Positions 1-64,000 of a stretch of DNA of 64,000 nucleotides are shown here, piece by piece. The stretch comes from Naegleria gruberi (taxonomy: Eukaryota): the NCBI GenBank assembly GCA_000004985.1, contig GG738848.1, one strand, 5' to 3'. The notes beneath the pieces were generated by a model, which was not told the origin of the DNA, did no database searches, and worked only from the letters and a program-made list of their open reading frames with translations. Position numbers and translations under genes: made by a program. Every line of letters begins with the position of its first letter. The stretch's first letter is position 1.

Positions 1-1030
1 TATTAACTGTTGTTAGACTATTCAAGTAGTAGAAGTAGTAATATATATATGATGTTTGATATGGTGTGAGTTAAAAACACAAAGTCCTTCAAAGCAAGAG
101 GCTGAATTCGCCCTCAATGCAATTATTGATGTTTTTTTTAAGTGGCTAATTAAGAATGCACGGATTCTTGTTTAATTTTCGGTGGTAACTGTTTGTGCCC
201 GGTTAACCGAATAATGTCCCAAAATATTCCCAATATTTACTTTTTCAAAACAACTACCAACAGACAATGATGTAATCTGGCAAGATGAAAATTGTCCCTC
301 TTATGATGTCTTACTCACGCTTAATATTTTGCTATTGTGTAATGTTATTTGAGATAGCTTTGAGATTGCAACATCAGAGTGTACAAAAAAAGAAGTGTGA
401 TTCTCTGAAAAAGCAATTCTGTTGGTCATTCAGGGTAATCGTATAATATTGATCCAAATAATAGAAGAGGAGGCATGTTGTAATTGGTAAGCTTAATTTC
501 CATTGAGTATTGTTTGCCAACCAATTTATCCCTACAGACAATTTGGTGAAATTTATGTATTGACAAACATTAAAATTACTTCAACAGGAATTGAGATTAC
601 CTTAAACAAGTCTTGGGCCGCATTGAACAGTATTTACATTTGCATAATGTCCAAAAATCTTATTTGGTCATCATCAAGGAGATTGGTATTAATTTCAAAG
701 AGGAGACAAATTAGAAAGCAATTGCGTATGATAACATTAATTTGTCTCTTGAATTCATTCCGTTTGTACCGAGCGACGAAGATGTAGACAAGGACCTAAA
801 AAGATAATTGTATTCAGAATTGAGGATATATCTATTTTCAAATTATGCCAGATCTTGAGATAAAAATTTTAAGGAAAATTTGGAAATTGTTTGACAAAAC
901 CTCGATACTGCATGTTTGATGGGAAAATCTCAAGACGTGGCATGCATGTATTCTTCAATAGACAATCATTTTTTATTAGAAAAAGACTAAGTAATTTCTC
1001 CATTTTCAAAGATCAACATTGTTTGTAAAT

Positions 1031-2700
1031 TTACAAATTTAAAGTGCCAATCCATAACAAGATAGCACACAACAAGACCATTAGCCCAATTGATTGTCCA
1101 TGACTGTTAGCATCTGATTGTTTTCCTGTACTATTAGATGTGGCAGGACCTGTACAATTACTAGTAGTAGCTCCATTCGTACATTGACAAGCATCTAAGG
1201 AGCTACATTTTCCATTTCCAGAACAAACTGATGCAGAGTTCTTTAACAATCCGAAACAAGTAAATTCTTCACAGTTTCTTCCAAAATATCCAGGAGCACA
1301 AATACATGATTGAGTAACACAAGTTCCATGTCCTGAGCAAACACCAGCATTTGTATATGAAACACCATTACAATACATGGTATCGGAAGTTGCAAGGTAA
1401 TTCCCATTAAGGTTAATTGTTGCATCTGAAATAATATTGCCTGATGGAATTGTGATACTATCGATTTTGTAAGAACCAGAGATGTCAGAAGTGTTTCCAT
1501 TACCGATATTACCATTTTGATTATTACCAAGTGTGTAAATTTCATTGTTATTTGAAATGACCATAATTACTTCATTGGAAGCAAAAACCTTGGAAGGTTT
1601 ACTTCCCAAATATACCAAGGAGGTCAATACAGAACTACCACATGTAGTAGTGGAAGTAATATATTGTCCCAAGTTCATAATCTTGTTTCCGTACAACTGG
1701 GTGAATGTTAGAGAAATTAATTCCAAATTCTTCAACTTACAATAATCTTGGAGGTATTTGTCAACAATAAAATGTGATAGTAAGTTACTGAAATATCAAC
1801 AATTGCTTCCTGAGTTGTGTCAATTGGCAATCCAGTAATCTTTGTTAAGGTTGTAGTACTAAAACAATTGAGCAAAGTTCCCATTACATAAACACTCGAA
1901 TCAGAAGTTAAAACAACTGAAAACTTGGAAGAGGCAGCAACTTTTGTGATAATCTTTCCAGATAAAGGTGTCATGCTCAATAATGTTGGAGTATATACTG
2001 AGCTGGCAAGTGAACTTCCTAGCTCACCATTCTCATTCAATCCAAACCCATAAATATATTGACCAAGAGAATCTTGACAGAACAATAATACATGATCGAA
2101 AATGGAAACCTGTTTCAAATTATCACCTTTACACTTATCTGGAATAACAACCGAAACTGGACTATTCACAACTCCACGACTCGAATTGGTATTTCCATCA
2201 CCCAAACAACCATGCTTGCTATCTCCCCATGAGTATAACATTAAATTACTCTGAGCATCTTTAGTTCCAAGAATTGAACATGCTTTACCATTCTGAACAA
2301 AAGAAACTGTACCAGAAAAATCCATCATTTGTGCAGGGCTGAGTTGTACACTGTAGAAACCATTGCCAGTTGAGAAATTTGGAAGATAGCTCTGATATCC
2401 ATTTCCCATAATTTTGATAATGTTCATATTAGAATCTCTTACAAGCATAAGTGAGGAGTAATACGAAAGACCCTCAACAAATTTTACAGAGGCATAGGTT
2501 TGAGGAAATTGAGAGGTCACAATGCTGCTTGGTGTGGATTGGATAAAATTATTGGCACCACCAATTCCAGATCTAACACCAAGTTGACCCCACATGTCTT
2601 GGCCGAAGGAATAGAGTTGTGTTGCTGCTTTGACATTTGGAAGGGCAAAACAAATCAAAACAACAAGAGGAAGAATGGTAAGTATAAGACTATTAGCCAT
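1031..2700 (-). CDS. Secreted RCC1-repeat (beta-propeller) protein with C-terminal EGF-like Cys-rich modules; probable 2 exons join(2700..1741,1696..1031)
   Basis: ORFs 1732..2700 and 1031..1735 abut in different frames. The N-terminus has a hydrophobic signal-like segment MANSLILTILPLVVLICFALP. RCC1 blade motifs recur: YSFGQDMWGQLG, YSWGDSKHGCLGDG, YGFGLNENGELG. The C-terminal half has EGF-like Cys spacing (CSGHGTC..C.CAPGYFGRNC, CSGNGKC..CQC) and a hydrophobic tail. On the minus strand GTAAGT at 1740 and a CAG acceptor at 1697 define a frame-restoring 44-nt intron. Confidence 0.55.
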
Positions 2701-3819
2701 TATTTTTTGAATTGTTTTCGTGTAAATAAAGCAGCTGTCAAAATGGTTAAATAAAAGTTCATCGAGTTCATCCTTTTTGAATGAAAAGAAAATGTTCTTT
2801 TACAATTTCTTATACAGTGTATGAAATAAATGATATTATCAGTTCAATTTCAAATAGTTTTCATTATCGATCAGAAATTCATCATCCTGTAACACAACCT
2901 GGGCATTCCATAAAATGCATGATAGAATTTGACTCCACCTTGATTAACTAGATCAAAATATCAAATTCCAAATCTACTTTCTAATCGAGTCCAATATGTG
3001 AATATCACAATCCACACATTCCACAATTTACCAAGCACACTATCCACATTATATTCACCAAAAAAAGCCATTTCACTCAGAGGATTCAATCTCCTTCAAT
3101 AATGCCACAAATTCGTCATGTTCTCTAATAAAATCCTCAACTGTAAAATCTAGATTAGTTTCTATTCACCTATTACACTATATTACATAATTCAAAGAAG
3201 AGCACAAGTGCATCAAACTAATATTCAACAATTTAATTATTAGAAATTAATTGTTATTGTTGTAGTATCTGATTAAATTGTGGATTATCCATTCGGAATG
3301 TTGTTTCAGTGCAAGAATACACCTTCTCCTTCCCAGCAGAATTTTCTTCCTCTTTTGTTCTTACATAAACAATTCAATTACAATTTTCAGGGGTAACAGC
3401 AACAAATCAGATTCTTTCATTGAATAATGACGCTTCAATGGTCTTGTTGATGAAGATATGTTGTTACCAACAACAACTCAGTTCTTGAAGGCTTGTGTGA
3501 CGACACTCCAATACAGCTTAAATTGCTCCTCTCTGAGAATATTTTTAATCATCCGATGCATCATCTCCTTCTGGCCACACAACAAGAGGCTTGTTGATGA
3601 TCATTATAAATTTCTTGTTGTTGGATGTTGTTGTTGGCGAGAAGGTGTGTGTTGTGGAGGAATTGATGTGTTGAGAACCTCTTCATCACCAAAAAATAGC
3701 AGGCTTGTTCTACAACATTGTCGGTAGCACTGTGATTGTCGTGTGTGCTCTGAAAACAACTTTGCACAATACAATAATAATAGGAAGTTTATACTTTATA
3801 TTGGATTTTCTTCATCATC

Positions 3820-6800
3820 ATGATGGACTCCACCACAACAATGAATGGAAGTGATGAAGGTAGTACAATAACAATGAATGGAACAATCCATCATCATCAA
3901 AATACCAATGGTATTACTTCTTCATCAACACTAGCAGCAACTAGTAGTGATAATAACAATCATGATACATTAACAAGCACTCTGAATGATGATGCTATTA
4001 TTGAATCCACTCCAATCAAACAAGAAAGCTTTGATGAAAACTTGATGAAACAAAATTCAACAACGAGGCAACTATTGACAAAACCATTGTCTCTGGTTGA
4101 TTATGAATACTTACTCAAATTGGAGACTGACCTTTCCAATCAAGAAGATAACCATCTAGATGAAGGATATTTAAAGGATGCTGCAGAAGATTACGACAAA
4201 TTGGGAGATTACTGTACAAGTTATTTTGAATCGAATAGTTTAGATTTGGAGGTACAAAAACAGTTAATAGCAGAGAATTCAATCGAAACTCTGACAGTAG
4301 AAGAATCTAAAACTTTGGAATCCAAGACAATTTCAAAAACCCTTGAGGAAACATTCAATAGTATTTGTGATGAATATCTTGATATTAATGTGTATGAAGA
4401 GATTTTATCTCAACAATACGAGGAGCAAAATGAAAAGAAGAGAAAGCCATGTGATGGTGTTGCCATTCATACTTGGAAGAATACATTAATAAGAGCAAAT
4501 CAACCAACCTTGTTGGTTTCTTCATCCATGAGAAAAAAGAAGAGAACAAAAAGGGATGAACAAGATAGAGGCAACTTTGAAGTTGCATTCACTGTTCCAA
4601 TGAATGGTTTCAATATTAATAAGGTGGTTGAAAATTTCCAGAATTGCATCAGTTCACACCATCATTTTATAGACAAGGCCACCAATTTGAGAAGTAAGAA
4701 GAGTTGGATTGAAAATATGAATCAAGAACAAACAGAAATCAAAACACAAGTTGAACAATTTTCTAAAGCTCTCATTCATGAAAAGTTGAACGAAACGTTG
4801 AACTCTCAAAAGAGTCACGATACTAGAGCAACAAATGGAACTTCAAAGCCATCTGTAAATATCAAACACTCCAAATTACATCAAATATCCAAAGATGTGG
4901 CTCAAAAGGTAAAGGAAAAACAAACCAAATCAGTAACAGAGCTGGATAATACTGTGGGAGGTATTTCATCTGTACTTTCTGATAGAATGAACTCTTTTTG
5001 GAAGAAACACGAAAAGGAAATATCAGAAAAGAGAAAGAGAAAAAAGAAGGAAGAGGAAGAGAAGGAGGAAGCTGTAAGACAACAAAGAAAGTTAAACTTT
5101 CTCCTCTCTCAAACAGAACTCTACTCTCACTTTATGTCCAAAAAATCAATCACAAGTGCTGTCACTTCTGATGATTCAACAGAAGAGAATGCAGCTCAAT
5201 CAGCTCTTCAGGCATCACAAAGACAAAAGCAATTCACTGAAGATTTTGATAAGGAAATTGAAAAGTACAGAACACAATCATCAATGGAGGATGAAAATAT
5301 AATTGAAGCAGGTGACGAGACCATGCAAGAGCCAAATATTTTCAATGGCTCACTTAAAAAGTACCAGTTGAAGGGTATGAAATGGTTGGTATCTTTGTAC
5401 GAGCAAGGTATCAATGGTATTTTAGCAGAGTAAGTATATTTAACATTGCACTCCTTACTAAGACTAATATTACAATTCTTTATTTTAATGAAAATTTTAA
5501 TAGTGAAATGGGTTTAGGTAAAACAATTCAAACCATTGCATTTATGGCCTATCTGGCTGAAAAGAAGAGTATTTGGGGACCAACCCTTATCATTACTCCT
5601 TCATCTACACTTCACAATTGGCAACAAGAATTTGAAAAATTCTGTCCAACACTTCGAGTATTACCATACTGGGGAGCATTGAAGGAGAGAAAATTGCTCA
5701 GAAAGTACTGGACCAATCCAGATAAGCTCTATCAAAAAGACTCACCATTCCATGTTGTTGTTTCCAGTTATGGTTTAATATTGGAAGATGAAAAGTATTT
5801 CAAAAAAGTCAAGTGGCAATATTTAATTCTAGACGAAGCCCATGCCATTAAATCGAGTAAGAGTTTGAGATGGAAAACACTGTTGAGCATGAAATGTAGA
5901 AATAGAATGCTTTTAACAGGTACTCCTATTCAAAATAACATGAAAGAGTTGTGGGCCTTGCTTCACTTTATCATGCCTTCAATATTCGATTCTCATGACG
6001 AGTTTAATGATTGGTTTTCGAAAGATATTGAATCTCATGCAACAAAGGAACAAGACACCAAACTTAACGAGCAACAATTGGCCAGATTACACATGATTCT
6101 CAAACCTTTCATGTTGAGAAGAGTCAAGAAGGATGTTGAAAGTGAAATGGCACCAAAAACTGAGGTTGTCCTCTCGTGTGGGTTGAGTTCTCTGCAGGGA
6201 GAAACTTACTACCGTATTAAGGACGATTTCAAAAAATCCTCCAAAGATAAGAAGAAGAAGATTGCTGTTGATTCAACAAGCAAGTCAGCACTGATGAATA
6301 TTGTAATGCAACTGAGAAAGGCATGTAACCATACTCATTTATTCAAAGAGTTTAGACAAGACACACTCTCTCCATTCCCATTCACCACGCCAATATCATT
6401 CTTGAAGCACATTCCAGGAAAAATTTATGATGAGTGTGAAAGATTGACCAATCCTATTCAATTCCACCTTCCTAAATTAATTTTTAGGGAGCTGACACCA
6501 CAAGGATCTCTAGAAATGGAATCTAACAGTTTGATGATTTCAAAGAGATTTGACTTTGTTCATGACATTTCATACATGATAGATACGTTTGGAACACTTC
6601 GTTACTTTTTCAAAGATAATTTTTGGAGATTGTACAAACTTAGAAATTTAAAGAATAGAATAGTCGAGTTCAGAGATAGAAAGGGTGGTTTTCAATTTTT
6701 AATGGATGAGTTACTAAGTGAACAATTGAACAACCACCTCGAGAGATGTAATTATCTTATTCAAAATATTGAAATTTTCTACAAATCCAATAGAGATCTC

Positions 6801-7610
6801 CTCAAGAAACTTGGCGAGTGTTGCATTGAAAAAGTTATTGCACCACCAATAGAAGTCAAATGTTCTGATAGAGGTTGTGATTATCAAATGACACCCATTA
6901 AGACTAGGTTCTTTAATAAGAAGTTCTTGTACAATAATCAATTTATTTATGATACCTTTAACACTTCCAGAATATCATTACCGAGTGTTAGCAAACTTAT
7001 TGCCGATTCTGGAAAACTCAAAGTTTTGGATCAATTACTTTCGAAATTGAAACAAGAAGGACATAGAGTTTTAATTTTCTGTCAAATGACAAAAATGATG
7101 GACCTTTTAGAAGAGTACATGTACAAGAGAAGATATACATTCTTTAGATTGGATGGTTCAACAGGAATTTCAGAAAGAAGAGACATGGTAGATGCCTTCC
7201 AAAATCAACGAGTGGATCCAGTTTTTGCATTCCTTCTCTCCACAAAAGCTGGAGGTCTAGGTATTACCTTAACAGCAGCAGATACAGTCATTTTCTATGA
7301 CAGTGATTGGAATCCAACATTGGATGCTCAAGCCATGGATCGTGTCCACAGAATTGGTCAAACTAAGCCAGTTACAATCTATCGTTTAATTACTAAAAAC
7401 TCTGTGGAAGAGAGAATCCTTGCCATTGCCAAGCAAAAGAGTACCATTCAAGAGACAGTCTACAAGGGTCAATTCAAAATGCAAGACAGCAATGAAGAAG
7501 AAGCAGCTGATGAACTTCTCGAAGATGAGGATGCAGTTGAGGCAGCAGTCGTAGTCGATGATGCAGGAGATTTGGATGAGAAGGAAATCATGTCCCTCAT
7601 TCTAGATTAA
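3820..7610 (+). CDS. INO80: INO80-type SNF2-family chromatin-remodeling ATPase; join(3820..5429,5504..7610), about 1239 aa
   Basis: Exon 1 ends GCA GA|GTAAGT and exon 2 starts after TAATAG at 5504. Splicing creates GINGILADEMGLGKT (SNF2 motif I). A DEAH box (LILDEAHAIKSS) is present. A roughly 400-aa insertion separates the two RecA lobes. Helicase-C motifs are present (LIFCQMTKMMD, LLSTKAGGLGITLTAADTVIFYDSDWNP, QAMDRVHRIGQTKPV). A DBINO-like basic region (KKHEKEISEKRKRKKKEEEE...LNFLLSQTELYSHFM) lies in the N-terminal exon. Confidence 0.85.
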
Positions 7611-7846
7611 CCAATCAGCCAACTTGATTGCAACAACCCTCATCATACATGTGTGCATAATTCTTTTCAATAATAATAATTATATTATTACTACTCTATT
7701 CCAATTATCTCCATGATCTCTCTTTGTAAAATAAAAAGAATTATCATTAAAAAAAATAGAGTGAAAGCAAGGGAATTTTTGTTGCCTGTTCTTTTTTGCT
7801 GATCATTATCTTTGTACATATATATATATTTATTGTTGGACATAAC

Positions 7847-8937
7847 ATGTTTTTGGGAAAGGTTGTAATTGCCTTGTTTTTATCATTGTATATAGCTATT
7901 AGAGGGTATCGGAAAAAGAGTTTGGATTTTTCGGGAGCCTTTGCTGCATTGTTTGTTGGATTTGTTTCTGTAGTTGGAGGGTTTTCATGGACTGTGATAT
8001 TACTCTTCTTCTTCTTTTCAAGTTCTGCACTCACCAAATACAAGGCAGATATTAAAAGGAAGAGAGAAGATGGATATAAAGAAGGAGGACAGGTAGGTGT
8101 TTAAATGATGACAATTATTATAATAATTGGTGAAATTACAAATAATAGAGAAATTTTGAGCAAGTAATTGCTAATGGATTCTTTCCAACATTTATTTGTT
8201 TACTATTCCAAGTGGTTAGAATATTCCAATTTGAAAATTTTGAAACAATATTCTGGCAATCACATCAATCAAATCAGCAGGTTGAGTTTTCTAGATTGGA
8301 AGTTCATAGATATTTGTATGGAAATTTCTATTATTTCAATGCTAAGGATTATCCATTGAAGACATTCTTATTGGTCTGCTATTTGTGTTGCTATATTGCA
8401 AATACAAGCGATACTTGGTCATCTGAATATGGAATTTTATCAAAGAAGGAACCAATTTTCATTTTAACATTGAAAAAGACTTTCCATGGTGTAAATGGAG
8501 GTGTCTCATTGAGTGGCTATTTGGCCTCATTGATGTGTGGTATTTCTTATGCTATAATTTGTTTATTAATGATTTGTTTGGATTTCTTTTATGCTAGATT
8601 TTCAGGATTTAATCAAGTTGGAAGTATGTTGGTCGGAAATTCTAATGAGATTCTTCCTTTATTTACTCAATTGGCTGTTGTTCTCAGTTACCAGTATCCA
8701 ATTGTAGTATTATGTATCTTCTCTGCATTATTTGGAACAACTTTGGATTCTGTCTTGGGAGCAATATTTGAATATTCAGGTTTTGATGAGGAAAAAAAGA
8801 TTGTGGTGAAACAACCTGGACCAAATGTTAAAACTATATCTGGCCTTTCATGGCTCAATGGAAATCAAGTGAATTTCCTTTCAGGGTGCATAACAGGACT
8901 TGGTAAGTATTTGATTTTTCATTTCTATGGAGGATAA
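7847..8937 (+). CDS. TMEM19/DUF92-family integral membrane protein; join(7847..8092,8149..8937)
   Basis: ATG at 7847. The donor is CAG|GTAGGT at 8092/8093 and the acceptor AG is at 8148, giving a 56-nt intron. The join ...KEGGQ|RNFEQVIANG... restores the frame. The protein is multi-pass hydrophobic with a DTWSSEYG motif and a GGVSLSGYLASL motif typical of DUF92/TMEM19. A GTAAGT at 8906 may mark a further C-terminal intron, unresolved. Confidence 0.65.
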
Positions 8938-9019
8938 CAATATTGTTAAAGTATCTGGTGTTATATCATTGTGGTTGTTCTACCAATAAATTCATTTCTA
9001 ACTTGATAATTTTATTTAC

Positions 9020-10924
9020 CTATTCTCTTGTGTAACCATTAAGGAATTGAATGAGTTCTTGTTTCTCTTGAGAATATTTGATATCATCCCACTTCAAGTC
9101 ATCCTTCATAATGTCCAAAAGCTTTTCTGGTTCCAATGCAATTCTTAATGGATCATATTTGTACATTTGACATCTAATAGCTACATCCAATGCCTTGATA
9201 CAATTCTCGTGCTTCACCAAATATTTAATTTCACTCTCAATGAATGGCAAGTCTTCCCAAACTTGTTGGTGTCTAAATATTTGCTTATCAGCAACTTGTT
9301 TCACATCTTGTGATAGAACATCCAAGCATCTGTCACCATAGCTGAATTTCAAGTATCTGATAATATCATTAGGAAGGTAAGGATATTTAGACTTCATGGT
9401 TTGAGTCAAGAAGTGAACAAAGTTTTCAGAGCCATAAATTGGTTCAGTATTTTTCATTTCTTTCAAGTCTTTTCCGTAAATATATTTCAATACAGCATGT
9501 GATGAGTAATAATCCTTGGTTTTGTCGATGATTCTCAAAGCATTTTCATATTTCAAACTGATCAATTTGAGCTCATTATCAAATACAAATCTAGAAGAAC
9601 TATAAATATCATTTTTGGTAAAGTCACCTAATCTCAATATTCCCTTCAAGTTTTCCAATTGTTGAGCTGGCAGTGATAATAAGCTGTATCTGTAATGTGA
9701 AATAAATTTTCCATACTGAGTAATGATATTATAGTTGGAAAGCTGTGGAAGAGTGAACAGGTATTCTTCCTTGCATTTGTGTGGATTGAGCCTCTTGAGA
9801 AGTTGTTCATCCTCAGAAGTATTCTCGCAAAATATTACCTTCTTGTACTTGATGGAATATTCCTTTTCGTTTATAATCTTATCTGAAAATGTCAGCAATG
9901 ATTTATCCATATCCACAGATTTGACATTCACATGGTTCAGAGCAATATTTCCAGATGCTGCCGATGTAAGAGCCAAAGAGGAGATAAATCTAGATAAATT
10001 CAGAATACCACTATCATAGTATGTGATACATCTGAAAACATTTCTGGCATCCTTCAAATCTCTAAACAAGTCACTCTCATCCTTTGTTCTTTCTTGGAAC
10101 CTATTCCTCAAAACTCCCAATCTAGCTTCACAATAATTTCTATCATCCAAAATTGTATCCTCCATCCACAAATCCTTTCCATACACAAAATATTCATATC
10201 CCAATAATTTCCACATTTGCTTGTAATACTTGAACTTTTGTGAGTTTCTAAATATTTCTGAATTTCTGTATTCTCTCATTAGGTGAGGAGCTATAGAAAA
10301 CAAGTGATTTCTCTTCTCCAACTTGTCCTTCATTGAATTGTACAAATTTTCATAATGTTTACACTCGATAACATCATTTTCAAAACCTCCAGAGCACTTC
10401 ATCACTTGAGTTTGAAAAAAGTTTGGTAAAAGTCCCTTCAATTCATCACCCTCCAACACATTATGAAAAATCAAATTGGAATTCAATGCCAAATCGTCCC
10501 TCTGTGAAACAAAATCATTAGATGAGAGCAAACAAACTGAATATCCTCTCATCGATGCTTCATAAGCCAACGATGCACCAATCAAACCATCCCCAACAAT
10601 ACACAAATCAAAATCCTCATCCAAATTCTCTACAATTTTAAATTGTTCCTCTCGTGATGGTATTTTCCATATGGCTGTTCGGAATGGAAAGGTTGTATAG
10701 TCAGCACTTGGTAAATCATCAACAGAAAAAGCCTGAATCATCCAAGGCTTTGCTACTACTGCTTGATGTAAATCATCGATGACTTTTTGAATGGATTCAT
10801 GGCCGTATGAGTGAGAAAAGGCTTTTCCTATGAGAAATGTTCCTCCTCCGATCAAAAGACATTTTCCAAGTGTTTTTGATGAGAATGAAGGCTTGCTGAA
10901 AATCTTCCTTCCAAATCTGAACAT
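9020..10924 (-). CDS. FAD-dependent oxidoreductase, divergent glycerol-3-phosphate-dehydrogenase-like, probably mitochondrial; 634 aa single ORF
   Basis: ATG at 10924. The N-terminus is basic and hydroxyl-rich, like a presequence. A Rossmann FAD motif DLCIVGDGLIGASLAYEASMRGYSV is present. RNHLFSIAPHLM resembles the RANLLEIAPHL segment of FAD-dependent GPD. The rest is divergent. Confidence 0.45.
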   Translation of the reverse strand: MFRFGRKIFSKPSFSSKTLGKCLLIGGGTFLIGKAFSHSYGHESIQKVIDDLHQAVVAKPWMIQAFSVDDLPSADYTTFPFRTAIWKIPSREEQFKIVENLDEDFDLCIVGDGLIGASLAYEASMRGYSVCLLSSNDFVSQRDDLALNSNLIFHNVLEGDELKGLLPNFFQTQVMKCSGGFENDVIECKHYENLYNSMKDKLEKRNHLFSIAPHLMREYRNSEIFRNSQKFKYYKQMWKLLGYEYFVYGKDLWMEDTILDDRNYCEARLGVLRNRFQERTKDESDLFRDLKDARNVFRCITYYDSGILNLSRFISSLALTSAASGNIALNHVNVKSVDMDKSLLTFSDKIINEKEYSIKYKKVIFCENTSEDEQLLKRLNPHKCKEEYLFTLPQLSNYNIITQYGKFISHYRYSLLSLPAQQLENLKGILRLGDFTKNDIYSSSRFVFDNELKLISLKYENALRIIDKTKDYYSSHAVLKYIYGKDLKEMKNTEPIYGSENFVHFLTQTMKSKYPYLPNDIIRYLKFSYGDRCLDVLSQDVKQVADKQIFRHQQVWEDLPFIESEIKYLVKHENCIKALDVAIRCQMYKYDPLRIALEPEKLLDIMKDDLKWDDIKYSQEKQELIQFLNGYTRE

Positions 10925-11075
10925 TTTTTTTAATATAATAATTATTTAATATGATTAATAAAATTAAATACTATTCTACTTATTGTCATGTTGTTCTTTT
11001 TTAAATATTACATTTATTGTAATTATGTATTTAATATTAAATTATTAGAGTATATTATATTAATCTTAAAAAAAA

Positions 11076-11426
11076 ATGTCGCAAACAATTACTAAAACTC
11101 AAGTTCAATCCTTGCTCGGAAATTTACCAACCGATCTTGTTTTGCTTGATGTTCGTGAACATTCCGAATATACATCCACAGATTTACCTGCAATTCATAA
11201 TAGTGCTATTAATGTTCCTGTTGCTACTGTAAAGAATGTTTTCGAGTTGAGTGATGAAGAATTTGAGAAACAAGTTGGAAAGAAGAAACCATCAAAGAAT
11301 GATCAAATTGTTACCTATTGTAAATTAGGAGGAAGAGCTCAAAAGGCTGCTGATCAATTGGTTGAATTGGGTTATACAAATGTACATTGTTTTAAGGGAT
11401 CTGCCTCTGAATGGTATTCTAATTAA
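11076..11426 (+). CDS. Single-domain rhodanese/sulfurtransferase, 116 aa
   Basis: ATG at 11076. The active-site Cys loop is IVTYCKLGGRAQKAA. The N-terminus reads LVLLDVREHSEY, typical of rhodanese. Confidence 0.75.
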   Translation: MSQTITKTQVQSLLGNLPTDLVLLDVREHSEYTSTDLPAIHNSAINVPVATVKNVFELSDEEFEKQVGKKKPSKNDQIVTYCKLGGRAQKAADQLVELGYTNVHCFKGSASEWYSN

Positions 11427-11445
11427 ATTAACACGCACTTTTTAT

Positions 11446-14142
11446 TTAGGTCTTTTTCTTCTTCTTTACACCACCAGCATCAAATTGAATGAATTGTAAT
11501 TCATACCTAGGAATTCTGAAATGCATAAATGGCATTCCAGCATTAGCAGCTTTGTTATTTGTTGAATTGTTATTTTGGTTTCGTTTTCTCTTCTTTTCCA
11601 CTGGTTGAGTAGTAGTGGTAAGAGGAGGTGTTACAGATTTGGTTTCTGATTTGACATTCGTATCAGTAATGTTATCAACTTGTCCTGAGGCAACTATACT
11701 ACTGCTACTACCAAAATTGGACATTGGTTGTGCATTCATACTCACAAAAGATGAGGTCAAATTGGAATTAACATCATTATTTTGAACATAGTTCCAGAGT
11801 GGATCAATATTTGGTCCTACAAGGGAGTTGGCAATGTCATTATTAACTGAGAGTAAGGAGTGTGGTTGTTCATCAGGATTGACAAGATCGAAATTGAAAT
11901 CTCCATCATCAAAAAGAAGAGCAAATGAATCATCAACAGAAATTGACATTCTATGTGACGCCTTTCTAGCCATAGTGACTGGAGCAACGGATTTTCTTCT
12001 GTATGAGGAAGGTTGTAAGAGAATTGAGGTTTTGTGAATATTCTCAATTTCATCCAATTTTTGTTCTTGGACGAAAATAGAGAGCAAGTCACAAACAAAG
12101 CTCAAAATTTGTTCATCTCGCTCACTAAAGTTACCTGTATGCTTGTTCAAAACTTCTAAAACTCCTACAAATTGGTTTCCACTTCCAACTATTGGAGAAC
12201 AAATAACACTCTTTGTTGAAAATCCTGTTGTTTTGTCCACTTCTGGTGCAAATTTAGAATTACTCCTCACATCAGGTATATTCACACTCTTTCCACTTTG
12301 GAAGCATGATCCTGCAATCCCTCTGTCAGAAGGAATTCTAATTTCATCTTCGCCAATTGCAACTTGTGAAATGAGCTCGTCTGTTTGTCTATCGTACATG
12401 AATAATGTTGTTCTTTCTGCATGTAACATTCTGGTAATACATGAGATTATGTGTTGGAAGAAAACTCCAACCGAGTGCAAGTCCTGTCTTAGAACAGATA
12501 AACGTCTATAGACACAACCCTTCTCTGTTGTTGACTCTCCAATTTTAACATGGTTTTCTTTCTTTTGGGTATTGTTGTTATCTCCTCCATTTTCAGCACT
12601 ATTTTCAACAACTGGAGTTGTTGATGAGGATGCAACCTTTTCTTGAGGCTCAATTCTAAAGAATGAAGGATACATATCCATAGCATACCTGGTTGGGAAG
12701 GCAGCTGGTGGAGTATTCTCTTCACCCCACAATTCAAAGGTTTGGGTCAATTCGTGTCTGTCCTTTTCTTCTGTATTGGAGGTTGTTTCTGGGTCACTGC
12801 TGGATACTTCTTTTTGAGGTGGGAATTTGTAGGTGTTAAGAGTTTCTTCGTCCTTTTTAGGTGGTGGGAATGTAAAGGCAGTAAGGGATTGATAAATATC
12901 ACCCTTTGGAGTGCCATTAGCAGAACCATTTGTACTATTTGGTGTTGAAGGTTGAGAAGTGGAAGTAGCGGATGGTGGCAGCATTGAGCCCATCATTTGT
13001 TGTTGACTTTGAATTGCTCTTGAAATAATATCAGGATTGCTGGAAATGTTGATATTATTGTAGAGATCTAGCATTTTTAGAACTTGTTCATATTTAGACT
13101 TGGCAAAAAGTAAGCAATGTTCTGCAACAACTGCTGTTCCGTATTGTTGAGCTTTGGCCCATTGTTGAAAAACGTTATCCACAGAAAGAGTTCCAATAAT
13201 AAATTCTTGGCATTGACTGAGAAGTGCACTCAGCTGATAGAATTTAGCTGCTTGATAAAGATCCCAAATCTTGTCAGATCTTAGAATGGTACAGTCAGTA
13301 TAAACAAATTCCAAAATATTATAGAAAATATCAGCAGATGCATCTTGAATCTCAATTTCCAAAATGGATGTATTGGAACATTTGACGAGAATTAGTTGAT
13401 TGAAATAATTACTCCTAGCACATAAAATTAATTTGTGAGCATAAAACTTCTTTCCTTGAATAATAAACGTCACATCACTTAAAATTGGATTATTAAAGAA
13501 TTGTTTGATGCTTGATCCCATGGTGTTACTCTTACTAATAAATGTTTGAGCTGTGGACTCTGTTATGGAACTTTGCCCCAATCCAGCCTGTCCTGCATTG
13601 TTAGTGGAACTAGAGGATGTAGAAACTGGTGATTGTGTAGGTTGTTGTATCTGCAAGATGCTTGAAGAGTTGGGAGAAATTTGTTGCAAGTTATTGTTAT
13701 TTGAAAGTTGATTTACGACCATATTCGAAAATTGATTATTCATGGGTGGTGAGGATACTTGGATTACTTGTTGATTTGAATTTTGTTGATTTAACAATTG
13801 TTGTAGCATGTTTTGTTGTTGATTTGTATTGTTTTGTTGTTGGTTTTGTTGAATAAGATTCATCAGGTTGTTGAAAATACCCATTGCTTGCTGATTATTA
13901 TTGTTAGAGGGTGATGGTTGGTTGTTTTGCATTTGTTGTTGTTGTTGGAAGAGATTGATTATACTATTCATGTTGTTATTACTATTACTATTGTTCTTCA
14001 TCATGTTGAGAAGCGAATTGATCTCATTCATTGAATTATTACCATTATTATTATTGTTGTTATTGTTGCCATTGTTATTATTCATCATCATAACTAGAGC
14101 ATTCAATAACTGTCCCGAATTTGCCTGATTATTCGGTAACAT
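11446..14142 (-). CDS. Poly-N/Q-rich regulatory protein with a BTB/POZ domain and a cNMP-binding-type GAF domain (NKFDE-like signature); 898 aa
   Basis: ATG at 14142. There are long Asn and Gln homopolymer tracts at both ends. The BTB fold reads DVTFIIQGKKFYAHKLILCARSNYFNQLI. The GAF domain reads LFMYDRQTDELISQVAIG...GIAGSCFQSGKSVNIPD...SPIV..NQFVGVLEVLNKHTGNFSERDEQIL, and the NK..FSE.DE motif matches the cyclic-nucleotide-binding GAF signature. The composite upstream region (14143..15111) may hold 5' UTR exons. Confidence 0.7.
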   Translation of the reverse strand: MLPNNQANSGQLLNALVMMMNNNNGNNNNNNNNGNNSMNEINSLLNMMKNNSNSNNNMNSIINLFQQQQQMQNNQPSPSNNNNQQAMGIFNNLMNLIQQNQQQNNTNQQQNMLQQLLNQQNSNQQVIQVSSPPMNNQFSNMVVNQLSNNNNLQQISPNSSSILQIQQPTQSPVSTSSSSTNNAGQAGLGQSSITESTAQTFISKSNTMGSSIKQFFNNPILSDVTFIIQGKKFYAHKLILCARSNYFNQLILVKCSNTSILEIEIQDASADIFYNILEFVYTDCTILRSDKIWDLYQAAKFYQLSALLSQCQEFIIGTLSVDNVFQQWAKAQQYGTAVVAEHCLLFAKSKYEQVLKMLDLYNNINISSNPDIISRAIQSQQQMMGSMLPPSATSTSQPSTPNSTNGSANGTPKGDIYQSLTAFTFPPPKKDEETLNTYKFPPQKEVSSSDPETTSNTEEKDRHELTQTFELWGEENTPPAAFPTRYAMDMYPSFFRIEPQEKVASSSTTPVVENSAENGGDNNNTQKKENHVKIGESTTEKGCVYRRLSVLRQDLHSVGVFFQHIISCITRMLHAERTTLFMYDRQTDELISQVAIGEDEIRIPSDRGIAGSCFQSGKSVNIPDVRSNSKFAPEVDKTTGFSTKSVICSPIVGSGNQFVGVLEVLNKHTGNFSERDEQILSFVCDLLSIFVQEQKLDEIENIHKTSILLQPSSYRRKSVAPVTMARKASHRMSISVDDSFALLFDDGDFNFDLVNPDEQPHSLLSVNNDIANSLVGPNIDPLWNYVQNNDVNSNLTSSFVSMNAQPMSNFGSSSSIVASGQVDNITDTNVKSETKSVTPPLTTTTQPVEKKRKRNQNNNSTNNKAANAGMPFMHFRIPRYELQFIQFDAGGVKKKKKT

Positions 14143-15111
14143 TTTCGACTGTTTTTATGTTCTCTCTATTCAGTGGCACACAGATAACGAAAATTATGAT
14201 CACCCAAATTACTTTCGGAGATGATAGACTCTATGAAAATCTCTGCGCAAACTATACAAATCCAATCTATTGACTTGTACACGAAGAACTCTATAATCAG
14301 TTGTGATATTCTATGTATCCTCGCCTCGTTTTCGGTATTTTTCTTTGCACTGTAGTTATTTGATGTTTGCTGAGAGTTTTGTGATGCTAGGTTGATGACA
14401 CGATTTTATTGTGATGATGATGAAGTGAGAGAGCGGAATAATTATTTGAAGTAATAAGACAACGACGTTGAATCTAGAACTGTTTCTCTTTTTCCAGGAG
14501 CAGCAGCACAATGGTGAAATTATACTTCTTGACAATAAACAGAAGGATCAAGAAGAACGAATGGATCTCTTGAGATTTTTGTTTTGAGAATATGGTGTGA
14601 GGTCGAACATGATACCATTGCAATAATTTTCATGTGTTTTAGCAAAGAATTTTTATCTGGAAATGGGAGTGGTTAAACTTTTAAGTAGTGTGCGCTGCAA
14701 TACTTTACAACATTGCACAATACTGAGAGAGTAGTTTGTTGTTTGTGTCTTTGTAACAACCGTAGTTGAGGGAACAAATTTAATTAAGGCAATTTTCAGA
14801 ATAAGGTGAAGTCAACTTGAAAATCTCCTTTTTAGAGGATTACAAAATAATCACATGCTATTTGAACTTTTTCGAGGTCAATAAGATACATTCTCTATTA
14901 CTAAATACAAGTTTTTTAAGCTTATTAATATGCATTGATTGGAAATCAGTTTTGGAATTGTTCAAATTGTATTCTTAATAATACTATTTGAAATACTTAC
15001 AATATTCATGTTCAAAAATTTTACAAAATTTAAATTTTAAACTTTAAAAAAAATGCAACAACTGCCTACTCTTTTAATTCATCACTCGAAAAGAAATTAA
15101 TAATTTGCAAA

Positions 15112-16182
15112 ATGAAAAATATTGATAGTGATTGTATGGTATTTGTTTTGGAATTTATGAGTGTGGCGGATCATGTTTATCAATTATCGAGGGTGTGTTC
15201 CGATTGGAGAATAAATTCAATCAAGTTTATTGTGAGGTATTTGGACAAGAGGTATGCAATGTTGGGAGATTTAGTGAAACAATTCGAAACTTGTTTTGGG
15301 TGTTCAGTATCGGGAAGGAAAATGAGAAAGTTTCTGATGAGATGCCATGTCAGAGACTTGGCAGAATATTTACTTGATTCATATGAAGGAGTCCACGAAA
15401 ATCAACAGTTCACCATTCTTTGGGTTAAGAGTGAAATGGAAATTCTGTGTAATTACTTGAAAATTTCTAATAGGATGAAATCAGATGGCAACCAAACTAA
15501 ATCTACTGGGTTTTTCACAAAGATTGGAAAATTATTCTCTAAAAAAACACATGACAAGGCATCTATTCAATCACCCAACAAAGAGGTAGAATCTAATATG
15601 AAACAATTTGATTATATCAATGTGGAGTCTTCTATTCAGGGAAATTTGAATGATTTAGAACGATACTATCTTGTCAATGCTATTATGGGAATTGAGTTTA
15701 TACCAGAGTATGATGAGGAGGGAAACTTGGATGAGAGTGTATTTTCGAGAGCGTGTCTTTATGGAAGCACTGATATTGTGTTGGAATTGAAAGATTGGTT
15801 CAAGATTCATTTGAATATTAGATATCCTAAACTCACAAGTGACAATTTGGAACCTAAAAGTTTGCTATCTCACTCACACCTTCTAATGATATCAGGAATA
15901 TCAATGCAGACAAACAGAAATAACTTGGAATTAATTAAGGAGCTCGACTTGAATAAGAAACTATTTAAAGATGATTCATGTAAGGTTTCCAATTACGAGC
16001 AAGTGGTTGTTGGTGTCAAGGTTAGTGATCCTCTCTTAAACTCACAACAAATGATTCAAACAGCATTTAGTTTTGATGGATTGCAATATTTCGAGTTTAA
16101 CGTCAGCAATCCACATCAAATGAGAGTATTATATTGGTATTCAATATTAATGTCATTCATTCTAAGTTTTTTAAATAGTTAA
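15112..16182 (+). CDS. F-box-like domain protein, 356 aa, function unknown
   Basis: ATG at 15112. The N-terminus MVFVLEFMSVADHVYQLSRVCSDWR fits the F-box pattern (L..L....F......L.....VC..W). No other recognisable domain. Confidence 0.5.
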   Translation: MKNIDSDCMVFVLEFMSVADHVYQLSRVCSDWRINSIKFIVRYLDKRYAMLGDLVKQFETCFGCSVSGRKMRKFLMRCHVRDLAEYLLDSYEGVHENQQFTILWVKSEMEILCNYLKISNRMKSDGNQTKSTGFFTKIGKLFSKKTHDKASIQSPNKEVESNMKQFDYINVESSIQGNLNDLERYYLVNAIMGIEFIPEYDEEGNLDESVFSRACLYGSTDIVLELKDWFKIHLNIRYPKLTSDNLEPKSLLSHSHLLMISGISMQTNRNNLELIKELDLNKKLFKDDSCKVSNYEQVVVGVKVSDPLLNSQQMIQTAFSFDGLQYFEFNVSNPHQMRVLYWYSILMSFILSFLNS

Positions 16183-16213
16183 TATTATTATTAATTATTA
16201 TTAAAGGGTCATT

Positions 16214-17185
16214 CTACAAGATTATCTGCACAGATAATTTCATCTTGGGGAAAAGTTTGGAAACTTCATCCACACATGCCAATTCGTTTTCTGTTAAATC
16301 CAATTGTGTTAAATTTGGTAATTTGCCAATAAATTCCAAATGTGCATCCTAAAAACCTTTAAAATAAAGTATTCCTATATTTTTACATACCTTAACCCTA
16401 CATTTTTTCAATTTTAAAAATTCCAGATTTGTCAATTTGCTTAAACATGTAGCTCCTGTAATGTGTAGGAATCCATTTTCTATTTCTAATCGTTTTAAAT
16501 TAATTAATTCAGAAATTGACATTAGTGCATGATCTCCAATACAATGATTTTCAATTATCAATGAAGTCAATTGTGTTATTTTTTTAAATTCTAAAAAAAT
16601 TGATTTTTTAGGATAAAATATTTCTCTGCCTGATGAATTGATAAAGCAAAGCTCCCTCAAATGGATTAATTTGCTTATTTGATCCAAATGATGGATCTCA
16701 ATATCGTGTACAATTAATTTTCTTAATTTGGGTAAAATTGCCAAATCATGTAAATCTTCCATAATGTAACTCAATTCCAATTCTTCCAAATTTATCAATT
16801 TTTGTAAAGGACTCAACGAAGAGGTAATTTTAGTAAATTTTAAATATTTCAAATTGACAAATTGTGAAATAATTTCCAAAATAAAACTACCATCACAAAT
16901 GAGATATTGTAAATTGATGAAAATTTCTACATGTTCTTGTTTTAGAAAATTGTAAATATTTCGGATGTGTAAATTGTGAGCATTCCGAAACTTTTTAAAA
17001 GCACTAGTAAAATAATTCCAAATATTTTCATCACGAATTAAACTTGTGCGAATGAGGGAAAGTTTAGTTGTGAATAAACATCGCAACCACTTTTCACAAA
17101 CCAAAGAACACACTTGAATTAGAAACTTTGGTTCATGAAATACAAAAATTTGATGAGAAATAATTTCATCCGGTAATTGTTCCAT
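16214..17185 (-). CDS. F-box/LRR-repeat protein; join(17185..16391,16348..16214)
   Basis: F-box LPDEIISHQIFVFHEPKFLIQVCSLVCEKWLRCL sits at the N-terminus. LRRs follow (LINLEELELS, LPKLRKLIVHD, LIHLRELCF). A 42-nt intron runs GTATGT(16390)...TTTTTAG(16349). Its acceptor TAG is also the stop of the unspliced ORF. The join ...KKCRVK|DAHLEFIGKLPNLTQLDLTENEL... continues the LRR pattern. Confidence 0.6.
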
Positions 17186-17228
17186 TTTTTTTAATAAAAT
17201 TTAAAACAATTTTTTTTTCAATTTTTTA

Positions 17229-17273
17229 CATTTATAGTAAAAACAATGAGACAACAAGCTCGAAAACATTGAG
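17229..17273 (-). repeat. Retroelement short repeat B2 (45 bp), putative 3' boundary
   Basis: Identical to B1. A 370-bp spacer separates it from A2. Confidence 0.75.
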
Positions 17274-17438
17274 TTTATTCTTCTACGCGTACACAAATTG
17301 CATACACTTTTATCCTCTTTTCATTCATTCAGCCATCCAGCCAGCTCAGTATTCATGGATATACTACTATATCATACTAAACTAACCTTAGACTGAATAA
17401 ACTCACATATTTGCAACTACTAGCAAAACAAACCAAAT

Positions 17439-17497
17439 AGATATTCCTATGAATATCTATTCGAACTTCAGTAGATATTCCATTGAATATCTACTTA
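17439..17497. repeat. Two adjacent perfect hairpins (10-bp and 11-bp stems, 4-nt loops) in the retroelement 3' spacer
   Basis: Hairpin 1 is atagatattc-ctat-gaatatctat. Hairpin 2 is agtagatattc-catt-gaatatctact. Both share the core agatattc/gaatatct. A GC-rich tract follows at 17520..17640. Confidence 0.7.
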
Positions 17498-17642
17498 AAA
17501 AACCCTCATTGGGTATTGATCGTGACAAGGGCTATCCCGGTGTCAACATGTTAAATTATCGCCACCTTCCTGGCCGATCAAATGACACCGTCGTCTATTA
17601 AGCCAATATAATACTTACAGATATTTTCGATCTAGGGTGGGG

Positions 17643-17844
17643 TGGTGGGTCATCTTAAGTATGTCAGTGATGGTTTCTTGAATTGTTGATTGACTCATAA
17701 TGTGTTGCAATTTTTTCAACTTGAGTTTTACTTTCCTTCAGTAAAACTCTCTATTTAACCTAAATTTTCATTGTAAAATTTAGGTTGACTACGTTACCTG
17801 GTTGTCTATTGTTTTTACAATATAAACTTACGTAAGGTGTGGAC
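17643..17844 (-). repeat. Retroelement repeat A2 (202 bp)
   Basis: Identical to 21688..21889. It follows B1 immediately after the ORF A stop. Confidence 0.85.
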
Positions 17845-17887
17845 CTTACTACCATTTATAGTAAAAACAATGAGACAACAAGCTCGA
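17843..17887 (-). repeat. Retroelement short repeat B1 (45 bp)
   Basis: The sequence catttatagtaaaaacaatgagacaacaagctcgaaaacattgag repeats at 17229..17273. It is flanked on both sides by the decamer gaccttacta. Confidence 0.8.
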
Positions 17888-17914
17888 AAACATTGAGACC
17901 TTACTAGCATAAGT

Positions 17915-20900
17915 TTAGAAGCCCATCAAGTGTGAACCGTTTCTATCACCTCTAAAGTTAGCTCGAAAATATCTGTCTATAGCATCTGAATTCCAACCAC
18001 CCATGGCCTTGATGGTAGCATCAGGGATACCCATAATGGCAGCCTCCGTGGCTCCACCAATTCTCAACGAATGAGAAGAGTACTTTCCTGGATCAGCTTC
18101 GATCCATGTTGCAACCTGAGTTAAGATGTAAGAAATCTCAACTGTATTTAAAGAAAAACCACCGGTAAACAAAAACTTTCCTTTGTCTCTTGAATCAAGT
18201 AATTTTTGAAGCCATTTCATCGGACACAATTCAGAACCTGTCGCTTCGATACATGATTTTCTTCCTTTCTTATCATTCTTCACTTTTCTCACTGTTATAC
18301 TAAACCCCACCACCGGGAACTTCACAATCTTTAGATCCTCTATTAATAAACCACCCAATTCTGAACCCCTAAACATTGACCTTATACCAAAAATCATTAG
18401 GCACGTGTATAGAACATATGATTTTTCTTTAACAAACTGTCTACCAACAATTACCCATTTACAAATAAATTCTATTCTCCATGGATCTCTTTCTCTCTTT
18501 GTCGCCACTGTAGCCAGATTGCACATACCCTTTATCACCATCTGTACTCTAATGTTTACTGTAATATCCTCCCAACCAATCCTTTTACAAAAATGCTTAA
18601 TAGCATACATTGCACTTCGACAGTTATTACCAGATGGTGTTTTGATGAACATAAAGGTGAGAAATCTGACTACCATTTCACTAGTTGCTGGTGGAACCTC
18701 TTTTTGCTTAATAAGAAAGTTGATAAATCTATTCCAATAACTTTCATAGTTGTCTGTTGTGGATATTTCAATTGAACATGACATTAATGTATCTGCAATC
18801 TTACTCAAATCGTGACTCTGCAGTCTACTAATGTTGCTCTTATGGTCCAAAATCCTTTGCATGGTTCTAGGTTCCCTCCTTGGGAGGCTCTGAAATGATT
18901 TCCATCTAGATTCATAAAACGAATTTGATAACTTTCTATTATCTTCCACCACCACCTCTTTTTCCATACTGGATGAACCAATACCATAACTGCTTTGGAC
19001 TCTAGACAATGTTGTAATACTCTCCCTATTAGATTGAAAGGTACGCAGCACCAATTTACCACTGGCTCTGTCCAAAGGTGAGAGAATGAATCTGCTTTCT
19101 CTCTTCTGCTGGTCTTCTTTCTCACTGTATATGGTTTTGTCTTGAAGTTGTAATGAGAGGCGAATCTGTCCCATCCTATTGATACATCCAGCTGCTTCTC
19201 TACTAATTGAAAAGCTTCTTTGGTAATCTCCCAATCTGTTGGGTCTTTCTCTTGAATATTTCTGCTCAGATTGTCCGCTACTTGATTCTCCTCCGAAGGT
19301 AACCATTCTAACGAAAGCAAACGGATGTCGTGTTCGAAAATAATGCGCCATATTAGTTGAATCAATTGATTCATAATGGGAGACTTTGCTCTTCCCTTCA
19401 TTATACAATATAGAGCCACCTTTGAATCCGTGTAAACAATTAAATTCTTTCCTTTCAAAAGATGTGACCATTCTTTTAGGGCAAGATAGATCGCTCTCAC
19501 TTCTAATACATTGATATGTTCTTGGCATTGTTCTCCCTTCCAAAAACCTTGTAGTTTCAAATTTCTTTCTTTGTGGAAAACTCCCCATCCCAATCTCGAT
19601 GCATCTGTCCAAAAGTATTCCACTAAGCTTGGATATTGGAACACCTTTCCATTCCAATGGTCCAAGTTGTATAAAATCCATTGGAGATTGAAAATTACAT
19701 CTCGGTCTCTGATGCGAAATTCGGAATCCCAGCCTCCAATATTCACCTAGTCCACCACTAAAGAATAAATCGGATTCAACATCACCCTTGCAGGTTGGAA
19801 ACAGTCTACATAAGCAATTATAATACCAGTCATCCGAAACAGTTCTCTGGATGTTACTTTCTGATCTTGGTGATACTTGGCAAGGGCTATGGAAATACGA
19901 GTTCGAATTTTCTCTAATGTAGCTTCTGTCATAATTAATTTCCTGCTGACCAGATCTATCTTGATCCCAAGTAGTTGAAAGACTTTTAATGGAGTTAACT
20001 GACTCTTCTTCTTTTCGATAACTACACCTAATTCTGCACATACCATTGTAACGAATGTATTGTTCCTTAATGCAGATAAATAGGAACCAAAATGTAATAA
20101 ACCAACATCGTCTAAGTAATTGGATGGTGTTAAAGAATCTGATCTCAAAAAATTGATAAATACATTCATCATTTGTGTAAAAAAGTATGGAGATCCATTC
20201 CATCCAAATGGAAGGACTGTGAATTGCAAAACCTCTTCCTCTACTTGAATGGCAAAGTATGGTCTGTCCTTCCTTTTTACCTTCATCTGGTGATATCCGG
20301 ATTTCATATCGAACATAGAACCCCAAATTTGATCTGTCTTGTTCATTGGTACGTGTTCTAAAAACTTCTTCAACGTGTTGTACTTGAATTTGGGGATAGA
20401 ACAAAACCGATTGAGCGGTCTTAAATCGATAATCAGTCGGTATGATTCTTTCTTTGGGACCAGCCGATACTTGGCTATCACTTTTGGATTGTGACAAGGT
20501 TCCAAAGCTCCAATCTCTTTCAAAATACTCACTTCTCTTTTTAACCATTCTCTCTCTTCCAAAGACCATTCTTCTAAATTTACCTTTCCATAGTATGGAA
20601 CAAATTCTTCGTTTGTTTGAACTGATACACCCTCTTTCAACATATCCACTATTTCCATTGAAGCTCCTTTCTTCCTCCAGGTATCCCATTTGTTCGAAAT
20701 GGAATGAATAGCCTCTCTTCTTTCTTCTACCTCTCGGAAAAAACAAATCATCTACATACTCTGAACCCTCTCTTTTATTTCTCTTAGGGCAATCTTTGAT
20801 CAGATGGTTTGGGTCATTACAAATAAAGCATTTCTTCACTTTCTTCATACCATTAGCACTACCAAACATATTCACCTTTTCCTCTGCCTTATCTTTCTTA

Positions 20901-21754
20901 TCATAAATCTTGGCATTTGCATAGGATTTAACAAAACTTGTCTTACCCTTCTCCTTATGGTCGAACTTGAGTAGTTTTTCTGCCATCTTAAGCTTATCCA
21001 TGTTCTCACGCCATAATGGATTGCTTTCTATAAACGCCAATTTAGATGCTAATTCTGGATTGACGGCTTGAACTTGTAATTGGAAAGCTCTTGTCTCTAA
21101 GTTCGCAACCATTTTCTTCGTATCATCTATTTCTGGGAAAAGATTAGCTATCTTCATTGTAAAAGCAGAATCCTTTCTCAAATTCTCATATTCTGTAAGA
21201 AGACTAGAATTAGTTGTTGGCAATGGTGTGTAGATTGTATCTGTGTATTTTCTAACTTCAGATTCAGCTGCCAATTGTTGTAAAACACGTTCTGTTTCAG
21301 CTTTTTCCAGCTTCATCTGTGCAATCTTAGCATCGATTATTTGTTCATAAGCCTTAAATCTCTTCACATCTTCTTCTGATACCTCTTCTCTCTTTCTCTT
21401 GTTAGAGCCATCTTCAACTTCTACAACTGACTCACCATCGTCCTCTTCGTCATCATCATCGTCATCATCATCTCTTGCTTCCTTGAATGCATGTTTAATC
21501 TCATCCTTTAACTTCTCTACATCTTTACTCTTGCCACTTGTGCAAACCGTAAACTTGTCTGCACCAATAAAGTCAACAATTGCCTTTGCCAATACCTTCT
21601 TTTGGCCAGAAACTTCAATTTCCAAGGTACCTATAATCTTTTGTATCAAGGCCTTTGTTAACTTTCCAACAGCACTTTTATCATGCTTCTTAAGTATGTC
21701 AGTGATGGTTTCTTGAATTGTTGATTGACTCATAATGTGTTGCAATTTTTTCAA
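17915..21754 (-). CDS. Retroelement ORF A: Gag-like N-terminus with CX2CX4HX4C zinc knuckle, then a C-terminal tyrosine recombinase, in one uninterrupted 1279-codon frame
   Basis: Starts MKKLQHIMSQ within repeat A1. The knuckle is CFICNDPNHLIKDCPKR. The YR boxes are HSLRIGGATEAA and GGWNSDAIDRY at the C-terminus. The middle ~600 codons have no recognisable domain yet stay open while overlapping the RT/RH frame. Confidence 0.75.
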   Translation of the reverse strand: MKKLQHIMSQSTIQETITDILKKHDKSAVGKLTKALIQKIIGTLEIEVSGQKKVLAKAIVDFIGADKFTVCTSGKSKDVEKLKDEIKHAFKEARDDDDDDDDEEDDGESVVEVEDGSNKRKREEVSEEDVKRFKAYEQIIDAKIAQMKLEKAETERVLQQLAAESEVRKYTDTIYTPLPTTNSSLLTEYENLRKDSAFTMKIANLFPEIDDTKKMVANLETRAFQLQVQAVNPELASKLAFIESNPLWRENMDKLKMAEKLLKFDHKEKGKTSFVKSYANAKIYDKKDKAEEKVNMFGSANGMKKVKKCFICNDPNHLIKDCPKRNKREGSEYVDDLFFPRGRRKKRGYSFHFEQMGYLEEERSFNGNSGYVERGCISSNKRRICSILWKGKFRRMVFGRERMVKKRSEYFERDWSFGTLSQSKSDSQVSAGPKERIIPTDYRFKTAQSVLFYPQIQVQHVEEVFRTRTNEQDRSNLGFYVRYEIRISPDEGKKEGQTILCHSSRGRGFAIHSPSIWMEWISILFYTNDECIYQFFEIRFFNTIQLLRRCWFITFWFLFICIKEQYIRYNGMCRIRCSYRKEEESVNSIKSLSTTWDQDRSGQQEINYDRSYIRENSNSYFHSPCQVSPRSESNIQRTVSDDWYYNCLCRLFPTCKGDVESDLFFSGGLGEYWRLGFRISHQRPRCNFQSPMDFIQLGPLEWKGVPISKLSGILLDRCIEIGMGSFPQRKKFETTRFLEGRTMPRTYQCIRSESDLSCPKRMVTSFERKEFNCLHGFKGGSILYNEGKSKVSHYESIDSTNMAHYFRTRHPFAFVRMVTFGGESSSGQSEQKYSRERPNRLGDYQRSFSISREAAGCINRMGQIRLSLQLQDKTIYSEKEDQQKRESRFILSPLDRASGKLVLRTFQSNRESITTLSRVQSSYGIGSSSMEKEVVVEDNRKLSNSFYESRWKSFQSLPRREPRTMQRILDHKSNISRLQSHDLSKIADTLMSCSIEISTTDNYESYWNRFINFLIKQKEVPPATSEMVVRFLTFMFIKTPSGNNCRSAMYAIKHFCKRIGWEDITVNIRVQMVIKGMCNLATVATKRERDPWRIEFICKWVIVGRQFVKEKSYVLYTCLMIFGIRSMFRGSELGGLLIEDLKIVKFPVVGFSITVRKVKNDKKGRKSCIEATGSELCPMKWLQKLLDSRDKGKFLFTGGFSLNTVEISYILTQVATWIEADPGKYSSHSLRIGGATEAAIMGIPDATIKAMGGWNSDAIDRYFRANFRGDRNGSHLMGF
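18805..20751 (-). CDS. Retroelement ORF B: reverse transcriptase plus RNase H, in the +1 frame relative to ORF A, with one in-frame stop at 19747..19749
   Basis: RT motifs are LPFGWNGSPYFF and SNYLDDVGLL. The RNase H motif is LIVYTDSKVALYC / TDASRLGWGVF. The two track ORFs 19747..20751 and 18805..19746 share one frame and are split by a single stop. The frame begins exactly where the Gag part of ORF A ends, which suggests a frameshift junction near 20751. Confidence 0.75.
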
Positions 21755-21889
21755 CTTGAGTTTTACTTTCCTTCAGTAAAACTCTCTATTTAACCTAAAT
21801 TTTCATTGTAAAATTTAGGTTGACTACGTTACCTGGTTGTCTATTGTTTTTACAATATAAACTTACGTAAGGTGTGGACCTTACTACCA
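21688..21889 (-). repeat. Retroelement repeat A1 (202 bp), contains the ORF A start codon
   Basis: Identical to 17643..17844 by direct inspection. Confidence 0.85.
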
Positions 21890-21940
21890 ATTATTTAGAA
21901 TTTACAAATATAGATAATAATATACAAATAATCGGCAAGA

Positions 21941-23639
21941 TTACTTTTGAGAAACCATATTCTTTGCAATGAGGAGGGATACATTCTTTGCTGAGATTAG
22001 GTTAGTTTCCATAGTACTGACAACACTTTCAACACTATTCGTATAGTAAATATTATTGTGGAGTTTGACAGGAGGTTGAATATTATTTGGTTTGAGAATT
22101 GGATAACTTCCATGTTTCCAAACTTGTTGAACTACTGATGTGGCTCCAACAAACATTTCCTGTAATGTTTTGGTTGAAAGTGGCTCATGACTATACGATT
22201 CGAATATTCTTTCTGATTCATCAGGTGTCTTTCCAATAGGTGCAATATTATTGAGTGGTAGATATTTGGTCAAAAGTGGTTTCATTGTTGTAATATACAC
22301 ATCTGATTCAGAGCAATCAGTTCCAAAATAATTCTTGTTCAAGTCCTTTGCACGAATAATGCTAGTAATCAGAATATTCATATCACGTTTTTGTAAGGCA
22401 GATGGAGGAAGTTTGATATTTTCAAATTTGATATTTGTAAACTCGAGTGGAGTTGCAACAATTACATAATCAAATTGACCGAGTTCAGAATTGTTTCCAC
22501 TCTTGAGAGAATACTTGTTTGATGCTGGATCGAATGAAATTTCAGAAACTTCACTATTCAACTTTAAGGTCAATCGATCTTTTGGAATTGATTCAATGCA
22601 ACCAAGTGGAACTTTTGAGGTTCCTTCAAGAACATGTCTAAAATCAGAAACTGCTCCAGCTAATCCAATAATTCCTCCATAGGCACTGATTTGATCAGAG
22701 TTTTGCATATAATTGATTCTCAAAATTGGATCACAATATTCCTTGATAAAACGTTCTTGAATCCAATTATTTCTTGCATATTCATAGAAAGTCAATTTGG
22801 TCAAATCACTCATTCCAGTATCTTGACAAAAATCTTCAGTACTTTCCCATGTATAGACCTTACTCAATGTTTCTGCATTTAATGGACCAGTCGATGGCAA
22901 TTCTTGGAGTTTGTAAATATTTAAAAATCTCTCCTTTGACAAGTAGTAATTAACACTTCTCTTCAATAAGAAGAGAGGAATACCAAAATCATATCTCCAT
23001 GCTCCTCTAATTGCAGTCTTCCACCAACTGTCAGATTCACAAAATACCATTCTCTTTTCGTCACCATTAAATATACCAATTCTGACATTAAAATGAGGTT
23101 CTTCCAATGTCAAATTAAACTTTTCAATCAAGCCCAAAATGTACTTGTTTTCCAAAATGACAGATGATCCACCCACTTCATATGAATACTTTGAATTTTG
23201 TCAATTAATTTTGATTCTGAAACATTAATTATAATAAACAAACCTTGTATGGATCCTTCTCATCCTGATACAAGACCATTTCCTTCAAACGACCTCCAAC
23301 TCGATCATCCCTCTCATAAACCACCAATTCAATTTCTCTCTTCATTTCTTGAGAATTGGAATTTGGCTCTGGTGAAGAAGAAGAGGAATCATTTTCTCTT
23401 CTATTCATCTCATCAACCAATTCGGAGAGAAAGTAGGCAGAGCCAGAACCAGAAATTCCACTGCCAATAATTGCAACTCTCTTATTGATCATTGAATTAT
23501 TAGCAACCTTTGGTGTTTCAGCTTGAATGGTTGTTGTAGGAAGGATCATGGAGTTTTTAGTGTGAGAAAAGTAGTTAGATCCGATCAAGCCAACTGAACC
23601 AACAGACAAAGTGGCAGCAACTAGACGTTTTAAAGACAT
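21941..23639 (-). CDS. Prenylcysteine oxidase (PCYOX1-like flavoprotein); join(23639..23244,23188..21941)
   Basis: An N-terminal signal-like segment is present. The FAD motif is VAIIGSGISGSGSAYFLSE...ELVVYERDDRVGGRL. A 55-nt intron runs GTTTGT...CAAAG, and the join ...DPYK|YSYEVGGSSVIL matches the conserved YEAGGSVIH block. A C-terminal Prenylcys_lyase-like region is present (GGIIGLAGAVSDFRH...VIVATPL). Confidence 0.7.
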
Positions 23640-23689
23640 TTTTTTTGATTGTAAAATGTCAAACCAATATGAGAATCTATTTGCAGCTT

Positions 23690-24800
23690 TGAGTTTCCAT
23701 AACTTTCAATCTGCTTGCTGTATCTTTAATTTATTTTCATGATTTTCTTCATATTCAAATATTCTTTGTAAATAGTAGAATATGTAAATATCTGAATGAA
23801 TACTTCCTGGAGGTAGTTCAACACCAGTGTATGTTCTTCCAATAGTGACATAGCCTTGCATTCCTTCATCGTAAATGTGGAATGAATCGTTTCTTCATGC
23901 CTGGAATTTTAAAATCCAAAACACAGCTGGAGAATATGCAAGATCAGTTTGAACAGCAGCTTCATCATGTTGATTAAGCTTAGATGGATTATTTTTAAAT
24001 AATCTAATTGAGTAATGTCATAAATATTTCTAACAGGATCATTAACAGATATTGCATGTCTGAGACATTTCCAGGATTCTTCTAGTGGATGTTGAAATGT
24101 AGTTACAACTTTGTACAAGTGCATGCCCTCGTGCTTTTGATCTTCATCAAACACATATTGAGTTTTGAAAGATTTCCAACTTTTTCGATAATGGAGAGGA
24201 AGAGGTTCTAAATTTCTACAGGATGAGGTTTGTTGATCATTATTTTGATGCAACAATTATAACCTTTAAAGCCGAATATTAAAACAAGATACTGAGTCTT
24301 CCATAACACTGATTGCAAAGTAAATCTCTCGATCCTCAATTGTTTTTCTGGTCAACTCTTTTGGTTTGAATCTAAAATCCACATAAAACCTTTGGAAATG
24401 TCAATCGCAATTGAACGAGTAAATAATTCGCCTTGTTTTTCGAGAAATTCTACAATCATAGAACTTCTAGCAAATCTCAAAAACTGATCGCTCATCAAAT
24501 CCAAAGAGACTGAGAAAATTACATCTTTGAACAATTCATCAAGATCCAATTTGTACTTGTTGCCATAGTGTTAGAACTTTTGACTTTGTGACAATTCCTA
24601 AATTTAGTTCATTCACACTGCCTGTTTTGATGAAGGTGTTAATCAGTTTGCTGCACTGATGGTTCATGTTTGACTGGTTGATACAATTTTCTGAACTCAT
24701 CAATTTCGTTAAGGAAAAGAATGGTTTCTTCACTATGTGCAACTTGTTTCTCAAACATCATCAATTTGCACACCTGCCGTGCATCTCTATTCTTCATCAA
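23690..24800 (-). pseudogene. RGS-domain gene remnant, disrupted by at least two +1 frameshifts inside the RGS domain
   Basis: ATG near 24818. The RGS-like sequence is split over three frames: ...FEKQVAHSEETILFLNEIDEFRKLYQ, then KLINTFIKTGSVNELNLGIVTKSKVLTLWQQ, then LDLDELFKDVIFSVSLDLMSDQFLRFARSSMIVEFLEKQ. The downstream ORFs 23909..24256 and about 23690..23900 carry no recognisable domain. There is no room for introns at the shift points. Confidence 0.4.
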
Positions 24801-25148
24801 GTTTAAATTTCTCCTCATTTTTCAAATTAGCAAACAGGCCATTCAATGTTAAAACGATGCCTATTTTAACGAACCTATCAACTATTAGATATGGTTTTAT
24901 TAAGCAAAACTACATTGTAACAAACTTTGAAATGACGCTGGGTAGCTTTCTCTTTTTATACAACAACAACTCATTGGATAGAGCAAATCCCACTTCTAGG
25001 CACAGCCAGCAATAAATGGCATCTAAGGAAAGCAAATTCTGAATCACTAGTGTTCTTTATAAATCCATATTGAAAGCCTGAAGCAAAGCAAAGCCTCAAC
25101 ATAGTGCTTTAGGGAGATGGTTTTCGTCGGGTTGACCCAAAATTGGCT

Positions 25149-26030
25149 TATTTCAAATAAAAATTGTTTATAGATCTGCAAAGTTCATTCTCTTTTCACA
25201 ATTTTTCTTCAAATGGATAGCAACTTTGTCACTTGCATTATTTTGTAAATATTTTGAAAGTAAGGTGGCAGCATTGTTGAAATTCTCATTGAAATATTCT
25301 TGAGTTGCTTCATTGTAAATATTCCATTGTTCATTCTTCTCCTTTGCATTCAATTCATACATCCATTCATCAGCTTCATTATTAATACTTTCACCCAATT
25401 CGTAAACTTTTCTTGGTGCGTGAATTTGACTTTTATCTGCAATGTTTGGATATGAATAATAATCATCCAACACAAAATTCTTAAAATCAACAAATCTAAC
25501 TTGAAACTTGTTGTCAATTTTCTGGAATAATTCATGAGAAATAACTATTGGAATATCCAACTCTTTTGCAGTTTCAATCATGCCTTGAATATTGTATTGA
25601 ACACTTCCAAAAACACCAAAGTTCATAATCTCCTTTGTTCCCACATTACCACACATACATTCTTGAGTTGTTGCAACAATATGGAAATCCAAATTCAATG
25701 TCGGATTATTCTCATAAACAATATGCTGTGATAGCTTATTTTCCTGTAAAGTTATCAATTTTTTCAATAAGGAATGACAACATTGAAGACCCTTCATTTC
25801 ATGTTTATGTTGATCACCTGAAGCATTGAAGAGAATTGTAACTGTTTCATTTTCAAATTTACCAACTTGTCCATTACTAATCTTTGCTACATAGTTAATA
25901 ACATCAAAAACATCTGTCAAAATGGAAAGACACTCTTTTGGATTGGCATTGTTGAACAAAATATTGACACCGTCCAAAAAGGCACTAACAGCAGTAACTC
26001 TCTTCTTTTCCAAATATAGAGAGAACATGT
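25149..26030. repeat. Inverted segmental duplication or gene-conversion tract shared with 58250..59102 (about 97% nt identity)
   Basis: The antisense ORFs 25350..25535 and 58716..58901 are identical. ORFs 25635..25829 and 58422..58616 differ at 5 of 64 residues. Similarity ends about 20 bp past the stop codons. Confidence 0.7.
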
Positions 26031-27612
26031 TGACGACAGAACTTTGTTGTTTGAGTAATTTTCTTGAAAGAATGCCTGAATGAGAGTTAGTATTAGAATT
26101 TGAAAACGAGGATGAGTCTTTGTGCTTTTCTTGCAAAGGTGTTTCTTCAACTTTCTCAACTTCTCCATCTTCTGAATTGTTGTTGTCCAACTTACTCAAC
26201 AAGTGACCTGGAATAAATTTTCTGTACAATCTAATTCTTTCTACCATACCTATAAAGTGAACTTGCAAGGATTTCACTTCAGAGAGTAAAGACCTAGACA
26301 AACGAAAATTATCCAGTTCCATATTCGAAACCAATTCAAATGAGTCTATTAAATTTTGGAATGGCTTAACAACCATAATAGAAAACACAGTTGTCATAGT
26401 TAATCCAAATATAACTACCACAACAGACCCAACAATTGCACAAACAATAGCAAAAATCATATTACCAATATAATTCCATTTTGGGACGCTGTACACTAAT
26501 ATCCAATCAATACCTTCATCAATACACATTCTTCGAACTGATACATAAGTGTCATCAATTATAACTGTAACATTGGTGTTACAAGCAAGATTTTGAAAAT
26601 CATTATTGAATTGTAAAGCTATTTGATCTCCAAATTTGGTGACACCACCCCCATGGGTTGAGAATGTCTTTCGAGTGGAATCTCTTTCTGTGAACACGTC
26701 TTCTAGAAAACCTGAAGCAATCATGTTTTTTGATTGTGTTTCAAATACAAACCCAACAGTTCCTGTAATATTGACTGTTTGTTTGTAAAGGAACTCTGAT
26801 AAAACATCAAGATTCATAACTATTGTTACAAAATCATTGATTTTACCATAGGATGATATGCTACTGGTACAAGCAATATTCAACTGATTAGAGTTTGTTG
26901 AAGCAACAAATGATGGAGAGAAAATAGTCTTCCCTGGATTCCTTGTAGCTGTCTGAGAAAGGAATGTGTAATCAGTTGAGTTGACCACCCTATCAGGTTT
27001 TGTTTGATGGATACAAACATCGTTATGCTCTGGGTCTATACAATTCCAATAGCTTTGATTCTGTCCCTGATTCACTGCTGTGTACATTACTGATGTTTCG
27101 TCAACCGTAATTCCATACATGTTACCACTAGCATCACCAATCGAGAGCATGTTCAGAAAATCAATGTGAGATTTAATAACTTTCTGCAATCTAAATGTTC
27201 GATCCATTATGAGAGTTTGATTAGTGAAATCAAAATTAGGGTCGAGTTGTGATTTTGTGGATTCTGTTGCCAATACCACATTCTTAATAGAAGTCTCTGT
27301 GTAGGAAATAATGACATCAAATTCTGATTTTCTCACCTTCTCACTCAATGTACCAACCTCTGAACTGAATGCTGTTATCCATATCGAGTCAAACACGACT
27401 GTACATGACAATATCAAGAGAAATATAATAAAGACAAGAATAAATTTGATGGAAGAAAAAAAGCTTAAAACCCTCGAACGACTCTGAATCGTTTTCCTTG
27501 GTGCCTCAGCTGGTGAAGCGTTTTGGTCTGAATTTTTGCCTGGAACCTTTTCCTGTAGTTTTTGCTCACTATTAGGCTTTGAAGAGGTAACAAGTGGTTG
27601 AATACGAGTCAT
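25168..27612 (-). CDS. Receptor-type class III nucleotidyl (adenylyl/guanylyl) cyclase, copy 1: TM1, ~350-aa extracytoplasmic domain, TM2, linker, cyclase domain; 814 aa
   Basis: ATG at 27612. TM segments are FILVFIIFLLILSCTVVF and IFAIVCAIVGSVVVVIFGLTMTTVFSIMVV. The cyclase-homology domain is degenerate in its first motif (VTAVSAFLDG...FHIVATTQECMCGNVGTKEIMNFGVFGSVQYNIQGMIE). It is a paralog of 56712..59083. Confidence 0.7.
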   Translation of the reverse strand: MTRIQPLVTSSKPNSEQKLQEKVPGKNSDQNASPAEAPRKTIQSRSRVLSFFSSIKFILVFIIFLLILSCTVVFDSIWITAFSSEVGTLSEKVRKSEFDVIISYTETSIKNVVLATESTKSQLDPNFDFTNQTLIMDRTFRLQKVIKSHIDFLNMLSIGDASGNMYGITVDETSVMYTAVNQGQNQSYWNCIDPEHNDVCIHQTKPDRVVNSTDYTFLSQTATRNPGKTIFSPSFVASTNSNQLNIACTSSISSYGKINDFVTIVMNLDVLSEFLYKQTVNITGTVGFVFETQSKNMIASGFLEDVFTERDSTRKTFSTHGGGVTKFGDQIALQFNNDFQNLACNTNVTVIIDDTYVSVRRMCIDEGIDWILVYSVPKWNYIGNMIFAIVCAIVGSVVVVIFGLTMTTVFSIMVVKPFQNLIDSFELVSNMELDNFRLSRSLLSEVKSLQVHFIGMVERIRLYRKFIPGHLLSKLDNNNSEDGEVEKVEETPLQEKHKDSSSFSNSNTNSHSGILSRKLLKQQSSVVNMFSLYLEKKRVTAVSAFLDGVNILFNNANPKECLSILTDVFDVINYVAKISNGQVGKFENETVTILFNASGDQHKHEMKGLQCCHSLLKKLITLQENKLSQHIVYENNPTLNLDFHIVATTQECMCGNVGTKEIMNFGVFGSVQYNIQGMIETAKELDIPIVISHELFQKIDNKFQVRFVDFKNFVLDDYYSYPNIADKSQIHAPRKVYELGESINNEADEWMYELNAKEKNEQWNIYNEATQEYFNENFNNAATLLSKYLQNNASDKVAIHLKKNCEKRMNFADL

Positions 27613-27952
27613 TTTCTTTTGATTGTGTTAGAGTTTGTGCGTATCGTATTCGGTTTGTTGAACTGTACTTATCAACACAGACGTTATCGCATCAATGGAA
27701 CAATGATCCAGCACTGTGTGGAAAGAGACAACATCCAAAAGTGTCTGGCTTAGTCTTAATATGAAATTATGGGCGAATATAAAAAATATCACCATGGCTG
27801 TAGTAAGGCTCGAGCATTCTGTTGGAAAATATTGTTTCGGGGAGATATTGGTGATCTGAGATACGATAACAAGAGGAGAATTTATTTGTATTTCCTTCTG
27901 CTGCTTGTAAAGCTTGATGCAAGCTATACAACTTGTGAAACAAGGACAATAA

Positions 27953-28180
27953 TTATAGACGTTTCCTATTGATTGCCAATCGAATATTTACGATAGGAAT
28001 ATCGTGCGTGTGGGCATTGATCAATTCCATCTCTTCATTATTGGCCCTATCACCTATTTCGTTTGTTTCATCCAAATGTTCCAATTCTGATTCGTTTATT
28101 TCATCTTGGTTAGAAGCACTTTGCTTTGGTGCTTCAGTTTCCTTTCTCTTCTCTCTTTTTTTCATTTTGAAATTATTCAA
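27953..28180 (-). CDS. Small acidic hypothetical protein (75 aa); could instead be non-coding upstream sequence
   Basis: It has a clean ATG and a 75-codon ORF (MNNFKMKKREKRKETEAPK...), with no recognisable domain. It sits between the cyclase copy-1 promoter and the GNAT gene. Confidence 0.2.
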   Translation of the reverse strand: MNNFKMKKREKRKETEAPKQSASNQDEINESELEHLDETNEIGDRANNEEMELINAHTHDIPIVNIRLAINRKRL

Positions 28181-28222
28181 TAAAACTAATCAATGTATTT
28201 TCTCAATTTAGTCAAAATCCAA

Positions 28223-28858
28223 TTACATTTCAATTTCCTTTTTGAAATGGACACAGCCATCTCTTTCACAAACTTGAATAAAGCCCAACTTTTTGTAGAG
28301 TTCCACTGCTTCAATCCAGGGTGTGTCTGTTTCCACAACAAGCCAGCTCTTCATTACCTTATTTTCATCATCTTTCAATTTCACATATAATTGACCTGCC
28401 TTTGAAATTAAATATTTCATGATTTGGAAAGCCAATCCTTTTCTTCTATATTCTTTAATCACAGAAACCCTCCCTACTCTCAGACAATACTCATTTTCAC
28501 TCTCCCTTTGCTTGGAATTATCCGAATCTTGATCATGATTATTTTCCACAAGTTTTGATGTGAAATGTTCCAAACTCAATGCACCAGTCCCTATCATTTC
28601 ATTATTACTAGTCGAAAACATGGCACAAAAAACCAAATAATTTGCATCCAAATCATTCAAATCTTGATTAAAACTTTCATCGTATTCATCTCCGAATCTT
28701 TCTGCAAGTCCTTGATGAACAATTTGTGCTGCAACTTTCTTTTGCTCAACTGGTGCTGAGCAAGAATAACTTCCTGCAATCTCTTCAATACGAAATTGTT
28801 GATCATTCATTTTTTTCTTATTGATTTTCATAACAACCTTATCAAACGGAGTTAGCAT
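28223..28858 (-). CDS. GNAT-family N-acetyltransferase, 211 aa
   Basis: ATG at 28858. The acetyl-CoA-binding motif A is RVGRVSVIKEYRRKGLAFQIMKYLISKA. Confidence 0.7.
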   Translation of the reverse strand: MLTPFDKVVMKINKKKMNDQQFRIEEIAGSYSCSAPVEQKKVAAQIVHQGLAERFGDEYDESFNQDLNDLDANYLVFCAMFSTSNNEMIGTGALSLEHFTSKLVENNHDQDSDNSKQRESENEYCLRVGRVSVIKEYRRKGLAFQIMKYLISKAGQLYVKLKDDENKVMKSWLVVETDTPWIEAVELYKKLGFIQVCERDGCVHFKKEIEM

Positions 28859-28897
28859 TTGCCTTTCTCCGGCGTTACTTTTTCATCTGTAAAAAAA
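28859..28897. promoter_or_regulatory. 39-bp head-to-head intergenic spacer between the GNAT (-) and cathepsin X (+) start codons
   Basis: The start codons are at 28858 (minus) and 28898 (plus). The spacer is an A-run flanked by ...ctccggcgttactttttcatctgtaaaaaaa. Confidence 0.5.
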
Positions 28898-30241
28898 ATG
28901 AATAGAATTTGCGCTGTTGCTTTCCTCATCGCAGCCTTGTGTTTGGTTTCTGTGGCTTTTGCCTCTACTGAACAAAAGAGTTTCCATCAGAGAAATCCAT
29001 GTTATAGAAAGGATAAACGTTATGATGGTTCCGATCCACGTTATGTCAAGTCTGTTATCAAAACTCCTAGACCACACGATATTTATGCTCCACAAGATCT
29101 TCCATCTTCTTGGGTATGTTTTTATAGCAAATGTAGTAATTTGTATTTATCAAATGATTCAAAAATCGACGATTGATTGGATGATTTTTGTGTGGATGAT
29201 GAAAATTGTGTGGATAGGATTGGAGAAATGTTAGTGGTGTTAACTATTTGTCTGTTACTAGAAATCAACACATTCCAACATATTGTGGAAGTTGTTGGGG
29301 TATGTTTAATAGTATTTAAATTGTTTTTTCTAATTTTCAAAAGCTCACGGAAGTACTTCTGCTTTGGCTGATAGAATTAACATTGCCAGAAAGGGACAAG
29401 CTCCACGTGCTCTCCTCTCTGTTCAACACGTTATTGCTTGTGGTGATGCTGGAAGTTGTGAAGGTGGTGATGATGTTCGTAAGTGTCAAATGTAATGATT
29501 AATTAATATTAATACGTCAACTATATAGCTGTCTATCAATATGCTCATGATTATGGTATTCCTGATGAATCTTGTAACAATTATAAGGCTCAAGATCAAG
29601 ACTGTACTGCTTTTGCTAAATGTGGTACTTGTAATTCCACTGGATGTTCTCCAATCACAAACTTCAAGAGATGGAAGGTTGGAGAATATGGTAGCATTGA
29701 TGGTGAACATCAAATGATGTCTGAAATTTTTGCTCGTGGTCCAATTTCGTAAGTATATTTAATTGAATTTCCAAAACTGAAATAATTAGTTGTGGTATTG
29801 GTATGTTAATTTTGAATTTAATGAAAATTAATTGTAATTAGATGCTACTAACAAGTTGGAAGCCTACACTGGAGGTATCTTTGAAGAATTTGAAATCTTC
29901 CCAATGATTAATCACATCATTTCAGTTGTTGGTTGGGGAGAAGAAAATGGAAAGAAGTATTGGATTGTTAGAAACAGTTGGGGCGAACCATATGGAGAAC
30001 AAGGTATGTAATAATAATATAATAATAATTAATGATTATCATCTTGAAATAATGATTTATAATTATTATTTTGAAATAATTGCTCAACTACTACAGGATT
30101 CTTCAGGTATGTTATCATTATTTTGAAATAACTAAATTTTTACTCAATTATTTAAATTTTAACAGAATTATTAGAGGTACCACAAGATTCTACAATTTGG
30201 CAATTGAAACACAATGTGCTTTTGCTGTACCAATTGTTTAA
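28898..30241 (+). CDS. CTSZ: Cathepsin X/Z-type papain-family (C1) cysteine protease, 303 aa, 8 exons; join(28898..29113,29218..29299,29344..29478,29529..29748,29790..29800,29842..30003,30097..30106,30166..30241)
   Basis: A signal peptide [22 protein letters not shown] is present. The spliced product has [45 protein letters not shown] with the active-site Cys, [24 protein letters not shown]...[21 protein letters not shown]...YNLAIE and the C-terminal FAVPIV. Every junction uses GT...AG and all exon phases close. Exon 5 is 11 nt (TTGTGGTATTG) and exon 7 is 10 nt (GATTCTTCAG). Introns measure 104, 44, 50, 41, 41, 93 and 59 nt. Confidence 0.8.
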
Positions 30242-30590
30242 ACCTATTAAAAATAATTTATTTACTAAAATGATATTTAATATCATCTCAAAACAATCTT
30301 TTTTGAATTTATTAAAACAAAGAACCACTTAGTAATAATGGAACTCAAGGTTTGACTTGTGATGAAAATATTGTTAAGACATTCATTTCTACAAACAATC
30401 TAATTATCTGAAGAATATTGAATTTAAAGTGGTTGTCACTTGACCAAATTACGCATTAAGTGTTGTCTGAATTTGTCATTTGTCATAACCATGTTACTAA
30501 TATCTCTTCAGTACGCAACAATAGTATTTATCAATTAGTGCTTTCATTCGAAAACAATTAACAATAAAAAACAACAACAATAAACACAAC

Positions 30591-31019
30591 ATGGGTGAAT
30601 TCGTTTGCATAGAAAAGGAAGACAACTCATTCTCTGACATTAAAATCCCAACATTTAATGAAATTATTGCACACAACATTAACACAGAATGGGCCAAACA
30701 ATGTTGCCAAATTTTCACTGAATTTGGAAAGAAAGCAAGACGTGAAAGATCAGATGTTAAAGAATTTGTTCTATTTAATGTGAGAACAATTGGCAAATAT
30801 TTAACTGAACTCGCGTTGAAACAAGAGACAGTTGAAACAATTAGTCAACCAGAAGAAATTAGAAGACATCATCAAGAAATTCAATCACTTCTCCAAGAAT
30901 ATATTGATGAGTTGACTTCAAAGATTGTTGCTGTCATTGCAGAGAAATCAGAAAGCGAGATTAAGACCATCATTAATGAAGGCACTGGTGCGGATTATGG
31001 AATTGGTGGTGAAGAATAA
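30591..31019 (+). CDS. Hypothetical protein, 142 aa
   Basis: ATG at 30591. It is a clean ORF with an eukaryote-like context and no recognisable domain. Confidence 0.35.
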   Translation: MGEFVCIEKEDNSFSDIKIPTFNEIIAHNINTEWAKQCCQIFTEFGKKARRERSDVKEFVLFNVRTIGKYLTELALKQETVETISQPEEIRRHHQEIQSLLQEYIDELTSKIVAVIAEKSESEIKTIINEGTGADYGIGGEE

Positions 31020-31065
31020 TCATTAAAAATTAAAGTTTCCATTTATAGTAAATGTTACAAAGTGT

Positions 31066-32957
31066 CTAGTTCAGTTTTGTTTTAGTATTTTTATCCCTTT
31101 GTTGATTAAACCATCCATGATCATATCCAATAAAATCCAATTCATCACAATACTTCTTATGGAAATCAGTGACAATTTGATTGGCAGGAGTTTGGAAAAA
31201 CAATGTCTGACGATTATCAGCAGAGAATTTAGGCCACTGAATGAGATTGGTTGTATTCTTTCCTTGATTTGGATTACCAAATTTCACAAAGTTAGTGATA
31301 TACTCAACCATGGATGCTGACAAACGTTCTTCCTCTGGATTGAAATGCATATCTGGCATGAATGTTGTTCCAATTGAGTGGAATACGAATGGTAATTCAG
31401 CTCCATGACAAACATGACCAACACAATAGTTATATCTTGGTCCCCAAGCATCAAATGACAAGACATGGTCAAAGATATAGTTATAGATTGGAAGTTGTGG
31501 ATTTTGTTGTGAAATTTGAGAGAGAATCTTTCTCAATGGACACAAGAAAATGTAATCTGTACCAAGAACTGATGTAATAGGTCTCTTATCACCATCCAAT
31601 AGTGGTCTATACCAATCTAGAATTCTAACTCCATCCTCAACTCCGAAAATGTCCATAATTAATGCTAAATATTCAACAGTATTGAGCTTGTTGTGAATTC
31701 CCATATAAATGAACAAGAGAGCTTCCTCTCTGACGTTTCCAATCATGATTGGCACCTTGTGATACAATCCCTTCTCAATAGCTTTTCATATTTACATTAA
31801 AATCACTTTCGAATACAATTCCAACACAAATTAAACCTACCTTCAAAAGTTTGATAAGGAATCAATCCACCCTTTGATACAGTTGGAGCCCACGGTAAGA
31901 ATGTCTCCAAAGGAATTGATAAATTCTTATAAGTATCCATGAAATATTGTCCCTCAAGAATTTTTTCAATTGACAAATTTTGGAAACATTCAAAATCATT
32001 CACCTCACAACCAACTTGTTTAGCAAATGGTTTTCCAAGATTTTCAGTGGCATCATCAATCATTCTCATTGGTAATACCAAGGGATTACTTTCTATAATG
32101 ACCTTTGAAAAAAGACCCTTACTTGCAGGACTAACTAAATGAGCAGTTGTTGAGCTAGCTCCAGCTGATTGACCTCCAATGGTTACTTGTTTAGGATCAC
32201 CTCCAAATGCAGCAATATTATTTTGAATCCATTGTAATAATTGCAATTGATCAGTAAATCCATAATTGCCTTCCATTCCTGCTTTTGAGTTGACCAACCA
32301 TCCCAAAGCTCCCAAACGATAAGAACCAACAATTATAATGATATTTGTCTTGTTTGCAATGTAAGTTCCATCATAGAGTATAACATCAGGTCCACCTTGC
32401 TATTTTTTTTCATTGAATATTATTTTACAAAATTAAATAGTTAAATATTTAAATAGTTAAATAGTTTACAAACCTCAAAATGACCACCAGGTAAAAAAAC
32501 ATAAACAGGAACAAGTTGATCCCTGATAGTATCAATCCTAGGAGTAAATAGATCAATAAATAGACAATCTTCACTCTGAGTTGACGGACAAGTTAAGGGA
32601 GGTAATTCACATCGTTGCGGGCATGCTAATTGATGATAATATTCGAAAGTTAATAGATTAGTATGACATACCTGGGGTTGGGATTGTGTTATTTGCATAA
32701 AAGATTCCATCATGTTTACCAATTGGTTGTGATGGTTGGAATCTCAACTTTCCAATAGGTGGTTTCGAATAACGAATTCCTGTGAAAGCTCTGGCAGTTA
32801 TTTGATATTCAGGAAATGATGAGATGAAACCCTTGTATTTACCGAGAGGAGATGTTACAATCAATTCATCTTGATCACTACATTTTACTTGTTGATGATT
32901 CGAATAAATGATCAATAAGAATCCCAGTAGAATGCACAGTGCAAGATTAGTTTTCAT
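31066..32957 (-). CDS. Type-B carboxylesterase/lipase (alpha/beta hydrolase), 570 aa, 4 exons; join(32957..32672,32625..32474,32399..31841,31781..31066)
   Basis: A signal peptide MKTNLALCILLGFLLIIY is present. Spliced blocks are FTGIRYSKPPIGKLRF, ACPQ...SEDCLFIDLFTP, YDGTYIAN...YRLGALGWL, GNYGFTDQ and the nucleophile elbow GGQSAGA. VPIMIGNVREEALLF and HGAELPFVF follow. The introns are 46, 74 and 59 nt (GTATGT, GTTTGT, GTAGGT donors). Confidence 0.8.
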
Positions 32958-33390
32958 GTATTTTTTTTTTGAGAATGAAGAGTTTGAAATTTCACGAGAC
33001 ATCTTTTTTCATGTCAACGAGAGCGGAGTGAAAATCTTAGCAAGGCCCACAAATCTGAATCAAAGTTTACAACATGAATTCATCCATTTTCATTGCCTCC
33101 TTACAACCATTACAATATGACCATTGAATCAAGAATAATCTCCAATCGATTAAAGCATATCAATACTCTATTTTAGGTAATAAAAATTTATTTCTCTCTC
33201 CCCAAAATCACTTGAGGAGAATCTTTAAACATCAATAACAGTAATTGCAATTCAGAGGAGGATTCGCATCTATCCTTATAAGCTGTTCGAATTTCAAGGA
33301 AAAATTCAAAAATCACTCACTCTCTTAGTCCATAGTAAGAAGAGATAACATCAAGTCAACCAAAAATATTATAACCAAAAAAGTAAAGAA

Positions 33391-33909
33391 TCACTCCTTA
33401 AAATTTCCTCCATTCCAATTCATATTTCTACAGAGGAGAGAGGCGCTGCTTAATCGCTTTCTACTACTGTTGCTTGCTGATTGCATGTGTAGAAAGAAGG
33501 GATATCTTCTACGAGGGTTGTTTGATAGATTGGATTGGAAGGAGGGCAATGTTTTGGTTTGGAGAGGCAGCTTCTGAATGGTGGATGGTTGATCTTCTTG
33601 TTTGGATGAGTGAGAGTTGTCAGAACAAGCAAGAGTGGATGAAGAAACATCTCTTGTCGATGATTGTATCTTGAGACTGTCGTTATCTGTTGATGTAATT
33701 TGAGATTGAGCATCAACAGCAACATGTTTTTGGAGTGATTTAAAATTGGTATCCAATGTAACAAGATGAGGGTATGGATGATAGGCGAGTGAATTATTGT
33801 TACTCCTTTTCATTTCAAAATGTTGATTCAGGTCTGGAACTAGACTATGATAGACATTTTCAAGGAAGCCAATAATGAGCTGAAAAAGAGAGAAGAGTAA
33901 TGCAAACAT
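33391..33909 (-). CDS. Hypothetical protein with N-terminal hydrophobic, signal-like segment; about 172 aa
   Basis: ATG at 33909 (MFALLFSLFQLIIGFL). The rest is Ser/Asn-rich with no domain. Confidence 0.3.
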   Translation of the reverse strand: MFALLFSLFQLIIGFLENVYHSLVPDLNQHFEMKRSNNNSLAYHPYPHLVTLDTNFKSLQKHVAVDAQSQITSTDNDSLKIQSSTRDVSSSTLACSDNSHSSKQEDQPSTIQKLPLQTKTLPSFQSNLSNNPRRRYPFFLHMQSASNSSRKRLSSASLLCRNMNWNGGNFKE

Positions 33910-34072
33910 TTTTTTCTGAATGGTATTGTTGCTTTTCAGTTTTTGTGAGGAGACCAAAGAGCTACTTGGGAGGAGACTAGTCTACTACGATTTTGAATGG
34001 ACATTGGTCTTTAAGGATATAAAAAGAAATAATGGGTAGGGTTTATTTTGGGAAGTAGTTATGATAGTGGAT

Positions 34073-34675
34073 TTATTCTTTAACTTCAAAGCTTGGGTCG
34101 ATTTTCTTAATTCTATCTCTCAATTCTTTGAGTTCTTCATTCTTGGTCTTGACGATATTCATCATGTTTTGGAATTGAGAAGTTTGATTAACCTTGAGAG
34201 TTAATTCATTTTGAGCGGTGGCGATATCCTTCTTCAGATTATCAACAGCCTTTTCAATTTCCTTCTTTTCAGCTTCGCACTTGTCGAGAGATTGTTTGAG
34301 GGATTCCAAACTGGCCTTCAAATTGGAATTTTCATCTTGTTGGGCTTTTGATTGGGTAGATAATTGTTCAATACTGCTCTTTAATTCAGCCTTTTCTTGT
34401 TCTTCCTTTGGATCGACGGTTCCTTCAACCTTATGCTTCAATCTTGTTAATTCATCTGTGGTCTTGTTCAAAGTATCGGTGATTTCAGTCTTTGCCTTCA
34501 TCATTTCATTGTATGCCTTTTGAAGGGAGGTTAATTGATCTCTCATTTGATCATTTTCCTTTTTCAATTTGAGAGTATCATCACCACCTGCTGGTTTAAG
34601 AGATGGGAGCTTATTTCCGCTTGTTGGAACAGTCTTTGGAAACATGGCAGTTTCAATTTTTGCCATTTCCTTCAA
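34073..34675 (-). CDS. Coiled-coil protein, 200 aa
   Basis: ATG at 34675. Heptad-rich K/E/L sequence runs throughout (LKKENDQMRDQLTSLQKAYNEMMKAKTE...). Confidence 0.45.
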   Translation of the reverse strand: MKEMAKIETAMFPKTVPTSGNKLPSLKPAGGDDTLKLKKENDQMRDQLTSLQKAYNEMMKAKTEITDTLNKTTDELTRLKHKVEGTVDPKEEQEKAELKSSIEQLSTQSKAQQDENSNLKASLESLKQSLDKCEAEKKEIEKAVDNLKKDIATAQNELTLKVNQTSQFQNMMNIVKTKNEELKELRDRIKKIDPSFEVKE

Positions 34676-34763
34676 TGTTTCTCTATTAATGTATTATTGA
34701 AAATTAAATTGTTAATTAGAATTAAATTATATTCAATAAATCCAAATAATAATTATTAAATAC

Positions 34764-35120
34764 CTACTCGTCTTCAATACTTGAAATATCAACTTTGAGT
34801 TTAAATCCAGCCTGATCAGCCTCAGAGAAAACTTGTCTTAATAATTCAATGGATGTATGGCTGGCATATTGTGTTTCCGATTTAATTGTAGTCTTGACTA
34901 CCGTTTCCACTGCGTCAATAATATTCTTAACCTCTAATAAACTATATTGGTTATCCAACAATCTACTATCCTTAATATCTTGAATACCTCTAGAAACTTC
35001 CTTGAGGTGCAAGTCAGTCTTGTGATGAGTAAACTTGATGTAACTCTTGACAACTTCCCTATAGTGATCAGAGAGACCGTCCAAAAGAAGAGATTCTTCA
35101 ATAGCTTCTTGAGAAGACAT
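34764..35120 (-). CDS. Small hypothetical protein, about 118 aa
   Basis: ATG at 35120 (MSSQEAIEESLLLDGLSD...). The track ORF begins earlier at a TTG. Confidence 0.35.
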   Translation of the reverse strand: MSSQEAIEESLLLDGLSDHYREVVKSYIKFTHHKTDLHLKEVSRGIQDIKDSRLLDNQYSLLEVKNIIDAVETVVKTTIKSETQYASHTSIELLRQVFSEADQAGFKLKVDISSIEDE

Positions 35121-35553
35121 GTTGTTATACAAAAGAGAGAATGTAAAAGAGTTTTAAAAGGCTTTTTTTTTGTAGTTGAATAATAATTCAGAGACCCCAC
35201 GGCCATACACAGCTAATACAATGAAACCTCTCCAACCCTCAAACATTTTAATAAATCACTATCATCATCACACATTGAGCAAGTTATTATTGGTGGTGCT
35301 TGCTGCTAACATGGAGTGATGCAAGAGATCGAATAATATAATACGGAATGGTTTATTTGCTCATATAGAATTTCAATGCACCTCATGAGCATTACAATGA
35401 ACATCAATAAATCATCATTCACAATCAATAATTTAATATTAAATTTGCATTGTTCTTATCATAAATTCCATCAAATATCTTTCCACTATCATTGGTGAAG
35501 CAATCAGACACAATCTGTAGATACGAATTGGCGCCAAAACATTAAAAGAAAAA

Positions 35554-37641
35554 ATGTCTACAGCTGGCTCTCATCGTTCTCTCAGCGCAATGTCTAAGGA
35601 AAGTGCTGTAGGAACCACATCAGGTAGTAATTCAAAGCAATCCTCACAGGCTAATTTAAAACAAAGTAAATCACAACGTTCTATTATATCAGTCAAGACA
35701 ATTCCATCAATAATATCAACATCAGGGGACAAGACGAATGGAGAAAACGATGAAGGAGAATTGGATAGGACAACATCAATATCAACAGTTGGATTTGAAG
35801 ATAGCTTGGAAATAATAACGGAAAATGGAGCTACTGCTTTGGACGCCTTATTTACAAAAATAAGAAATTCTATTTATTTGGATTATTCTGAGGAGAGGAA
35901 TCGAGTTAGATTCAGAAATCAATTCATGAATCATGTCAGAGATGTATATAGAAAAATGATTTTGAAAGAGGATTGTAAAATACCAAGAATTGAAAAATTA
36001 GAGGAGGAAGGTAATTGGTCAGGAGGTGCAGCTCTGGAAATTAAAAGCACACTGTTTGCTGACATTGAATATAACCTTACGAGAGAAATTGAAAGTAATA
36101 AGCTATTGAGGGATCCTAAACCAGTAGAGTAAGTAGCTGGGTTTTTATTGTAATTAATGACAACTGAATTAGAGATATAATGTTAATGATTGCAAACAAA
36201 ATGTCACGGGATTATACACTAGATATGATCTCCTCTAAATATCTGAGAGAAGTTGACTTGTCATCATCCAAGATACAAAGCATAGACTCTGACTTTACTA
36301 AAATATGTACAAATTTAGAGATTCTGGGATTGTCTTTCAACAAGCTTAATTCTATCACAAGACTCCCAGCCAATATTTTTGGAGTAAATGCCTACTCGAA
36401 CATAATAACTAAAAGCATACCACTTGCATCTTTTGGAAATTTAATACACCTTGGATTGGGATATAATAGGCTCACCGACTTGTCGTTCTTGAATGAGTGC
36501 GAACAGTTGGCTTCCCTGGATGTGAGCTTTAATGACCTTGATAACTTAGAAAGTACTATTGGAATACTATCAAAATTACCCAAACTAATGTCGTTAAATA
36601 TGCAAGGAAACTGCTTCTGCATGTTTGACAGTTACAGAGGCGCTGTGCTAACAAATGTGCCTCAAATCAAATTATTGGATAATGATGAACTCAATGAAGA
36701 TCAAAGAAGGCGATATATGGAGTTATTTAAAGGGTTCGAAGGAGAAAAGAGTAAGTTTTTGAAATCGATCAATGATGTTTACTCTTATTAGAATCAAAGA
36801 TTATTGTCACATTATCACCACTTGTTGGGTTGAATTTTGATGAGGAAATCAAATTTGTTGAGGATGAAAATTCAGCCAATGTTGATAAGAACGGAAAAAA
36901 GACTCCTGTTAAGAGAGCTCCTTCTGCAAAGAAGAAGGCTACCAATTCAAAGAAACCTGCTGAAATCACATTCATCAAGTGTGTGTATTATGTAGTGAAA
37001 TTCTTATGGCCTGAAGATCCTGAACAAGATTTTAAAAAGACAATTGAATCCAATCCAATTTACTTACCAGACCCTGATCCAAAATCAAACTCAAGACTAG
37101 TTAATTTAGATTTTAAAGATTTATTCGAGTTTCAAATAACTGAAAAGTCAATCGGTGTTAAGCATCATTTAGAAAGTAGGTTCCTCTTTCCTTGATTTTT
37201 TAATATTTACTCATTATTTTAGAGCCAGTGAGCTTTTATGTAGAGCGAATTGTTTCCAACATTCAAGAGGACGATGAAACAAATAGAACTGAATTTTCGA
37301 GAGATTTACTTGGAATTTTAATTGCAAAATTTGATTTACTTTGGGAAAGAGGATTCACATTACCAGATCCAATACCGGATGAAGATGAATCATCCAAGAC
37401 TGGAGATGAATTAAAAGCTCTCATGAAAAATCAATGGGAGCAAAAGAACAAACTTCAAAATGACATTTCAACAGAATCTCAATCCAACCTTTCTCTTGGT
37501 GTGTCAATAACTCTGCCAAGTGAAATATGGGATAATTATGAAAAGGATTGGAAGGATCCAAAAAAGAGAAAGCAAGCCAGAGCCAATACTCTTAAAGCAA
37601 ATCAACAAAAAAGACCAACCTCCAACACACCAAAGAAATAA
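35554..37641 (+). CDS. Leucine-rich-repeat protein with Ser-rich N-terminus and basic C-terminus, about 642 aa; join(35554..36128,36173..36776,36845..37175,37223..37641)
   Basis: Four ORF segments sit in three frames, linked by introns of 44 nt (GTAAGT...AATTAG), 68 nt (weak GTTTAC donor, least certain) and 47 nt (GTAGGT...TTTTAG). All phases close. The LRRs read LEILGLSFNKLNSI, LIHLGLGYNRLTDLSFL and LASLDVSFNDLDNL. Confidence 0.5.
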
Positions 37642-37683
37642 ATCCATTCTCTCTCTTTTTCAATTATTTCAAATAATAAAAAA

Positions 37684-38016
37684 ATGGTAAGTGCAATCAG
37701 CAAACAACTTGTCCAAATCATCACAGTCCAAAAAACTTTCGGAACAAGATATCAATATTTACAGATTAATGTTTGAAAAGATTGATTCAGATAAATCAGG
37801 AACCATTGATCGTACCGAGTTATTTTCAATGATGAAGGAATTGACTGAAGGAAAGATTTCCGAAACTGATGTTGATGCCATGATGAAGGGTAAGTTGTAT
37901 TCTTCGTTAAATATGAAAATAATATTATAAATTAATTGATTTTTAAAGATGCTGATGTTGATCAAGATGGGCGAATTGATTTTGAAGAATTTGTCAAGCA
38001 AATGGAAAAGTTCTAA
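37684..38016 (+). CDS. Small two-EF-hand calcium-binding protein, 77 aa; join(37684..37686,37727..37889,37949..38016)
   Basis: Exon 1 is the ATG alone, followed by GTAAGT. A 40-nt intron ends at CACAG(37726). EF loop 1 is DSDKSGTIDRTE. A 59-nt intron runs G|GTAAGT...TTTTAAAG. EF loop 2 is DQDGRIDFEEF. Confidence 0.6.
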
Positions 38017-38434
38017 ATAAAGTTGATGTGTTAGGATTTGCTGAATCCTTCTCTGAACATAATTGACCGATCAAAAATGAAGTGGTTGGAATTTAATAAA
38101 TTTATTGATTTTTTCATAGTTGATTTTGGTTCTGCTGAATTGATTGGCGCAACAGAATTAGACGGAGCAAGATAATCCTAACAAATCAAGTGAAATGATT
38201 CAAATAATAATTTCCAGAAAATCACAATGATCACATCTCAAGGAAACAAATTCCATTCCAGCTCTTTTTTCTACCACCACCTCAGGTGCTAATTTAAAAC
38301 AATTGTTTTGGTCAATTCTACCACAAATTACTTACTTTTATCACATTCCTTTCCATGATCTCCATAACAATCAATCAATTGTTGTGATATGTATTTTATT
38401 GACAATCCATTTGACTATATATTGTGAAAGTATG

Positions 38435-38965
38435 TTAGAAATTTAAATTCAAAAAAACACAAACAGAAGTAGGAACCCGAAGACCACATTTACAAAAGAG
38501 TGAATGTTTGGTTTCGAGTAAATGATTCTTCTTACACAAAGGACATAAATATACGGACTTTTCATAGTAATCTATTAATTGTTGTAAATCTTCAGCTTCC
38601 AAAGCTTCTTCCTCTTCAAATTGTTTTAAATGATTTTCCTCTTCCTCTCTCCATTCATTTTCAATTTCATTTCCTATCTGTACAAGTAAATCAAAATATT
38701 CATCATCGGACATGGATCCCTTCTCCTCTGCAAATATTCTTTCCATTTCTGTTTTACAAGCTTGAATATATTCATCATGGAGAGCCAAATTTTCATCATT
38801 AGAATTTGAAAAGGGATCCCGAATCATATTTTGTAATTGTCTTCTCTTTTCCTTTACATTTTCGATGGCTCTCTTCTTGATGATATTTTTATATTCGGTC
38901 TTTTTAACCTTGATCGATGCTTCTCTGGAGAGATGATGATTTCCATTGTCTTGATAATTAAACAT
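38435..38965 (-). CDS. Acidic protein with C-terminal zinc-ribbon (C..C...C.C), possibly RPA-interacting-protein-like; 176 aa
   Basis: ATG at 38965. The C-terminus reads LCPLCKKNHLLETKHSLFCKCG. The middle is acidic and coiled. Confidence 0.4.
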   Translation of the reverse strand: MFNYQDNGNHHLSREASIKVKKTEYKNIIKKRAIENVKEKRRQLQNMIRDPFSNSNDENLALHDEYIQACKTEMERIFAEEKGSMSDDEYFDLLVQIGNEIENEWREEEENHLKQFEEEEALEAEDLQQLIDYYEKSVYLCPLCKKNHLLETKHSLFCKCGLRVPTSVCVFLNLNF

Positions 38966-39242
38966 TTTTTTTTAATTTTATTGAATTTCTTGTTGTTTTT
39001 GAAATTCCAATATTTGGCGGAATTGACAAATATAAGATTCATCCAGAGTTTTTAACAATCTTCCTCACCATCTCTTAGGACTTGGAATGAACAATTTATA
39101 TATATATGGATGCCTATTGTTATTCGGTTTATATATGTCTTAATCAGTACAATATTGCCACACATACAAATAAGTCAAAGACACTTGGTTTTTTTGGACT
39201 CGGTCGCTGTAAAAAACATTGTTTGGTTACATAGATACTTAT

Positions 39243-41196
39243 TTACTTCTTCCTCTTTACAAAGCTTACGGTTAGGTCGTTTTCAGTTGCCAATTGTTTT
39301 GGAGTTTGTGAGGTTTTATCCTTTATCTTTTCACTTGCTCCTGATTGATACAAGAATCCACACAATCTCTCGGCAGTATTCTTTTCTTTCAGTCTGCAGG
39401 CGCAGTGGAGTGGTGTTTCACCCTTATCATTTTGTACATTCATACTGTCCTTACTGAGGAGAGTTAAGAGTAAATTAACAGTCTTGATGTTTGCATTTTG
39501 TACTGCCAAGTGGAGTGGTGTGTTACCAGTAGCGTCTTGTTCCTTCATCAATGCTGCACATTGGGTTGGATTCAAAAATGCAAGTCTGTTAATGAGTGGA
39601 TCGGTTCCTGTAACAGCTGCTTGATGGAGAATGTTTTGTTTCTTATCATCTCTTGAAGCAGGACCAAATACAACAGCTGGATTCGTATTTGTGAGAATAT
39701 ATTCTACAATGTTAATGTGTCCACTTGCTGCTGCTCTCATAATTGGTGTTCTACCAAACTTGTCCTTAGAGTTTATCAAAACCTTATTACCTGTTTGAGA
39801 TGAAGCCATTCCTCCCGATGAATTAACTTCAGCAGATTCACTAACTAAAAATTTGACTGAATTCAATCGTCCAGCTTCGCAAGCCATGTGTAAAATTGTT
39901 GAACCGTCAGTTGTCTTGAAATTGTAATCTCCTTCAAATTGTCCACACATTACTTGGGCAGCTTTGAAACCATGTTGAGCACTTTGCAAATCTCCAATTT
40001 CCTCATCAATAAATGCCTTATTGAAAAGCAATTGCAAAGGACTCTTTCCAAACTTATCTCTAATGTTAATCTTTGATTTGAGTTGACAAAGAATTGAAAT
40101 AGCATCGTAACCTCTATGATTACAAGCATAGTGGAGCGGTGTCGATTCAGATTCATCTGGAGCCATTATGTTACACTTGTATTTTGAGACGAGTAAAAAG
40201 ATTAATGATGATCTGTTATATTTTGCACATTGATGGAGAAGGAATGATCTTGGTTTCTCCTTATCTCTTAATTTACGTACTTCTTTATCTGTCCAAGAGA
40301 AGAATTCTTTCATTTCCTCATTACCTTCCTCCTTCAGTTTGGCACACATTTCAAGATATTGAGTAATGAACTCGTCAAACATGTCAGAACAAGTGTGGTC
40401 ATCATAACCATCAATATTTTTAACAAACTTTCTCAAGACATAGTGATATAACATTGAAGGTTTGATTTGAGTCATATCAGAAACGTCTTCGAAAGGTTCA
40501 GTTTCGGTTTCATCCTCTGCAGTTTCTACAACATCAACTACAGCATCAACAAGAGCATCCAATCCAGGTGTTGTTGGAGTACTACATTCATCCAAATTGC
40601 TCAACTATTATATATCATATGCAAATTCAATTAAATTCAATCATCATTACCGTTAATTAATTAAACAATAACAATAAACTTACTGATGGATTTGAAGGAA
40701 TTGGAGGTAATGGTCTTTGTTGATAGGATAATGATTGGGGAGATTCACTACCTGCCAAAGCCGATGATGATGAATTACTAGATGAAGACAATGGAGTTTC
40801 CTCTTCTGTAGCAAAAACAGGTTCAGAATCTTCATAACCTTCATATTTCTCTTGATTTTCCAATGCAAAATCTGTCATTGAATGATTTCTTTGGAAAGGT
40901 AAAGTTGGTGTTGAATGACTACTCTCTAACGCTGTAGGTACTGTTGGACTTTCTCCAGTTGAAGATGAATCATCTGAATATCTATTCGAATTATGTGGAT
41001 TTGGAAGAGAGGCACGAACACCAGGATTATTCAAACCAGAAGAACTTGTACTCGATGAGGTTGATGGTTTTGTAGCAGTGCCAGAAGTTACCTTTTTCTT
41101 CTTTGGTTTTCCATTCATAAATGTTTGTTTAAATAAATTCCATGATGAAGTTGTTGTTGAAGTTGGATAATAATTAGGATCGTTATATCTCGACAT
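39243..41196 (-). CDS. Ankyrin-repeat protein with Ser/Thr/Pro-rich N-terminal exon, about 624 aa; join(41196..40684,40604..39243)
   Basis: ATG at 41196. A 79-nt intron runs TCA|GTAAGT...ATAATAG. The join ...PPIPSNPS|LSNLDECSTP merges the two track ORFs. At least six ANK repeats are present (GSTILHMACEAGRLNSVKFLV, GRTPIMRAAASGHINIVEYIL, GNTPLHLAVQNANIKTVNLLL, GETPLHCACRL). Confidence 0.65.
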
Positions 41197-42429
41197 TTTG
41201 TTCTAGTCAAATAGAGAGTGAGTAGGTCAAGAGAGAGAGTGGAAATTCGGAAGTGATATATGACTCAATCACAAGCAGAGAGTGTTGTGGTTGGTGGTAG
41301 TTTAAATTGTACAAGCCTTGATTGGTTTTATAAAAATACAAAAGAGTTTTTTCAATAGACAGAGAATTTGATATGTGCTACTACTACTATTGAGTTGTAA
41401 AGTATACTGGCACTTGTCAAAATAGTGTTGAGTCTTTTTTTCTAGTTCGTGGGCTGGATAATGAGCTGCTGCTGAACCTCGAAACAACATCAACACAAAC
41501 ATTCGCATCACAAATAGGTGGGTTTCACTTCGATGGACGTTTGGTGTCTAAAAAGATCTTTGATGGGAAAGCGTTCACATTTTAAGAAGAACGTATCAAG
41601 CCTTATGATGGGTTATTGAGAGGACGTTTGTCAGATTAAGCAGTAGGTTTCGTTTGTGTGCAACAACAAGTGAAATCATTGCCTTTTGCTAATCAGCATG
41701 AAACTGTTAAACGAAAGAAGAGGCAATTACATTGTGTTGTATGTTGCAGTTTTACTTTCAGTTTGGTGAAGAGGGGTTGTGTATTGTAGCCTTTGATATT
41801 TACTTTGTCTTTGCATTCTTCGTTATTCGACCACTCTCTTCGTTTCCTTTCAAATGTAAAAAATCGCAAAGTGCATTTGCTATTCCAACTCATCAGACAA
41901 CCGATAAATATTCATTCAACATTTTATCATCATCAAGTTTGTGTTAATTTACAGTTATACAAATATGTTTGTTTTAATTCCATATTGCAAGCTGCATTTT
42001 CAACTAATAAGAAGACACAAAAAGCACAGAAAAATTGAGAGAATTGGCCGAGGTTGTGTTTTGGGCGTTTTTTAATGATGATCTGATTGCTTAGCAACTA
42101 GGTGTGAACACGCTCAGCGTGGAATGAAAAAAGTGAACGAAAATTTCGCTTAGTCACAATAGGTTGGCTCATGAGCCAAATTTATATTTATAGGACAAAG
42201 GTTCTACATCCTTATTTAAACAATAACACTTGTTGTTAAGGAGAAGAATCCCCCATGTAAGGTCGTGTATCTAACCACCGCCATATTTGATATTGCTGGT
42301 TTTTTATGATGCATTGTCCCTTAACAGCGCAGTGGGAAGGGTGTGCTTGCCAACTTTAAACCAGCCTTAAAAAACAACTCGAAAACAAACTTTCATCTCA
42401 TAATAACAACAACCTTCTAGAATAGTGCC

Positions 42430-45400
42430 ATGAATTCTAGAAACATCTACAGCAACAATGCAGGGTCGGTTGTTGGCTCAGATAGTTCTCAAGAATCACA
42501 CAATACTTCCAGCACAAATTCTTCATCATTTCAACACAAAATACGAGTGGAAGTCTTTAACTTTTTCTTTGCCTCACAGAATGTATCTAAAAAGCAAGGA
42601 GGTAAACGATTTTTTGCAATCCTATTATTGTACATACTAATTTATTGGAGTTATATATGGCTTCCTGTATTAAGCCCACAAGATTTTCACTTTGGTGCTT
42701 GGGGTTCATGGATATTTTCAGTATTTAACTATACAACAAGTTTATCAATGGATTTACTTCCGTATGAAGGAGCAATTGCTGTGGCTAGTATAACCATGAC
42801 TTTTATTGCAATAACCGTTTGTATTACTATTATTACTCTGTGGGCTGTAAAGTCTACTTCTCAATACATTAAGAAGATTCAAATGATTCTTCACATCAAT
42901 GCCTACTTAATAATAGTACTCTCTGCTCCTATAATATTTATTTTGACTAGTTTTGTGGATTGTGATTATGGATACAACCCAAGAGAATCATTGATAAATT
43001 TTGTATCTCACCATGCTAATGGTACTTCAATAAGTTCAACAGCAACTCTCACACCCATGCTCAACAGATTTACAAGCATGGAATGTTATTCAACAAATAA
43101 CATCATCTTGATGGCTGTCACCCTCTCATTCATTGCCTTATATTTTGTATTGTGTGTATTGGCCAACTTTTTGGTACCAAATTCACATCCATTAAGCTTT
43201 GCCCCAATGATAACGGAGGGTTACATCTTTCCTATTGGTATGAGTTTGGGAAATTGCATTGGAATTTTGGTACATTTCCTCATACCAGCAGAGTATGCTT
43301 TTGTGAGGTCTATTGTACATTTAGTATATGGCATGTGCATGCTTGTTGTTATTATGAAGAGTTTGCCAATGTATAGAAGATATGAAAACACAATTGTATG
43401 TGGAGTGGTATGCGCAAGATTTGGCACATCAATAGGAAGTATCATTTCCTTTTTTGTAAATGCATCGAACACTGCTGAAATTGGTATTGGAATGTGGGCT
43501 TTAACAACAGGACTGGCTGTTGGATTGGGTTTAGTGGGAGCTGTATCTATGGATATTTATACTCGTTACGTAATTTACTTTATCAAAACTAGATATATCT
43601 TATCAGTAAGATCATCTGATAGATCACTTGAAAAGGAAGCAACAAATATTTATTTCAAATTGGAAGAGGATGGAACCATGTACAAAATGATGTTATATAT
43701 GAGATTTGTTTTAATGAGATATGCTAGAACAAAGACAGAGGAATTAGAAGACAAGTACGACTTGGTTGCATTGATTTCATTCATTAGAGGAATAAGCTCT
43801 CAAAAGTGCTTCAGCGATATTGAACTGTTATCTATGGCTGGAACACTTGTTGGTTATCTGATGGTTGATGAAATGCACTCTTCATATTTTGCTCAAGCTT
43901 TGCTAAAGAGGGCTCTTAAACAGCGACCAGATGTCTATAAAAGATTCCTCATTCATCAAAGATTAAGGGAAGTAGAATTAACAGGTGCTGATGATGTTAA
44001 GGGAAGTAGAACCGTGCTTGAGTTGAAATCTATAATGCTCAATATTCAAAAATATATTACTGAACTCACTTCGTTACATCGTCACTTCTGGAAGGAATTG
44101 ATGCAGGAAATTGTGAACTATGAAAAGGCAGAAAATATAGTTGCAAGATGCTCTGTTATCAACCATGAATTAGATTCCATGTTCGACAACATTTTATCAC
44201 TGTACTATAATGACAAAACTGTACTGAGAACTTATGCCAGCTATTTAGAAAATTTCAAATTCAACAAAGAGCTTGCCAATGAATATTACACAGAAGCATC
44301 AAGTTTGGAAGAAGAAGAATCAAGGATTCCTCTCGCTCAAAAAGGTAATAGAAGGACAAAGAACAAGGTATTCCCAGATGTTCAGGAAAGTGTGGACATA
44401 TCTAAAAAGCTAGGCCCAAAAGGTTTGGCCGTTGGTAGAAGTGTTGCATTTGAAAATTTGGAAACAGCAAGTTACTTGTCTAGCAATATGGATTTTAATG
44501 GGGTTGAGAATGCTAATGCTGATACAAAGAGAGAAATTGGGTTTAGAAATGCCCTTTCTCTTCCTGATTCACACACCATTCACATTATTACTTTCGTTTT
44601 CTTTATTGTATTTGCTTTCATATTATTAGTTGTTGGTTTGGTTATTGGCTTACAATTCTCCAAAGGTGTAACAATGAATGTTGTTAATGTAATTGAAGCT
44701 TGCTCTCCAATATGCGCCTTGAGCAATGTTTTACAATCTGTTCGAGCATTCCAAATGCATTCAATGTTCAACTCTACCCTTGGCTCTTCCAATATTCCAT
44801 TAACTTTAACATCAGAGTCCTACATTGATTTGGCAAATACTAAGATTTTAGTTTCCAAATTCAAAGATATTCTTGTAAATCTGCAACAAAAAGCCTACAA
44901 TGCCAAGTTCGATGGAACTGTTTATTCAAATTATCATGAGGTTTACAGTGAAATTTACATGCCAAACATTGGTGATGATTCAAAATTTTATAACCACACT
45001 ACAAAGATCAATGTGACAGTGACAGATGTAACCAATACCCTTATTAAGATTTCTGATCAAATTATCAATTCAAAGGAAAATGATATAACTAAAACACTGA
45101 ACAGTTATGGATTCATGTTCCTTTACATCAATCATGAATCAATTACAGACATATATGACAAATTTTGTAATATCTTTACTGATTCTGCCAAGACTGAGGC
45201 CCTAGCAATCAACAATATCTTCACGATATATATTTCTGTGTCTCTGGCCACGTTTATATTGTGTGGAGCACTTTACATGATATTCTCAAGAAAGGAATTG
45301 ACAGTTGTTAGGGAGCAAATCAAACTCATTCAACATAATGTTTCCAAGAATGAAATTGGTAAATTATTCCATGATTTGGGTAAAAAAGTTGGTGACGAGG

Positions 45401-47695
45401 TTTCAATTCACATATCTAGAAATTCTCTATTCAAACCAAAGAATGCATTCTTGATCGTTTCTGCCTTTTTAATTATTATTGTTTCAGTGAGTTGTGGAAT
45501 TTACCTTGACCAAACTTTGGGTAATTCAACATACAGTTTTGAATCATACATTACAATGGAGGATGGTTTCGATACAATGACTCACTTGCAGTATGTTTCC
45601 TTTATTGGAACAGAGTATTTTTCACATGTAACAACAAGTATTGTCGGTTCTGAAACGTTACAGCTACTTGATGATGATGAAGTAGAAGCAATGGAGGACA
45701 AATTGTCTTATCTTACAAAGCAATTGAGATATTTTTGGAATCTGTGTATGTATGGTTCTTCAGTTAAGGCATATGAAACTCTTGTGGTTGGTATGTTCCC
45801 AGAGACTGATCAAATGATTAGAGGTTCTGTGAATTGTACTGTTGAAAAGTTGTCTGAAACCTATATTGCTGGAGGTAACAATTCCACAACATGTGAAATG
45901 GGCATTGACTATATGGTACAAGATACCATTCTAATGATTTACAAAATGGTTCAAGATTTGGAAGGTGTTCATCATTCCAAGGGTAAAACATCAATATCCA
46001 CTCTGATTGATTTATTGAATGATTATTTTAAAATCAATTATATGACCAAGACCATTTCCTTAAAGTTAATTGAATTTTCCAACATTTTTGCTGTCAAGTC
46101 ATCAACTCCTCTATTGAACAACATGATTGGTCTGGCAGTGGTTGGATTTGCAAGTAACATAATTTGTGCCATATTAATGTTCCTCTTGTTGAATAATCAT
46201 AGAAGAAGTGCATTTGCAATGAGAGGTTTATTCAACTATCTTTCCATTGATACATTGGAGAATAATGAGAAATTGAGAAACTATGCTCTATACCATACTC
46301 TTGGAGACAATGTACTTTCTAAGCTCAAGACAAAGAAACAAACTCAAAACGGAGAAGATGCTAAAGTCAGATCCATTTTGAATGCTGCTGTTGATGGTGT
46401 TGTACTTTGCTCTAGCTCTGCAAGTATTGATATTTTCAATCCAGCAGCTCAGAGAATGTTTGGTAATCAACAAGAAGATGTTATTGGCAAATACATTTTC
46501 ACTCTATTTGCACCACAGCATCATGGAGAAATTAGAAAATCAATTGAGGGAATGAAACATACTGTATCAGCCAATGATTCAAAGGGAGAAACCTTTGAAA
46601 TTGAATGTATAAGAAAGAATAATACTACATTCCCAGCTACGGTCAATATTTTCGTAACAATTTTCGACAAGAAACCAATCATTACTTGTTTTATCAAGGA
46701 TATTACTTCAGAGAAGAAGGTATGTATTTAATCAAGTAGTTATTTTAATTTACTTTTTACAATAATAGCACAATTCATTACTTGCTGAGGAAAAGAAGAA
46801 TTCAGAGACCTTATTGTTGAATATTTTGCCTGGAGCTGTTGCTTCGAAACTTAAATCTGGAGCATCTCTTATTGCAGAAAGATTCCCAGATGTAACTTGT
46901 TTCTTCTCAGACATGGTTGGATTTACATCACTCTCTTCCAAGTTGACTCCCAATGATCTAGTCCAAATGCTTAATAGTATTGTTATGGGATTTGATGATT
47001 TGATGGATAAATATCACTTGGAAAAGATTAAGACTATTGGTGATGCTTACTTTGCAGCAGGTGGTTTGCATGATTTGAATGCTCAATCTGATCACCCGGA
47101 AAGAGTTTTGAGATTTGCTATTGATACCTTCTCTGTCATTAGAGCCTACAATTCTGAGCATAGAAAGGGAAGAGTAAATGAACAAATCAATATTAGAATT
47201 GGTATAAATACTGGACCAGTTGTAGCAGGTGTTATTGGTCGTAAGAAGTTTGCCTACGATTTATGGGGTGATTCAATTAATACAGCCTCAAGAATGGAAT
47301 CTAACAGCAAGCCTGGAAGAATTCAAATTTCACGTTCGACCTATGAGAGAGTTCACGATTTGGGATTCACCTTTGAAGAAAGAAAGATTGAAGTGAAAGG
47401 AAAAGGTTTAACTCAAACTTACTTACTAGATGCCAAACATCATCAATCTGCTGTACTAACAGAGGAGGAGCTTACTGTAACTATAACAACCAATCAAGAT
47501 CACTATCAAGATGCTGATATTGAGCTAGAAGAAAATGAGGAGAGTTACCTCGAATTGGAAAAAACACATTTAGAAAAACCAAGTTTGCCTGTTGGTCAAT
47601 CAATGACATTTGGAAGTGTCAGTGAAATGAGTGATGAGCCTAATCCAAAAACTATTCCAACGATTCCAACAATCACAACAACAGAATTTGAATAA
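42430..47695 (+). CDS. Large polytopic membrane protein with C-terminal PAS domain and class III nucleotidyl cyclase catalytic domain, about 1738 aa; join(42430..46719,46769..47695)
   Basis: ATG at 42430. There are at least 10 predicted TM helices in several clusters. The PAS-like block is ILNAAVDGVVLCSSSASIDIFNPAAQRMFGNQQEDVIGKYIFTLF. A 49-nt intron runs AAG|GTATGT...AATAATAG. The cyclase motifs are LLLNILPGAVASKL, DVTCFFSDMVGFTSLSS and IKTIGDAYFAAGGL. Confidence 0.8.
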
Positions 47696-47704
47696 ATATT
47701 AGGT

Positions 47705-48916
47705 TTATCTTCTTCTTGTATTTGCATTGGTAGGAGCAGTATTTGGTTGACGAGGAAGTTGAGGTGGTGTTGGAGTAGGTCCTACAACCTCTTCTTCTTC
47801 CTCTGATTCATCATCAACACCATGCATGTTTCTAAATTCTGTATGAGTTGCCTTGTCGACTGTTGAACCAGTCACTTCCGTCAAAAAGTTCAGTATTTGA
47901 TCCATATCTAACAACTCCTTTCTTAGCCTAGATCCATGTTGATAAATGTACAAGGGAGTTGCACTTTCCTTTGTTTTCATACCTAGTTCATCCTTATTCT
48001 TTTCAATATAAAATTGTTTTTCAAATTGTTGGATAAGTTTTTCAGGTAATCCAAACACAGAGTGATAATGTCCTTTTTCAATTCCAAGTTTTAACAGTAA
48101 TTTCCACATTTCCTCTTCATCCAAACGATTCTTTCTTATTTGAATAAGACAGACAATTACCATCAATAATCCTATTTGTGACTGTTCAAGTCCCTCCAAA
48201 CTAAATTCACGTCTCTTACGTTGAATACTGTTCGAACTTGCTTGTTTCTTTTCCTTTTTAGACAGGTCTAATAGTGGCAAACCATCAAGGTCTGCTGGTA
48301 ATAATCGAAGAATATATATTCCTGAAGACTTTTTCTTTTGTTTTTGAGTTTGTGTAGCTTGGGTTGACTTGGTGTTAACATCAGCATTTGTGTCATGCCT
48401 ATCTATTTCAACTAATTCAAATCCAAATATTTTGATGAATCTTTGTGAGGCTTTTCCGAGTAAATTATCGAGCAACCCCTTTCTCCCCTTGTATTTTTCA
48501 CCAAGAACCGTTGCATTCAAATCTTCTTTTTTAATTGGTAATTTGTTTGCATCTTTGAACAAACAAAATCTCATCAGACTTCCAATTAAATGTTCCTCTT
48601 CCTGTTCTAATAAATTAAAATTGGGAGGCTCTTGTGTTGCTTTTGGTTTTTTAGCTCGTGGATTACTTTGTGTGGTTTTTCTCTTCCTATTATTTGATGG
48701 TACAACTTCAGCCTCTTCTTCCGAGTCATATGAATCATCTTCCTGTTGTTGTGACGCAAAACGTTGTGATGATTGCGATTGTGATGGTGGTATTACTTTT
48801 CTCTTAGGTGCCTACAATACATTGATCATCATTCCAAATAACAAATCATCAAAAAATTCGTATGTGAGTTTGCAAATTAATTTGAAAACGTTTTCTCAAA
48901 ACAAATAACGTACCAT
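47705..48916 (-). CDS. NSE3/MAGE-homology-domain protein (SMC5/6 non-SMC element 3-like), about 369 aa; join(48916..48914,48811..47705)
   Basis: Exon 1 is the ATG alone, followed by GTACGT. A 102-nt intron ends at TGTATTGTAG(48812). The spliced protein starts MAPKRKVIPPSQ. MAGE-type blocks are PIKKEDLNATVL, IKIFGFELVEI, IGLLMVIVCLIQIRKNRLDEEEMWKLLLKLGI, GLPEKLIQQFEKQFYIE and LYIYQHGSRLRKEL. Confidence 0.6.
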
Positions 48917-48986
48917 TTTTTTCCCAATTATTTTTAGAAATATTTTTGGAGGCAAATCAATTTTAAATTTTATTATTTTAAAAAAA
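48917..48986. promoter_or_regulatory. 70-bp head-to-head spacer between the NSE3 (-) and peptidyl-tRNA hydrolase (+) start codons
   Basis: The start codons are at 48916 (minus) and 48987 (plus). The spacer is A/T-rich. Confidence 0.45.
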
Positions 48987-49799
48987 ATGGCAAGCAATGT
49001 GCAAAAGCGTTTGGTTTTGATTGGCTTGGGAAATCCTGGTGATAAGTACAAGCTCACCCGACACAATATTGGTTGGATGATTGTTAATGAATTCATCAAG
49101 GAATATTCATTTCCGGCTTTGAGAGAATCTAACAATGATGCCATGTTGTCGCAGAGGGAAAATGTTTCGTTTTGGACACCTTCGGAATTGAGAAGAAGTT
49201 TTGTTGAGAAAGAAATTCAACGTTTGAGGAGTAAATGGTATCATGAAAAGAAGAGGGAATTAGGAGCTAATTTTGATGAAAATAATATTCAATATCCAAA
49301 CTTTGGAAATGCTGACATTGGTATGAAACAATTGGAGGATCGTGTGAAAAATATTATTGCTTATCCTACATTGGATGTTCACTGCATGTTACCATTATCT
49401 TTTATGAATTTGAGTGGTGGACCTGTCAAGAAATATTTGGATATGAATGGAATGAAAATTAATCAATTGGAGGATGTGAATAGAATTTTGGTTATTACCG
49501 ATGATGTTTCACAACCATTTGGAACATTTAAATTAAAAGCTAAGGGAACACATGGAGGACATAATGGACTCAGGGATATTGAAGCCAAGCTTGGAACTGA
49601 TAAATATCACAGACTTAAAGTTGGTATTGCTCCACTCAAAAATCCAGATATGGCCAAACAAGCAGGTCAAGATTTGGCCAGTTTTGTCTTGGGCAATTTC
49701 ACTCATGAAGAACAAAAAGACTTGCCAAAAGTCGTCTCTAGGGGTGTTGAAATTTTGAAAGACTACATTTCATTTGACTTCAAGTATGTCAAGACGTAA
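48987..49799 (+). CDS. pth: Peptidyl-tRNA hydrolase, bacterial/organellar PTH1 type, with ~75-aa internal insertion; 270 aa
   Basis: ATG at 48987. PTH1 blocks LVLIGLGNPGDKYKLTRHNIGWMIVNEF, DDVSQPFGTFKLKAKGTHGGHNGLRDI and KVGIAP are present. The insertion lies between the first two blocks. Confidence 0.75.
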   Translation: MASNVQKRLVLIGLGNPGDKYKLTRHNIGWMIVNEFIKEYSFPALRESNNDAMLSQRENVSFWTPSELRRSFVEKEIQRLRSKWYHEKKRELGANFDENNIQYPNFGNADIGMKQLEDRVKNIIAYPTLDVHCMLPLSFMNLSGGPVKKYLDMNGMKINQLEDVNRILVITDDVSQPFGTFKLKAKGTHGGHNGLRDIEAKLGTDKYHRLKVGIAPLKNPDMAKQAGQDLASFVLGNFTHEEQKDLPKVVSRGVEILKDYISFDFKYVKT

Positions 49800-49843
49800 T
49801 TGAGTATCATTGTAAGCAAACTTCAACTTTCCACAATAAAAAA

Positions 49844-51288
49844 ATGCCTCCACGAAAAGCTTCCACACCTACATCAGCAGAGAAGAGAAAACGAGAAAAA
49901 CTCTCTTCGGGATTGAATTTGTCAGAGGAAGAAGCGAAAATGCTTGATCTTGCCATATCGGGTGGTATTAGCAACACATCACCATCTGGTAATCCAGTTA
50001 CACCAACAAAAAAGAGAAAATCAGAATCAACTAGCGAAAGAGCCTTGTTGGAAAGAAAGATGGTAGAGACTGCCAATGAATTAACCTCTCCAACAGCTTT
50101 ATCTTCTCCATCTTCTTCGGAGAAACGAGTTTTCAAAACCCCAACCCGATTGAACAAAAAAGTTGAGACTCCCTCCAGTAGTACTTCATCTAGTAGCACC
50201 ACCACTGCTTCTGCAAAATCTTCTCCAAAATCTTCTCCTCGTACTACACCAACTAAAACAACAACTCCAACAAGAACCACTTCAACTCCAACCACTCCAT
50301 CATTTAGTAGTGATGGATTTTATAGTGAGGAGCAAACTAGAGGTGGTGAGGATACAAATCAATTGAATGCTGTAGCACTGTTTGTGGAAAATGCTGCAGA
50401 TTTTCAATTTTCAGATACTCATGTAGCTTTTTTAAAGCTCAGACAGGAAATTCAAAACTCAATTCTGAGTTGTAAACATTTGATGAAATTTATTTTTCCT
50501 CCAATAATTTTAAAGCATTTACTTTACAATGAAAATGTAATTAGTGGACAAACACCAACTCAAATAGAACAAACTATTAATCAAATGATTGATACAAATG
50601 AAATAAGAAAATTCTACATTGACAGAAGTATTTACAGAGATATATTTGGATTTGTTTTTATGGAGGATTATATTAAAACTATGTGGATTCAACACGAGGT
50701 AAGTTAGTGGTAGTAGTTCAGCAGAAAATATTAAACCATTTAACCAAGACCTATATTAATAATTTAGAAAATACTTTGAACGAAGAGGATAAATCAAGAT
50801 TACCAGTATTTCAGGAGGAAAGAAAGAAAGAAATTAAAAAATTGCTCAGTGCTTCTAGAATTAATGAACTGAAAGATATTGTCAAGAAATTCTGTGAGCT
50901 TGTATTACCAATGATAAAAGAACCTTTCATTGAGAAGAGAGATTTAATCGATTTACTTTTCGAAGAAAATGATTCAAAGCAAATCACTCATGATGAAGCC
51001 ATAACACACCTCATGTCACTAGGTGCCCTAACTATAAGAGATATTGAAAGTTTCTTCTTCTCCATACCAAACCTCTCTCAATTCATGTATTATCTACACA
51101 ATGGAAGAAAAGAAATATTGAATGTATTGAGGAGAAAGCAATTCAAAGAAATAATGGTAAACACCTTGCTTCAAAAAAATATTAGAAATACCATCTTCAA
51201 TCCAATGTTTCACATAAGGGATATGATTGGGGACGGAGATGTCACCGTAATCGACATCAATGGACAAGCTATGCTAAGGCTAAAATAG
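49844..51288 (+). CDS. Hypothetical nuclear protein: Ser/Thr/Pro-rich basic N-terminus with KRK motifs, conserved-looking C-terminal ~300 aa; probable join(49844..50698,50749..51288)
   Basis: ATG at 49844. The donor is GAG|GTAAGT at 50698/50699. The acceptor is ambiguous: CCAAG at 50748 gives a 50-nt intron, while CAG at 50724 would give a 26-nt one. There is no recognisable domain. Confidence 0.4.
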
Positions 51289-51650
51289 GGAAGCATTTTT
51301 GTTACAAATTTAGCCAACATTTACAAACTGGATGGAAATAATGTATTTATTTTAGTAACTTGGCAAATTAGTACCAAGTAACTACAGGTTGTTTTGGTAC
51401 TAATTCCTCAGTTCATACACTAATTAACCTGAGTGATTAAGATTCCACCAAATTACTGCTAGATATCGAATTAGGGCAAAGCGTACCCCTTGGTTGTCTT
51501 TCTGGTTGAAGGATTCTCCGTGTCTAACGATCATGAAGAAATAGTTTACTATTTTGAATAGAGAAATACTACAAAAAAAAACCGATCATATCTAGATATC
51601 ACACAACCACGGGTGAAAATTAGCTTCTAATCTATTTTTTTCACCAACAC

Positions 51651-54600
51651 ATGCCTTCGCCATCTCTTCTTGATAATCCTTTTCAAGCTGTGCAAAGCAC
51701 ATCTGCTTTGTACACAATCAATATTAGATCTTTCTTTCTTCAAAAGAGAGATCGAATTGTTTTCTTGTCAGTTGTGATCATACTACTAACTCTTATACTT
51801 CCGCTATATCATGATATTTATTATGAGAATAGTTTACTTTCAAATACAATATTTTGCACAAATAATTTAAATAATGAGAGGTCAAATCAAATATTTTCGA
51901 CTGATGAATGGTCTGATAGCATGCACTGCAATTCTTATGTTGCAAACCATCCATTCATCAAGAATTGTCAATTCTCTGACTATTTTCCTCAATTTTTAAG
52001 AAGCATTCCAAAGATTTATATAATTTTTGCTGAATACGCGATCAAATTTATAATTTACATGTTTCTGTTGATGATATATTGGAGATTTCATAATGTAATG
52101 AACAAGCTCTTCAAGTTTTTATTACTTAATGAAACAATAGAAATGGAAAATGAGGCAAGGCAGCAAAGAACCTCAGGGGAATCACATCATGTGTACCTGC
52201 TGTGTTCTGAAGTTTCTAGATGTTTGTGTTCATCAATTTGGATAATGAGTGTACAAATGGTGTTGGGAAGAAATGCTCCAGCTTTTTTATGGATTTTAGT
52301 ATATAGTTGTCTTGGTTCGGTTGCTCTAGAAATGAGTAAGAAGCCAAGTATCGATTCCAAACAACAAACACATGTGACGCCTCCACCTGAACGTTTGCCC
52401 ATGTACAGAAAAATATTTAACTTTTTAAGGAAACTAATAATAGGCACACATGCGACAACATACGTTACTATTACAGTAATGGTGATATGTGAGCTCTTTG
52501 TAATGATTTACTATTTGAAATATTCAGCTTCATTTTGCTCATGCGTTGTAGTTTCTATTCTTATTGTACAAGTAATGACTATTGAATTGATAGATTTTAT
52601 GAGAAATCACTCTATTGAGTTTGTACAACAACGAGAGATGCAAAGTATGAAAAAAGTAGCCAATTTATATAAGAATCTATACATGACAGCACCTGACACA
52701 TTTCTCTCATGTGTATGCGATAGTGATGATGTATTAGTAAGACCATCCGATACAAAGGTGGAATCAGCATACTTGTTTCTTCAGTCATTCAAGATTGTCC
52801 AATACAACAACACAGCAATAGATACACTTTCATGTGCTTCCTCACTCTCCATTAATCCTGATAATTATTATAATCATTCAGATCATGAAGTGACTCTTGG
52901 TGATGTGATTATTAATCCTTACAAAGAATCTGATGAGGTAATGAGAACAGCAGCACTTGGAGGAAATTTACTCAGTGTCAGCGATTTACAAAACTCTGCT
53001 GTGTTGAAGCTTGGTGAAGTGTTGCAGGATGTTATTCAATCACCTTTTGACCAAACATCTAAGCAAACACCAACTCACGAGAGAATCCTCCCCTTGTTTG
53101 TTAAAGGAAAAAATCAAACAATACTAACATGCTCTTTGAGTATATCAAAGATTTTGCTCTATGATATCGACTCTGCAGGTGAGGGAATGGTCTTTTTTAA
53201 TATCATTCTTCACGACATTACTCAAAAATACAAACTATTGGATGAAATCAATGTAGAAAAGGAGAAAGCTATTGAGGCCAACAAAGCAAAGAGTCAATTT
53301 TTAGCACAAATGTCGCACGAATTGCGAACTCCTCTTCATGGTATTATTGGCCTTACTGATGTGTTGCTATCAAAATGTAAAGAAGAAACAGAAAATGAGA
53401 AAAACTTGGACACGTTTGATAAGGCTGTAAATCTCAATAATATTTGCAAGGATAGCGCCACTATTGCATTTGTGGAAAGTGAAAAATCTCACTCACCAGT
53501 ATTGGAACAACAAACGAACATTATTCAGACAATAAGGTATAGTGGTAACATTTTACTAGGCCTTATTAATGACTTATTGGATATTTGCAAGATTGAATCC
53601 TCGAAAATCAAGTTGGAAAATAAGAAGTTCAATTTGAGACGTGCTATTGACCAAATTCATTGTGGAATGTTTCAATTACAAGCTAGAGAAAAATCATTAG
53701 AGTTCAATTTACAGCTCGGTGAGAATGTTCCAACTTTTATAGTTGGCGACGAGTATCGTCTTGTTCAAATCCTTATCAACCTGGTATACAATGCCATTAA
53801 ATTCACCGATATGGGATCAGTTTCTCTCATTATTGAGTCAAAACCACCATCTGAAGACAACGTTTATGAGCTTACATTTAAGGTAACTGATACTGGAATC
53901 GGAATTTCGCAACATGATTTGAAGAGATTGTTTCAACCCTTCTCTCAAATATTGAGCACTTCACACAAGCAGACCAAGATTAATGAAGGTACTGGCTTGG
54001 GTCTTTACATTTGCAAACAACTTGTCGAAATGATGAGAGGTACCTTGTGTGTTGATAGTGAGGAAGGCGTGGGAAGCACTTTCTGGTTTACCATTAAATT
54101 CCATGGTGAGTTTATTCCTGGCTTTGAAGAAACAACCCGCTCCAAGATACTTTCTAAGAATGTATCGTCTAAATCACTGCTATCCCTAGAAAATTGCAAG
54201 AAAAATGAGCTAACAACAGTTAGAACACCAACTATTGAGGATTTTGAATCAAGTTTACCAAAATTGAAAATTCTAATAGTTGAGGATAATGCAATCAATA
54301 GAATTGTTTTGATTAATATGTTGAAGAAAATTGGTTGTACAAATATTGCAGTGGCTCAAGATGGTTTGGAGGGTGTTCAACAATTTGAAGAATTTAAAAA
54401 GACCAATCAACTTTTTGATATAATTTTTGTTGACATTTTCATGCCTAGATTGGATGGTTATGGAACTGTAAGAAGAATACTGGAACTAGAATCCAACGAT
54501 CCTTCCGATCATCACTCGATTCTAGTAGCCCTGACAGCAAATGGGTTTGAGGAAACCAGAAATTATTGTCTAGAGCATGGATTTGATGTGTTTATGAGCA

Positions 54601-54680
54601 AGCCATTCTCAATTACTGATTTAGAGCAGTGTGTAACAAATTGCATGACCAGAATCCATCCAAGTAGTATAATTCCGTAA
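51651..54680 (+). CDS. Hybrid sensor histidine kinase: N-terminal multi-TM domain, HisKA, HATPase_c, C-terminal receiver domain; 1009 aa, no intron detected
   Basis: ATG at 51651. The H-box is FLAQMSHELRTPLHGIIGL, the N-box LINLVYNAIKFT, G1 DTGIGIS and G2 GTGLGLYICKQLVEMM. The receiver has KILIVEDNAINRIVL, the phospho-acceptor Asp in DIIFVDIFMPRLDG and MSKPF. Confidence 0.85.
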   Translation: MPSPSLLDNPFQAVQSTSALYTINIRSFFLQKRDRIVFLSVVIILLTLILPLYHDIYYENSLLSNTIFCTNNLNNERSNQIFSTDEWSDSMHCNSYVANHPFIKNCQFSDYFPQFLRSIPKIYIIFAEYAIKFIIYMFLLMIYWRFHNVMNKLFKFLLLNETIEMENEARQQRTSGESHHVYLLCSEVSRCLCSSIWIMSVQMVLGRNAPAFLWILVYSCLGSVALEMSKKPSIDSKQQTHVTPPPERLPMYRKIFNFLRKLIIGTHATTYVTITVMVICELFVMIYYLKYSASFCSCVVVSILIVQVMTIELIDFMRNHSIEFVQQREMQSMKKVANLYKNLYMTAPDTFLSCVCDSDDVLVRPSDTKVESAYLFLQSFKIVQYNNTAIDTLSCASSLSINPDNYYNHSDHEVTLGDVIINPYKESDEVMRTAALGGNLLSVSDLQNSAVLKLGEVLQDVIQSPFDQTSKQTPTHERILPLFVKGKNQTILTCSLSISKILLYDIDSAGEGMVFFNIILHDITQKYKLLDEINVEKEKAIEANKAKSQFLAQMSHELRTPLHGIIGLTDVLLSKCKEETENEKNLDTFDKAVNLNNICKDSATIAFVESEKSHSPVLEQQTNIIQTIRYSGNILLGLINDLLDICKIESSKIKLENKKFNLRRAIDQIHCGMFQLQAREKSLEFNLQLGENVPTFIVGDEYRLVQILINLVYNAIKFTDMGSVSLIIESKPPSEDNVYELTFKVTDTGIGISQHDLKRLFQPFSQILSTSHKQTKINEGTGLGLYICKQLVEMMRGTLCVDSEEGVGSTFWFTIKFHGEFIPGFEETTRSKILSKNVSSKSLLSLENCKKNELTTVRTPTIEDFESSLPKLKILIVEDNAINRIVLINMLKKIGCTNIAVAQDGLEGVQQFEEFKKTNQLFDIIFVDIFMPRLDGYGTVRRILELESNDPSDHHSILVALTANGFEETRNYCLEHGFDVFMSKPFSITDLEQCVTNCMTRIHPSSIIP

Positions 54681-54903
54681 ATTTATTTTTACAAAATTTC
54701 AGTCGGAAGTGATATTGAAGTTAAAATAATTCAGGCTGAATTACATCTCTTGACATTTAAAAACTCCAATTAGACACTTCAATGAAAGATGAAGTTTTTT
54801 GTCGGGCGCTATGTCGTTCGCTTAGTCGCAAACATGCCGCCAGTTGACTAGAACCGATCATTAAGAACTGCACCAATGTTAAATAATACAACATATCAAA
54901 AAA

Positions 54904-56541
54904 ATGGAAGATATTCTTGTAACTTGTTTCGTGTACATCCCTCTTGGATGTATTCTTTTACTTTCAATCTTATTGGTGGAAAGATACGTTCAATATAAGA
55001 AACTTTGCAAAAAATATGAACACTTACCAGGTGTTACTCAATTTTTACCACCTCACATTGCTCAATTCCTTCCTAAATGGATGCTCCCAGATGGAATCAT
55101 TGATAATCCATTCGAAATCTTTACTCCAGACACAATCCTTCGAATCATTAAGGAAAATAATAGTGATTACTTTAAAATCATATTTGGTATTGCCAATTTA
55201 TCATTTGTTATTGGTGACTGTCCTGAATTAGCCAAAGAATTTGCAACCAAGGGTGCAAAAGTATTCAGAAAAACAGAATTTATGGACAGATCGAGTAAAG
55301 AATTATTTTTTGGAACCAACGTATTTGCTGAGCCAGACCACCATACTTGGTTAAAGCATAGACAATTAATTGATCAAAGTTTTTCACCATCCAATTTGAA
55401 ACTTGTTGCAGATGTTACTAATGAAGTGGTTGAGAAGGATATGATTCCTGCCATTAATTCTCAACTTGAAAGAAGAGATGTAATGGTTGACATGGCGAGA
55501 TTGACAATGGATGTTATTGGAAAGGCAGCTTTTGGATATAGTCTTAATTCATTCCATTCAAAGCCAGGTGAAGTAACCTTGGAACAACAAGGTAATATTT
55601 TTATGAGCTATCTTGATTATCTGAGAGTTATTCCAACAAAATTTTTGAGAAGTAACCTCAAAATTGGTGCTGTTGGTAAATTGCACTTTGCTGTTAAATC
55701 ATTCACTGATGTCATTAGTAAGATTATTGAAAAGAGAGAACGAAGTGATGATAAAGATGAAGCTGCCGATATTTTGTCTCTCCTATTGAAGGAGAGAAAG
55801 AATAATAGAGATCAATCGAGTGGTGGCATTTTGACTGATGAAGAACTAGTGTCAAATTCATTTGTGTTATTAGTGGCCGGCCATGATACTACGTCTAGAA
55901 CACTTGGTTATGCCACTTACTTACTCTCCAAGAATCCTCATATTCAACAAGAATTGCACGATGCAGTTGACAAAGTCGTAAAGGAAACTGGAAAAGATAC
56001 ATTTGATTTCTCAGACTATGAAAGTGGAAGATTGGACTATGTGAAAGCAGTATTTAATGAAGTGTTGAGATTAATCCCTGTTGCTTTTGGTTCTTTCAGA
56101 GATTTAACCAAAAATGTTGAATATAACGGAACAGTATTTCCAAAAGGAGCCATTTTTGGCATTTCATTTGTTCACACTCTCGTCAATGAAAAGTATTGGG
56201 ACGAACCATTATCTTTCAAACCAATGAGATTTATCAAGGATGGAAAGTTTATTGTTCCAAACAGTAATCCATTTGTTTTCACGCCATTTGGTGTCGGTGG
56301 AAGAATTTGTGCAGTAAGTTATTGAAATCAATCATCATGATTATTAATATTCTCTCTATTATCTATATATCAATAGGGTCGTTATTTCTCAACAGTTGAA
56401 GGATTATGTGCATTGGCCAAGTTAGCTAGAACCTACTCTTTCAAACTCTCAGATCCAAATTATGTTGTTCAACACGAAATGCACATTACATTGAAGCCAA
56501 AAGAGACTCTCTATGTTGATTTCATTCCTCGTCAACTCTAA
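54904..56541 (+). CDS. Cytochrome P450 monooxygenase, 524 aa; join(54904..56313,56377..56541)
   Basis: ATG at 54904 with an N-terminal membrane anchor. The ETLR-like block is EVLRLIP. A 63-nt intron (GTAAGT...CAATAG) lies inside the heme loop, and the join FGVGGRICA|GRYFSTVEGLCALAKL restores the canonical FxxGxRxCxG motif. Confidence 0.85.
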
Positions 56542-56711
56542 TACCTATATTCTTCCGTTGCGCCTAATAATAAAACAAACTACCTTACTGCATCTTTGTT
56601 CTATCTCTTGAACTAATTCCGTGAAGTCTTCACATCCTATTAAGGTCAAATTACCATCCTCTTTGCAGGCAATAAATCCGAGAAAAACGCATTGCGAATA
56701 ACTCAAAGAAA

Positions 56712-59083
56712 ATGTCTCGTGTTCAACCAATCACTGAGAATGGTGCAGTAGAAACAACCACACCTTATACACCAAGGAAGATTATTGAAAGCAAATCCAA
56801 AGTTCTCAACTTTTTAACCTCTATCAAATTTACTCTGACACTAATAATATTTCTGGTGATATTGTCATGTACAATAGTGTTCGATTCTATTTGGATGTCT
56901 GTCTTTGCAGGCGAAGTGAGTAAATTAAGTGAGAATGTGAGAAAATCAGAGTTTAATTTAATAATATCCAACACTGAGAGATCCATTAAGAAAGTGGTGT
57001 TGGCTTCGGAATTGGCAAAATCTCAACTTTATTCTGGTTTTGACTTCTCAAATGAAACCCAGTCTATGTCTCATACTTTTAGAATGCACAAAGCTATCAA
57101 ATCACATTTGAATGATCTACATATGCTCCTAGTTGGTGATTCCAATGGAAATATGTATGGAATAGAGCTGGAAGAAACCTCAGTAATGTTCACCATTGTA
57201 AACCAAGAAAAGGATCAAAGTTATTGGAATTGTACAGATCCAGATAAAAATGACGAATGTATTCACGGTGATTTTCCAGAGAGAGTTGAACCCTATTCGG
57301 ATTATACTTTCATTCCTCAGATAGCATCCAATAATCAAGGAAGGACGCTTTTCTCACCACCATTTATTGATTCACATTCTAATCAATTGAGTATTGCTTG
57401 CACTAGTATTTTAGCCATTCCTCCCTCATCCAAAACCATTAACTTTGTAACCATGCTTTGAATCTTGGGGAGTTTTTTGAGTTTCTTCATGAACAAGCAG
57501 ATAATATTCTAGAGGCTATTGCATTTGTCTTTGATACAAAATCCAGACTCTTGATTGTCTCTAGTAGTAAACAGAAGTTCTCTTCTGAGAGTTCCTCCAC
57601 ACTGAAAACATTCTCTGATGTTGGGGGAAGAATAGAAATAATTGGAAATCAAGTGGCAGCTCAGTTCAATAATGACTTGCAAAATTTTCCATGCAACACT
57701 AACTTGACTTTTGTGTTTGATCTTGTTACCTATGTATCTGTAGGAAGAATGTGTAATGAAGAAGGAATTGATTGGATATTTGTATATGATGTTCCTCAAT
57801 GGAATTACATGGGTTATACTACTCACCTTATTGCTTCGGGTAATGGGTCAATTGGGCTGTTGATAACCATGTTTATTCTGGCGTTTATATTTTCCAGTAT
57901 AGTTGTTAAGCCATTCAAAACGTTGATAGCATCGTTTGAATTGGTTTCGAATATGCAACTGGATAATTTTCAACTTTCGCCATCACTCATTTCTGAAGTG
58001 AAATCCTTGCAAGTTCACTTTATAGGTATGGTGGAAAGAATTAGATTGTACAGAAAGTTTATTCCAAGTCACTTGTTGAGTAAGTTGGACAACAACAATT
58101 CAGAAGATGATGTTGAGAATGTTGAAACATCTTTACAAGAAAAACCACAGGATTCACCTTTCTCAAATTCTCATTCAAGCAGTCTTTCAAGAAAACATCC
58201 CAAACAACAACCTTCAGATAATGTATTCTCGCTTTATTTGGAGAATAAGAAAGTTACAGTAGTGGCAGTGTTTTTGGACGGTGTCAATAACTTGTTCAAC
58301 AATGCCAATCCAAAAGAGTGTCTTTCCATTTTGACAGATGTTTTTGATGTAATTAACTATGTAGCAAAGATTAGTAATGGACAAGTTGGTAAATTTGAAA
58401 ATGAAACAGTTACAATTCTCTTCAATGCTTCAGGTGATCAACATAAACATGAAATGAAGGGTCTTCAATGCTGTCACTCCTTATTGAAGAAATTGATAAC
58501 TTTACAGGAAAATAAGCTATCACAGCATATTGTTTATGAGAATAATCCGACATTGAATTTAGATTTCCATATTGTTGCAACAACTCAAGAATGTATGTGT
58601 GGTAATGTGGGAACAAAGGAGATTATGAACTTTGGTGTTTTTGGAAGTGTTCAATACAATATTCAAGGCATGATTGAAACTACAAAAGAGTTGGATATTC
58701 CAATAGTTATTTCTCATGAATTATTCCAGAAAATTGACAACAAATTTCAAGTTAGATTTGTTGATTTTAAGAATTTTGTGTTGGATGATTATTATTCATA
58801 TCCAAACATTGCAGATAAAAGTCAAATTCACACACCAAGAAAAGTTTACGAATTGGGTGAAAGTATTAACAATGAAGCTGATGAATGGATGTATGAATTG
58901 AATGCAAAGGAGAAGAATGAACAATGGAATATTTACAATGAAGCATCACAAGAATATTTCAATGAGAATTTCAATAATGCTGCCACCTTACTTTCAACAT
59001 ATTTACAAAATAATGCAAGTGACAAAGTTGCTATCCATTTGAAGAAAAATTGTGAAAAGAGAATGACCATTGCAGATCTATAA
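56712..59083 (+). pseudogene. Receptor-type class III nucleotidyl cyclase, copy 2: reading frame broken by an apparent 5-nt insertion (ctttg, 57456..57460) creating TGA at 57459; otherwise collinear with copy 1. Pseudogene or assembly error
   Basis: The two track ORFs 56712..57461 and 57458..59083 align to contiguous parts of copy 1 (…FVTIVMNLDVLSEF in copy 1, versus …FVTML* then NLGEFFEF in copy 2). The C-terminal ~290 aa, including the cyclase domain, are about 97% identical to copy 1. Confidence 0.5.
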
Positions 59084-59102
59084 ACAATTTTTATAAACTC
59101 TA
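58250..59102. repeat. Inverted partner of the 25149..26030 duplication or gene-conversion tract
   Basis: See 25149..26030. The 3' boundary lies about 20 bp after the stop codon. Confidence 0.7.
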
Positions 59103-59165
59103 ATTGCGGATTGGTATTTAAGACAGAGGACTGATTGTAAAAGGATAATTTCGAATAAGAAAAAA

Positions 59166-59585
59166 ATGAAAAGACAATTTCAAGATGTCTCCTCGGCTAA
59201 TACTGTTGATACCACACTGAAAAAAGTGAAAGAAAATCCACATGATGATGCGTATTCACTTCTTGATCAATTATCGGAAGAATGCATTGAATCAGTGTTG
59301 GTGTTTTTAGGAGTTTTGAAGAAGGTATTCCATGACAAGATTAAAATGGAAAATGATGAAGACAATGATGATGATGATGATTATACTGGGTTAATTGTAA
59401 AGGGAATTGATAGAAATCAATTTGCGAAACATGCAGTGGTTAACTGGCAACAATTGAGGAATATTAGTTTAGTTTCAAAGAACTTATTCTCTAAATGTGC
59501 TCCTTTCATGTTTGAGCACGAGACTAGGCAAGTTACAAACCAAGTATTTGATAACATTTTTTCAAACCTATTGAAGCTCAGTTGA
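59166..59585 (+). CDS. Small F-box-like protein with acidic tract, 139 aa
   Basis: ATG at 59166. It has LLDQLSEECIESVLVFLGV and DEDNDDDDDY. Its stop TGA at 59583..59585 lies 2 nt before the next gene's ATG. Confidence 0.4.
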   Translation: MKRQFQDVSSANTVDTTLKKVKENPHDDAYSLLDQLSEECIESVLVFLGVLKKVFHDKIKMENDEDNDDDDDYTGLIVKGIDRNQFAKHAVVNWQQLRNISLVSKNLFSKCAPFMFEHETRQVTNQVFDNIFSNLLKLS

Positions 59586-59587
59586 AA

Positions 59588-60955
59588 ATGCTCGAATGTA
59601 AAATGACTTCAGACAAGTTGAAATTGAAAAAGATTAAACAATGGGAACAGTGGTTTGCTGGTGAGATTGGCCATCTTCACAAGGTACAATCCGTTGAATC
59701 ACAAAATGAATTGAAGGAAAAGGTTTTGAATAGAGCAAGCTATTCATTTAAGAATAGTAATCAGCAAATGAATGGAAGATGGGAAATTTCTGCATACTGC
59801 CACTTGATGGAAGATTTACATTTACATCATGCATTTGAATGTGATTATGATAGTTGCAGTTTTACTATTGGTTTGTTTGGAGATCTTGATCAAGTCAACC
59901 AGTCGATTAAGGAAGATTTAATGAAATATTTAGATCTTCCTAATAATACAAGTTTTAAGAGTGAAGATAGTGATGAAGATTTCTATGACGAAGAAGAAGA
60001 AGAAGACAATAGAAAGTACAATCCAGTTGAACTAATGACCTCTCAATATGTTAACAGCTCAGTTAACACCTGTGTTCTCAATTATATCAGAGAAAAGCTT
60101 GGAATTTCTTCTCAAGTCACTAATTTAGAGCTTGTTGCTGCTTTGGTTTATATCTTTCCCTATGATATTTCTGTAAAATCATCAGATATTGTCTACGAAG
60201 ATGTTCAATTTAACGACGAGGAAGTTGAGATTGATTTTACACTCAACCATACTCCAAAGAAAAGTAAGGAAAGGACATATAATGAAGAAACAGATAAGGA
60301 TATATGTTGCAAACCTTGTGAAGGTCGTTCTATTTTTGATATTGGAAATGATATGTTGCTTCAAATCCTTTCCTTTTTAAGATTTAGATATGTTGCAACA
60401 CTCTCAGAAACAAGCAAGACATTTTACAGTGCTTATTTAAGAAGTGGGTGGTCATTCCCAATTAGAATGGGTAAGGTTATCGATTCACTCTCTCCAATTC
60501 TAAACAAGCAAGGTATTGAGAGATCTCTTTCAGTTGTACGTGATGCCAGATACTATGCATTTAACACTCACCCTTATTTTGTTCAATATTTGGAAGTAAG
60601 ATATGAAAATATCGACTACCTATCCTCTGTTAAAACAGTAATGAAAGTTGGAAACCGTACTTATAGCTTTGAAGGATTTGATGATGAAGGATCAAGTCCT
60701 TATTTTACAATGGATGACATTACAAATGGGAAAGTTAAGAAATATTATCCTAAGGACCATGATTTTTACTGTTCAAATGGCGATCTAGTTGTGAGAGTGG
60801 AAGCCATTGCTACCCTAACCAACATGTTTGGATATATGGATGGTAAGGATTTAGTAGAGAAATTCTTGGAACTTCTTCCTTTTGAAAATTGGAGATATGT
60901 AAGTGAAATTAGAATTGGAGATGAGAAAAAGAAACCAAAGCCAAAGAGAAAATAA
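59588..60955 (+). CDS. F-box-like domain protein, about 455 aa, with acidic tract and C-terminal KKKPKPKRK
   Basis: ATG at 59588 (MLECKMTS). The F-box-like block is IGNDMLLQILSFLRFRYVATLSETSKTFYSAYL, and an acidic run DSDEDFYDEEEEED is present. It could be one gene with the preceding ORF if there is a frameshift. Confidence 0.5.
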   Translation: MLECKMTSDKLKLKKIKQWEQWFAGEIGHLHKVQSVESQNELKEKVLNRASYSFKNSNQQMNGRWEISAYCHLMEDLHLHHAFECDYDSCSFTIGLFGDLDQVNQSIKEDLMKYLDLPNNTSFKSEDSDEDFYDEEEEEDNRKYNPVELMTSQYVNSSVNTCVLNYIREKLGISSQVTNLELVAALVYIFPYDISVKSSDIVYEDVQFNDEEVEIDFTLNHTPKKSKERTYNEETDKDICCKPCEGRSIFDIGNDMLLQILSFLRFRYVATLSETSKTFYSAYLRSGWSFPIRMGKVIDSLSPILNKQGIERSLSVVRDARYYAFNTHPYFVQYLEVRYENIDYLSSVKTVMKVGNRTYSFEGFDDEGSSPYFTMDDITNGKVKKYYPKDHDFYCSNGDLVVRVEAIATLTNMFGYMDGKDLVEKFLELLPFENWRYVSEIRIGDEKKKPKPKRK

Positions 60956-60981
60956 ACTAAACTTAAGTAACCATGATTTAT

Positions 60982-61878
60982 TTACAAAGTTTGATGAATA
61001 TCACCAGGGAATAGAGGAATAATATCTGCAGAAACATGAGCAAATGAATCCCTGCCCAAAATTTCATCATAATGTGAGAGAGTTCCATGATGAACAATTA
61101 GAGTTTGCTTTGGAACTAATTTCTTATGGAGCTCAATGATATTTTGAGAATTGTTGGTAATGTTTCCAATAACATTAGTGGAAATATCACCAACAAATGG
61201 TGTTTTCTTCAATGATGCTTCTCCTCCATTAGTAATTACAAAATCAAATTGTTCTCTTGTCAATTCATCCACATCTTTGGCAATGTTTCTCTCATTAAAG
61301 ACTGAATCTCCAGTGACATAAAACTTAGTTTGATTTTCCTTAATTTTGACAATGTAACCATTAGCATTACCCATTGTAATATTGCCAAATTCTTCATTTT
61401 GTCCATGGATTGCATTCACTGAATGGATGGAAATGGTCAACCCTTTAACTTGAAGTTCCAAATCTTGTTGAGGATTCATCCAATGAACAACTCTGCCATC
61501 AAATGTGATATCCTCATGTTTGAATATTTGAGTCAATAGGAATTGAACACCTGGATGAGCAACGATAATAGATTTTGGATTTCCTTTCAAAATCTTTTCC
61601 AAGCCATATCTGTCTACGTGATCTTCGTGTCCATGAGTGAGAAGCCACAAATCAATATTGGTCAAATCATTTTCACCTTTGAGAGAAGGAGCATTCAAAC
61701 GCTCTGATTTGAACAAACCAAAATCAAAGACATGACCTTGTGGACAAAGCATTGGATCAATGGCAATTTGAACTGTTTCGTTTGAGTTTTCAGTTGTTGT
61801 TTCATAGACAAAGGTAGCTCCACCAATTGATCTAATGGTACCTTTTGGAAGTTGTTCTGTACTTGTTGCTGTGCTCAT
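60982..61878 (-). CDS. Metallo-beta-lactamase-fold hydrolase, about 298 aa
   Basis: ATG at 61878 (MSTATSTEQLPKG). The MBL motif is LWLLTHGHEDHVD. The track ORF extends further to an upstream non-ATG start. Confidence 0.6.
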   Translation of the reverse strand: MSTATSTEQLPKGTIRSIGGATFVYETTTENSNETVQIAIDPMLCPQGHVFDFGLFKSERLNAPSLKGENDLTNIDLWLLTHGHEDHVDRYGLEKILKGNPKSIIVAHPGVQFLLTQIFKHEDITFDGRVVHWMNPQQDLELQVKGLTISIHSVNAIHGQNEEFGNITMGNANGYIVKIKENQTKFYVTGDSVFNERNIAKDVDELTREQFDFVITNGGEASLKKTPFVGDISTNVIGNITNNSQNIIELHKKLVPKQTLIVHHGTLSHYDEILGRDSFAHVSADIIPLFPGDIHQTL

Positions 61879-62267
61879 GTTTTTTTGATTTAGGTAATCA
61901 TTTAGCAGTGCAATAGTTTGTAAAATAGGTTTACGGATATGAAAAAGTTTCGGTTTTTGAGCGTGCGGACTTTTTTTCCCTCCAAACTTTAACTTCAATC
62001 CCTTAGTGTTTCGAAAGAGATTACAGTCCTCGACCATTCTACTGCCTTTGACAGTAAATTATTACTGGCTGACACAGTAGTCAATCAGCCGAAATCTGGA
62101 TGCAATATTAAAAATGAAATTACAATTTGTTTTTTTTAATTTTTAAAGAATAATAACTGTACACAAAGATTTTATCTTTTGGAATAGGAAGGATGGAAGA
62201 GGAAAGAGATTGGAATATTCTCTCGATTATAAATTAATAATTTTGTAAACATGACACTAGATTTTTC

Positions 62268-63268
62268 TTATCCACAACATGATTTCTTCTTCTTTTCGTT
62301 GGATGTATTTTGATTTTGATCAATTCTAACAGTACCAGAGTTGGATGTTTTTGGCTTTTCTTCTTCAGTTGACTTTTTAGTGTTTGAAGGAGAGCTATCT
62401 TCGACTATTGGTTCTACTTCTCCAGAATCAATTAATCTGGATTTAATTTCTCTAGCAATAGTAAAGAAAGCTTCCTCCACATTAATATTGTTTTTAGCAC
62501 TGGTTTCCATGAATGGAATTCCATAACTCTTGGCCAATGATTGTCCTCTTTCTGTTTCCACAATTTTCTTTTCGATTAAATCACACTTATTTCCGATCAA
62601 CATCTTATTGACATTATCAGCTGCATGTTCTTCTATATTTTTCATCCAATTTCTAATGTTCAAGAATGATTGTTCATCAGTAACGTCATAAGTTAACATA
62701 ATACCCATAGCACCTCTATATTATTATTATTATTAAATTAATATTTAGACAAATGACTATTATTCTTACCTATAATACGCTGTTGTAATAGTTCTAAATC
62801 TCTCTTGTCCAGCACTAAATAATTATCATCATTTCATGTTGTTGTATTATTATTTTACTTACGTATCCCAAATTTGTAATTTTACTCGCTTTCCATCTAA
62901 TTCAATAGTTCTTATTTTGAAATCAATACCGATGGTAGTTATAAAGTTTGTTGTAAAAGTGTCATCACTAAATCTGAGAAGCAGACAACTCTTTCCCACA
63001 CCTACATGATTTTAAATTTGTTATTTTTGTTGTTATTTCATCATCATCATACAAGTATTAATATCATATAATATTATACAAATAATATCATCATCATTCC
63101 GTCATCAATTCCAACGTAGGCAATTTAAATTTTAAAAAACAAAATAATCCACCCACACTCAACTTGATTAAAATCCAGTGTATACTTACCACTATCTCCA
63201 ATGAGCAATAATTTACAAAGGTAATCATACTGTGCGTTACCAGATCGTGATGGTGGAGGGACTGACAT
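62268..63268 (-). CDS. rab8: Rab8/Rab10-family small GTPase, 236 aa, 4 exons; join(63268..63190,63001..62863,62814..62770,62715..62268)
   Basis: Spliced sequence: [27 protein letters not shown]|[46 protein letters not shown]|[15 protein letters not shown]|[13 protein letters not shown]...GNKCD...ETSAK...SCCG. The introns are 188, 48 and 54 nt. All phases close, and the P-loop, switch I/II, NKxD and SAK motifs are intact. Confidence 0.85.
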
Positions 63269-63715
63269 GACGATTTTCTATTAATTTTTTAAAATAAAAA
63301 TTTAAACGTTGGAAATGACGAGGCAAACAAGATGATGGAAAAATGCCCATTTGATGACTAAAAAATAAATATTCGCAGCTCATCACCCGTTGAAAATGTT
63401 GAAGTTTGTTGTGTTGAAATCATGTCTCTCTTGACATTAAACAAGTGTACGATTAAAATGGATATCGGAAGATGGTGTGTTGGCATATCCAATGAAAATA
63501 TTCGAATTGGGTATTTTTTATTGTAAGATAGTATGAATTTTGAAATTGAATCAATATAGTCATGAAATATTTCAATAGGAATACTGATTCAATTCTTTAA
63601 TCAGTTTCATTTCCTTCTTATTAAGACGATGAGGATTAGCTTTGATTTTCTGAATAACAATAGGACTACTTTCGTTTATCTTTAATTATTATATTGTAAC
63701 AATTTTAAATAGAAT

Positions 63716-64000
63716 TTACATGTCTTCCCAATCGTCGTCGTCATCCATATCATCATATGGATTACCAATATCCAATCCATGAGCTGTATTGCTCAAAACA
63801 AGTACTAATTGGAAAACGTACTTGTTAAAGAATTTTCCTGGTTCTCTCTCAATGACTGTTGGTTGGTGGAATGTTGGTTCAAACAAATTATAGTCTAGTT
63901 CTGAATCAATATATGGTGTATCTTCAAGGTCCATTTCGATTTCAGATTTCCTCTCATATTTTCCAATTTGAACGCTATCCATATCGAAGGATTCATTTGC
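63716..64000 (-). CDS. C-terminal part of a gene running off the window end; acidic tail ...DDMDDDDDWEDM
   Basis: The ORF is open to the window edge and reads ...ANESFDMDSVQIGKYERK... No domain is assignable. Confidence 0.35.
   Translation of the reverse strand, partial: ANESFDMDSVQIGKYERKSEIEMDLEDTPYIDSELDYNLFEPTFHQPTVIEREPGKFFNKYVFQLVLVLSNTAHGLDIGNPYDDMDDDDDWEDM

What the first reader, a model, noticed from the sequence alone, without database searches (positions are those of the whole stretch)
42430..47695. Unusual architecture: >1300-aa polytopic N-terminal region, then PAS, then a single class III cyclase domain
The canonical eukaryotic membrane cyclases have either 2x6 TM with two catalytic domains, or a single-TM receptor with a kinase-homology domain. 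This protein instead has several separated TM clusters (at least 10 helices), large loops, a single PAS domain immediately before one catalytic domain, and no second cyclase domain. It must therefore homodimerise. The N-terminal region has no recognisable transporter or receptor signature from sequence alone.
Basis: partly seen in the sequence, partly recalled or inferred. Interest (0 to 1): 0.55.

Follow-up and report, generated by a model that had tools for sequence, protein, structure and literature searches.

The report
Naegleria receptor-type adenylyl cyclase, TmcB-like anchor
This is a real, intact Naegleria gruberi gene for a 1738-residue membrane enzyme that most likely makes cyclic AMP as a homodimer; it belongs to an unstudied gene family of heterolobosean amoebae, and its 12-helix membrane part resembles a Dictyostelium regulator of cAMP signalling and has the same layout as the Trichomonas transmembrane cyclases.

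Summary
Window 42430..47695 (+) is one two-exon gene with a 49-nt GT..AG intron. Its product is 100% identical to an N. gruberi 'predicted protein' of 1738 aa.

- **Architecture.** The parts run in this order: 8-TM bundle, cytosolic helical repeat (Pfam TPR_TmcB), two tandem TM–helical ectodomain–TM modules, one PAS, a linker helix, and one class III cyclase domain.
- **Catalysis.** All six canonical residues sit in the single domain: D1478/D1522, K1518/D1594 and N1601/R1605. This predicts a homodimeric, ATP-specific cyclase.
- **Distribution.** The whole architecture recurs in at least 35 cluster representatives. Every named one is heterolobosean (Naegleria, Willaertia, Acrasis).
- **Folds.** AlphaFold models are confident. 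The ectodomains resemble bacterial periplasmic four-helix-bundle sensors at fold level only. The 8-TM bundle matches no solved transporter or receptor fold.
The architecture is not unprecedented. The Trichomonas transmembrane adenylyl cyclases described in 2010 have the same layout, with no PAS reported. Also, the organism is not an amoebozoan.

Verdict: a new variant of a known kind, of moderate interest. The ligand and the role of the 8-TM/TPR module are unknown.

The parts
42430..47695 (+). Whole gene (start ATG to stop TAA), 1738-aa product
   Evidence: The product is 100% identical to N. gruberi predicted protein P0001.
42430..46719 (+). Exon 1 (residues 1-1430)
   Evidence: Uninterrupted frame.
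46720..46768 (+). 49-nt intron, GTATGT...AATAG, with an in-frame TAA at 46729-46731
   Evidence: Sequence. The junction is conserved in P0007 and P0008.
46769..47695 (+). Exon 2 (residues 1431-1738 plus stop)
42610..43557 (+). 8-TM bundle (residues 61-376). It has a conserved Cys pair C178/C219 in the exoplasmic TM3-TM4 loop, a conserved cytosolic motif P313-x-x-R-R-x-E-N320, and a conserved sequon at N344.
43627..44325 (+). Cytosolic all-helical repeat (residues 400-632, 11 helices). The Pfam TPR_TmcB hit covers residues 529-632 (window 44014..44325). Conserved motifs are F553-W-K555 and R600-x-Y602-A603.
44575..45285 (+). Sensor module A (residues 716-952): TM9, helical ectodomain 1 with a beta hairpin, then TM10. 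Cys pair C758/C913 and sequon N861 are conserved.
45433..46197 (+). Sensor module B (residues 1002-1256): TM11, helical ectodomain 2, then TM12. Cys pair C1136/C1155 and sequons N1032 and N1135 are conserved. It may be a duplicate of module A.
   Evidence: hhalign of A versus B: probability 60-81%, E 1.5e-6 to 8.7e-5.
46363..46707 (+). Cytosolic PAS domain (residues 1312-1426)
   Evidence: Pfam PAS_9 5.2e-18 and PAS 1.9e-8. The closest solved PAS is the FixL haem-PAS (E 2.5e-7), but no conserved proximal His.
46708..46873 (+). PAS-to-cyclase linker helix (residues 1427-1465, ..EKKHNSLLAEEKKNSETLLLNILPGAVASKLK..). It is interrupted in the DNA by the intron. I take it to be the cyclase-transducer-element type of linker.
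   Evidence: It aligns with the helix preceding C2 of mammalian AC8/AC9. The assignment to the transducer element rests on my own knowledge.
46874..47431 (+). Single class III cyclase catalytic domain (residues 1466-1651). Key codons: D1478 (46910-12), K1518 (47030-32), D1522 (47042-44), D1594 (47258-60), N1601 (47279-81), R1605 (47291-93).
   Evidence: Pfam 1.6e-55. PDB alignments. Residue positions. Family conservation.
47432..47692 (+). Acidic, low-complexity C-terminal tail (residues 1652-1738)
   Evidence: Translation. No domain hit.

Best explanation
The gene encodes a receptor-type, homodimeric, ATP-specific class III adenylyl cyclase. It belongs to a multigene family found in heterolobosean amoebae.

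**Shown**
- One intact gene.
- Twelve TM helices, with the N-terminus, the TPR-like repeat, the PAS domain and the catalytic domain on the cytosolic side.
- Two exoplasmic helical-bundle ectodomains of about 180-200 aa. Each is bracketed by TM helices that continue as long helices into the bundle. Each carries a conserved Cys pair and conserved N-glycosylation sequons.
- A single catalytic domain with both metal aspartates, the Lys/Asp adenine-selecting pair and the Asn/Arg transition-state pair.

**Inferred mechanism**
1. Two chains dimerise through the catalytic domains, giving two symmetric active sites.
2. An unknown extracellular ligand or physical cue binds the four-helix-bundle ectodomains, as in bacterial chemoreceptor and histidine-kinase sensors.
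3. Binding displaces TM12. The movement passes through the cytosolic PAS dimer and the linker helix to the catalytic dimer, and changes the rate of cAMP synthesis.
4. The PAS domain may add an intracellular input.
5. The 8-TM bundle and the TPR_TmcB repeat form a conserved module that also occurs without a cyclase. They probably act as a second sensing or partner-binding unit. Their role is the least certain step.
For: - **Gene model.**
- **Domains.**
- **Catalytic residues.** They align with AC8/AC9 C1 and C2 and with mycobacterial homodimeric ACs. Positions are D1478, K1518, D1522, D1594, N1601 and R1605. In the family they are conserved in 35/35, 33/35, 31/35, 28/30, 25/27 and 24/26 sequences.
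- **Topology.** Hydropathy. K+R 28 inside versus 5 outside. Conserved Cys pairs and sequons occur only in the predicted exoplasmic loops.
- **Structure.** The model of residues 61-1260 has mean pLDDT 87 and pTM 0.62. TM9 and TM11 continue as 68- and 70-residue helices into the ectodomains.
- **Family.** The N-terminal profile finds 157 cluster representatives. About 35 long ones all end in PAS plus cyclase. All named ones are from Naegleria gruberi, N. fowleri, N. lovaniensis, Willaertia magna or Acrasis kona.
- **Precedent.** Trichomonas TMACs have the same topology, and their recombinant catalytic domains make cAMP and not cGMP (PMC2914791).
Against: - No ligand, expression or activity data exist for this protein or any family member.
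- Inter-domain packing in the full model is only moderately confident (pTM 0.62).
- The dimer was not modelled.
- The roles of the 8-TM bundle and the TPR repeat are unexplained. In principle they could be the main functional part, for example a transporter.
Confidence: 0.7

Rival explanations
1. The membrane region is a transporter or channel, and the cyclase is fused to it. Known examples are the K+-channel adenylyl cyclases of Paramecium and Plasmodium and the P4-ATPase guanylyl cyclases of Apicomplexa. cAMP output would then report on, or regulate, transport rather than binding of an extracellular ligand.
For: The 8-TM bundle is compact and very confidently predicted (pLDDT 92, pTM 0.88). 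It has conserved polar and Pro/Gly positions inside helices: N224, P286, G325, G352 and G370. Fusions of cyclases to transport proteins are known in protists (cited in PMC2914791).
Confidence: 0.12
2. The cytosolic PAS domain is the real sensor, for example of O2, redox state or a metabolite, as in FixL or DosP. The membrane region then serves only to anchor, localise or dimerise the enzyme.
For: The closest solved relatives of the PAS domain are the haem-PAS domains of FixL (E 2.5e-7) and DosP/EcDOS. The PAS sits directly before the catalytic domain.
Against: The position aligned with the FixL proximal histidine falls in the E1367-K1370 segment, whose columns are dominated by K, I or L rather than His. 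The nearby H1364/H1365 are variable in the family and absent from the N. fowleri orthologue. The ectodomains carry conserved Cys pairs and sequons, which an inert anchor would not need.
Confidence: 0.13
3. It is a guanylyl cyclase, or a dual-specificity cyclase.
For: UniRef names some N. fowleri family members 'Guanylate cyclase domain-containing protein'. The Pfam family covers both activities.
Against: The substrate-selecting pair is Lys1518/Asp1594, as in adenylyl cyclases, not Glu/Cys. The pair is conserved in the family. Trichomonas TMAC catalytic domains with the same overall architecture showed no guanylyl cyclase activity.
Confidence: 0.04
4. The gene model is an artefact: two neighbouring genes (a membrane protein and a PAS-cyclase) joined by a false intron, or a pseudogene.
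For: No transcript data were available here. The PAS-to-cyclase junction depends on one predicted 49-nt intron.
Against: The membrane region and the PAS domain lie in one uninterrupted 1430-codon exon. The intron has GT..AG ends and restores the frame. The spliced junction is colinear with N. fowleri and paralogous proteins. About 35 independent cluster representatives from five species have the same domain order. All catalytic residues are intact.
Confidence: 0.01

Closest known systems
Trichomonas vaginalis transmembrane adenylyl cyclases (TMACs; Cui et al. 2010, PMC2914791)
   Same: The layout is the same in order and scale. TMACs are about 1450-1700 aa, with 6-8 N-terminal TM helices, a conserved cytosolic domain of about 300 aa with unknown function, 4-6 TM helices separating two extracellular domains, and one C-terminal cytosolic type III cyclase domain. 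They form a multigene family, and the recombinant catalytic domain is ATP-specific.
   Different: No PAS domain is reported in TMACs: the word does not occur in the paper. The two families come from different eukaryotic supergroups (Metamonada versus Discoba). The authors considered TMACs unique to trichomonads. Sequence homology of the membrane parts could not be tested here, because no Trichomonas sequence was reachable.
Dictyostelium discoideum TmcB (tiny macrocysts protein B) and the Pfam family TPR_TmcB (PF25474)
   Same: Residues 529-632 match the TPR_TmcB model above its gathering score (59.3 versus 27 bits). Cyclase-less proteins of unknown organism carry the same parts: an 8-TM bundle, TPR_TmcB, PAS domains and two TM-ectodomain-TM modules (P0151). 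tmcB is reported to regulate the cAMP pathway in sexual development (as cited in PMC8516963 and PMC12750705).
   Different: As far as I know, TmcB itself has no cyclase domain. I could not retrieve its sequence, so only the TPR repeat is shown to be shared with it.
Homodimeric class IIIa membrane adenylyl cyclases of mycobacteria (Rv1625c/Cya type; PDB 5o5k, 4p2f, 7yz9)
   Same: They have a single catalytic domain with the D, D, K, D, N, R set at identical spacing (K-x3-D and D-x6-N-x3-R). A preceding linker helix is present. Sequence similarity is strong (E 4e-52 to 6e-47). Their membrane anchors have been proposed to act as receptors (PMC4821796).
   Different: The anchor in those enzymes is a 6-TM bundle, with no ectodomains, PAS or TPR repeat.
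Bacterial four-helix-bundle (4HB) periplasmic sensor domains of chemoreceptors and histidine kinases (Adeh_2942, LytS-N, PilJ, PcaY, NarQ, TorS)
   Different: Identity is only 3-11%, and designed bundles score equally. Here two such modules lie in tandem, stabilised by conserved disulfide-type Cys pairs and glycosylation sequons, and ectodomain 1 has an extra beta hairpin. Homology is not shown.

Membership tests
Class III nucleotidyl cyclases (Pfam PF00211), adenylyl-specific, homodimeric type | Catalytic domain matches the family model above threshold | tested here: met
   188 bits against a cut-off of 21.9, covering profile positions 3-182 of 183.
Class III nucleotidyl cyclases (Pfam PF00211), adenylyl-specific, homodimeric type | Two metal-binding Asp, plus the transition-state Asn and Arg, all in the same chain (needed for an active homodimer) | tested here: met
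   D1478, D1522, N1601 and R1605. They are conserved in the family.
Class III nucleotidyl cyclases (Pfam PF00211), adenylyl-specific, homodimeric type | Lys/Asp substrate-selecting pair (ATP) rather than Glu/Cys (GTP) | tested here: met
   K1518 and D1594. K is present in 33/35 and D in 28/30 family members.
Class III nucleotidyl cyclases (Pfam PF00211), adenylyl-specific, homodimeric type | Measured adenylyl cyclase activity and dimeric state | not testable with these tools
   Needs an enzyme assay and size determination.
Trichomonas-type transmembrane adenylyl cyclases (TMAC) | [quoted passage not shown] | tested here: met
   Eight TM helices at 61-376, then a cytosolic region at 377-715 that contains TPR_TmcB. 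Compared with the description in PMC2914791.
Trichomonas-type transmembrane adenylyl cyclases (TMAC) | 4-6 further TM helices separating two extracellular domains, then one C-terminal cytosolic type III cyclase | tested here: met
   TM9-12, with ectodomains at 746-925 and 1029-1230 and a cyclase at 1466-1651.
Trichomonas-type transmembrane adenylyl cyclases (TMAC) | Sequence homology of the non-cyclase parts to Trichomonas TMACs | not testable with these tools
   No Trichomonas sequence could be retrieved. None of the 30 representatives looked up by name was from Trichomonas. The afdb50 library was unavailable.
TmcB-like membrane proteins (Pfam TPR_TmcB, PF25474) | TPR_TmcB repeat above the gathering score | tested here: met
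   59.3 bits for the whole protein and 62.7 bits for the isolated region, against a cut-off of 27.
TmcB-like membrane proteins (Pfam TPR_TmcB, PF25474) | Homology to Dictyostelium TmcB over the membrane domains as well | not tested
Indirect support: cyclase-less TPR_TmcB proteins (P0151 and fragments) match the 8-TM and ectodomain profiles.
Haem-binding PAS sensors (FixL/DosP type) | Conserved proximal histidine on the F-alpha helix | tested here: not met
   The best PDB hits are FixL, but the aligned position falls in the E1367-K1370 segment, whose family columns are dominated by K, I or L rather than His. H1364/H1365 are not conserved either.

The most novel reading that the evidence does not exclude
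The 12-TM 'TmcB-type' module (an 8-TM bundle of a fold not yet solved, a TPR_TmcB repeat, and two TM-helical-bundle ectodomain modules) may be an ancient eukaryotic sensory module dedicated to cAMP signalling.

- It would be fused to an adenylyl cyclase in Heterolobosea and, by identical topology, in Trichomonas.
- It would be free-standing in Dictyostelium (TmcB) and in other protists.
- The fusion would then act as a Rosetta stone. It would predict that Dictyostelium TmcB regulates sexual-cycle cAMP signalling by directly sensing an extracellular cue and acting on an adenylyl cyclase.
- It would also mean that Trichomonas TMACs are not trichomonad inventions.
Probability: 0.3. Interest if true: 0.65.

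Novelty: new variant of a known kind. Interest (0 to 1): 0.42.

Why it matters
Naegleria carries dozens of membrane cyclases thought to serve environmental sensing ('at least 81 cyclases', PMC9928731). None of their sensor parts has a known ligand.

This work defines one coherent subfamily with a confident structural model. It predicts ATP specificity and homodimerisation, and it identifies two disulfide-braced helical-bundle ectodomains as the likely ligand sites. It also links three previously separate observations:
- the Trichomonas TMAC layout;
- Dictyostelium TmcB, a genetic regulator of cAMP signalling with no known mechanism;
- the heterolobosean PAS-cyclases.

If the link is real, it gives a testable mechanism for TmcB. 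It also offers a candidate surface-receptor family in the pathogen N. fowleri, which has several paralogues.

Tried and rejected
1. **Word-index homologue searches.** The full-length query gave only 6 hits, mostly through the cyclase and PAS domains. The TPR-region alignment A3 gave one hit and did not retrieve Dictyostelium TmcB. Both were unproductive, and the exhaustive profile search was needed.
2. **AlphaFold database search.** Foldseek against afdb50 would have shown TmcB and TMAC models, but the library was not installed.
3. **Foldseek against PDB with the 1200-residue model.** Nothing was significant. The best hits were TPR proteins at E about 1.
4. **Haem-PAS idea.** It was prompted by the FixL hits and rejected because no histidine is conserved at or near the proximal position.
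5. **Internal duplication of the two ectodomain modules.** BLASTP was weak (E 0.12). hhalign gave 60-81% probability. This is suggestive but left inconclusive, because TM composition can inflate the score.
6. **Other cyclases in the window.** I looked for a second cyclase copy or paralogue and found none.
7. **Literature on tmcB.** Only secondary citations were found. The primary paper is not in the library.
8. **Trichomonas paper supplements.** They contain no protein sequences.
Full report
**Check of the observation**

The window is AT-rich (about 34% GC). It holds an open frame of 1433 codons at 42430..46731. By my calculation from the base composition, a frame this long arises by chance with probability about 1e-46.

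The frame ends in a TAA that lies inside a GTATGT...AATAG element at 46720..46768. Removing these 49 nt joins the frame to the next one, which runs to the TAA at 47693-47695.

The spliced protein has 1738 residues. It is 100% identical over its full length to a 'predicted protein' of Naegleria gruberi (P0001). The junction ..DITSEKK|HNSLLAEEKKNSETLLLNILP.. is colinear with the N. fowleri orthologue P0007 and with an N. gruberi paralogue P0008.

**Domain content**

Pfam finds one Guanylate_cyc domain at 1466-1651 (1.6e-55) and one PAS at 1312-1426 (PAS_9, 5.2e-18). There is only one cyclase stretch, and no other cyclase-like sequence occurs in the window.

**Topology**

Kyte-Doolittle hydropathy and the AlphaFold secondary structure agree on twelve TM helices:
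- eight in a cluster at 61-376;
- TM9 at 716-745;
- TM10 at 927-952;
- TM11 at 1002-1028;
- TM12 at 1232-1256.

With the N-terminus inside, K+R residues flanking the helices number 28 on the cytosolic side and 5 on the outer side.

Across 61 family sequences, the conserved Cys pairs are C178/C219, C758/C913 and C1136/C1155. The conserved N-x-S/T sequons are N344, N861, N1032 and N1135. All of them fall in the predicted exoplasmic loops. The TPR-like repeat, the 953-1001 linker, the PAS domain and the catalytic domain are therefore cytosolic. The 746-925 and 1029-1230 loops are ectodomains.

**Catalytic domain**

The best solved relatives are mammalian AC8, AC9 and AC5 (both halves) and the homodimeric mycobacterial cyclases (E 2e-58 to 6e-47). 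From these alignments and the residue positions, the single domain carries:
- both metal aspartates, D1478 and D1522;
- the adenine-selecting Lys1518 and Asp1594;
- the transition-state Asn1601 and Arg1605.

The spacing is K-x3-D and D-x6-N-x3-R. By my recollection this is the spacing of Rv1625c. In mammalian enzymes these residues are split between C1 and C2. Having all of them in one chain is the signature of an active homodimer with two sites.

The residues are conserved in the family: 35/35, 33/35, 31/35, 28/30, 25/27 and 24/26 sequences. The prediction is an ATP-specific homodimer. It is inferred, not measured.

**PAS domain**

Its nearest solved relatives are the haem-PAS domains of FixL (E 2.5e-7) and DosP. 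The residue aligned with the FixL proximal histidine lies in the segment E1367-K1370. That segment holds no histidine, and its family columns are dominated by K, I or L. The nearby H1364/H1365 are variable and absent from the N. fowleri orthologue. I therefore reject a conserved haem sensor. What this PAS binds, if anything, is unknown.

**Family and distribution**

A profile of residues 61-1260 was searched against 1.84 billion cluster representatives. It gave 157 hits at E<=1e-3 and 73 at E<=1e-30.

A local phmmer run showed that about 35 of the long hits have a PAS and a cyclase domain at the C-terminus, in the same order.

Thirty representatives were looked up by name. All that carry names are from Naegleria gruberi (at least seven paralogues including this one), N. 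fowleri, N. lovaniensis, Willaertia magna or Acrasis kona. One unnamed metagenomic eukaryotic contig shows the same order, TPR_TmcB ... PAS ... Guanylate_cyc, split by introns.

The more distant hits share the TPR_TmcB repeat. Local profile searches show that several of them also match the 8-TM profile and the ectodomain profile. One of them, P0151 (1913 aa, organism unknown), has the 8-TM bundle, TPR_TmcB, three PAS domains and two TM-ectodomain-TM modules, but no cyclase. The membrane module therefore exists independently of the cyclase.

**Structure**

| Model | Residues | Mean pLDDT | pTM |
|---|---|---|---|
| m049349f9fda0 | 61-1260 | 87 | 0.62 |
| me82c09d8b925 | 55-398 | 92.2 | 0.88 |

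The region is almost entirely helical. TM9 and TM11 continue as helices of 68 and 70 residues into the ectodomains, and long helices return into TM10 and TM12. This is the construction of bacterial TM-four-helix-bundle-TM sensors.

The two modules may be duplicates of each other (hhalign probability 60-81%). That remains inconclusive.

**Mechanism**

*Shown:* the anatomy and topology described above, and an intact catalytic set.

*Inferred:*
1. Chains dimerise through the catalytic domain.
2. An extracellular cue binds one or both helical-bundle ectodomains.
3. TM12 moves, and the change passes through the PAS dimer and the linker helix (..LLAEEKKNSETLLLNILP..) to the catalytic dimer.

The linker helix aligns with the helix preceding the catalytic domains of AC8 and AC9. 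From my own knowledge it corresponds to the cyclase-transducer element.

The 8-TM/TPR_TmcB unit is conserved (the P313..RR.EN320, FWK555 and R600.YA603 motifs). It probably adds a second input or a binding platform. This is the weakest part of the model.

**Comparison with what is known**

The closest described system is the Trichomonas TMAC family. Cui et al. describe proteins of 1450-1700 aa with 6-8 N-terminal TM helices, a conserved cytosolic domain of about 300 aa, 4-6 TM helices separating two extracellular domains, and one C-terminal type III cyclase. The recombinant domains make cAMP and not cGMP (PMC2914791).

The Naegleria protein fits every topological feature and adds a PAS domain. 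Those authors judged TMACs unique to trichomonads. I could not test sequence homology, because no Trichomonas or Dictyostelium TmcB sequence was reachable and the AlphaFold database library was unavailable.

Dictyostelium tmcB is cited as a regulator of the cAMP pathway in sexual development. A fusion of a TmcB-like module to an adenylyl cyclase is therefore suggestive of direct functional coupling.

**Verdict**

Its claim of an unprecedented architecture and its taxonomic guess need correction. The gene is a new variant (with PAS, in Heterolobosea) of a known kind of protist receptor-type adenylyl cyclase, in an uncharacterised family. Interest is moderate (0.42). It would rise if the TmcB, TMAC and heterolobosean modules prove to be one ancient family.

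Noticed in passing
window 47705..48574 (-): An ORF with a MAGE homology domain (1.1e-32; Nse3-like is my guess) converges on the cyclase gene. Its stop codon lies only about 10 nt from the cyclase stop at 47695, so the 3' UTRs must overlap.
   Followed up: no
window 17915..21754 (-): A 1279-aa ORF has a weak Phage_integrase (tyrosine recombinase) hit at its C-terminus (2e-5, 24.9 bits, below the 27.1 cut-off). The stretch has slightly higher GC (0.38) and strongly negative GC skew. It may be a Crypton- or DIRS-like mobile element.
   Followed up: no
window 51651..54680 (+): A hybrid histidine kinase (HisKA, HATPase_c and a receiver domain) lies 4 kb downstream of the cyclase gene. A cytochrome P450 gene follows at 54904..56325.
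   Followed up: no
window 11446..14142 (-): An 898-aa protein combines a BTB/POZ domain (1.7e-25) with a GAF_2 domain (7.5e-9). This is an unusual pairing of a small-molecule-binding domain with an adaptor domain.
   Followed up: no
window 3820..7610 (+): Two overlapping ORFs (3820..5433 with DBINO; 5382..7610 with SNF2 and Helicase_C) look like one INO80-type remodeller gene, split by an intron or a frame change near 5382-5433.
   Followed up: no
P0151 (locus L003 329..6070), organism unknown: This cyclase-less TmcB-like protein has a first PAS domain that reads ..NVNVMMPQPFSSLHQGFINDYM... By eye, a histidine sits where FixL has its haem-ligating histidine (..MPEPDRSRHDSYISRY..). Some TmcB-like proteins may therefore be haem/O2 sensors, unlike the Naegleria cyclase.
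   Followed up: partly
locus L001 5213..9885 (JGI metagenome 3300037860, 132-kb contig): An unidentified eukaryote encodes the same TPR_TmcB ... PAS ... Guanylate_cyc order, split into several called genes, presumably by introns. A PPR-DYW deaminase gene lies on the same contig.
   Followed up: partly

What the first reader, a model, noticed from the sequence alone, without database searches (positions are those of the whole stretch)
57440..57470. Cyclase copy 2 is split by a 5-nt insertion or duplication (ctttg) that creates an in-frame TGA
Relative to copy 1 (…FVTIVMNLDVLSEF…), copy 2 reads ACC ATG CTT TGA ATC TTG GGG. Removing ctttg gives ACC ATG AAT CTT GGG and restores TMNLGEFFEF in frame. 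Everything downstream (540 codons) is open and highly conserved. This is either a very recent inactivation, an expressed truncated N-terminal fragment plus an internally initiated cyclase, or a sequencing error. The local sequence cttTGaatCTTGg looks like a small slipped duplication.
Basis: seen in the sequence. Interest (0 to 1): 0.5.

Follow-up and report, generated by a model that had tools for sequence, protein, structure and literature searches.

The report
Frameshifted duplicate receptor gene in Naegleria
One of two neighbouring copies of a membrane sensor gene with a cyclase-like domain in the amoeba Naegleria gruberi is broken by a single missing base, and it is most likely an ordinary young pseudogene, because a close wild relative has deleted most of the same copy.

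Summary
The stop codon and the frame change are real. ORF 56712..57461 (249 aa) ends at TGA 57459-61, and a 541-codon open frame follows in the -1 frame. Together they match an intact 814-aa paralogue at 25168..27612 (minus strand).

The "5-nt insertion" reading is not supported. Copy 2 has 8 nt (57453-57460) where copy 1 has 9. Adding one base keeps a spacing that is gap-free in all seven homologues; removing CTTTG would make a 2-residue gap.

The window is the Naegleria gruberi reference genome (Sanger assembly). Its annotation lists the halves as NAEGRDRAFT_62636 and NAEGRDRAFT_62637.

The protein is a TM–dCache–TM receptor with a degenerate class III cyclase-like domain, and the break lies inside the dCache sensor.

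There is no slippery site, no downstream RNA structure and no plausible intron.

Contigs from a 97-99% identical environmental strain show copy 2 reduced by a 1,920-nt deletion. They also show a 2-nt deletion in copy 1, and a 7-nt frameshifting difference in the neighbouring F-box gene. Real indels are therefore common at this locus.

Best reading: a genuine recent 1-nt deletion, giving a duplicate-gene pseudogene (about 0.72). A consensus error remains possible (about 0.18). Low interest.

The parts
56712..57461 (+). 5' half of copy 2: 249-codon ORF ending at the premature TGA (57459-61). It covers the cytoplasmic N-terminus, TM1 (about residues 38-62) and the first half of the dCache ectodomain. 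It is annotated publicly as NAEGRDRAFT_62636 (XP_002681935.1, UniProt D2V1N2).
57453..57460 (+). The lesion: 8 nt (ATGCTTTG) where copy 1 (26823..26815, minus strand) and its strain orthologue have 9 nt (ATAGTTATG). One base is missing. The exact position within these 8 nt cannot be determined; TTT at 57457-59 is one candidate.
57458..59083 (+). 3' half of copy 2 in the -1 frame (541 codons, no ATG before 57749). It covers the second half of dCache, TM2 (about repaired residues 379-400), a long helix, a low-complexity linker, the cyclase-like domain and C-terminal helices. The public model NAEGRDRAFT_62637 (XP_002681936.1, D2V1N3, 444 aa) starts at ATG 57749.
25168..27612 (-). Copy 1: the intact 814-aa paralogue, in inverted orientation about 30 kb away. 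It is NAEGRDRAFT_62622 (XP_002682077.1, D2V1L7).
58271..59093 (+). Main gene-conversion tract with copy 1 (about 25980..25158): 17 mismatches in 823 nt, dS 0.07. Flanking coding sequence has dS of about 1. Identity falls to background about 10 nt after the stop codon.
57992..58107 (+). Short second conversion tract with copy 1 (3 mismatches in 116 nt), covering the conserved juxtamembrane helix SEVKSLQVHFIGMVERIRLYRKFIP.
56748..58667 (+). The 1,920 nt that are absent from the orthologous locus of a 97-99% identical environmental strain (contig L002). The junction has GCA microhomology. What remains there is MSLVQPITENGA-stop plus an out-of-frame 137-codon 3' remnant.

Best explanation
Copy 2 is a young, unprocessed (duplicate-gene) pseudogene in Naegleria gruberi NEG-M. 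It is a tandem-region paralogue of a TM1–dCache–TM2–helix–cyclase-like receptor, and it has lost one base within 57453-57460.

Translation from the normal ATG (56712) therefore stops at TGA 57459-61 after 249 residues. The product would be TM1 plus half of the extracellular dCache fold, which cannot fold or signal on its own.

The downstream 541 codons are still open for two reasons. The lesion is recent relative to the duplication (dS of about 1). The last third is also kept nearly identical to the intact copy 1 by gene conversion.

Shown: the lesion, its size, the domain it cuts, the intact paralogue, the conversion tracts, and independent destruction of the same copy in a close relative.

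Inferred: that the missing base is in the DNA of the strain and not only in the assembly, and that no functional product is made.
For: Sequence and alignments:
- The frame change and stop are in the sequence.
- There is a one-base deficit against copy 1 and L001.
- The spacing is invariant in seven homologues.

Source and assembly quality:
- The source is the Sanger-sequenced N. gruberi reference. The N fragment is exactly XP_002681935.1, the C fragment from ATG 57749 is exactly XP_002681936.1, and copy 1 is XP_002682077.1. Sequencing technology is given in PMC9928731, Table 1.
- The site is not a long homopolymer. It has a TTT run only.
- The other apparent frame breaks that were traced through are ordinary GTAAGT...AG introns of 63-116 nt (the RCC1 pair also starts with GTAAGT). 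This gives no sign of a generally indel-ridden consensus.

Evolutionary signal:
- dN/dS between copies is 0.22 upstream and 0.33 downstream, with dS of 1.0-1.3. Both halves were therefore under selection for most of their history, and only one lesion is present.
- Copy 2 shows a mild excess of lineage-specific changes. It departs at 7 of 77 otherwise invariant columns, against 3 of 73 for copy 1.

Related strain:
- In a 97-99% identical strain from an ENA metagenome, the syntenic locus (P450 – copy 2 – F-box gene) lacks 1,920 nt of copy 2, with a 3-nt microhomology junction and an immediate stop.
- The same pair of contigs shows a 2-nt (TG) deletion in the copy 1 orthologue.
- It also shows a 7-nt frameshifting difference in the adjacent F-box gene of NEG-M. 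A 7-nt gap is not a base-calling error, so real frameshifting indels occur at this locus.

Structure:
- The break maps to strand 260-267 (copy 1 numbering) inside a confidently modelled dCache domain.
Against: - No reads, traces or transcripts could be examined, so a consensus error in the draft assembly cannot be excluded.
- The relative-rate excess in copy 2 is weak (p=0.14 against the outgroup consensus; 0.014 for one outgroup only).
- The wild strain's deletion removes the site. It therefore shows that the copy is dispensable, not that the 1-nt lesion exists.
- The frameshift might be one allele of a heterozygous locus.
- The L001 and L002 evidence rests on one metagenome assembly.
Confidence: 0.72

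Rival explanations
1. Assembly or base-calling error. The real gene is an intact ORF of about 790 codons, and one base was dropped from the consensus of the draft Sanger assembly. Under this reading, the two public gene models 62636 and 62637 are artefacts of that error.
For: - There is exactly one lesion in an otherwise clean ORF whose two halves both show purifying selection.
- A TTT run lies in the 8-nt segment.
- No independent sequence of this site exists in any collection searched.
Against: - Sanger consensus at several-fold coverage rarely drops a base in a 3-nt run.
- None of the other apparent frame breaks in the 64 kb that were traced through needs an error to explain it.
- The one other true frameshift found in the window is a 7-nt difference, which cannot be a base-calling slip.
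- The same copy is demonstrably dispensable in a close relative.
Confidence: 0.18
2. A functional two-gene arrangement. The 249-aa N fragment and a C fragment initiated at ATG 57749 (the public model 62637) would both be made, the latter as a sensor-less membrane-anchored cyclase-like protein.
For: - Both pieces are annotated as proteins.
- A product from ATG 57749 would keep TM2 and everything cytoplasmic.
Against: - The cut lies in the middle of a dCache fold whose long N-terminal helix packs against both modules, so neither half is a folding unit.
- 22 ATG triplets precede 57749 on the mRNA, and no separate promoter is evident.
- No family member with this split was found. Short relatives in the library are gene-call fragments of full-length genes: for example, P0140 is part of the 855-aa N. 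fowleri FDP41_005001.
- The relative's locus is deleted, not split.
Confidence: 0.05
3. Recoding or splicing restores the frame. Candidates are a programmed -1 ribosomal frameshift, or a tiny intron (GT at 57447 to AG at 57472 or 57481; 26 or 35 nt).
For: - The required shift is -1.
- GT...AG pairs of length 2 mod 3 exist across the site.
Against: - There is no X XXY YYZ slippery heptamer at or before the stop.
- The 99 nt downstream fold worse than shuffled controls (z=+1.72).
- Introns verified in this window are 63-116 nt and start with GTAAGT. The candidate starts with GTAACC. It would also remove 9-12 residues that align base-for-base with coding sequence of copy 1.
Confidence: 0.02
4. 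One reading: a 5-nt insertion or slipped duplication (CTTTG) in a copy that was already 2 codons shorter than copy 1.
For: Removing CTTTG restores the frame.
Against: - It needs two events: a 6-nt in-frame loss plus a 5-nt gain. The alternative needs only one 1-nt loss.
- It breaks a spacing that is invariant across all eight aligned sequences.
- CTTTG aligns with GTTATG of copy 1, so it is homologous sequence rather than new sequence.
- No tandem repeat is present.
Confidence: 0.03

Closest known systems
Duplicate-gene (unprocessed) pseudogenes in expanded protist cyclase families, e.g. Trichomonas vaginalis transmembrane adenylyl cyclases (PMC2914791, title and abstract seen)
   Same: - It is a large lineage-specific family of membrane cyclase-type genes. 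144 cluster representatives score E<1e-30 against the profile, with members in N. gruberi, N. fowleri and N. lovaniensis.
- Recent duplicates decay by small lesions.
   Different: - Here the pair is also being homogenised by gene conversion over the 3' third.
- The evidence for decay comes from two strains rather than from a family-wide census.
Bacterial dCache_1 ligand-binding domains of chemoreceptors and sensor kinases (PctA/B/C, PctD, Tlp3, TlpQ, Mlp24)
   Same: - The predicted ectodomain (residues about 55-378 of copy 1, pLDDT mostly 80-90) superposes on these structures. Foldseek gives E of 1e-7 to 1e-6 and TM-scores of 0.5-0.68 normalised to the target.
- It sits between two TM helices, as they do.
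   Different: - No Pfam dCache match at sequence level.
- The host is a eukaryote.
- The output module is a cyclase-like domain, not an MCP or kinase module.
Class III nucleotidyl cyclases (Pfam PF00211), e.g. P. aeruginosa CyaB (PDB 3r5g) and Synechocystis Cya2 (2w01)
   Same: - The family profile matches CyaB at E=9e-12 and Cya2 at 7e-10.
- The fold also matches.
- The distant relative P0234 passes the Pfam threshold.
- UniProt names the N. fowleri and N. lovaniensis relatives 'Guanylate cyclase domain-containing protein'.
   Different: - Copies 1 and 2 themselves do not reach any Pfam score.
- In the CyaB alignment the first metal-binding Asp is Phe, the second is Glu and the transition-state Arg is Met. 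Only the Asn is kept. Catalysis is therefore doubtful.
Receptor-type adenylyl cyclases of other protists (Dictyostelium ACG, trypanosome ESAG4/GRESAG4 family); comparison from general knowledge, not tested here
   Same: An extracellular sensor domain, membrane anchor and intracellular cyclase-type domain in a unicellular eukaryote.
   Different: - Different sensor folds: CHASE in Dictyostelium ACG, and periplasmic-binding-protein-like in the trypanosome family.
- Those enzymes are catalytically competent.

Membership tests
Unprocessed duplicate-gene pseudogene | Full-length collinear homology to an intact paralogue, with no retrotransposition marks | tested here: met
   tblastn of both halves against copy 1. 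The DNA alignment is collinear from the ATG to about 10 nt past the stop.
Unprocessed duplicate-gene pseudogene | A disabling lesion in the coding sequence | tested here: met
   A one-base deficit gives TGA at 57459-61 after codon 249.
Unprocessed duplicate-gene pseudogene | The lesion is present in the organism's DNA, not only in the assembly | not testable with these tools
   No reads or second assembly of NEG-M are available. Exact look-ups and database searches returned only the reference annotation.
Unprocessed duplicate-gene pseudogene | Relaxed selective constraint on the disabled copy | tested here: inconclusive
   - Pairwise dN/dS is 0.22-0.33, which indicates purifying selection over most of the history.
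- There is a small excess of changes on the copy 2 lineage: 24 against 14, p=0.14, and 7 against 3 departures at invariant columns.
Unprocessed duplicate-gene pseudogene | Dispensability or loss of the same copy in close relatives | tested here: met
   The L002 contig, which is 97.5-98.9% identical in the flanks, lacks 1,920 nt of copy 2 and has an immediate stop.
Class III nucleotidyl cyclase (PF00211) | Sequence match to the family model above its gathering score | tested here: not met
   No Pfam hit for copy 1 or either half of copy 2, even at E<=10. Only the distant relative P0234 passes, at 27 bits against a cut-off of 21.9.
Class III nucleotidyl cyclase (PF00211) | Cyclase-homology fold | tested here: met
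   The family profile matches CyaB 3r5g at E=9e-12. Foldseek matches the AF2 model to 3r5g at E about 1e-6, although model confidence in this domain is only moderate.
Class III nucleotidyl cyclase (PF00211) | Catalytic residues: two metal-binding Asp, plus transition-state Asn and Arg | tested here: not met
   In the alignment to CyaB, Asp1 is Phe (C/Y/H/K in the paralogues), Asp2 is Glu, Arg is Met or Leu, and Asn is conserved.
dCache_1 sensor domain | Two stacked PAS-like modules on a long N-terminal helix, lying between two TM helices | tested here: met
   AF2 secondary structure and pLDDT of 80-90 over residues 90-380. The top Foldseek hits are dCache ligand-binding domains.
Programmed -1 ribosomal frameshift site | Slippery heptamer X XXY YYZ at the shift site | tested here: not met
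   The sequence AAC TTT GTA ACC ATG CTT TGA contains none.
Programmed -1 ribosomal frameshift site | Stable downstream stimulatory RNA structure | tested here: not met
   57462-57560 folds at -13.8 kcal/mol, against a shuffle mean of -18.8 (z=+1.72).
Spliceosomal intron of this genome | GTAAGT 5' site, AG 3' site, length as in verified introns of the window | tested here: not met
   - Verified introns: 5430-5503 (74 nt), 56314-56376 (63 nt) and 50699-50814 (116 nt). All start with GTAAGT.
- Across the lesion only GTAACC...AG of 26 or 35 nt fits the phase, and it lies within sequence homologous to coding sequence of copy 1.

The most novel reading that the evidence does not exclude
The split might be functional. 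N. gruberi NEG-M would then make a stand-alone membrane-anchored half-sensor (62636) and a sensor-less TM2–cyclase-like protein from ATG 57749 (62637). That would be a receptor caught in the act of fission. A milder version is that NEG-M, an axenically adapted laboratory strain, is losing environmental-sensing genes, with the 1-nt lesion here and the 7-nt lesion in the neighbouring F-box gene as examples.
Probability: 0.04. Interest if true: 0.4.

Novelty: new member of a known kind. Interest (0 to 1): 0.15.

Why it matters
The finding matters mainly for annotation.

- Two 'predicted proteins' of the N. gruberi reference (NAEGRDRAFT_62636 and NAEGRDRAFT_62637; UniProt D2V1N2 and D2V1N3) are halves of one disrupted gene.
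- The neighbouring pair NAEGRDRAFT_62638 and NAEGRDRAFT_45926 is likewise one gene, split by a 7-nt difference.
- The locus is also a small, clean example of birth-and-death evolution plus gene conversion in Naegleria's large family of cyclase-type receptors.
- The 'cyclase' domain of this subfamily lacks key catalytic residues.

None of this is surprising to a specialist.

Tried and rejected
Searches that found nothing:
- Exact-protein look-ups of the N fragment, the C fragment, copy 1, the histidine kinase and the MBL-fold neighbour, made to find independent assemblies.
- A homology search with a repaired full-length copy 2. It found no orthologue closer than 65%, which was the copy 1 strain orthologue.
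- A JGI metagenome scan with copy 2 peptides. 102 pattern matches were returned, none of them a relative.
- Literature searches for the locus tags, UniProt ids and the metagenome project.

Uninformative:
- An INO80 search meant to place the species. The best hit was 52% identical and no Naegleria sequence was listed. The organism was identified later, when the representative library returned the N fragment itself.

Hypotheses tested and rejected:
- 'The assembly is riddled with 1-nt deletions.' Seven ORF pairs with the same +2 frame change were found. Those checked (INO80, Stk19, RCC1 and the P450 end) have GTAAGT 5' splice sites; for INO80, Stk19 and the P450 end the full intron was traced and joins the frames.
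- 'Tiny introns of about 23-38 nt exist here.' The Stk19 case resolves to a normal 116-nt intron, and the Pfam coordinates agree.
- 'P0140 shows a natural protein starting at the same point.' It is a gene-call fragment of an 855-aa N. fowleri protein.
- TGA read as a sense codon. The original frame hits TAG 14 codons later.
Full report
**What is in the sequence**

At 57450-57470 the plus strand reads ACC ATG CTT TGA ATC TTG GGG. An ORF starting at ATG 56712 ends at this TGA (57459-61) after 249 codons. A second frame, offset by -1 (equivalently +2), is open from 57443 and runs 541 codons to a stop at 59081-83.

Both pieces are homologous to a single uninterrupted 814-codon ORF on the minus strand at 25168..27612 ("copy 1"). 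The N piece is 53% identical (tblastn E=1e-87) and the C piece 77% identical (E=0).

**Size of the lesion**

A DNA alignment of the two copies, and of a strain orthologue of copy 1 (L001, see below), gives:
- copy 1 and L001: ACA ATA GTT ATG AAT CTT
- copy 2: ACC AT- GCT TTG AAT CTT

Between the conserved Thr codon and the conserved AAT CTT, copy 1 has nine bases and copy 2 has eight.

A protein alignment was made of copy 1, copy 2, L001's product, four N. gruberi paralogues and one N. lovaniensis paralogue. The 15-residue block from the aromatic residue to "FL" (FVTIVMNLDVLSEFL in copy 1) has the same length in every sequence. Copy 2 fits without a gap if one base is added (for example FVTMLLNLGEFFEFL).

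CTTTG is homologous to GTTATG of copy 1. It is not a copy of the downstream CTTGG, which is neither identical nor adjacent. The lesion is therefore best described as a single-base deletion somewhere in 57453-57460. The exact base cannot be identified; a TTT run at 57457-59 is one candidate.

**Where the window comes from and how it is annotated**

- Named homologues were all Naegleria.
- A profile search of the 50%-clustered library returned a 249-aa protein identical to the N fragment.
- Exact look-ups showed that the N fragment is N. gruberi XP_002681935.1 / EFC49191.1 / D2V1N2 (NAEGRDRAFT_62636).
- Copy 1 is XP_002682077.1 / D2V1L7 (NAEGRDRAFT_62622).
- The C frame read from its first ATG (57749) is XP_002681936.1 / D2V1N3 (NAEGRDRAFT_62637, 444 aa).
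- All three lie on a 712,659-bp scaffold.

The window is therefore the N. gruberi reference genome, and the public annotation lists the two halves as separate "predicted proteins". According to Table 1 of PMC9928731, that genome (about 40 Mb, 35% GC) was sequenced by Sanger technology. No paper in the searchable library mentions these locus tags.

**What the gene encodes**

Neither copy matches any Pfam family, even at E<=10. Copy 1 alone hits class III adenylyl cyclases in the PDB only weakly (2w01, E=4e-4). A six-sequence family profile hits them clearly: CyaB 3r5g at E=9e-12 and Cya2 2w01 at E=7e-10.

An AlphaFold2 model of copy 1 has a mean pLDDT of 63.6, but 80-90 over residues 90-380. 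It shows the following, in order:
- a disordered N-terminus
- a long helix beginning in TM1
- a two-module alpha/beta ectodomain
- TM2 continuing into a long helix
- a disordered low-complexity linker (466-537)
- an alpha/beta domain
- C-terminal helices

Foldseek against the PDB ranks dCache ligand-binding domains of bacterial chemoreceptors and sensor kinases first (PctD, Tlp3, TlpQ, PctA-C, Mlp24, mmHK1S). E-values are 1e-7 to 1e-6 and TM-scores normalised to the target are 0.5-0.68. CyaB matches the C-terminal domain.

In the profile-CyaB alignment the first metal-binding Asp corresponds to Phe in copies 1 and 2 (Cys, Tyr, His or Lys in the paralogues). The second Asp is Glu, the transition-state Arg is Met or Leu, and only the Asn is conserved. 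"Cyclase" is therefore right at the level of fold and ancestry, but catalytic competence is doubtful. This is an inference from the alignment, not a test.

The family is large: 144 cluster representatives score E<1e-30 against the profile. Relatives in N. fowleri and N. lovaniensis are named "Guanylate cyclase domain-containing protein". One distant member passes the Pfam PF00211 threshold.

**Where the break falls**

The lesion aligns with residues 264-266 of copy 1. These lie in a beta-strand (260-267) at the junction of the membrane-distal and membrane-proximal modules of the dCache domain.

The 249-aa product would be TM1, the long helix and the distal module only. The downstream frame has no ATG until 57749, which is 22 ATG triplets into the mRNA. 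A product from there would carry about 30 ectodomain residues, TM2 and the cytoplasmic part. Neither piece is a folding unit of a dCache domain, which argues against a functional two-protein arrangement.

**Could the cell read through it?**

- There is no X XXY YYZ slippery heptamer before the stop.
- The 99 nt after it are less structured than shuffled controls (-13.8 against -18.8 kcal/mol, z=+1.72).
- If TGA were read as sense, the original frame would hit TAG 14 codons later.
- GT...AG pairs of the right phase exist (57447 to 57472 or 57481; 26 or 35 nt). The three introns verified in this window are 63, 74 and 116 nt and all begin with GTAAGT: 56314-56376 in the P450 gene, 5430-5503 in INO80 and 50699-50814 in Stk19. 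The candidate begins with GTAACC and lies in sequence that aligns base-for-base with coding sequence of copy 1.

Recoding and splicing are therefore not supported.

**Is the assembly generally unreliable here?**

Seven adjacent ORF pairs in the window show the same +2 frame change, which at first suggested systematic 1-nt deletions. Pfam showed that several are single genes: INO80 (DBINO then SNF2), Stk19 and an RCC1-repeat gene. In each of these the upstream frame stops inside a canonical GTAAGT 5' splice site. For INO80, Stk19 and the P450 gene a normal intron was traced that joins the frames. They are ordinary introns, and the window gives no sign of a consensus full of indel errors.

**Evolutionary signal**

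The two copies are 57-77% identical at the DNA level over most of their length. Two tracts are exceptions:
- 57992-58107, with 3 mismatches in 116 nt
- 58271-59093, with 17 mismatches in 823 nt

Identity falls to background within about 10 nt of the stop codon. Synonymous divergence is about 1.0-1.3 outside the tracts and 0.07 inside the main tract. This is the signature of gene conversion between the inverted paralogues. The near-identity of the last 270 codons to copy 1 is therefore not evidence that copy 2 is itself under selection.

Outside the tracts, dN/dS is 0.22 upstream of the lesion and 0.33 downstream. Both halves were therefore constrained for most of the time since duplication, and the lesion is recent on that scale.

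With five paralogues as outgroups, copy 2 has somewhat more lineage-specific replacements than copy 1. The counts are 24 against 14 with the outgroup consensus (p=0.14) and 44 against 23 with one outgroup (p=0.014). Copy 2 departs at 7 of 77 otherwise invariant columns, against 3 of 73 for copy 1. This is at most a mild relaxation of constraint.

**Evidence from a close relative**

Two contigs of one ENA metagenome assembly (ERZ929261) come from a strain 97-99% identical to the window.

L001 (3.5 kb) is syntenic with the copy 1 locus at 97.3% identity. Its copy 1 orthologue carries a 2-nt deletion in a (TG)3 run inside the cyclase-like domain, which truncates the product at 654 aa.

L002 (3.7 kb) is syntenic with the P450 – copy 2 – next-gene locus. 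Positions 147-2166 match window 54722-56747 at 98.9%, and positions 2164-3747 match window 58668-60257 at 97.5%. The 1,920 nt between them (window 56748-58667) are absent. The junction (…AATGGTGCA|TGATTGAAACT…) has a 3-nt GCA microhomology. It leaves MSLVQPITENGA-stop, followed by an out-of-frame 137-codon remnant whose variants are of the copy 1 type. A de Bruijn assembly at k=127 cannot create such a join from a 3-nt repeat, so it most likely reflects real reads. This last point is an inference.

In the only relative available, then, copy 2 is a deletion remnant. This shows the copy is dispensable, but it says nothing directly about the 1-nt site, which is deleted there.

The same contig shows that the next gene is a single ORF of at least 366 codons in the relative. 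The window lacks 7 nt at 59555/59556 (GATAAC-A[CCAGTGA]TTTTTT). This changes the frame and explains why the reference has two abutting models, NAEGRDRAFT_62638 (139 aa) and NAEGRDRAFT_45926 (455 aa, F-box). A 7-nt difference is not a base-calling slip, so genuine frameshifting indels do separate these strains at this locus.

**Verdict**

The most likely explanation (about 0.72) is a genuine, recent single-base deletion that has turned copy 2 into an unprocessed pseudogene. Its 3' third is still being overwritten by gene conversion from the intact copy 1.

A dropped base in the draft Sanger consensus remains possible (about 0.18), because no reads could be inspected. A heterozygous null allele is a variant of the main explanation that also needs reads to settle.

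The finding is an ordinary instance of a well-known process. Its practical value is for annotation: four public gene models are really two disrupted genes. It is also a tidy example of birth-and-death plus gene conversion in Naegleria's expanded cyclase-type receptor family, comparable to the Trichomonas transmembrane cyclase family with its pseudogenes (PMC2914791).

**Dead ends**

- Exact look-ups for independent assemblies of five window proteins found nothing.
- A search with a repaired copy 2 found no orthologue.
- A JGI metagenome scan found no relative.
- An INO80 search did not help to place the organism.
- Literature searches for the identifiers and the metagenome project were empty.

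Noticed in passing
window 59555/59556 (genes 59166..59585 and 59588..60955): Relative to the 97.5% identical contig L002, the window lacks 7 nt (GATAAC-A[CCAGTGA]TTTTTT). In L002 the gene is one ORF of at least 366 codons. In the reference it is split into two abutting public models, NAEGRDRAFT_62638 (139 aa) and the F-box protein NAEGRDRAFT_45926 (455 aa), whose stop and ATG are 2 nt apart. This is a second frameshifted gene only 2.1 kb from the first.
   Followed up: partly
window 58271..59093 and 57992..58107, paired with about 25980..25158 and 26283..26168 (minus strand): Gene conversion between the two inverted paralogues, which lie 30 kb apart. The tracts show 97-100% nucleotide identity (dS 0.07), inside genes that are otherwise 57-77% identical (dS of about 1). 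The 3' boundary lies about 10 nt after the stop codon. In the strain contigs, tract variants are shared in a mosaic pattern between the two loci.
   Followed up: partly
L001 3278/3279 (equivalent to window 25654-25655, copy 1): In the environmental strain the copy 1 orthologue has a 2-nt deletion in a (TG)3 run (GTATGTGTGG to GTATGTGG). This frameshifts the cyclase-like domain and gives a 654-aa product. Both paralogues therefore look disrupted in that strain.
   Followed up: partly
L002 2164-2166 (junction of window 56747 and 58668): A 1,920-nt deletion of copy 2 in the environmental strain, with GCA microhomology at the junction. The 137-codon remnant has the copy 1-type C-terminus (…RMNFADL). 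A 13-nt indel separates it from the window around the stop (59079-59091).
   Followed up: yes
copy 1 residues about 538-745 (window about 26000..25380, minus strand) and the equivalent part of copy 2: The cyclase-homology domain of this subfamily lacks canonical catalytic residues. Metal-binding Asp1 is Phe, Asp2 is Glu and the transition-state Arg is Met; only the Asn is kept. This is also true of the N. gruberi and N. lovaniensis paralogues aligned, which suggests a non-catalytic or unorthodox domain.
   Followed up: partly
window 5430-5503, 50699-50814, 56314-56376, and 1735-1795 (minus strand): Several introns (74, 116 and 63 nt, each starting with GTAAGT) happen to be open in the downstream exon's frame. 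The flanking ORFs therefore overlap and mimic 1-nt frameshifts. All seven such ORF pairs in the window show the same +2 frame change. This is partly because a phase-2 intron puts TAA of G|GTAAGT in frame.
   Followed up: yes
window 42430..46731 and 51651..54680: Other signalling genes are clustered nearby. One is a 1,433-aa protein with TmcB-type TPR repeats and a C-terminal PAS domain. The other is a 1,009-aa multi-TM hybrid histidine kinase (HisKA, HATPase_c, receiver).
   Followed up: no
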